Below are positions 1-32,808 of a stretch of 32,808 bases of DNA, one piece after another. The notes beneath the pieces are model-generated. The model had not been told where the DNA came from. It was given only the letters and a program-made list of their open reading frames with translations, and made no database searches. The position numbers and the translations under genes are program-made. The stretch comes from a virus (taxonomy: Duplodnaviria > Caudoviricetes), in the IMG/VR virus record IMGVR_UViG_3300012682_000681, positions 1-32,808 of that record. One strand, written 5' to 3'. Within the stretch, counting starts at the first letter, position 1, and each line of letters begins with the position of its first letter.

Positions 1-745
1 CCTGGCCGGCCAGGCTCTCCCATGCGGCCCACGCCGTCTGTGAGTCATCCGCCCAGCGGTGCCAGAGGGCGCCGTCTGTGCCGCGGGCGAACACGTCCAG
101 GCGGCTGCCACCCCAGGAGACCGCGGCCGGCTCCGACGTCGTCTGCCCGCCCAGGTGTTCCCAGTCGGCGCTGACCGCCGCCCGGGCCCGTAGCGCTCCG
201 TTGTCGCCCCTGGTGAGCACCGTCAGCAGGTCGCCCCGAGCGGCGACAGCCGGCCCCGACGGTGCCAGGGACACGGCGGCGACTGGCTTCACCGTCAACC
301 GTGCCACCCGAGCGGCAGCATCAGCCGGCGTGCCGACGAACTCGAAGTGCATGGCGTCCTTGCGGGTGCCGGTCCAGGCGCCACCCCAGCCAAAACCGAG
401 GCTCGTCCACGCGTCCACCATGCGCGCCGGCATGTCGGTGACGACCGGGCCGGAGACCATCGGGTTCTTGTCCCAGTTGATGTCCACTGCAAGGCCCCAG
501 GAGTGGTTGCTTGGGGTGATCGTGCTGCCACGGATCGGTCGGCTGTTGTAGCCGCCCAGCATCCGCACGTCGTACTGGGCCAGCTCCTCTGTGCGGCGCA
601 GGCCCTCGACGACCAGAGGGGCGATACCCCGATGGACCCAGGTGGCGACGGGCGTTCCCCCACCCCGGGCCACCTTCACCTGATCTGCGGACCGGTTCGT
701 CGGCCAACCGGGACCCCACCCTCGAGCGTCAGCCCTCGCGACCAT
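1..745 (-). CDS. Endolysin: M15-family metallopeptidase with C-terminal beta-propeller (PLL/tachylectin-like) repeats; runs off window start
   Basis: Not in the ORF track; translated by hand from ATG 745 (GAGGAG upstream). [15 protein letters not shown]...[23 protein letters not shown]...FGWGGAW..KDAMHFE has the M15 SxHxxGxAxD and DxMHFE motifs, followed by [32 protein letters not shown] repeats. Confidence 0.85.
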
Positions 746-875
746 CGGACTCCTCCTCGTGCTCGTGGGCGGCCTCGTCGTCGTGCTCGTGGCCATCCTC
801 CGGGGACTCCGGCGGTGGCTCCTCCGTCACGGTCCACGCGGTCGGTTCGGGCTGGCTCATCGTCGACTCCTTCAT
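729..875 (-). CDS. Small acidic His/Glu-rich peptide overlapping the endolysin start
   Basis: [14 protein letters not shown]...[21 protein letters not shown]; AAGGAG precedes both ATG 875 and ATG 860. Confidence 0.5.
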
Positions 876-960
876 CGGTCTCCTTGGTGCTGGTCGGGTG
901 ATGCCGTCGAGGTCGGCCAGACGGCGCCGAGCGCCACCGGACGGGCTAGGAGGCTTGCGG

Positions 961-1236
961 TCACAGCCGGGCCGCCAACACGTCAGCGAAGGCGGCCATG
1001 GTCCGCTCGGCCACCATGACGAGCACGTCGTCCGGGCATACCAGGTAGCGGACCTGGTCGGCCGGCAGGCTTTCAACGGCGACGAACTGCGGACAGCCGG
1101 CGAGGCTGACGACGGCCTCCACGCCGACGACGGTCTGGTCGTTGGTGGCCGGGAGGAAGTGGGCTTCGACCTCGTACGCCGCCTGGATCCTCGACGGCCG
1201 CGGCAGGGAGCGGAGCTTTACCGGTTCGTCAGCCAT
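961..1236 (-). CDS. Hypothetical protein
   Basis: Protein-like composition; overlaps the upstream ORF in the minus-strand operon. Confidence 0.6.
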   Translation of the reverse strand: MADEPVKLRSLPRPSRIQAAYEVEAHFLPATNDQTVVGVEAVVSLAGCPQFVAVESLPADQVRYLVCPDDVLVMVAERTMAAFADVLAARL

Positions 1237-1321
1237 CACCGCGGCCGCCGAACCGCAGGCAGGCGAGGGCGCCGCCGACGACGATGACGCCGATCATTAC
1301 CACGGCCAACAGCGTACCCAT
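1229..1321 (-). CDS. Small single-pass membrane peptide
   Basis: MGTLLAVVMIGVIVVGGALACLRFGGRGDG; TGATG overlap with the upstream gene's stop. Confidence 0.5.
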   Translation of the reverse strand: MGTLLAVVMIGVIVVGGALACLRFGGRGDG

Positions 1322-1935
1322 CACGCCTCGAACATGCCCTGCTGCGCGGTCGGCGGCTGCGCGGCCCGGCCCGCAGACCACTGCCGGGCGAACGCCTCCT
1401 CCGACGAAACCTTCATCTTCTCGAAGAACGGGTCGTCGCCCAGCTCGGCCTCGCCGACGAGGACGGCAGCGTGCTTGAACCAGTGGTCCTCGCCCCGGCC
1501 CATCTGCCGGCCCCGGGCGGTGTGCAGGTCGAGGGCCTCGTCGGGGATCGGGTGCTGCTGGTCGTCGTAGCCGAAGCTGGCCCACACCGCATGGTCAACC
1601 CAGCGGGACTTCGGGGCGTGGGCGAGCGCCACGGCGGCGTGGATGATGAACAGCCGTTCCGGGCGGGACGGGTTCCGGCGGGCTGCGGCCTCGTCGTAGC
1701 TGGCCTTCAACGCCCGGATCACCGATGGCCCCTCAGGCCACGCCAGGCCGACGTCCTCAGACGTGATCACCACCATCCGGTTCCAGCAGTGCGCACCGTG
1801 CCCCGACTGCTCGAGCTCGGCAGCCCACCAGGCCGCCTCCTTAACCTGACCGCGCCGGATCGCCTTCTGCAAGGCGGATACGACCTCACCGAGGGCGTAA
1901 CCCCGGATCGTCTCCCTGTTCATGTACCCACCCAC
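1321..1935 (-). CDS. Stand-alone RarA/MgsA C-terminal-like domain protein (no AAA+ domain)
   Basis: SALQKAIRRG..AAWWAAEL...RMVVITSEDVGLA...LAHAPKSR...IPDEALDLHT matches the RarA C-terminal signature; GGAGG lies 7 nt before GTG 1935. Confidence 0.75.
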   Translation of the reverse strand: MGGYMNRETIRGYALGEVVSALQKAIRRGQVKEAAWWAAELEQSGHGAHCWNRMVVITSEDVGLAWPEGPSVIRALKASYDEAAARRNPSRPERLFIIHAAVALAHAPKSRWVDHAVWASFGYDDQQHPIPDEALDLHTARGRQMGRGEDHWFKHAAVLVGEAELGDDPFFEKMKVSSEEAFARQWSAGRAAQPPTAQQGMFEA

Positions 1936-1971
1936 TACCGGACCTCCAAGGTCGTTTTGGTTGACCACGTC

Positions 1972-1992
1972 ACACTGGCAGCCAAGGTGACA
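1972..1992 (-). promoter_or_regulatory. TGTCAC-N9-CAGTGT promoter-like motif
   Basis: Same spacing as the copies at 13634-13654 and 28317-28337. Confidence 0.5.
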
Positions 1993-1998
1993 GTCAGG

Positions 1999-2823
1999 TC
2001 AGAACGGGACGACCATGGTCCGTTGGGCCGGGTGCGACAGCTTGGCCCGACCGGTCGCCTTCTTCCGTTGGACGACGTCACCACCGAAGTAGCGGCGGAG
2101 CACCTGGTAGTCGTTCTCCTCCGACTCAGCGGTCCGGTGGGAGCCCATCCCGCCGGTCTGAGCGAACGTCTTCGACTTCGACGACGCCCGCAGGTTCGGG
2201 CAGTACCGGTTGTCGATCAGGCACCACCGGTGCTCGTAGGCGTTCAGCAAGCTCAGCCAGTAGTCGTCGCCCGCCAACGTCTCCGGGTTGAACGACAGGC
2301 GGCCGCCGCCGACGACACCCATAGCGGAGCCGACGACGTAGCCGGTCAGCTTGAACGGGGCCAAGTCGTTGTAGTTCAGGATGCTCCCCGACGTCTCGAA
2401 GCCGAACAGGTGGATGCCGGCCTGCGCCGTCTCCCAGGCCAGCCGGTGGATGATCGCCATCGACTCGTCCGGCTGGATCACACATTTCCGGTCGCCGGGG
2501 CCGTGCTCCATGTGGATCATCTCCTCGATGTCGTCGTCGACCATCAGCACCGCGTGGCCCCGGTCGGCGGCGTACCGGTCGAGGATCCACTGTCGTTTCC
2601 GGGGGAGGCGGCCAACCTCCGGCGGATGCGGGACCACTTCGAGCTCGGGCTGGGCGGCCTCGTACAAGGCGACCTCGTTCTCGGGGACGACAACAACGAA
2701 CTGGTCGGGTGGGAGCATGCGGCCGACGAGGACCCGGCCGGGGCGGCCGGCGGAGGGGACGGCGATCGTCAGCCTCGGCTCCGGCGTCGGATCCGGGCCC
2801 ATCAGCGGCACCGGGTCAGTCAT
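1999..2823 (-). CDS. TET-associated glycosyltransferase (TAGT/GREB1-related GT-A fold)
   Basis: IAVPSAGRP...VVVVPENEVALY...KRQWIL...VLMVDDDI...GDDYWLSL...QTGGM motif series; adjacent to a ParB-like gene, a typical neighbourhood for this family. Confidence 0.75.
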   Translation of the reverse strand: MTDPVPLMGPDPTPEPRLTIAVPSAGRPGRVLVGRMLPPDQFVVVVPENEVALYEAAQPELEVVPHPPEVGRLPRKRQWILDRYAADRGHAVLMVDDDIEEMIHMEHGPGDRKCVIQPDESMAIIHRLAWETAQAGIHLFGFETSGSILNYNDLAPFKLTGYVVGSAMGVVGGGRLSFNPETLAGDDYWLSLLNAYEHRWCLIDNRYCPNLRASSKSKTFAQTGGMGSHRTAESEENDYQVLRRYFGGDVVQRKKATGRAKLSHPAQRTMVVPF

Positions 2824-3430
2824 AGGGCTCGCCCCGGCCGATCGCCGCGTTCATGGCCTCCTTGAACTGCTGGACGGTCACGACCCGGCTGATCCCTGTC
2901 CGCTTCGACTTCCACGACGCCGACGACTGCAGGCCGAACAGGTTGCGCAGCCAGTTGTCGTTGATCTCGTCGCCGGCGACGATCATCACGTAGCTGTAGT
3001 GCTCCCCGGGACGGGCGACGATCGGCAGCAGCGGCGCCACCGGTTCCGCGGCGGCGTCGGCCAGCAGCTTGTCGAGGTCGGACTGCTCGAGGCCGGGGAC
3101 CAGCTGCCCGTCGAGTTCGGCGACCAGCGACTTCAGCTGCTCCTGGTCCCAGCCCGACTTGTCGGACATCAGGTTGTCGGACAGGGCCCGGCGAAGCGCC
3201 TGCTCCTCCGAGTCGTCAGTGAACGTCACCGCGATGTCCGTCCACCCGAGAGCCGACGCGGCCATCACCATGTGGTTGCCGATCAGCACCCGGCGCGTAC
3301 TGCGCTGCACGACAGCGGCCCGGTGCTGACCGAACTCCTTCAGCGACCGCATCAGCGCCGGCACGTCGCCCTTGCGCGCGTTCTTCGGGTCGAGGACCAG
3401 CGACTCGATCGGGACGTTCTCAACCTCCAC
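2816..3430 (-). CDS. ParB/sulfiredoxin N-terminal domain protein
   Basis: VPIESLVLDPKNARKGDV..LMRSLKEFGQ...VLIGNH..AASALGW...ALSDN..SDKSGWD. Confidence 0.85.
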   Translation of the reverse strand: MEVENVPIESLVLDPKNARKGDVPALMRSLKEFGQHRAAVVQRSTRRVLIGNHMVMAASALGWTDIAVTFTDDSEEQALRRALSDNLMSDKSGWDQEQLKSLVAELDGQLVPGLEQSDLDKLLADAAAEPVAPLLPIVARPGEHYSYVMIVAGDEINDNWLRNLFGLQSSASWKSKRTGISRVVTVQQFKEAMNAAIGRGEPYD

Positions 3431-3440
3431 GGTCGGCCTC

Positions 3441-3539
3441 CTACAGCACGGCTGCCAGCAGGCAGGCGCCGAGGAAGGCGACGACGAGCAGCAGCACGAT
3501 GAGGACGGCGGCGGAGGGCCAGGTCAGGTGGGCGAGCAT
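3441..3539 (-). CDS. Small membrane peptide
   Basis: MLAHLTWPSAAVLIVLLLVVAFLGACLLAAVL, fully hydrophobic; fills the operon gap. Confidence 0.5.
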   Translation of the reverse strand: MLAHLTWPSAAVLIVLLLVVAFLGACLLAAVL

Positions 3540-4633
3540 TCGGGCTCCGGGTGGGGTTGAGTGGTCGGCGGGTCGTCCGGGCCCGTTGTGCGACTTGTGA
3601 GCGGGCGGTTCGGGGCGCGCCACGGCGGGAAGAAGCCGGTCGGGTCGGAGGGCACGTTGGCGGCCCGGCAGGCCTTGTCGTAGCGGGGCCGGTCGAGGAT
3701 CACCTTCAGGGCCAGGTTCGGCGTGACCCGCCGGCCGCCGAAGCCCAGCTTGAACCGTTCGAGCTCGTCGTCGTGGGCCATGCCGCCGGTGAGGTTCAGC
3801 GTGGCGTAGCCGTCGGCCCGGCAGACCTGGGCGGCCGTGGCCAGCACCAGCTTCAGCGGGGCGAAACGGGCCAGCGGGTCGCGACCGCCGACGAACCGGT
3901 CGGAGGTCGCGCCCCACCAGTACGTGGCCCGGGCCCCGAAGCCGAGGATCACCGCACCGGCGGCGAGCAGGCCGTCCGGGGCGTAGCACAGGACGGTCCT
4001 GGCCGACCACAGGCCGGCGGTGGGGAGCGCCACCGCGGCCATCTCGCTCATCGTCGGGGCGTGCCGGGAGTCGCCGCCGACCCTGGCCATCGTCTCGTCG
4101 TGCAGCCCGTTGAAGTACGCGACGGCGAGCCGGTCGCCGGTGAACACCTTCACGGTGAACCCGGCCTCCTGGGCCTTGGCGACCTGGCGCCGGTGGCCGG
4201 AGCGCATTGAGCCGAAGTCCCAGCTGGCCAGGTCCAGCACGACAGGCGGCGGCATCGACAGCACGACGACGTCGCCAGGGACCCGGCTGACCGGCAGGTC
4301 CCGGCCGAGGAGCGGGTGCAGGCGCAGGTACAGGGCGGCGACACCTTCGTCGGCAAGCAGCCCAACCACCCGGGCAAGCGACCGGGTCGGGCCGAACGGG
4401 TCGGAGGTGAAGTAGGCGCCGGCGAACCCCGGCGGCGAGCTGGCGACGATGCCGTCGAGCACGACCGGTGCGACCACGCCGCCGGCGGCGGCGAGAACCG
4501 GGGTGCCGGCACCACGATGAGCCGACGCCCAGGCGGGCCAGTGGAAGACGTCGCCGTCACGAACCAGCAGGCCCCACCGTGGGTCGTTGACCGGGATCAA
4601 CTCCCCGACCAAGCCTTCGTGCGTCCCGATCAT
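3524..4633 (-). CDS. GNAT-fold acyltransferase (FemAB/BioF2-like)
   Basis: DVFHWPAW...LYLRLHPLL...SGHRRQVAKA...ATYWWGAT...LNLTGG...LERFKLGFG; ATGA overlap with the upstream methyltransferase. Confidence 0.8.
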   Translation of the reverse strand: MIGTHEGLVGELIPVNDPRWGLLVRDGDVFHWPAWASAHRGAGTPVLAAAGGVVAPVVLDGIVASSPPGFAGAYFTSDPFGPTRSLARVVGLLADEGVAALYLRLHPLLGRDLPVSRVPGDVVVLSMPPPVVLDLASWDFGSMRSGHRRQVAKAQEAGFTVKVFTGDRLAVAYFNGLHDETMARVGGDSRHAPTMSEMAAVALPTAGLWSARTVLCYAPDGLLAAGAVILGFGARATYWWGATSDRFVGGRDPLARFAPLKLVLATAAQVCRADGYATLNLTGGMAHDDELERFKLGFGGRRVTPNLALKVILDRPRYDKACRAANVPSDPTGFFPPWRAPNRPLTSRTTGPDDPPTTQPHPEPECSPT

Positions 4634-5325
4634 GCCTTTACCGCCACGACGACCAGCCGGTACGGGTGCGGCACGCCGGACACCGTCACTGTCTCCCCGT
4701 ACAGGTCGACCAGGTCCTGGTCGAACGGTTCGATCGTCTGGTCGGCGGCCAGGCACAGGTACTCGACCTTCCAGTGGGCGACCGCGCCGAGGCTTCGGAT
4801 GAGCCCGTTGAGGGCACGGGGCTGCACTCCCTGGTAGTGGCCGCCGTGGTAGCGCTTCACGTCTTGGACGATCGGGCTGTCAGCGTTGGCCAGCACGGTG
4901 ACCAGTCGGCCACCCGGCTTCACCGTCGCCCACAGGCGGGCGAGAGCGGTCGGCACGTTCACGTACTGCAAGCACTCGACGGCGAAGACGACGTCGAAGG
5001 GCCCGGCGCCGCCGATTTTATGCCAGATGGCATTCTCCTCGAGGTCGCCGACCACGAAGTCGGCGGCGCAGTGGATCCTCGTCGGCTCGTGGCGGTCGAA
5101 GGCGATGACCGGGTGGGCGCCGAGCGTGGCGCAGATGGAGGCCAGCTGGGCCTGCCCGCAGCCGGCGTCGAGCACGGCCTTGCCGTCGAGGCGGCCGGCG
5201 AGCCGGAGGGCGTGAGCGAACTCGGCGGACTGCAGGACTGGCGACGAGTAGTCGAGCGCCCCCTGGCCTTCGGCGAAGACCCGGTCGTAGTGGGCGCGCC
5301 AGTAAGCGTTCCGCTCACCTTCCAT
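4630..5325 (-). CDS. Class I SAM-dependent methyltransferase
   Basis: VLDAGCGQAQ motif I, FDVVFAVECLQYV, VKPGGRLV; AGGAG before ATG 5325. Confidence 0.85.
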   Translation of the reverse strand: MEGERNAYWRAHYDRVFAEGQGALDYSSPVLQSAEFAHALRLAGRLDGKAVLDAGCGQAQLASICATLGAHPVIAFDRHEPTRIHCAADFVVGDLEENAIWHKIGGAGPFDVVFAVECLQYVNVPTALARLWATVKPGGRLVTVLANADSPIVQDVKRYHGGHYQGVQPRALNGLIRSLGAVAHWKVEYLCLAADQTIEPFDQDLVDLYGETVTVSGVPHPYRLVVVAVKA

Positions 5326-5530
5326 CGAGACTCCTGGCTTCGGCGGCGGCGGCGGCGAGCGCCTCGGCCAGCTGGTCGGCGACGTCGGGGGCGACAGCGA
5401 ACCGTGCCGGGTGGGCGAGCAGTCCGACGACGTACACCTCGAGCACGACCGTCGGGTCGCCGAGCACGTCGGTGACCCCGGCCCCAACCTCGAAGGCGCC
5501 GATCAGGTGCAGGTGCCGGTCCTCAGCCAC
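5315..5530 (-). CDS. Hypothetical protein
   Basis: Overlaps neighbours on both sides in the operon. Confidence 0.55.
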   Translation of the reverse strand: MAEDRHLHLIGAFEVGAGVTDVLGDPTVVLEVYVVGLLAHPARFAVAPDVADQLAEALAAAAAEARSLDGR

Positions 5531-5786
5531 GGTGCTCGCCGCGCTGGATGAGGCCGGCCAGTTCGATGGCGTCGTTCATGGAAAGACGACTGGGGCGGCT
5601 GCGGCGCGGCGACCGCAGCCACGCCGTGATGGCCGCCCGCTCCTGGTCGGCGAGCATCCCGGCCTGTCGCAGCGCGTCCAGCACCTTCGCCGCCACCCTC
5701 CGGGGGTCGACCACTCCCGCCCCGCTGATCTCGTCGCTGATGAGGTCGACCAAGTCCTCGCCGGTCAATGCTGGTCGGTCAGCCAC
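5523..5786 (-). CDS. Hypothetical protein
   Basis: Helical, protein-like; overlaps the ParB stop. Confidence 0.6.
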   Translation of the reverse strand: MADRPALTGEDLVDLISDEISGAGVVDPRRVAAKVLDALRQAGMLADQERAAITAWLRSPRRSRPSRLSMNDAIELAGLIQRGEHRG

Positions 5787-6621
5787 TGGCCTTCTCCGGC
5801 TTGCGGAGGCGGAACTCGATCGACGCCCGGGACCTGGCCACCATGGCGGCCAGGTCGGGCGGCACGTCGGCCGGGGCGACCAGCTGCTCGAAGCCGTCGA
5901 GGATCAGCTCGAACAGGGTCGACATCTGCTTCGGGTGCAGGTGCTTGTTCTTCGCCTGCGCCTCCTGCACGTACGTGTCGAGCACCAGGAACGACCCGGG
6001 GTCGAAGATCGACGTCTGCTGCTGCTCGGCGAGGAGCGTGGAGCACAGCTCCACGAAGTCGCCGGACCCGAGTTTCCCGGTGGCCCAGGCCCTCAGGGCG
6101 ACCCGTTGCCGGTCGGCGTCGAGGTCGACCATGCACTGGGCGATGCCGACGAGGAGGCGCTTCTTCGACACGAGCATCTGCACCTCCGGGTTGAGGCGGA
6201 GGAGGGCGAGGCGGGCCCGGACCCGGGTCGGGCTGACCCCGACCCGTTCGGCGACCTCCTCGGCGAGCAGGTCGAACGAGTCCATGTTCTCCTGGTAGGC
6301 GCGGGCTTCGTCGAGCGGGTCGAGGTCGACGCGGCCGACGTTCTCAGCCAGCATCTTCAGGCGGGCTTCCTCGTTGGAGCCTGCGGTGACGATCGCCGGG
6401 ATCGACAGCTCGGCGAGCCACTGGTGGGCGCGGAAGCGGCGCTCGCCGGCGACCAGCCAGTACCCGGGTTCCCCGTCGGTGCGGGGCTCCAGGGTGATCG
6501 GGGACAGGAGGCCGACGGCGTCGATCGACTTGGCCAGGGCGGCGATCTCGTCGTCGGCGAACGTGGTTCGGTCGTTCTTCTTGACGGCGATCTGCTCCAG
6601 CGGTACGTCGATGATGTTCAT
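5779..6621 (-). CDS. ParB/RepB/Spo0J-family protein
   Basis: LAKSIDAVGLLSPITL..YWLVAGERRFRA..AENVGRVDLDPLDEARAY plus HTH (EEVAERVGVS). Confidence 0.9.
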   Translation of the reverse strand: MNIIDVPLEQIAVKKNDRTTFADDEIAALAKSIDAVGLLSPITLEPRTDGEPGYWLVAGERRFRAHQWLAELSIPAIVTAGSNEEARLKMLAENVGRVDLDPLDEARAYQENMDSFDLLAEEVAERVGVSPTRVRARLALLRLNPEVQMLVSKKRLLVGIAQCMVDLDADRQRVALRAWATGKLGSGDFVELCSTLLAEQQQTSIFDPGSFLVLDTYVQEAQAKNKHLHPKQMSTLFELILDGFEQLVAPADVPPDLAAMVARSRASIEFRLRKPEKASG

Positions 6622-6627
6622 GCTGTC

Positions 6628-6633
6628 ACGGTA
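6628..6633 (-). promoter_or_regulatory. -10 box TACCGT, probable leaderless promoter for the ParB gene
   Basis: TANNNT 6 nt before ATG 6621; no SD. Confidence 0.5.
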
Positions 6634-6650
6634 GCAGAGGAGGTCTCTGG

Positions 6651-7106
6651 CTACGGAGCGACGGCGGGCGGGGCAGGGGCGGCCGTGGGCGGCGAAGCGG
6701 CGGGCGGCTCGTCGGCTGGGAGCGCGGGCTCGGGCGTCCCCCGGCCATGAACGAGCCAGTCGGCCGGCTCGCCAAAGGGCGGCCTGATCGTGACGAGCAG
6801 GCCCTCCGGCACGACGACGACGGTCCCGCGAGCATCGGCATCGTCTCCGTCGAGCCGGGCCCGGACGACCCCCTCGAGGGCGTCGAGCGTGGCGTCGTCA
6901 GCTACCACCGTGACCGTCGCCTCGGGGATGAACGAGTGACTGATCCTCGACTTCGCCTCAGACCCTGGCCGGCGGCCGGTGAGCGTCACCGCCTGCCTGG
7001 CCACCGACACCTGCTCGACGAGCAGCCGGCCCTTCGGGGTGACGGCGATGTCGTCCGGGGCGACGGCTTTCACCGGGACGCCGTCTCTGGTCGCGAGCTC
7101 GATCAT
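6651..7106 (-). CDS. Hypothetical protein with Pro/Ala-rich tail
   Basis: AAAGGA RBS; ATGA overlap with the upstream gene. Confidence 0.65.
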   Translation of the reverse strand: MIELATRDGVPVKAVAPDDIAVTPKGRLLVEQVSVARQAVTLTGRRPGSEAKSRISHSFIPEATVTVVADDATLDALEGVVRARLDGDDADARGTVVVVPEGLLVTIRPPFGEPADWLVHGRGTPEPALPADEPPAASPPTAAPAPPAVAP

Positions 7107-7291
7107 GTCTCGTCCTTTCGTGGGGGTGCGAACTTCTCGGGCACTGCGTCACGGAGCGCCACCCGGACCTGGGCGGTCACCGACCGGTCCTCGCTGTCGG
7201 CCCACCGCCGCAGCGCGGCGTACTCGGACGCTGGCAGCCGGATGCTGACTTGCCGTTCAGCGGACCGCCCCGACTCACCGTGACTCTCCAT
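7103..7291 (-). CDS. Ribbon-helix-helix (Arc/CopG-like) DNA-binding protein
   Basis: QVSIRLPASEYAALRRWADSEDRSVTAQVRVAL; TATGGT 6 nt before ATG suggests a leaderless mRNA. Confidence 0.75.
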   Translation of the reverse strand: MESHGESGRSAERQVSIRLPASEYAALRRWADSEDRSVTAQVRVALRDAVPEKFAPPRKDET

Positions 7292-7339
7292 GCCGGCACC
7301 ATAGGGCGCGGTGGTGCTTCGACGCCAGCACGGCGGCGG

Positions 7340-7525
7340 TCATCGGGCGCCTGCCAGGATCCGCTGCAGGCGGCGGACCATGTCGTGCTCGCCGGCGGAC
7401 AGGGCGTCGTTGCGGCTCGGGAACCTGGCCTTGCTCCGCCCGACCGTCACCGTCCTCGAGCCGAGGGTGACCGTCAGCTGGTACGCCCACCCGTCCAGCA
7501 GTCGGCTCGTCGTCACGTCAAACAC
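7340..7525 (-). CDS. Hypothetical protein
   Basis: GAGGAGG then GTG 7525; MFDVTTSRLLDGWAYQLTV... Confidence 0.55.
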   Translation of the reverse strand: MFDVTTSRLLDGWAYQLTVTLGSRTVTVGRSKARFPSRNDALSAGEHDMVRRLQRILAGAR

Positions 7526-7535
7526 CGGGACCTCC

Positions 7536-8201
7536 TCATGCGTCGCGCCCGAGGCGTCCGGCCAGAGCCTCGACGTCGGGCAGCGGTCCGGCATCCACGT
7601 CGGGCATCATGCCCGGCCGGGTGACAGCCGACGGCGCTCCGAGGGCTGCGACGGCAGGAGCGGCCGGCAATGCGTGGGTGCTGGCCCACCTGGCCCGGGC
7701 GGCGTCGATGGCCACGGCGGCGGCCGGCGGGGTGCGCCGCGGCCTGTGCCGGGCGCGTGCGGCGGCGTAGAAGTCCCGGAACTGGGCCCGGTCGGTGCCC
7801 GGGTTGTCGGCCCGGCACAGGGCGCCCCAGCCGAACGCCTCGACGGCGGCCGCGACAGCCGGGTGCGACCACACCTTCGGGTCACCCTCCCCGAAAGGCC
7901 GGTGGTACGGGGCACTGGCCCCCCACCGGCGGATCCCGGCCTGCACCTCAGCCCACGCCTCGTCGCCGTCGGGCGACACGTCCGGGTCGATCCGGGCCAG
8001 CACGGCCTCGCGCAGTTCACCGGGGGCTGGCGCCCACGTCGGCGGCAGATCGACCAGCGTGGCACGCACAGCGTCAGCCGGCAGGTCGGCCAGGTAGTCG
8101 AGCCAGACCGTGCCGACGAACTCCACCGGGGCAGCCCATTTCGTGCGGGGCCACGTCACCTGGATCCGCCCGACGAGCTCGAGCACCTCGGACGGCGTCA
8201 C
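7536..8201 (-). CDS. Replicative helicase loader/inhibitor-like protein (G39P-like)
   Basis: VWLDYLADLP..WAPAPGELR..AWAEVQAGIRRWG..AVEAFGWGALC..DRAQFRDFY; GTGA overlap directly after the initiator gene. Confidence 0.65.
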   Translation of the reverse strand: MTPSEVLELVGRIQVTWPRTKWAAPVEFVGTVWLDYLADLPADAVRATLVDLPPTWAPAPGELREAVLARIDPDVSPDGDEAWAEVQAGIRRWGASAPYHRPFGEGDPKVWSHPAVAAAVEAFGWGALCRADNPGTDRAQFRDFYAAARARHRPRRTPPAAAVAIDAARARWASTHALPAAPAVAALGAPSAVTRPGMMPDVDAGPLPDVEALAGRLGRDA

Positions 8202-9010
8202 CTGGCTTCCGCCTCGCGGGCAGCGGCGGCTGCGGCGAAGAAGTCCATCGGGCCAGGGGCGGACGCCCCGGCCACCGCTCGAGCGGTGGCCGGGATAGCC
8301 CAATCCACCCAGCGTCGCCGGGTCAGCCAGCGGTGGGCGTCCATCGCCCGAGTCAGATCGGCGTCGCAAGCGGCCGCGTAGTGCTTGGCCGCGTCCCAGG
8401 CATCCTTGCGCTCGGCGTCGATCATCCGCATCCAGACACGGAGCGCGTCCGCCTTCCCCTCCCGCTTCCCATGGCGCTTCGGGTAGCGCAGCCAGAACCG
8501 CTCGAAGCGTTCCTCCGGCGTGCGCTCTGAGCGCGAAGGGGTCTCGTTGTTGGGTTGCTCTTGACCTTCTTTGGGTTCTCTTGGGTTAGTGCGAACTGGC
8601 TGCGCAGGTTGAGGGTTGCTGGCTGCGCAGGTTGAGGGTTCGGCCCGCGTCGTGGGCTGCGCAGGTTGAGGGTTTGTGGTGGTGCGAACTGACTGCGCAG
8701 GTTGAGGGTTGGTCCGTCTGCGGGTCTCGAACATCACCTGGGCGCCGTCGGGGAACTCGAACCGGTAGTGCGTCGGCTTGGCTTTCGCCTCGGCCAGCAG
8801 GGTCAGGAACCCTGCTTCGGTGAGGGTGGCGAGGGAGATGCCGGCGGTGCGGCGGCTCACCCGGGCCTTGCGGGCAAGGTTGGTGGCGCTCATCCACAGC
8901 TCGTTGCCGTTCTGGTCGTTGACGCTGTCGGCAATGGAGAGGTGCACGAGGAGGGTGGCGCCGACGAACGGGGAGTGACGGAACGTCCAGCCCATCGCGT
9001 CGGCGCTCAT
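8198..9010 (-). CDS. Phage replication initiator (N-terminal winged HTH)
   Basis: MSADAMGW..LLVHLSIAD..WMSATNLARKARVSRRT HTH, repetitive linker, C-terminal FERFWLRYPKR..GKADA domain. Confidence 0.8.
   Translation of the reverse strand: MSADAMGWTFRHSPFVGATLLVHLSIADSVNDQNGNELWMSATNLARKARVSRRTAGISLATLTEAGFLTLLAEAKAKPTHYRFEFPDGAQVMFETRRRTNPQPAQSVRTTTNPQPAQPTTRAEPSTCAASNPQPAQPVRTNPREPKEGQEQPNNETPSRSERTPEERFERFWLRYPKRHGKREGKADALRVWMRMIDAERKDAWDAAKHYAAACDADLTRAMDAHRWLTRRRWVDWAIPATARAVAGASAPGPMDFFAAAAAAREAEAR
8600..8710. repeat. Four 18-bp iterons, putative replication origin
   Basis: CTGCGCAGGTTGAGGGTT exactly at 8600, 8623, 8657 and 8693, inside the initiator gene, beside a T-rich tract at about 8545-8590. 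Confidence 0.8.
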
Positions 9011-9246
9011 CGCCCGGCATCCAGTTGGCGCACCGACTCGCGCACCTCTCCGGCCGACGGCGGCAGATCCCCTCCGCCGAGCGCGATGACCTTCATCACA
9101 TAACGCGCCGTGCGCAGGGGCACGTCGTACAACCAGCCGTACCACTTGTCTACGTCGGAGGGCAACGGCTCGAAGTCACAGCCGGGCCGACCTGGCCAGT
9201 ACGCGGCCCGGGCCGACAAGAGCTCCTGGACCTCGGCGTCGTTCAC
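9007..9246 (-). CDS. Hypothetical protein
   Basis: MNDAEVQELLSARAAYWP..VDKWYGWL..LPPSAGEVR; ATGA overlap with the initiator gene. Confidence 0.55.
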   Translation of the reverse strand: MNDAEVQELLSARAAYWPGRPGCDFEPLPSDVDKWYGWLYDVPLRTARYVMKVIALGGGDLPPSAGEVRESVRQLDAGR

Positions 9247-9410
9247 CGGACCGTCGTCTCGTTGGGTACCATGTCCATCAGGGCAGCCTTTCTGCTCTAG
9301 TCGCCCCTCGTCCTCGTGCCGGCAAGCAATCGAGGCGGGGGGTGCACCGCGTCCGGGCGCAGATCGCATCGTAGGCCAGTGGGCGTCATCGCGTCGAGTG
9401 CCGCTGCTAC

Positions 9411-9457
9411 CGTCGGGGCTTCCGTGATGGACGGGCGTGATGCCCGACGACGAAAGG
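9411..9457 (+). promoter_or_regulatory. Candidate structured leader with twin GUGAU-loop hairpins
   Basis: TCC-GTGAT-GGA and CGGGC-GTGAT-GCCCG immediately before the AAAGG RBS. Confidence 0.45.
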
Positions 9458-9464
9458 CGAAGCG

Positions 9465-9839
9465 ATGCCCAAGGAAACGATCAGCACTGCCGGCCCGTAC
9501 AACGTGAGGGTCGGGTGGAACCAGGGGGGCAGCCTCCAGGTCGGCGTCGAAGCAACGGGCGAGCGGTCCCTGTTCTGGACGCTCCTCGGCGACCAGGAAG
9601 TGCTCGGCAAGCTGGGCCGGGGGCTCGCCAAGCTCGGCGCCCACAGTCCCAGCGCGGCCATCGCCGACGACGAAGCCGCCGGCCGGGCCCTGCTCGACCT
9701 GCTCGACACTGTCAGCCAGGGAGCCGGGCCGAACGGGTCCTACCAGGGCATCTGGTCGGACCTCGACCGGCACGACTGCAACGACCTCATCCGCATCCTC
9801 CGCCGGGCTCGGGACGCCGCCCACGGCCGGGACGAGTAG
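9465..9839 (+). CDS. Hypothetical protein, the only plus-strand gene in the left arm
   Basis: MPKETI..VRVGWN..LQVGV..LDRHDCNDLIRILRRARDAAHGRDE; RBS AAAGG; followed by a hairpin. Confidence 0.75.
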   Translation: MPKETISTAGPYNVRVGWNQGGSLQVGVEATGERSLFWTLLGDQEVLGKLGRGLAKLGAHSPSAAIADDEAAGRALLDLLDTVSQGAGPNGSYQGIWSDLDRHDCNDLIRILRRARDAAHGRDE

Positions 9840-9847
9840 ACGCGACA

Positions 9848-9877
9848 CCGCCGGCCCTCTTCGGAGAAGGCCGGCGG
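9848..9877. terminator. GC-rich hairpin between convergent genes
   Basis: CCGCCGGCC-CTC-TTCG-GAG-AA-GGCCGGCGG with a cUUCGg loop; no U-tract. Confidence 0.6.
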
Positions 9878-9888
9878 GAGCGGCGAAG

Positions 9889-10110
9889 CTACTGCACGGC
9901 CGGGTCGAGGATCAACTCGACCCGGCCGTGCTCGTGGCCGTGCCGTTCAGCCTTCGCCCACACCGAGAACTCCTCGGCGCAGTCAGGTCGGCCGCAGCGC
10001 CACAGCGGCACCGTCGACCGGACAGGCAGCGCCTTCCGGGTCGTCCTCGCCTGGCCGGCCACCCCCAGCTTCTTGCGGAGGGCGGCCGGCAGGTCCTCGC
10101 CTCGGATCAC
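9889..10110 (-). CDS. Small hypothetical protein with C2H2-like motif
   Basis: WRCGRPDCAEEF...AERHGHEH. Confidence 0.6.
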   Translation of the reverse strand: MIRGEDLPAALRKKLGVAGQARTTRKALPVRSTVPLWRCGRPDCAEEFSVWAKAERHGHEHGRVELILDPAVQ

Positions 10111-10973
10111 CGACCCTCAGGCGCCCCGTCGGGGACGCCGGCGATCAGGTCGACGCCGATGTCGGCGGCGACCGCTTCGACGACGTCGTTGAACGCCAGC
10201 CGGCGGATCTCCTCCGGGCGGTGCAGGTGGTAGCCGATCGTGAACTGCTTGTTCGACACCCGGTACCGGAGGCGGGCCCTCACCTCGTAGCGGGCCGACC
10301 CGACGAACGGGCGGAGGGCGAGCATGAACTCGTCGGGGATCACCAGCTCACCGGCGGCACCAGCCTTCGCCTCGACCTCCTCGTCGTAGACCAGCTGGGT
10401 GCGGCCGTCGGACAGCCGGACGGCCCGCTTCACCGTGGCGTTCACCGTGGCGTAGAAGTTGGCGGCCAGGTCGCGCATCTCGGCCGCGGACGGCGACTTG
10501 ATCTCCAACTCGCCGGCCTCGACCGTCTCAGCGAACCTGGCCTGCGGGCCGAGACCCTGGCCGTCGACCCACAGCTTCCACTCCGGGGTGGACCGCAGGT
10601 CCAGGCTGATCAGGTGGTCGCGCCAGCCTGCGGCGCCCGGCTGGTCGTCGTTGAGCACCCCGATCAGCCGGCAGCGGTCCTCGTCGACGTAGACGTTGCT
10701 GCCATGCGCCTCACCGCCGCCGTGCCGGCGCCAGGCGCGCGAGAACCCTTCGGCGGTCAGCACCTTCAGCGTGCCCCGGGTCCGGGCCGGGTTCGGCTGC
10801 CACTGCTCGTCGTCGCGCACCTCCACGATCGAGTCGCCGCGGCGGACCGTGGCCCAGGCGGAGTCGCCGGCCTTGGCGACCACCTGGAGCGGCTCTGCCG
10901 CCTCGAGAGCGGCCTGCACCTCCCCGAGGCGGATCTCAGCCACCGTGGTCCTGCTGTCGCTGCCGTAGCCCAT
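10107..10973 (-). CDS. DUF2303-family protein
   Basis: GVLNDD..GWRDH..TPEWKLW..QARFAE..IPDEFMLALRPFVG..YEVRARLRYRV. Confidence 0.85.
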   Translation of the reverse strand: MGYGSDSRTTVAEIRLGEVQAALEAAEPLQVVAKAGDSAWATVRRGDSIVEVRDDEQWQPNPARTRGTLKVLTAEGFSRAWRRHGGGEAHGSNVYVDEDRCRLIGVLNDDQPGAAGWRDHLISLDLRSTPEWKLWVDGQGLGPQARFAETVEAGELEIKSPSAAEMRDLAANFYATVNATVKRAVRLSDGRTQLVYDEEVEAKAGAAGELVIPDEFMLALRPFVGSARYEVRARLRYRVSNKQFTIGYHLHRPEEIRRLAFNDVVEAVAADIGVDLIAGVPDGAPEGR

Positions 10974-11365
10974 CAGTCGTCATCTCCTGTCGGCGCCTGC
11001 ACGCCCTCGTCGTCGGGTTCGTAGGACACGACCCCGTCATCATCCACGACCCGCTTCAGGGTCGCCGGGCCCTCATCACCGAGGCCCCGCATGCTCTCGA
11101 ACGCCTGCTGCAGCGGGTCCTCCTTCTGCAGCCCCTTCCTGCCGACGAAGTAGAGCGCCTCCTCCAACGACGGCATCGGCTTCTTGTGCTTGATCTGCAT
11201 GTCGACCATCACCCGGCCGCCCGACTTGGCCATCTTCACGTCGACGGTCATCGACCCGGTCTTGCCGGTCAGCAGCACCGCCTCAGCCACCTCCTGCATG
11301 ATGCTCTCGGCGAGCGTGTCGAGCTCCCCCCGGGCGTGCCGGGCCACGAACATGCTGAACAGCAT
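10973..11365 (-). CDS. Conserved partner of DUF2303 (hypothetical)
   Basis: EVAEAVLLTGKTGSMTV..YFVG..GLQKEDP pattern; 1-nt overlap with the DUF2303 gene. Confidence 0.75.
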   Translation of the reverse strand: MLFSMFVARHARGELDTLAESIMQEVAEAVLLTGKTGSMTVDVKMAKSGGRVMVDMQIKHKKPMPSLEEALYFVGRKGLQKEDPLQQAFESMRGLGDEGPATLKRVVDDDGVVSYEPDDEGVQAPTGDDD

Positions 11366-11404
11366 CAGCCGGCACCGCCCCTCAGTCGCTCGTGCTCTTC
11401 TCGG

Positions 11405-11833
11405 TCATCCATCTGGACCTCCATGGTCGTGGCGTCGGCTCATCGCGTCCCACGCAGTATCCCCTTCGCGCATGACGAAGCCGAGTTGGCGGGCAAGGGC
11501 CGGCTCGATTTCGACCAGATCGTTGCACCTCAGACACGCGGCCTTCAGGTTGGCCGGGTTGACGGTGGACCCGGCCGATGACCGCTTCCGCAGCTCGTGC
11601 CAGCAGGTGGCCCGGCCGGTGCAGACGTCGAACCCGTGGGCGGCGAAGCCGGGCCCGAGCGCGCACGGCCTCGGCGAGGCGACCAGCTGGGCGTTCAGGG
11701 CCCGCCGCTCCGGGGTGAGCGCCTTCCGCTCCAGGCGGGTTTCGCGTTCGACGGCCTTGGCCACGAGGGCCTGCGCTTCAGGCCTGGGACCCCTGGCCAG
11801 CGAGGTGCGGCGCCCGAACGGCGTCCGCTTCAC
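11405..11833 (-). CDS. HNH-endonuclease-like protein
   Basis: C...CTGRATCWHELRKRS.AG...NLKAACLRCN; GTGA overlap with the upstream gene. Confidence 0.7.
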   Translation of the reverse strand: MKRTPFGRRTSLARGPRPEAQALVAKAVERETRLERKALTPERRALNAQLVASPRPCALGPGFAAHGFDVCTGRATCWHELRKRSSAGSTVNPANLKAACLRCNDLVEIEPALARQLGFVMREGDTAWDAMSRRHDHGGPDG

Positions 11834-12021
11834 CTCTTGCCCTGCTGGTCGGTCCAGGCGGTCAGCCCGCTCCGGCTGACCCGCCACTGCCGGCCCAGCT
11901 TGCCGAGAAGGCCGGGAAGCGTCCCCTCGGCCGCCAACCTCTTCGCGGTTCCAAGCGAGATTCGGAGCAGTGCGGCGGCTTCGGCGATGGTCAGGACGGC
12001 GTCGTCACCATCCTCGGCCAT
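11830..12021 (-). CDS. Excisionase-family (HTH_17) DNA-binding protein
   Basis: VLTIAEAAALLRIS..AKRLAAEGTLPG..KLGRQWRV. Confidence 0.85.
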   Translation of the reverse strand: MAEDGDDAVLTIAEAAALLRISLGTAKRLAAEGTLPGLLGKLGRQWRVSRSGLTAWTDQQGKR

Positions 12022-12614
12022 GGCCGGCAAGCATAGGCCCGGCGGTCAGCGCCGAACGGGTCCGTCCGCCAGCGACTAGCTACGGCGCCGAAACTGCGCC
12101 GTTTGCCGTCCTGTGGGGCTCTTAGAACGACAGCCATAAGGGGTGGAGGGCCGAGGATCCGTGTAGCGGCGGGAGCAGGGCACAGCCCGCCGGGCCCGTC
12201 CGACCGGCACCGGGGGCACGCCGGGTGGTGCCGGATCGCCAGCAGCGCTACGACAGCGGCCACCTCCCTGTGCGCCGGCGGCCGGGGAGGCCCGAGGCCC
12301 AGCAGCTGACTCAGCGTCTTCCCGAACCCAGCGATGGCGGTGGTCGCCGAGTTCATAGCCTGGATGAGGGCGCCGCCGAAAGCGTTCGTGGCAGCCACCA
12401 CCGCCGCGCTGACCCGGTCGCCGGTCCTCTCCTGGCGCTGCAAGGCCACCATGGCCGCCTTGTACCCGACCCCCGACGAGGCGGCCAGGGCCCGGGCCTG
12501 TTCGTCGAGCTCACCCATCCGGGCCCGCTGCACCCGATGGTCGGGGACCACCTGGAACCGGGCGTCACCCCCGCCCGAGGTCACGCCGAGCAGGTCGGCG
12601 ACGTCAGGATCCAC
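11991..12614 (-). CDS. Hypothetical protein
   Basis: Protein-like N-terminal two-thirds with a CPRC motif; 3' end uncertain. Confidence 0.45.
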   Translation of the reverse strand: MDPDVADLLGVTSGGGDARFQVVPDHRVQRARMGELDEQARALAASSGVGYKAAMVALQRQERTGDRVSAAVVAATNAFGGALIQAMNSATTAIAGFGKTLSQLLGLGPPRPPAHREVAAVVALLAIRHHPACPRCRSDGPGGLCPAPAATRILGPPPLMAVVLRAPQDGKRRSFGAVASRWRTDPFGADRRAYACRPWPRMVTTPS

Positions 12615-12619
12615 CGGGA

Positions 12620-12814
12620 CTACTCGGGGCGGGGCCGGCGGCGGGTGACCGTGTCCAGGGACTGGTACGTCACCGTCTGGCCGTCGGAGAAGAGCACCTC
12701 AAGGCTCAGGCCGTTCCTCTTCACGACGACCACTTCGAGTTCTTCTTCAGCCCTGACGACGACGTCGCCTGGCTTCAGGTTGCGGGCCCGGCAGGTCGCC
12801 GTGACCATGCTCAT
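12620..12814 (-). CDS. Small beta-barrel-like hypothetical protein
   Basis: ARNLKPGDVVV...; ATGA overlap with the annealase stop. Confidence 0.6.
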   Translation of the reverse strand: MSMVTATCRARNLKPGDVVVRAEEELEVVVVKRNGLSLEVLFSDGQTVTYQSLDTVTRRRPRPE

Positions 12815-13626
12815 CCGGCGGCAGCGAGATGGGCGCACAACGCCGGGATCACCTCGGCCGGCGCATCCTCCAGCCGGAGGACGTTGTGCACCTCACGAGC
12901 CCACTTGCGGAAGGCGTTCCGTTCCTTCGTCTCGAGGGCCTCGACGGCGGCCATCATGTCTTCCGGGGAGAGGCCCTCGACTGCGGCGAGCACGGCTCCA
13001 GCCAACCCTCCAGTGACTTCCCCGGTCGCCGGATCGACCACTCGTGACGGTTCAGCGGGCGGCGGCCGAGCTTCGTCGCCGTCGGCGGCGTCATCGTGAG
13101 CCTCCAGGCGGGTGACTCCGACGTCGCCGAAGCCGAGCCGCTTCAACTCGCCGAGCAGGTGCGGCAACGTGCGGTCGGTGGGCGCCGCCTGCGGCTTCCC
13201 GGCTTTCTGGAACACCCGACACGGGGCCCACAGGGTGGGCAGGTCGTAGACGTTGCGGGCCACGCCCCACTTTAGGCAGGCGGCCCGCTTGAACGCGTCG
13301 GACACCGCCCCCTTCTGGGCCTCGACGTTGGACGGCACGCCAATGTCGGTCTTCGTCACCCACGACCCGTCGGCGCCCCGCAACGACAGGCGGCACCACA
13401 TCGCCTCCTTGCCGTCGACCTTGGCCGCCTCGTACACGTCAGCCCACCCGTCGGGGCCGACCCACAGGTCGAGCAGGGCGGCCACGGTGGCCGCACCGAC
13501 GTAGGGGACGAACCGGGCCGTCGGCGGGTCACGGTTCGTGCTCGGGGGCCCGTCAGCCCGCCATTCGATCTTCTCGAGCGGGGCGTTCGGGGCCGGCCCG
13601 AGCCGGGACGGTGGAGATGAGGTCAC
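12811..13626 (-). CDS. Rad52/Rad22-family (Sak-like) single-strand annealing protein
   Basis: IEWR..VPYV..LLD..VGPDGW..WVTKTDIG..EAQKGAVSDAFKRAA..WGVARNVYDLP. The long 5' part of the ORF-track entry (to 14649) is antisense shadow of the tape measure gene. Confidence 0.88.
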   Translation of the reverse strand: MTSSPPSRLGPAPNAPLEKIEWRADGPPSTNRDPPTARFVPYVGAATVAALLDLWVGPDGWADVYEAAKVDGKEAMWCRLSLRGADGSWVTKTDIGVPSNVEAQKGAVSDAFKRAACLKWGVARNVYDLPTLWAPCRVFQKAGKPQAAPTDRTLPHLLGELKRLGFGDVGVTRLEAHDDAADGDEARPPPAEPSRVVDPATGEVTGGLAGAVLAAVEGLSPEDMMAAVEALETKERNAFRKWAREVHNVLRLEDAPAEVIPALCAHLAAAG

Positions 13627-13633
13627 CTCGGTC

Positions 13634-13654
13634 ACGATGCCAGGCGGCGTGACA
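13634..13654 (-). promoter_or_regulatory. TGTCAC-N9-CATCGT promoter-like motif
   Basis: -10-like hexamer 7 nt before GTG 13626; same geometry as the two other copies. Confidence 0.5.
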
Positions 13655-13681
13655 AGACCGTGCTGCCGGACCTGCCGACAG

Positions 13682-13687
13682 TAGCCT
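13682..13687 (+). promoter_or_regulatory. -10 box TAGCCT, probable leaderless promoter for the tape measure gene
   Basis: TANNNT 6 nt before GTG 13694; no SD. Confidence 0.5.
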
Positions 13688-13693
13688 GCATCC

Positions 13694-16600
13694 GTGGGCG
13701 AATCCGTAGGCGGCATCGAAGCTGAGGTCCGCCCGGTTCTGTCACCAGGTTTCGCCCGGGACCTTGAGAACCAGCTGCGGCGGGCAGCCAACGGTGCCTC
13801 TGGCGGGTTCAGGCCGCTGCTTGACGCCGCGTCGGACGCGTCCCGCCGGATCGCCAACGCCTTCCGGCCCGTCGACGTCGACACGTCGGCGGCCACCAGG
13901 AAGCTCGGCGGCGTCGGCGACACAGCCGCAGCGACCGGACGACGAATCGGGACAGCCTTCCTCCCCCCGGCGATCGACACGACCGCGGCCACCCGGTCGC
14001 TGCAGGGTCTGGGCCAGGAGGGCCAGCAGTCCGCCAGCAAGGTCGTCGGCGCGTTCCGGGACCTGTCGGCCCGCCTGCGGGGTGCGGACGGGCGGCTCGT
14101 GGCCGAGGGGGCATTCGACGGGCTGGTGGCCGACTCGCGCCAGGCGGCGGACAGCGTCGAACGCAACCTGAAAGGCGGCTTCCGGGCGGTCGAAGCCGAC
14201 GCCAGAGCGTCCGGTCGGCGGATCGGCAACTCGCTCGACCAGGGCGTCGGCGACGGGGCGGGCGGGCTGGCCAGCCGGATGGCAGGCATCGGCCGACTCG
14301 CCTTCGGAGCGCTGGCCGCGATCGGCGTCACCGCCGGAGTCGGAGCCCTCACCAAGTTCGGCCTCGAAGCGGCCGGCTCATTCGAGCAGGTCAAAGTCGC
14401 GTTCGAGGGCCAGATGGGCGACCTGGCCGTCCCATTCATAAAGCGCCTGCAAGATTTCGCGGCAGCCACGCCATTCGAGTTCGACCAACTGGCCGGCGCC
14501 GCCCAAAGGCTTCTGGCTGTCGGATTCACCGCCGACCAGGTCGCCGACCAGACCAACGGTGTGCTCGCCAAGATCGGCGGCGTGGCAGCCGCTCTCGGCC
14601 AGAGCGGCGAGTCCGTCAACTCGGTGGTCACCGCCCTCGGGCGCATCAAAGGTCAGGGCCGGGCCACCATCGGCGACTTCGAGCTGATCACCAACGCCCT
14701 CCCCGGCTTCAACGCTGTCGCCGCCGTGGCGAAGAACATGGGCATCACCACCGAGGAAGCCTTCAAGCAGCTGACCTCGGGTGGCATCAAGGCGGGCCCC
14801 GTCATCGACGGCGTTCTGGCCGGCATGGCCGCGTTCCCCGGGGCCGCCGGCGCAATGGCCGCTCAGTCGCAGACCCTCAACGGTCTCATGTCCACCTTCA
14901 AGGACACGCTGAAGATCACGGTCACCGAAGGGTTCCAGCCGCTCGTCGGCGCCGTCAAAGACTCGCTGCCACCCCTGACCGAGTCGGTCGGCAAGTCGCT
15001 CGACTCGATCGCCCCGGCGATCGCCTCACTGGCCACGTCAGTCCTCCCGGTGCTCGTCGACCTCGTCGGCCAGGTCGGCCCGGCCCTCGGCCAGGTGATC
15101 GGCGCTATCGGCCCGATCCTCGGACCGATCCTCGGCACGCTCGGCACCGTCCTCACGCCCCTCCTCGAGGGGCTGGCAGCCGGCGCCAAGGTGTTCGGCG
15201 AGGCTTTCGGCGACGCCCTCTCAGAGATCGGCCCGGAGCTCGGTGCGCTCGCCGGCGCGTTCGGCCAACTCATCGGCGCGTTCGGCGGCGTGGCCGCCGA
15301 ACTCATCGGCCCGTTCGTCACGGTCGCCGGAGCCATCGCCGACGCCATCACCCCGGTGATCGTCGAGCTGACGCCGATCATCAAGGAACTGGCCGCCGTG
15401 TTCGGCGAGGCCTTCCAGACGCTCGGCCCGGTCATCAGGGACGTCGGCGTCACCCTGGGGGCCGTGTTCGGCGACACCGTCAAGATTCTTGGCCCGGTCG
15501 TCGTCGACGTGTTCAGCAAGATCCTGGAGGCGATCGTCCCCCTCCTGCCCCTGCTCCTGCCGCTCGTCGGCGTCCTCGCCGGGGCCTTTCTGCAGGTGTT
15601 CAGTGCGCTGCTGTCCCCCATCGCCGAGCTCGTCGTGGCCCTTGTGGACGGGCTGGCGCCGGTCCTCCCCGAGCTGGTCACGCTCTTCGTGGCAGTCGCC
15701 ACCGCCCTAACCGACCAGGTTGTGGCCGCCCTGCTCGCCGTCCTCCCCCCGTTCGTCACCCTGCTCACCGCCCTCGTGCCGGTCATCACCCTGTTCGCCG
15801 AGATCATCGCCGACATCCCGGTCAGCGTCATCATCGCCCTCGTAGACGCCTTCATCCTGTTCAAGACCGTCGGCGTGGCGCTCGGGATCCTCTCCAGCCT
15901 CATCGGCCTGCTTCCCCTGCTGGGCGCCGTGCTGGGAGCGGTCCTCAGCCCGGTCGGCCTCGTCATCGCCGCGGTCGTCGCCCTTGCGGCAGCCGGCTAC
16001 CTCATCTACCGCAACTGGGACACGATCGCCGCCTTCTTCGACCGAACGTGGGAGTCGATCAAACGGATCTTCGCTTCCGCGGTCGAGTTCCTGAAGCCGG
16101 TGCTGGAACCGATCGGCACGGCGATCGGCACCATCGTCGACGTGTTCGGCAGGGTCGTCGGGGCGGTCACACCTGTCGTCCTGGCCATCGGCACCGGGCT
16201 GGTCGCCGCCTTCCAGGGGGCGCTGACCGTCATCGGCGTGGTCAAAGACGTCCTGCTGTTCCTGTTCGACAACGTCATCCGACCTCTGGCCGGGTTCCTC
16301 ATCGACGTGTTCGCCGTCGCGCTGACGGGCCTGAAGCTGGCCTTCGACGGTCTGCTCATCGTGTTCGGCTTCGTGCGCGACGTGCTCGGCTTCCTCTTCG
16401 AGACCATCATCAAACCTCTGGCCGGCTTCCTCGTCGACGTGTTCGTCGTGGCACTGGCCGGACTCAAACTCGCCTTCGACGGTCTGCTCATCGTGTTCGG
16501 GTTCGTCAAAGACGTCCTGCTGTTCCTGTTCGACAACGTCATCAAACCGTTGGCCGCCTTCTTCATCGACGTTCTCAGCGTGGCCATCGACGTCGTCAAG

Positions 16601-17488
16601 GTGGGCTTCGAGTTCTTCGCCGGGGTCATCGGGTTCCTCGTCGACCTGATGCAGTTCCTTTGGATCGTGGTCTTCCAGCCGTTCGCCGCCTTCCTGGTGG
16701 ACGTGTTCAAGGTCGCGGTCGACGTGGTCAAGCTGGCCTGGGAAGGACTCAAGCTCCAGTTCGACGTCGTCAAGGACGTGCTCGGCTTCCTCTACGACAA
16801 CGTGATCCGCCCGGTAGCGGACTTCCTCGCCGACCGGTTCCGCAACGCCGTCGACGGGCTGAAACTGGCCTGGGAGGGGCTGAAGATCGTGTTCGACGTC
16901 GTCAAGGACGCGCTCGGCTTCCTCTACGACAACATCATCCGCCCGGTCGCCGACTTTCTCGCCGACCGGTTCACCAACGCCGTCGACGGTGCCAAGCTCG
17001 CCTTCGACGGCTTCAAGATCATCATCGGTTTCGTGCGCGACCGCTTCGACGAGGTGGTGGACGTCATCCGTCGGGTCATCGACTTCCTGGGTCGCCTGAA
17101 GGACAAGGCAGCCGACGCCCTCGGGCCGTTGGGGGACGTGCTCGGCTTCGCCGGAAACGCCCTCGAAAGCCTGCCCGGTTTCGGGAGTGGCAGGGAGCAC
17201 GGCGGGCCCGTCAGGAAGGGCGAGTCGTACGTCGTCGGGGAGCGCCGGGCGGAGCTGTTCGTCCCGAAGCAGGACGGGACGATCCTGCCGTTCGTGCCAT
17301 CCCTGGCAAAGGGGAGGGCAGTGTCGGGTGGGGCGGCGGGCCCGGGGGTGCTCATTGAGAAGCTGGTGGTGCAGGTGTCCGGGGTGACGGGAGGGGCGGC
17401 ATACGAGGCGGGCCGTGCGGCCGGCGACGGCGTGGCCGACGCCCTCGAGGCCCGCCGGTTGAGCGTGCTCGCTAGGGTTGCCGGCTGA
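13694..17488 (+). CDS. Tail tape measure protein
   Basis: 1264 aa; tape-measure domain (LQDFAAATPFEFDQL..QSQTLNGLMSTFKD), long amphipathic repeats, C-terminal GGPV..YVVGERRAELFVP. Confidence 0.95.
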   Translation: MGESVGGIEAEVRPVLSPGFARDLENQLRRAANGASGGFRPLLDAASDASRRIANAFRPVDVDTSAATRKLGGVGDTAAATGRRIGTAFLPPAIDTTAATRSLQGLGQEGQQSASKVVGAFRDLSARLRGADGRLVAEGAFDGLVADSRQAADSVERNLKGGFRAVEADARASGRRIGNSLDQGVGDGAGGLASRMAGIGRLAFGALAAIGVTAGVGALTKFGLEAAGSFEQVKVAFEGQMGDLAVPFIKRLQDFAAATPFEFDQLAGAAQRLLAVGFTADQVADQTNGVLAKIGGVAAALGQSGESVNSVVTALGRIKGQGRATIGDFELITNALPGFNAVAAVAKNMGITTEEAFKQLTSGGIKAGPVIDGVLAGMAAFPGAAGAMAAQSQTLNGLMSTFKDTLKITVTEGFQPLVGAVKDSLPPLTESVGKSLDSIAPAIASLATSVLPVLVDLVGQVGPALGQVIGAIGPILGPILGTLGTVLTPLLEGLAAGAKVFGEAFGDALSEIGPELGALAGAFGQLIGAFGGVAAELIGPFVTVAGAIADAITPVIVELTPIIKELAAVFGEAFQTLGPVIRDVGVTLGAVFGDTVKILGPVVVDVFSKILEAIVPLLPLLLPLVGVLAGAFLQVFSALLSPIAELVVALVDGLAPVLPELVTLFVAVATALTDQVVAALLAVLPPFVTLLTALVPVITLFAEIIADIPVSVIIALVDAFILFKTVGVALGILSSLIGLLPLLGAVLGAVLSPVGLVIAAVVALAAAGYLIYRNWDTIAAFFDRTWESIKRIFASAVEFLKPVLEPIGTAIGTIVDVFGRVVGAVTPVVLAIGTGLVAAFQGALTVIGVVKDVLLFLFDNVIRPLAGFLIDVFAVALTGLKLAFDGLLIVFGFVRDVLGFLFETIIKPLAGFLVDVFVVALAGLKLAFDGLLIVFGFVKDVLLFLFDNVIKPLAAFFIDVLSVAIDVVKVGFEFFAGVIGFLVDLMQFLWIVVFQPFAAFLVDVFKVAVDVVKLAWEGLKLQFDVVKDVLGFLYDNVIRPVADFLADRFRNAVDGLKLAWEGLKIVFDVVKDALGFLYDNIIRPVADFLADRFTNAVDGAKLAFDGFKIIIGFVRDRFDEVVDVIRRVIDFLGRLKDKAADALGPLGDVLGFAGNALESLPGFGSGREHGGPVRKGESYVVGERRAELFVPKQDGTILPFVPSLAKGRAVSGGAAGPGVLIEKLVVQVSGVTGGAAYEAGRAAGDGVADALEARRLSVLARVAG
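16241..17060 (+). repeat. 132-bp (44-aa) tandem repeats within the tape measure gene
   Basis: VKDVL.FL.DN.I.P unit recurs at 16241, 16373, 16505, 16769 and 16901, with a degenerate copy at 16637. Confidence 0.8.
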
Positions 17489-19989
17489 TGGTCGACTACA
17501 ACCCGAACCAGCCGTGGCTGTCCGGGTTGGAACAGCGGTCGAGGGGGCGGGCCGGCCGGCGTGTCGGGTCGCCGGCCCAGCAGCAGATCGTCCGGTGGCG
17601 GGCCAGCGACAGCGCGCAGGTCGGCACCGTCGGCGTCTACCTGGACCAGGGTTCGGCGCCGCTGGTGGAGGCCGGGCCGCAGGCCATCTACAATGGCGGG
17701 GTCGGCCCCGAGGCCTACCCGGCCGGCAACCCCCGGGCCGGACTGCTGGTCGACGTGACCACCAGAGCCAACGAGCTGGTCACCGCCGGCCTCCAGGCCG
17801 ACACCTACACGGTCAACGGTGTTGTCGTCCGCCCGACAGCCACCGGCTGGTACCGCGGGCCGACACAGGTGGGCGACCCGGCCGGGGTTGACGACATCGT
17901 GAACGACAACCTGGACCGCTACGCCTTCACCTCGGCCACCAAGCGGTGCGCCATGGGAGTGCTGTTCACCTCGAACGGCTTCCCAACCGGCCGCCACGTG
18001 GTCGGGGTCGAGTTTACCATCCGGTCCTGCGGGCCGATCCACGCATCCGTCGACCACCTGCAGGGGACGACGTGGATCGGTGAGCTGAACCCGATGGCCT
18101 TCGACTCGCCGCTGCCGGCACCCGGCGAGCTGCCAACCGAGTTCGTCTACCACACCTTCCGGATCGGGGAGATGTTCGCCTCCCGCACACTGGGCGGGGC
18201 GGGCGGCCAAGACAGGACGGACACGATGAGGGCGTGGACGCGTGTCGACGTCAACGAGTTCGACATGACCGTCGGCCCTCAGCGGCGGCTCAGCCTGACC
18301 ACCCACAAGTTGGGGGCCGCGATCGCCTACGTGTCGATGACCGTCTACTCGATCCCCGAGCGGAGGGTGGCCACCGGCATCCTGGTCCCGAACGTGACCG
18401 CACCCGGGTTCTTTTCGGCGACGCTGCGGGAGCCCGGCGGTGCCATCTGGACCAAGGTCCAAGGGGTCGACTATTCGACCGTCGTCCGCCAGCCTGTGGC
18501 CGGCAACACCGGGCTGGGCAAGGCGACGGCCACCATCCGCCGGCTGCCCCGTCCGGTGGTCCCAATCCCGTTCCACGAGTCGGTGGCGGTGGCCACCACA
18601 GACAGCGGCGGGTCAGGGCAGCCCACCTCGGCGGCGGCACCTGACGCGGCGATCATCCCGTTCCTGGTGGTCGACGCCTTCGGGCCCGTGCTCGCTGAGA
18701 CCATGCCGTATGTGGAGGCGGCGACCGTTACATGCGGAGCCGGGATGACGTTCCCGGTTCGAGGCACCGGGCAGACCCTGTCTGTCGCGTACCTGCTGCT
18801 CGCTGACGAGTTCGCTCCGGCCACCTTCGAGAGCCTGGCGTGGAAGTTGACGGACGGCCCGGGTGGGACAGGGGCGTTCGTGGAGGGTTCGATCAGTCGG
18901 GCTGACATCGACGGGAGCCCGCAGGTTGCCGTCGAACCTTTCGCGCTGGGGGGTGTGACGAAGGTGCTGACGTGGCGCCGGGTTCGTCTCGACTTGGGGG
19001 CCGGTCGGACGATCGCGAACGGGTCGATCGGTTCCCTGATAATCAGCTCCACCACTCCGACGGCGTTCGGGTCCACCGAACGGGTGCTCCTCGGGAGTCT
19101 TCGGGCGTCCTCGGGGCAGCTGGCGCAGTCGTGGCTGGGAACCGACGGCGTCGACTTCGCTGAGGACGCCCAGGCTGTCGTCGCCGTCAAGCCACCGCTG
19201 GTGACCGGGGTGACGGCCACGGTCACGGCGACCTCCTACGGGGGCGCAGCGGCGAAGTACGTGGCTGTCAGCTTCACGCCGCCCGCGTCGGTGCCGGCCG
19301 GGTTCGCCTACTACGAGGTGCAGCGGTCCGACCCGCGCACCGAGGGGGCGCCGATCGCCCGGCTGACCACCGTCACCGACTCAACATTCGCGGACCATGA
19401 AGCCAGGTACGGGGAGGTGTCCACCTACCGGGTGCGAGCGGTCGACGTGTACGGCACCGAGGGCGACTGGTCGAACCCTTCACTAGTGGTTCTGCCAGCG
19501 CTCACCGGCAGCCCGCTGACTTTCACCACAAACGAGGCGCCCACCCTGTCCGTGGTGGCCGAGGACACCTACACGGGCACCCCAACGCGAGAGTACGGCT
19601 TCCCCGAGGCAGCCGAGCTCGTCACCAGGCTGGTGTACGGGCGGGACCTGCCGGTGGCCTTCCGGCCAGCGGTGAAACGGGGTGCCACCTTCACGCGTCG
19701 CCTGAAAGTGGCATCCGGCCGGTGCCCACCGGTCTCGCCGGTCGGGCCCGGCCGGATGGACCGACTGCGAGACCTGGCCGTCGCCGACGTTTCCTACGTG
19801 TGCGTGCGAGACACAGCCGGCAACCGGTTCTTCGGGGCGATCACCATCCCCGACGGGCAGGTCACGAACTTCCCACGACTGCATGAGGCTACCGTTGGAT
19901 TCGTGGAGACCTTCGCCATGCCGTCCACCCCGGGCGCCCCGTACGGCTACGACGGGTCGTGCCAGCAGTACGGCGACGGAGGCTACTGA
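17488..19989 (+). CDS. Minor tail protein with a fibronectin-III-like domain
   Basis: TGATG-coupled to the tape measure gene; YYEVQRSD..FADHEARYG..TYRVRAVD..GDWS FnIII pattern; ends PYGYDGSCQQYGDGGY. Confidence 0.75.
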   Translation: MVDYNPNQPWLSGLEQRSRGRAGRRVGSPAQQQIVRWRASDSAQVGTVGVYLDQGSAPLVEAGPQAIYNGGVGPEAYPAGNPRAGLLVDVTTRANELVTAGLQADTYTVNGVVVRPTATGWYRGPTQVGDPAGVDDIVNDNLDRYAFTSATKRCAMGVLFTSNGFPTGRHVVGVEFTIRSCGPIHASVDHLQGTTWIGELNPMAFDSPLPAPGELPTEFVYHTFRIGEMFASRTLGGAGGQDRTDTMRAWTRVDVNEFDMTVGPQRRLSLTTHKLGAAIAYVSMTVYSIPERRVATGILVPNVTAPGFFSATLREPGGAIWTKVQGVDYSTVVRQPVAGNTGLGKATATIRRLPRPVVPIPFHESVAVATTDSGGSGQPTSAAAPDAAIIPFLVVDAFGPVLAETMPYVEAATVTCGAGMTFPVRGTGQTLSVAYLLLADEFAPATFESLAWKLTDGPGGTGAFVEGSISRADIDGSPQVAVEPFALGGVTKVLTWRRVRLDLGAGRTIANGSIGSLIISSTTPTAFGSTERVLLGSLRASSGQLAQSWLGTDGVDFAEDAQAVVAVKPPLVTGVTATVTATSYGGAAAKYVAVSFTPPASVPAGFAYYEVQRSDPRTEGAPIARLTTVTDSTFADHEARYGEVSTYRVRAVDVYGTEGDWSNPSLVVLPALTGSPLTFTTNEAPTLSVVAEDTYTGTPTREYGFPEAAELVTRLVYGRDLPVAFRPAVKRGATFTRRLKVASGRCPPVSPVGPGRMDRLRDLAVADVSYVCVRDTAGNRFFGAITIPDGQVTNFPRLHEATVGFVETFAMPSTPGAPYGYDGSCQQYGDGGY

Positions 19990-20131
19990 TGCCGAGCACC
20001 AACCTCCCGGTCAACGTTGACGCCTCCTACCCGGATGATGCGGCGAACCCTGGGCGGAAGCTGCACCAGCAGCACCACGACGCCGTCCACGCCCTCACCA
20101 ACGCCGGCGTGGCGTCGAGCGCAGAGCTGGC
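19976..20131 (+). repeat. Left arm of a 156-bp imperfect inverted repeat
   Basis: Colinear with the reverse complement of 30280-30435; first 24 bp identical (ACGGAGGCTACTGATGCCGAGCAC). Confidence 0.85.
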
Positions 20132-21743
20132 CGCGGCGGGGGCCGGAGCAGCGACCCTGCTCCGTGGGTCCGGCATCGACGAGACAGGCGTGGCCGACTC
20201 AACGGCGGCCATTCAGACGATCGTGACCAACGCGGCCGGCCCCGTCCACGGGGTGCCCGGCGCCACGTACAAGCTGGGCACGGTGAACCTGAAGAACGGG
20301 TCGGACGTGCGGGGCAACGGTGCCTCCCTGGTGTGCACGGTCGCGACGCCCGCTGTCGCAGGTCAGGGGGGCGGGGCGTTCGTGTCCACCGGGCGGACCA
20401 ACGTGGCGGTGAGCGGCTGGACAGCCTCGGGTAACACTGGCACCTCACTGCTCAAGATGGTTGGCGGTTCCGTCGTCGACTGCTTGCGCAATACGGTCAC
20501 CGACATGCAGGTCATCCAGGTGAACAGCGCGAACGGCAACATCTACGTTGGTTCGGCTGAGACCGAGAACGTCGACATCCTCGTGCAAGGCAACCGGGGG
20601 ACGGCGCCGAACAGTTCGGTTGGTACCGCCGGCATCTTCTTGCTCTACTGCTCCGACGTTCGGGTCGTCGACAACAAGCTGACCGGTTACACGTCGGGCG
20701 TGCAGTATTGGGGCGGGGACGCCAACACTCAGGGGGCGATAGCGAACGCCCGGAAGTGCAAGCGGATCTGGATGAGCAGGAACCGGGCGACGGGCGCCTA
20801 CGGCGGCGGGCTGTGGGGGTCGATGGGCGAGGACATCCTGATCGTTGACAACTACGTGCAGGGCAACGGCGACATCGGCATCGACTTCGAGGGCAGCTTC
20901 AACTGCCGGGCCAGCCGCAACACCGTGTTCGACTCGTTCGTAGCCAACTTCGGCACGTTCTTCATTTGCCGGGACGTCGTCTTCGACAACAACACGAGCA
21001 TCGCCACCTCCCCCTCGACGTGCGCCGCCCTGTTCATCATCAAGAACGCCACGTCCGACGGATCGAAGACGACAGGCAACGGCACCATCACAATCTCGAA
21101 CAACACCGCCCACTACAAGACAGGGGTCAGCTTCGCGGTTTTCTCAGAGGTATGCGAGCATCTGATCGTCACCGGGAACAAGTTCCGCAACGGGAAGGTG
21201 TGGAACGCGATCGCGAACACGCACAACATCACGATCACAGGGAACGTGATGCGGTGGGACGCTGCGGCCAGCGCCGCGTTCACTGCGATCGAGGTTGGTG
21301 GGAACACCCAGCAGGGCGACGGGTTCGCCCCGGTGACGACGATCAGCGACAACCGGATGATCTCCGAGGCGATCCACCCGGCAGGGTCACGTGGCATCTA
21401 CTCCAACCAGGCGGACGTGAACAGCAACCCGGTGCTGGAGATCCACCGGAACCACATCTACGGGTTCCCGGCCGACATCGTCTCGCAGTGGGGTGGCACG
21501 AACGTCGGGACCGCCGCGGTCGTGCGGATCAGCAACAACGTGATCTTCAACGGGATCACGTCGACGAACACGGGGGCGGCGAACGCTCAGAACCTGCAGT
21601 CGTGGGGCAACCGGAAGAGCTTCACCGGCGGACCGATCGGGGCGTCGCTGACCGTGACGGGCAGCAGGGGGGCGAACGCCGCCCTCGCCAGTCTCCTCAC
21701 CCACCTGGCGACCCTCGGCCTCATCGGCGACAGCAGCACCTGA
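19989..21743 (+). CDS. Fibre/tailspike 1, right-handed beta-helix (pectate-lyase-like)
   Basis: GIDETGVADSTAAIQ start motif, many xxxNxx repeats, C-terminal ALASLLTHLATLGLI helix. Confidence 0.8.
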   Translation: MPSTNLPVNVDASYPDDAANPGRKLHQQHHDAVHALTNAGVASSAELAAAGAGAATLLRGSGIDETGVADSTAAIQTIVTNAAGPVHGVPGATYKLGTVNLKNGSDVRGNGASLVCTVATPAVAGQGGGAFVSTGRTNVAVSGWTASGNTGTSLLKMVGGSVVDCLRNTVTDMQVIQVNSANGNIYVGSAETENVDILVQGNRGTAPNSSVGTAGIFLLYCSDVRVVDNKLTGYTSGVQYWGGDANTQGAIANARKCKRIWMSRNRATGAYGGGLWGSMGEDILIVDNYVQGNGDIGIDFEGSFNCRASRNTVFDSFVANFGTFFICRDVVFDNNTSIATSPSTCAALFIIKNATSDGSKTTGNGTITISNNTAHYKTGVSFAVFSEVCEHLIVTGNKFRNGKVWNAIANTHNITITGNVMRWDAAASAAFTAIEVGGNTQQGDGFAPVTTISDNRMISEAIHPAGSRGIYSNQADVNSNPVLEIHRNHIYGFPADIVSQWGGTNVGTAAVVRISNNVIFNGITSTNTGAANAQNLQSWGNRKSFTGGPIGASLTVTGSRGANAALASLLTHLATLGLIGDSST

Positions 21744-21745
21744 CC

Positions 21746-22783
21746 TTGACCACTACCGACCTGCTCGACCTGACCGCACCGTCCCGGGCGTCCACGTTCC
21801 GACTCGACGTCCTCGACGCCGACCGAACCCCGATCGGCACCCTGCAAGCCTCGGAGGACCAGCCGCCGACCGTCGCCAACGACGTCAGCCGCACCATCAA
21901 GCGGACGCTCACCGGCCTCCAGCTGCCCGCAGCCGAACTCGGCGACCTGAACCCGTTCACCGACCTGATCCGCCCCTCCATGGTCCTCGAGGACGGCACG
22001 GTGTGGTCGCTAGGCGTGTTCGCCTTCGCCGACCTGTCCCGCACCCCCGACACCCCCGGCCGGGGCTACGACGCCACGCTCGTCGACCTGCTGTCCATCC
22101 TCGACCGGGAGACCGAGACGGGCGTCACCCTGGCGAAAGGGGACGACATCTCGGCGTTCCTTGTCGCTCTCACCGCCGACGCCAACGTGCTCGCCGTTGC
22201 CATCCCCGCCAGGGCCGGCACGGCCGGCGCCGACCTGTCCTGGCCAGCCGGCACATCGCGGCTCGCCATCGCCACAGCGGCCAGCCGGCTCTGCGGGTTC
22301 GTGGACCCCTACTGCGACAACGACGGCACCCTCACCATGGGCCCCCTGAGGGAGGCCGGCGCTCTCCCCGACGTCACCTACGGGGTGGGAGGGCGCGTTT
22401 TCCACTCCACGATCGTCGAGTCGGACGACCTGCTCTCCGCACCGAACCGCTACATCGTCGTCGACACTGCCCCAACCGCTGCGCCGATCGTCGTCGTCTA
22501 CGACCTCCCCGTCGAACGTCCAAACTCGGCCGCCAAGCGTGGGTTCGTGATCCCGACACGGATCGAGGTCCAGGGCATAGCCAACGTGGACGCGGCACTG
22601 GAGTTGGCCAGGGCGGCGGCTGACGTGGCCGGCTACCGCCACCTCAGCTTCGCCGGGGCACCCGACCCGCGGCACGACACCTACTCGACGGTGGAGTTCA
22701 ACGGCGTCGTCTGGCGGGAGCAGGCCTGGTCCATGACTCTGGCCGACGGCACGGACATGACCCACCATCTGCGTTCGCCGTGA
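21746..22783 (+). CDS. Minor tail (hub/Tal-like) protein
   Basis: Probable TTG start at 21746; IKRTLTGL..LGVFAFAD..SWPAGTSRL..DPYCDNDG..PDPRHDTY..WSMTL. Confidence 0.7.
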   Translation: MTTTDLLDLTAPSRASTFRLDVLDADRTPIGTLQASEDQPPTVANDVSRTIKRTLTGLQLPAAELGDLNPFTDLIRPSMVLEDGTVWSLGVFAFADLSRTPDTPGRGYDATLVDLLSILDRETETGVTLAKGDDISAFLVALTADANVLAVAIPARAGTAGADLSWPAGTSRLAIATAASRLCGFVDPYCDNDGTLTMGPLREAGALPDVTYGVGGRVFHSTIVESDDLLSAPNRYIVVDTAPTAAPIVVVYDLPVERPNSAAKRGFVIPTRIEVQGIANVDAALELARAAADVAGYRHLSFAGAPDPRHDTYSTVEFNGVVWREQAWSMTLADGTDMTHHLRSP

Positions 22784-23457
22784 CCCTCGAGCAGAAGGAG
22801 GACGGGACCTGGGCCGACTACGGTACCCACGAAGAGTGGTTGGCCCAGAAGGACGCTGACACCCCGTACAACCGGTGGCTGGCCGGGGTGATCGCACAGA
22901 CCAGGGCGAACCGGGAAGCTCGGGAGGCCCGGGAACAGCAGGCACAGGTAAACGTCGTCCGGCAGGTAACAGCGAGGGCGGTAGCACGATCCACCACAGG
23001 GTTCGCGCTCCTCCCGGCCACCATCGTCGGCGTCTATGAGGACGCCTCAGCCAAGGTACGGATCGACGGGGACGGGGCGGTCCTGAAGGCGTCTGTCCTG
23101 CCGCCGCACTTCGCTCCGCCGGCGGGGCAGCGGGTCATGGTGGCCCGCAGCGGCGACGTGCTCTACGTGGTCGGGGTGACGCCCGGCGACGTAGCCCCTG
23201 ACCGGGTGACGGGCAGGGCAACCGTCACGTTCGCTGGCCTCAACTACGTCGAGGGCTCTGTGGCTTGGGGCACCCCGTTCGAGGCCAACCCGGTCATCCC
23301 TGCCCCCGGCGTGGAGGGGGCTCTCGGCGGTAACTTCGTCGTCACCCTGCACGACGTGGCCGTCGCCGGGTTTGACTTCACCGTCCGCACGTTGGACGGT
23401 GGGACGCACACGGGCCCGGTGACCGTACACTGGGTGGCGTTCGCCCCAGGCGTCTGA
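22780..23457 (+). CDS. Minor tail protein (OB-fold-like plus beta-sandwich)
   Basis: GTGA overlap; PATIVG..VRIDGD..PPAGQRVMV; C-terminal VHWVAF. Confidence 0.6.
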   Translation: MTLEQKEDGTWADYGTHEEWLAQKDADTPYNRWLAGVIAQTRANREAREAREQQAQVNVVRQVTARAVARSTTGFALLPATIVGVYEDASAKVRIDGDGAVLKASVLPPHFAPPAGQRVMVARSGDVLYVVGVTPGDVAPDRVTGRATVTFAGLNYVEGSVAWGTPFEANPVIPAPGVEGALGGNFVVTLHDVAVAGFDFTVRTLDGGTHTGPVTVHWVAFAPGV

Positions 23458-23462
23458 GCCTC

Positions 23463-23975
23463 CTACGGGCAGGCGCAGCCGGTGATCTCGAAGGTCACGG
23501 TGACCCGCCCCCCGACGGCACCGCCTTCCGGGCCCACCGGGACCCAGGCGCCCACGACCGCGGGCCGCTCGCCGGCGGCGACTGCGCATTCGAGTGCCCG
23601 GCGGAGGACGACGGCGTCGGTGAGCACCGTCTTCGCCGACGCGGTGATCTGCTCGACGGCCGGCGGTCCACCCTTCGGTGCCGTCGCCGCGCAGCGGAGC
23701 ACGAGCACCTCGTACAGGCCCAGCAGGTCGGCGGGGCCGGGGGACCTACCGGAGCCGTAGAGCGGCGGTCTCCCCTCATTCGGGAACTCCGCTGCTGGGG
23801 CGAGGCGCAGGAGCTGCACGGACAGCTGGCTGGTGCAGTCGAAGGCAGCCTCACCTTCGGCGACGAACCGCCGGAGCGGCGCACCGACTGGGGTGCCGGC
23901 CAGGGCGGTGGAGGCCACGGCCAGAAGATCCTCGGCCAGGTCGAAGGCGACCGTGACCGCCCCGTCCGTCATCAT
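23463..23975 (-). CDS. Tail terminator / head-tail joining-like protein
   Basis: AAFDC..QLSV..YEVLVLRCA..WVPVGPEGGAVGG pattern seen in actinophage connector genes; ATGA overlap. Confidence 0.6.
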   Translation of the reverse strand: MMTDGAVTVAFDLAEDLLAVASTALAGTPVGAPLRRFVAEGEAAFDCTSQLSVQLLRLAPAAEFPNEGRPPLYGSGRSPGPADLLGLYEVLVLRCAATAPKGGPPAVEQITASAKTVLTDAVVLRRALECAVAAGERPAVVGAWVPVGPEGGAVGGRVTVTFEITGCACP

Positions 23976-24550
23976 CGACTGGCCAGCAGGATCTGGAAGC
24001 CGTCGTCGTTGGTCACGTGCTCGATCACGGTCCAACCAGCCTGCTCCATGAGCGCCCGGTAGCCCACCTGGTCGAAGGCCCAAAGATGGTGCTCGTAGTG
24101 CGACTCGGCGGTTTCGTTCGCCGGGGAGCTGGCCACCAGCCATCTGGCGTGCTCGGCGATGCGGGCCACGAAGCCGTGCGGGTCGACCAGGTGCTCGAGC
24201 ACCTCGGTGGCCACGGCCACCTCACCCCATTCGATGTCGCCGGCCACAGCATCGCCGAGCCGGACGTCGACACCCCGGACGGCGCCGCCTTCCACGTTCG
24301 ACGGCTGCAGGTCGTAACCCCACGCCGGCAGGCGCGGGTCGAGGAGGCTGAGCAGCCCGCCGTCCCCGCAGCCGACGTCGACGACTGAGTCGGCGCCGAG
24401 GGTTCGGGCCCGGTGCACCATCGACGCGGTCGTGGCCAGCCGGGCGATGTGCGGGTACTCCTCGAGGTGCGGGGCCCGGTCCCGTTCGGCGTACCAGGCG
24501 GCCGTTGAGCAATCCGGCACGGTGCCTTCAGGGAACAGGCGCGCCTCCAT
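23972..24550 (-). CDS. Class I SAM-dependent methyltransferase
   Basis: VVDVGCGDGGLL, ATEVLEHLVDP. Confidence 0.88.
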   Translation of the reverse strand: MEARLFPEGTVPDCSTAAWYAERDRAPHLEEYPHIARLATTASMVHRARTLGADSVVDVGCGDGGLLSLLDPRLPAWGYDLQPSNVEGGAVRGVDVRLGDAVAGDIEWGEVAVATEVLEHLVDPHGFVARIAEHARWLVASSPANETAESHYEHHLWAFDQVGYRALMEQAGWTVIEHVTNDDGFQILLASR

Positions 24551-24581
24551 CGGACGACGATGCTAGCCAGCGGCCAGCCGG

Positions 24582-25196
24582 TCAGGACTCCCACCGGTCG
24601 GGCCTTCCACTGGTGTTGCCGAACCCGGCGAGGCTGTGGTGTCGCCACACCCAGGTCCGCTCGGGCAGGTGAACGAACCGGCCGCCGGCCCGGGCCACGG
24701 CCTGCCAGCAGCCCCAGTCCTCGCACTCAGAGTGCGGCCAGCGGTCCGAGCCCGGCGTGGGGAACCCGCCGACCGCGGACAGCACGTCGCGCCGCACGAG
24801 CAGCGTCACCGGGATCCAGTTGCGGTGCTCGAGCTCGGCGGCAACGAACGGCTGCCCCAGCATGCCCAGCGGGTCGAGATCGTTGCGCAGGTCGCCGTGA
24901 ACCTGCAGGTCGAACCACGGGTACACCACGTCGGCGCCGGTCTCCTCGGCGGTGACCATCAGCCGTTCGAGGTGCTCCGGCTTCAGGAGGTCGTCGTCGT
25001 CGAGGAACGCCACGTAGTCGGTGTCCAGTGCCCGCCACGCCCGGTTCCGGCAGCCGGCGGCCCCTTCCCGCAGATGGTCGACCTGGACGCTGATGGCGTC
25101 CGGGGAGCGGGTCTGAGCGCAGACGCTGGCCAGCGCCTCGGCCAGCAGCACCGTTCTCGGCGGGATCGAAGCAATCGCGACCCCTACGGAGGTCAC
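24582..25196 (-). CDS. Glycosyltransferase family 2 (GT-A)
   Basis: ALASVCAQT..GAAGCRNRA..YVAFLDDDD..CEDWGCW; GTG start at 25196. Confidence 0.88.
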   Translation of the reverse strand: MTSVGVAIASIPPRTVLLAEALASVCAQTRSPDAISVQVDHLREGAAGCRNRAWRALDTDYVAFLDDDDLLKPEHLERLMVTAEETGADVVYPWFDLQVHGDLRNDLDPLGMLGQPFVAAELEHRNWIPVTLLVRRDVLSAVGGFPTPGSDRWPHSECEDWGCWQAVARAGGRFVHLPERTWVWRHHSLAGFGNTSGRPDRWES

Positions 25197-25354
25197 GCCC
25201 AGCGGACCTTCAGGATGACGCCGCCGTGGACGGCCTGCTCGGCGACAGCCTCCGCTTTGGTGGTCCTCACCATGGTCCTGCCGTCCGGCAGGCGGACCTC
25301 GTAGCGGGTCGAACCATTCGACGACCCGGTGGCCCTTCCGCCCCCTCAGCCCAC
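25193..25354 (-). CDS. 53-aa small protein with in-frame UGA at codon 3 (candidate selenoprotein)
   Basis: GTG GGC TGA GGG GGC GGA..: MG*GGGRATGSSNGSTRYEVRLPDGRTMVRTTKAEAVAEQAVHGGVILKVRWA. Its stop overlaps the GT2 start (GTGA); TATGGT -10 at 25393-25398. Confidence 0.6.
25305..25328 (-). promoter_or_regulatory. SECIS-like hairpin downstream of the in-frame UGA
   Basis: CGGG-(UCG)-UCGAA-UGG-UUCGA-CCCG; loop begins 30 nt after the UGA. Confidence 0.45.
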
Positions 25355-25453
25355 CCCAACCACCACCGATCCTGCTCGTCGAACCTGGAAGCACCATACC
25401 GGTGGGGCTGACGGCGTAGCATCGCCCACCGTGACGACGGTCAGGAGCTCAGC

Positions 25454-26308
25454 GTGTCGTTCGGCGTAGGAGGCGCCCCGATCGGGGCCCCCGGGTTCAC
25501 GGTCCCCGCCCACAGCCTCGTCGGGGTCGCGGCGACACCGGTGGCGCCGGCCCGGTGGGAGACGGGCGTGTCGTTCAGCCCGGAGACATGCGAGCAGGTG
25601 TGGGTCACAGCCGTCGGCTGCGACCCGGTCACCCAGCCGACACCGGCGAACAACGACCCGGTCGTCAACGTCGACTCCTTCCAGATCACCACCCTCTTCG
25701 AGTGCCGCAGCACCGGCCACGAGGTCGTCGGCTACCAGCGTCGGGCCATGGACGCCATCGACGCCCTCACCCCCCGGGCGGTAGAAGGCCAGTTCTGGAC
25801 GGGCGCCCAAGGGGCCAGCGACCTGGCGTTGCGCAAGACGCCGGCGACGGCGTTCGACGGCTGCAAGGGCGTCATCGGAGCGGCCGCGGTCGCCCCAGCC
25901 CGGGCTCTCGGCGCGCTGATCCAGGCCATCTCCGACTGCAGCTCCGGTGGCCGTGGGGCGATCCACGCCCGCCCTGAGGTGGTCAGCCTGTGGACCGACA
26001 CGGGCAGCGTCGTCGAGAAGGGCGGCCAGCTGGTCACCCTCGTCGGCCAGCACCACGTCGTCCCCGGCGTCGGCTACCCGGGCACCGGGCCGAACGGCCA
26101 CGCCTCGGCGGCCACCACCAACTGGGCCTACGCCACCTCGGGGACGCCTCAGATGATCCTCGGGCCCGCGTCGTCGAACCCGGGCACCTTCAACGAGGCC
26201 TTCGACCGGCGGATCAACATGGTCCGCTTCCAAGGCCAGCGCGAGGCGGCCGTCTGGTGGGACGGCTGCCTGTCGGCCGCAATCCGCGTCGACCTGCCGG
26301 CCATCTGA
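25454..26308 (+). CDS. Second capsid-fold protein (capsid pentamer-like)
   Basis: RWETGVSF..C..FQITTLFEC..AVEGQFWTG..GAIHA..VVPGVGYPG..WAYAT..FDRRIN..REAAVWWDGC resembles the gene that usually follows this major capsid type; AGGAG RBS. Confidence 0.6.
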   Translation: MSFGVGGAPIGAPGFTVPAHSLVGVAATPVAPARWETGVSFSPETCEQVWVTAVGCDPVTQPTPANNDPVVNVDSFQITTLFECRSTGHEVVGYQRRAMDAIDALTPRAVEGQFWTGAQGASDLALRKTPATAFDGCKGVIGAAAVAPARALGALIQAISDCSSGGRGAIHARPEVVSLWTDTGSVVEKGGQLVTLVGQHHVVPGVGYPGTGPNGHASAATTNWAYATSGTPQMILGPASSNPGTFNEAFDRRINMVRFQGQREAAVWWDGCLSAAIRVDLPAI

Positions 26309-26310
26309 CC

Positions 26311-27339
26311 TCAGGCTGACGTCCAGGCGTCCAGCCAGCGGTGCACGTTGCCTTCGATCGTCCACCGTGCCGCCACCTCCGACCCGGCAGCGGCCAGCTC
26401 CTGCCTGTAGTCGAGGTCGAGGAGCAGGCGCTTCAGGTGCCGGTGCCAGTCCCGTGGGCGGCGGGCGATCAGCCCGAGCCCTTCCTCGTGGAGGCGCAGG
26501 TTGTCGGGGGTCGGCGACATGACCGGCACCGACCCGCTCCCGGCGGCCTCGATCGCCTTCAAACCGGATTTCGAGAGGTTGAACGCGGTGTCGGCCAACG
26601 GCACGATCGTGACGTCGATCCGACTGAGGGCGGCGAAGTAGCCGGTCAGGTCGAGCATCCCCGTCGAGGAGAACAGCGGGCTCACGGTGGCGTCGGAGCG
26701 GGCTTTGAAGCCGAGCGGCCCGGCGGCGTCCCCCGGGCCCACCTGGAGGAACGAGGCGCCCGGCGTGGCAGCCACCACGCCGGCGACGTTGCCCCTGGTG
26801 ACCTGCAGGTCGTTCGGGTGGGTGCCGGCCAGGCCCGGCCAGCCGACCGTCATGCCCGTGCCCCGTGGCCGGCCGCAGAAGCCGGCGGGCAGGCAGTTCG
26901 GGATCACCACGGTCCGCTTGCCGTATCTGGTGGCCAGCTGGGGCGTCGTGACGGTGACCAGGTCGGCGGCTGCGCAGGCGGCCTTGGCATGCCGCCAGTT
27001 CGCCGTCGGGGAGCTCAGCGGGTGGACGGACCCCCAGGCCACGTTGGCCCGGTCGACCCGTTCGAGGTCGTCGTCCATGTCGACGACAACCTTGACCCCT
27101 TGGGCTTGGACTGCCCGGATCACCTCGAGCATCACCTCACCCGACGGCCTTTGCAGGACCAGCACGTCGCAGTCGACGGGCACCTCCCGGATCCGCCCGC
27201 CGGGGCCCCGGACGACCGGCAGGTCGCCTTCGAGCACCCGAACGTCGGCGCCGACGGCATTCGCAAGCTGGGCGGGCCAGAACAGGCGCAGGTGACCGCA
27301 GGCGCCGTCATCGGCCGGCCAGACAAGGATCCGGGTCAC
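26311..27339 (-). CDS. Glycosyltransferase, GT-B fold (GT4-like)
   Basis: ACGHLRL..VLVLQRP..VVDMDDDL..ADLVTVTTPQL..TVGWPG..IVPLADTAFNLSKSGLKAIE. Confidence 0.85.
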   Translation of the reverse strand: MTRILVWPADDGACGHLRLFWPAQLANAVGADVRVLEGDLPVVRGPGGRIREVPVDCDVLVLQRPSGEVMLEVIRAVQAQGVKVVVDMDDDLERVDRANVAWGSVHPLSSPTANWRHAKAACAAADLVTVTTPQLATRYGKRTVVIPNCLPAGFCGRPRGTGMTVGWPGLAGTHPNDLQVTRGNVAGVVAATPGASFLQVGPGDAAGPLGFKARSDATVSPLFSSTGMLDLTGYFAALSRIDVTIVPLADTAFNLSKSGLKAIEAAGSGSVPVMSPTPDNLRLHEEGLGLIARRPRDWHRHLKRLLLDLDYRQELAAAGSEVAARWTIEGNVHRWLDAWTSA

Positions 27340-27340
27340 C

Positions 27341-28234
27341 TCAGGCTGCACCGGCCACAAAGGCGCAGACGATGTAAGCGGCATGCCGGTCAAGGTTCAT
27401 CCGGTCCCGGTCGTAGCGCGTGGTCGTGCGCGGGTCGGCGTGCCTGGCGGCGACCTGGACGTCGCGGAGCGGCACCCCGGCGTCGAGGGCGGCGGTGATG
27501 AAGCTGTGCCTCAGGCTGTGCGGGCCGACCTTCTTGGTGATCCCGGCCCGCTTCGCTGTAGCCCTGACCATGCGACCGGCAGTGAACCGGTCGAGGCGCC
27601 GGCCGTCCCAGGCGAACAGCGGCCCCTCGAACCGGTCGCCGACGACGAGGTCGATGGCTCTGGCCGTGCGGGGCGCCAGCGGCACGGTGGCCGGCTTGGC
27701 TCCCTTCCCGATGATCCGCAGCGTCCGGTGGCCCCGCTCGGAGCCGAGAGCCTCCACGTCAGCCCCGCAGGCCTCGGAGACCCGAAGGCCATTCAGGAGG
27801 CAGCCAAGAGCGTGGTGCAGGGGGCTGAGGACGGCGGCGTGGGTGATGAAGGCGCCGAGCTCCATCCGGTCGAGGCCGAGCGTCGACGACTCCTGGGAGG
27901 ACTTGGGGCGGCGGACGAAGCGTGCCGGGCTCTTCGCCAAGATGTCCTCGGCTTCGCAGTAGCGGTAGAAGCCGGCGACCGTGGAGAGGCGGCGGCCGAT
28001 GGTGGCGCGGGCGTACCCATCGGCCTCCATCTGCCGGCCGAACATCTCGACGTGGACCCGCTTCACCTCGAGAACGACTAGGCCGTTCTTCTCGCAGTGA
28101 GTGAACCAGGCGCGCAGGTCGATGCGGTAGCCGGTGAGCGTGTGGCCGCTGTAGCCCGCTAGGTATCCGCCGGCGACGAGGAGGGCCTCGTCGAGCGGGG
28201 TCACAAGCTGTGCGTGGGTAGCGTCGGTGGACAA
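27341..28234 (-). CDS. Tyrosine recombinase/integrase (XerC-like)
   Basis: Catalytic R (GLRVSE), K (GKG), HSLRH, H (ARHAD) and Y (TTRYD) all present; TTG start with AGGAGG. Confidence 0.93.
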   Translation of the reverse strand: MSTDATHAQLVTPLDEALLVAGGYLAGYSGHTLTGYRIDLRAWFTHCEKNGLVVLEVKRVHVEMFGRQMEADGYARATIGRRLSTVAGFYRYCEAEDILAKSPARFVRRPKSSQESSTLGLDRMELGAFITHAAVLSPLHHALGCLLNGLRVSEACGADVEALGSERGHRTLRIIGKGAKPATVPLAPRTARAIDLVVGDRFEGPLFAWDGRRLDRFTAGRMVRATAKRAGITKKVGPHSLRHSFITAALDAGVPLRDVQVAARHADPRTTTRYDRDRMNLDRHAAYIVCAFVAGAA

Positions 28235-28297
28235 GTGCTGACCTCCTGCTAGGTCGGTGCCTAGGCCTCCGTCGGTGCTGGTAACACCGGCGGAGGC
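28235..28297 (+). ncRNA. Candidate structured RNA antisense to the recombinase leader
   Basis: Stems 28235-44/28251-60 and 28265-77/28285-97 pair fully only on the + strand, using four G-U pairs. Confidence 0.4.
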
Positions 28298-28316
28298 TGC
28301 CCCGATTGGAAGCCTC

Positions 28317-28337
28317 AGGCTACGCGGCTAGGTGACA
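28317..28337 (-). promoter_or_regulatory. TGTCAC-N9-TAGCCT promoter-like motif upstream of the recombinase
   Basis: Consensus TANNNT with TTGTCAC upstream; third copy of the motif. Confidence 0.55.
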
Positions 28338-28370
28338 AGCCGTCTCCGGCTCGCCGCTCTCATCCAGACG

Positions 28371-30422
28371 TTATGTGGCGATCAGCCCGTGCGTGCGGAG
28401 CCGAGCGAGGAGGGCGTTGAGTGCTGCACGCGCCTCGGTATCTACGGTCGCCCCGCCGCTTGGGTCCGCCACGGCGGCGCCTCTAGCCCCGACTACCGAC
28501 GTCCCTTGAACCTTGAGGCCCGTCCCGGCGGTAGCGATGTCGACATTACCGCTGTACGACGTGATACCACCGATCACCTCGATCGGGTTCTGCATGAACA
28601 AGGCAACGGCCTGGGGCGAACTCCACACGAGGCGCCCGTCAGCAATGACCTGCACATCCCAGTTGGCGGTGGCGAGGGCGTTCTGGAACTGAACCCTCGA
28701 CCCGGCGAGAAGCTGGAGCAACAGGTCACTCAGCACGACCCCTGCCGTGGAGGTCTTGCCGACGGCGAGCTGCTCGAAGCGCAGACCGCCGCCCGGCCAC
28801 ATGATGCCATTACTGCTGGTGTCGCCTAGGAAAATCTCGGGTTCGGTCAGCGGGCCGAGTTCCAACACCTTGAAGAAGAAGTAGTTGCTGGACGACCCAG
28901 CGTCGAAGATGACAGCCGGGAGGGTGTCGGTTTCGCGGTAAACGCCGTAGAAGTGGTTGCACACATAACGGACACGGGCCATGGCTGTGAGGTTGCCGGC
29001 GAAGTGGGGGGCGATGTAGGTGTTGCCCAAGAACGATTCGTCGTTGACGCCGTAGCGGGCGTTCCCCGAGGCGTCGGGGACACCGTCGAAGGTGCACTGG
29101 TTGGCGTCGGTGCCCATTGCGTGGAAGCCGTCCTCGTTGTTGTACGAGGCGACGTGGGTAATCAGGCAGTTGTTGGCGTTGGTGGAGACGACGGCGTCCT
29201 CATCTACGTTCCCGCTGAACACGAACAGGCCAGCCCCACCGAACCCTTCGATAACGCAGTCTTCGGTCGTCATGCCGTTGGCTTGCATCCGTACGCCGTT
29301 GTTGTAGACCGCCGCTTGTCCTGCCGCTGCCGCAGATGCCACGTTAGCGGCGACCTTGGCGAAGGTGAACGTCGTTGCTGTCGGGATGCTGGTGACGTAA
29401 CGGTAACCGTCGAAGGGTGCGGCGAGCCCAGCCACCTCCACCAAGTGACCAACAACGAACCCGTGGGCGGTGTCAGTGGTCAGGGTCGCGACGTTGGCGG
29501 TCAAGGCTTTGTTTGTGATAGCGAGCGTCATCTTCGCTGCCCCGGCCGCTGCCGCAGATGCCACGTTAGCGGCGACCTTGGCGAAGGTGAACGTCGTTGC
29601 TGTCGGAGTGCTGCCGATAGTGTGGTAGCCGTTGAAAGTGGCGTCGACCCCGACGACGGCCACCAAGCGACCAACAACGAACCCGTGGGCGGCGGCGGTG
29701 GTCAGGGTCGCGACGTTGGCGGTCAAGGCCTTGTTGGTGACGGCCACCCTTGACTCAGTGTTCTTGATCTTGAACCCACGGATAATACTGCCAGCGCCCC
29801 GGCCCAGCACCCCGTTTTGCACGATGAAGCCCGACACGCCAGGGTCGCAGTTGAGGGTGGTCCCTTGGCCCGGCTGGAAGCCCCGGCCGGTACCTTCAAT
29901 CTGAACACACTTGCCGCTCCAAACCACATCGGTCTTGAAACGGTAGGCGGGAGCGGTCATGCGGATGCGGCCACCGGATACCGGAAGGGCGGCGATGGCG
30001 GCCATGACGGTCAGGGCGTCGTCGGTTCCTGCTCCGCCAGTGGGGCCGGGCTCGATGTCGATCCAGGGGCGGGGGCCGCTGAACAACTTGTTGCCGTTGA
30101 TCGTTGTGTTGCCGTTGATCGGCACATAGGTGGCGTTCAGTGCGTCGGTCCAGTTGCTAGCCGTGTAGGTGGCGCCGGAGGTGAACGCGACGTTGGCCGA
30201 GACGATCTGGCCGGACGGGTTGAGCACCTGGTCGCCCGCGGCGTAGGCGGTGATCGGCTTCCACTTCGTCACGCGGTCCGCCAGCTCCGCCGACGACGCG
30301 ACGCCGGCGTTCGTGAGCGCGTGGACCGCGTCATGATGCTGCTGGTGCAGCTTCCGGCTCGGGTCGGCCGGGTCATCCGGGTACGACCCGTCGATGTCAA
30401 CCGGCAGGTTCGTGCTCGGCAT
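28371..30422 (-). CDS. Fibre/tailspike 2: shared N-terminal anchor, CBM5/12-like module, beta-helix with two inserted repeat domains
   Basis: First 48 aa match fibre 1 at 42 positions; WKPITAYAAGDQV; GTDDALTVMAAIAAL; C-terminal ALNALLARLRTHGLI. Confidence 0.8.
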   Translation of the reverse strand: MPSTNLPVDIDGSYPDDPADPSRKLHQQHHDAVHALTNAGVASSAELADRVTKWKPITAYAAGDQVLNPSGQIVSANVAFTSGATYTASNWTDALNATYVPINGNTTINGNKLFSGPRPWIDIEPGPTGGAGTDDALTVMAAIAALPVSGGRIRMTAPAYRFKTDVVWSGKCVQIEGTGRGFQPGQGTTLNCDPGVSGFIVQNGVLGRGAGSIIRGFKIKNTESRVAVTNKALTANVATLTTAAAHGFVVGRLVAVVGVDATFNGYHTIGSTPTATTFTFAKVAANVASAAAAGAAKMTLAITNKALTANVATLTTDTAHGFVVGHLVEVAGLAAPFDGYRYVTSIPTATTFTFAKVAANVASAAAAGQAAVYNNGVRMQANGMTTEDCVIEGFGGAGLFVFSGNVDEDAVVSTNANNCLITHVASYNNEDGFHAMGTDANQCTFDGVPDASGNARYGVNDESFLGNTYIAPHFAGNLTAMARVRYVCNHFYGVYRETDTLPAVIFDAGSSSNYFFFKVLELGPLTEPEIFLGDTSSNGIMWPGGGLRFEQLAVGKTSTAGVVLSDLLLQLLAGSRVQFQNALATANWDVQVIADGRLVWSSPQAVALFMQNPIEVIGGITSYSGNVDIATAGTGLKVQGTSVVGARGAAVADPSGGATVDTEARAALNALLARLRTHGLIAT
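29323..29745 (-). repeat. 222-bp (74-aa) tandem duplication in fibre 2
   Basis: TNKALTANVATLTT..AHGFVVG..PTATTFTFAKVAANVASAAAAG occurs twice; 62 bp identical at 29323-29384 and 29545-29606. Confidence 0.9.
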
Positions 30423-30435
30423 CAGTAGCCTCCGT
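30280..30435 (-). repeat. Right arm of the 156-bp imperfect inverted repeat
   Basis: 30412-30435 is the exact reverse complement of 19976-19999. Confidence 0.85.
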
Positions 30436-31192
30436 ACTTGGTGATCGTGGCGCCGGGAGCGGTCGGCCCGGCAGTGGCAACCAGGCTGTCATCGTCGTCG
30501 GCCCGGAAGATTCTGGCGGCCCGGTGCAGGCGGGCCGGGTTGACGGCGGCAAGCCACAGGTCGATCGACGTGATCCCCGTCTTGCCTTCCTTCAGGAAGT
30601 CGGCCGGGTCAAGAACGGTCATCGTCAGCCCCTGCCGGGTGATCGTCGTCAGCCGGGCCGGGAGGCCGCAGTCGTCGGGCGCGGCGACCGCCTTGTAGAA
30701 CTCGCAGGCCAGCTGCGCGGCGGCCAGCAGGCCCGCGGCGGGGACAGGCTGACCCCAGGTGATCGTCACCGACCAGGTGCCCGCCTCGGTGTCCGGCAGG
30801 TCCAGGTTCTGCGTGGCCGGCCATGACCCGCCGAGGCGGGCCAGCCAGCGGCGCGACTCAAGCCGGTACTCCGAGGCGGGCACCACCGCGCCGTCGACCT
30901 TGACCTCGCCGACGGACACCACCGGGTTGGGCAGCAGCAGCCGCCGACGGAGCCGGTGACCGCACGACGTTGAGCAGCGGCAGGTGGCCAGCGGCGCCCA
31001 GGCCCGGTCGACGATCGGGGTGCAGACGTCCGCGCCAGAGCAGGGCCGGAACGTGGCGGTGCACGACCCGAACCTGCGGCCCGACAGGGCCCACAGCACT
31101 TCGGTGGCAGCCTCGAGGTGTTCTTCGAGGCCACCGGCGGGGGCGGCGCAGTCGGTGAGGTCGGCCGGCCACGGGCCGCAGAGCCTGGTCAT
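30422..31192 (-). CDS. Head-to-tail adaptor
   Basis: ATEVLWALSGRRFG.C..RPC..VKVDG..WPATQNL..LACEF..C.LP.R..ITRQGL..GKTG..IDLWLAAVNP. Confidence 0.8.
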   Translation of the reverse strand: MTRLCGPWPADLTDCAAPAGGLEEHLEAATEVLWALSGRRFGSCTATFRPCSGADVCTPIVDRAWAPLATCRCSTSCGHRLRRRLLLPNPVVSVGEVKVDGAVVPASEYRLESRRWLARLGGSWPATQNLDLPDTEAGTWSVTITWGQPVPAAGLLAAAQLACEFYKAVAAPDDCGLPARLTTITRQGLTMTVLDPADFLKEGKTGITSIDLWLAAVNPARLHRAARIFRADDDDSLVATAGPTAPGATITKYGGY

Positions 31193-31266
31193 GGCCCGTA
31201 GCCTCCTGAGTATCCGGCTGCATAGCCGGCGGGCACGGGGCCGGTCCCGGGCCCGCCTCCTAGAAA
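31189..31266 (-). other. Putative -1 frameshift extension of the major tail protein
   Basis: T-TTC-TAG at the gene end; the -1 frame reads FLGGGPGTGPVPAGYAAGYSGGYGP* and ends in an ATGA overlap with the adaptor start; hairpin at 31229-31256. Confidence 0.55.
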
Positions 31267-31907
31267 GCCAGGTACCCGTTGGAGTCGGGCGGCGGGATGG
31301 TGGACGTGCGGAACACGGCCTGGTGCTCCTTCGGTCCGATCGGGCCGCCGAGGATGACGCCGGCCCGGGGGCCGAGACCGAAGCTGGGGTTGACAGACGA
31401 CTCGCCTTCGATCTTGAACGTGGCGGTCGCCAACTCGATCGTCGGGTTGCTGAGCACCGTGTTCTTCACCAGCGGCCACACCCACAGGAGGAACTCCTCG
31501 GTGCCGCCGACGACACACGCCTGCCCGGGGATCCGGGACCACACCTCGAGGATGAAGTTGTTGGCCCCCATCCCGTCGCCGACAGCCCAGCCGACCTGGT
31601 CGGGGCCGTTGCTGATCACCCGGACACCGGACGTCAGCTCGGCGAGAGCCGGGTGGACCTCGCCGAAGTTGACGGCGATCGTCTGGTACTTCAGCCGCTT
31701 CTTGTCCCGGTCGTTGACGATGAACTCGCCGTCAGCCGACTTCAGCAGGAACTCTTCGCCGTCCTCGAACTCCTGGCCGAGTTCGACGGAGATGAACCCG
31801 CGGGACACCGCCGACCCGGACGGGCCGGAGACGGCGACGCCGCAGGCGTCGGCCCGGGTGACCCGTGCGGCCACCCCCTTGATGCTCCTAACAGCCTTCG
31901 AGGCCAT
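31260..31907 (-). CDS. Major tail (tube) protein
   Basis: ARVTRADACG..SRGFISVEL..FEDGEEF..KSADG..FILEVWS; lies between the capsid and adaptor genes; GAGGGAG RBS. Confidence 0.8.
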   Translation of the reverse strand: MASKAVRSIKGVAARVTRADACGVAVSGPSGSAVSRGFISVELGQEFEDGEEFLLKSADGEFIVNDRDKKRLKYQTIAVNFGEVHPALAELTSGVRVISNGPDQVGWAVGDGMGANNFILEVWSRIPGQACVVGGTEEFLLWVWPLVKNTVLSNPTIELATATFKIEGESSVNPSFGLGPRAGVILGGPIGPKEHQAVFRTSTIPPPDSNGYLAF

Positions 31908-31934
31908 GTGCGCTCCCTCCTCGTTCGGTCGGCG

Positions 31935-32808
31935 TTACGGGCAGGTGCGGGGCGTGACGGCGGCTGGGCCGGCGCCGGACGGGCAGACGGTGGAGGTGAG
32001 GCGGATCGACTCGCACCCGAGCTTCAGGACGCCGATCCACTCCTCCATGAACAGCTGCAGGTCGTTGGTCCGGTTCAGCGTCGAGTCGCGAACCAGGCCG
32101 ACGTCGAGCGTGCCCCCGTCCATCCGCCCGAACGTGCCGGGGGCGTGCAGGTAGCTGGTGACCAGGGTCGGCCACTTGTTCAGCGCTCCGGCAGCCTGCG
32201 GCGTGTCGAACTTCTGGCCCCGGCCGGTGGCCGAGTCGTTGTACCAGACGGCCACGATGTTCCGGTCCCGCAGGTAGGCGGTGGCCTGGGCGTCGGTGAT
32301 GTTGAACACCTCCGGCGAGCCGAACTGGTTCATGGCGATGTCGAGCTTCAGCAGCTCGATCGACCAGTCGGGGGCTTCCATGACGATCGGGGCGGTGCGG
32401 CGCATCCCGGCACGCTTCCGGTAGGCGACCGCTGCGGTCGTCCAGTCGTAGATCAGGTTCCGCGACGCCCCGTACGGCCCGGTGCTGCTGACCGCGGTCG
32501 AGTTCGAGTCGATGTAGTCGAGGTAGAACACCTCCTTGCGGGAGGCGAGGGCCACGGCGACGTCCTCGAGGAACGCGGCGACCTGCTCGGGGAAGGTCCG
32601 GTAGTGCAGGTTGCCGAAGTAGATGCACTGGGAGATCGGGTTCACGACGGCGTCGAGGATCGGCGGGCAGTCGACCCGGGCGCAGTTCTTCCACGTGGCC
32701 TGGTTGGCCGGGTCGATGGCCGACTCGGCCTTCATGTCGATGGCAGCCGCAGCGTCCGCCTTCATGAAGTCGCAGGCGCCGCCGATGTACCGGACCTGGC
32801 CCCGGGGC
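31935..32808 (-). CDS. Major capsid protein, 5' end beyond the window
   Basis: Frame open to the edge (PRGQVRYI..); K.CARVDCP..CIYFGN..FPEQV..GTF..DGGTLDVGLVRDSTLNRTNDLQLFMEEW. Confidence 0.88.
   Translation of the reverse strand, partial: PRGQVRYIGGACDFMKADAAAAIDMKAESAIDPANQATWKNCARVDCPPILDAVVNPISQCIYFGNLHYRTFPEQVAAFLEDVAVALASRKEVFYLDYIDSNSTAVSSTGPYGASRNLIYDWTTAAVAYRKRAGMRRTAPIVMEAPDWSIELLKLDIAMNQFGSPEVFNITDAQATAYLRDRNIVAVWYNDSATGRGQKFDTPQAAGALNKWPTLVTSYLHAPGTFGRMDGGTLDVGLVRDSTLNRTNDLQLFMEEWIGVLKLGCESIRLTSTVCPSGAGPAAVTPRTCP

Follow-up and report, generated by a model that had tools for sequence, protein, structure and literature searches.

The question raised by this locus is whether the UGA at codon 3 of a small open reading frame (ORF) is decoded as selenocysteine (Sec) or is a stop within a damaged gene. 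The window, by which we mean the whole 32,808-nt stretch of DNA that was analyzed, is a 32.8-kb virus record that is estimated to be 46% complete, has a GC content of ~70%, and carries tail, head, integrase, and glycosyltransferase genes. A preliminary description of this DNA had proposed that the small ORF encodes a selenoprotein. If true, the phage would encode a selenoprotein belonging to a family in which no Sec form has been recorded and heading a glycosyltransferase-methyltransferase cassette, and with the UGA recoded the phage would depend on the selenium machinery of its host for a small, non-enzymatic protein. In a literature search that took in few subscription papers, neither the phrase "phage-encoded selenoprotein" nor the term "DUF7196" was found, and the word "phage" does not occur in the accessible portions of a 2026 review (PMC13188914).

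The small ORF (25193..25354, minus strand; 53 codons with the UGA counted as sense) consists of a GTG start (25354-25352), GGC, the TGA (25348-25346), 50 open codons, and a terminal TGA (25195-25193) that overlaps the GTG start (25196-25194) of the gene for a GT2-family glycosyltransferase of 204 aa (24582..25196, minus strand). A methyltransferase gene (23972..24550, minus strand) lies downstream of GT2, and the upstream neighbor of the small ORF is a divergent capsid-pentamer-type gene (phrog_779; 25454..26308, plus strand), so labeled on the basis of the gene order in its relatives. The first in-frame ATG, GTG, or TTG after the UGA is the ATG at 25273, which agrees with the preliminary description that no start codon lies between the UGA and the YEVRLPDG segment. 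The same description had presented the ORF as one missed by gene calling; the frame, with its stop overlapping GT2, is real, but a 26-aa call from this internal ATG (25193..25273, minus strand) was already on record as the database's own gene call (P0012).

Codon usage was scored with a table built from the other genes of the window; with this table, the 5th percentile was 8 for true 50-codon windows (n = 116) and the 95th percentile was 10.5 for wrong frames (n = 580). The small frame had a GC3 of 0.90 and a codon score of +14.9 bits, whereas the GT2 frame, which is open over the same stretch, had a GC3 of 0.60 and scored -27, which identifies the small frame as coding. An N-terminal extension of GT2 from an ATG at 25397 (a 271-aa ORF) was rejected based on that GC3 of 0.60, its negative codon score, and its sequence not being on record. 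TGA terminates 12 of the 16 ORFs in the window and is therefore a normal stop in this phage; for this reason, and because the window has no tRNA, genome-wide reassignment of UGA was also rejected.

By sequence comparison, the small ORF belongs to the DUF7196/phrog_2069 family. The read-through protein matched Pfam PF23826 at 23.5 bits (E 6e-5), under the 27-bit cut-off, and the part after the UGA alone scored 16.7 bits. In addition, there was a match to phrog_2069 (E 1e-4), a family profile built without the window sequence scored the small ORF at 32 bits, and tblastn related it to gp16 of mycobacteriophage StAugustine. The best identity of the small ORF to any relative was 46% over most of its length. 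StAugustine gp16 and Rosebush gp14 resemble it in their C-terminal body (Y-x-x-x-x-PDG ... EA-x-AEQ-x-x-HGG), their size, and their Gly-rich N-terminus. However, DUF7196 relatives start with ATG and M-x-C-x-C, whereas the small ORF has neither Cys, and both StAugustine gp16 and Rosebush gp14 directly precede the capsid hexamer gene, whereas the small ORF precedes GT2, between that gene and the divergent pentamer-type gene.

A family homolog in a prophage of Desertimonas flava (G775, L284:16342-16539) is likewise displaced from the head module and coupled stop to start, but it is intact, has an adjacent Cys-Cys pair coded TGC TGC, and has 34% identity. The gene appears to be dispensable in its lineage, as suggested by the lack of a detectable copy in three of the four closest near-complete phage relatives (G002-G004) and by the divergent and displaced nature of the copy in G775. 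The same prophage encodes a 186-aa protein (L282:10622-11182) whose C-terminal segment weakly resembles DUF7196 (10 bits), a hint that the domain also occurs fused. Single-protein searches with the small ORF found no close relatives in the protein database, viral contigs, or plasmids. The family profile identified no members in 401 genomes of the likely host class, and PF23826 gave one weak match in 401 genomes of the phylum, which was judged false from its translation. Relatives of GT2 were found at 20 loci, none with the small ORF upstream among the matches listed, and searches with the pentamer gene gave no match.

The predicted model of the read-through protein (pLDDT 77) consists of an unstructured tail (residues 1-15) and a small beta-beta-alpha-beta body. 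No solved relative was identified by sequence, the best fold match had a Z of 4.2 (not significant), and a viral fold search had no match at E<=0.001, with DUF7196 proteins ranked 6-7. Judging from gene position and the predicted model, intact members of the family are probably small head-module accessories in which a flexible tail bearing the Cys pair is attached to the beta-beta-alpha-beta body. No function for the DUF7196 family is given in the accessible portions of PMC7150772 or PMC11965321.

Among 113 database matches, the 104 at E<=1e-3 were classified as 93 CxC, one CxxC, two with a CC-type start, and eight N-truncated calls, with no single-Cys form; two Cys were present in 96/96 full-length matches. 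The eight entries without Cys look like short start calls, as was shown for one of them (P0111, by comparison with L284). P0008, a 46-aa N-truncated family call from a contig of 191,959 bp, likely also has a short start, a hidden UGA being possible. As protein databases cannot show UGA forms, the DNA of homolog loci carries more weight, and in 10/10 loci read as DNA (L021, L082, L084, L086, L087, L102, L113, L116, L126, and L284, two of which are near-identical) there were two Cys coded TGC or TGT. L116 was considered as a fusion without Cys and this was rejected, the gene being a stand-alone one with CxC.

A 98-member profile (alignment gC at model positions 4-5) placed the UGA (25346..25348, minus strand) at the second Cys of M-x-C-x-C and not at the first, where small alignments had put it. 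The preliminary description had placed the UGA at a Cys of a family beginning MGC or MxCxC; the position is indeed a conserved Cys and the gene is a DUF7196 gene, but the residue is the second of the pair and the first is also missing. The bases leading into the ORF are TTG, GGG, TG, GGC, TGA, GGG, GGC, and GGA, compared to M-G-C-G-C-G-G-G in the family, such that the first Cys codon is one base short. We interpret the TTG, GGG, two-base TG, and GGC at 25349..25359 (minus strand), within which the in-frame GTG lies, as a probable remnant of an M-G-C-G start. Of 292 comparable GTGGS sites in the window, three have this context upstream, the site of the small ORF being one of them. Profile scores were 44.8 bits with both sites as Cys, 33.4 bits with Cys in the GTG reading, and 26.1 bits for the part after the UGA.

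Together, these data lead us to favor, with some reservation, the interpretation that the small ORF is a recently inactivated copy of a DUF7196-family gene whose N-terminal Cys pair has been destroyed. The ancestor would have read M-G-C-G-C-G-G-G-R; the first Cys may have been lost in a local event (a one-base deletion in its codon, or slippage within the GC-rich repeat), and the second Cys codon would have become TGA through one C-to-A substitution. Ribosomes would then stop at codon 3 and produce at most a 26-residue restart product from the ATG at 25273, and translation of GT2, by means of either an SD-like site of its own or coupling to the internal frame, would not require selenium. The suggestion in the preliminary description that glycosyltransferase translation could be selenium-dependent is not supported, since GT2 has its own SD-like GAAGGT (25211-25206, minus strand) 9 nt upstream of its start and the internal-ATG frame shares the coupled stop. 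Of the -10 box that had been proposed, the TATGGT hexamer is present (25393..25398, minus strand) and is a possible -10 element, but no matching -35 was found and a sigma-70 scan of 24500-26500 identified no full promoter.

Several observations count against inactivation. Downstream of the UGA the frame is undecayed (GC3 0.90), meaning that any inactivation must be recent, and a change from Cys to TGA is only one of the 15 possible single-base nonsense changes in the small ORF. The window neighbors of the small ORF aligned to their relatives without internal stops (one extension upstream of the tape-measure match contains two), indicating that the phage is not in general decay. In addition, the rare codons AAT (6/197 Asn) and GGT (70/639 Gly) fall exactly in the loop of the hairpin discussed below, and SelB is present in 87/151 genomes of the likely host class.

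Another explanation, which we consider doubtful but worth weighing, is that the gene of the phage is intact, with Cys-x-Cys, and that the contig has a local cluster of assembly or sequencing errors in a G-rich stretch. Consistent with this, both defects are within ~6 nt of a G-rich run, the remainder of the gene and its neighbors look intact, and only a single contig is known to carry the site. However, a 93,198-bp ENA/Logan contig is the recorded source of the GT2, pentamer, methyltransferase, adaptor, and tail proteins of the same phage, whereas no intact small-ORF protein is on record, as determined by exact look-ups, a word search that produced no candidate of 29-93 aa, and a profile search that returned the 26-aa piece alone. 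This comparison favors a real lesion indirectly, because the reads may be common to those assemblies and because this gene can be overlooked or shortened by gene callers (e.g., P0111).

Decoding of the UGA as Sec is, in our opinion, improbable. It would require that an Acidimicrobiia phage had turned the Cys pair of a head-module protein into a single Sec (M-G-U-G-G-G, read from the GTG) or, should the missing base be an error, into Cys-x-Sec (C-x-U), with host SelB and tRNA-Sec acting via a bulged hairpin with a UGG loop. The UGA being at an invariant Cys position, the rare codons in the hairpin loop, and the undecayed frame are all in keeping with such decoding. The sole genome match in the capsid alignment was the Desertimonas flava prophage (61%), and this one match makes Acidimicrobiia, to which we take D. 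flava to belong, the likely host class. Sec use is common in Acidimicrobiia: SelB was above cut-off in 87/151 genomes of the class and SelD was present in 55/81, and the D. flava host has tRNA-Sec and SelD, together with a SelB-like gene that falls just short of its cut-off. The likely host class could therefore support Sec decoding.

No second copy of the UGA was found. A UGA-specific scan of viral sequences for M-G/A-UGA forms, which is blind to GTG starts and C-x-UGA forms, returned 59 loci and no family members; its control, with TGY in place of TGA, matched 7/9 known loci. Viral scans for the family motifs identified three members in 6 loci and four in 44, all with two Cys, and none of 54 loci with the pattern TGA plus YEV-x-x-PDG was a family member. 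A metagenome scan of 17/64 parts returned the window's own contig alone. The expectation in the preliminary description that homologs would have Cys at the UGA site was borne out, but the independent UGA copies it had looked to did not emerge. The absence of a second copy is not strong evidence, as no close relative was found (best 46%) and a small UGA lineage could have been missed.

The hairpin with the UGG loop exists as it had been described, with a 6-bp stem (25308..25322, minus strand; loop 25316-25314) and 29 nt between the UGA and the loop, but its fold is at chance level. The hairpin formally satisfies the bSECIS consensus (a loop of 3-9 nt, G at loop position 1-2, a spacing of 16-37 nt, a stem of at least 4 bp, and <= -7.5 kcal/mol), as applied by a custom script after the legend to Fig. 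2 in the accessible portion of PMC13188914 and not by bSECISearch itself. However, the same rules were passed by 34 of the 55 Cys codons in the window and by 158 of 250 random codons of the phage, and a stricter G[GU] rule by 22/55 and 99/250, respectively; depending on the measure, 22-63% of the phage's codons have an equal candidate hairpin. SECIS-like folds after Cys codons are likewise reported in the accessible portion of PMC13582414.

The UGG hairpin is also a minor conformer. A competing 7-bp stem (25305..25328, minus strand) is dominant, with a pair probability of ~0.85 and a loop without G[GU] at positions 1-2, and the pair probability of the UGG hairpin was 0.12 or 0.04, depending on the sequence context. 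Fold z-scores of the segment were -0.5 to +0.3. The upper stem of the UGG hairpin (-4.4 kcal/mol) was matched by 1207/5607 window codons and by 4/9 Cys homolog genes, and was weaker than 17/19 GC-rich true elements. Such a hairpin does not exceed chance expectation. If the gene is damaged, as we favor, the locus would be an example of GC-rich DNA yielding rule-passing SECIS elements by chance (~60% of codons).

Sec genes of the likely host class served as a control set. A hairpin probability of at least 0.5 was obtained for 22/25 Sec selW, 10/13 Sec selD, and 1/1 fdh genes, and for 0/17 Cys selD genes (rows dropped from the control: two "selW Cys" rows that were out-of-frame matches; L173 and L175 were missed by the motif). 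The window site, at 0.04, compares with medians of 0.97 and 0.87 in the host-class SECIS elements, and its value was equalled by 94/400 random window codons. The selD and SelW-like genes of Acidimicrobiia (L149-L169 and L174-L199) have well-conserved SECIS hairpins, with loops ~32 and 17 nt after the UGA. They resemble the small ORF in having a UGA at a Cys-equivalent site and a hairpin with a G[GU] loop 16-37 nt downstream, and the GGU of the small ORF, 30 nt after the UGA, is close to the ~32 nt of the host-class selD elements. However, in the Acidimicrobiia genes the UGA recurs across many genomes (25/26 SelW-like matches) and the hairpins are dominant, whereas the UGA of the small ORF is single and its hairpin a minor fold. 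Rfam detected no SECIS at the site, a result that is uninformative because it also missed the real Acidimicrobiia elements at the two loci tested.

Section 6 of PMC13188914, in its accessible portion, names two filters for false-positive Sec calls, and the case for Sec here lacks both, as no UGA-bearing homolog was found and the hairpin was not above background. A start with a single chalcogen is, moreover, without precedent in the 96 full-length members, and the site is in the low-confidence, unstructured tail (residues 1-15) and not in a redox fold. We regard the insertion of Sec by host SelB, as the preliminary description proposed, as improbable because of the missing UGA-bearing homolog, the background-level hairpin, and the loss of the partner Cys. 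Least credible of all is that the gene remains functional despite losing its Cys tail, through restart from the ATG at 25273 or low-level leaky read-through of the UGA (e.g., as Trp) with coupling to GT2 kept, for although the internal frame retains the helix, the HGG motif (18.7 bits), and the coupled stop, strands 1 and 2 of the predicted fold would be missing from a restart product, Trp at the site gained nothing over X (26.4 bits each), and the Cys-less database entries are those that look like short start calls.

Several other features of the window were observed. The pentamer-type gene is flanked by two glycosyltransferase genes and the methyltransferase gene (23972-27393), possibly a cassette for glycosylation of the virion or host surface. 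The order of the structural genes is scrambled (12811-32765): the pentamer-type gene is on the plus strand among minus-strand head genes, apart from the hexamer gene that it follows in relatives, the plus-strand tail genes converge on the GT2 cassette near 23460, and the tape-measure gene is divergent from a Rad52-like gene. A 156-nt inverted repeat with 83% complementarity (19976-20131 and 30280-30435) lies at the 5' ends of two tail-associated genes that are 10 kb apart, and a tyrosine recombinase gene (27341-28234) lies between the copies, making the repeat a possible inversion substrate. Four copies of a 25-nt repeat are located within or beside an HTH_36 gene (8581-8715); they are iteron-like and may represent a replication origin. 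Finally, a 683-aa gene has two internal direct copies of 206 nt (29313-29740) that are 84% alike.
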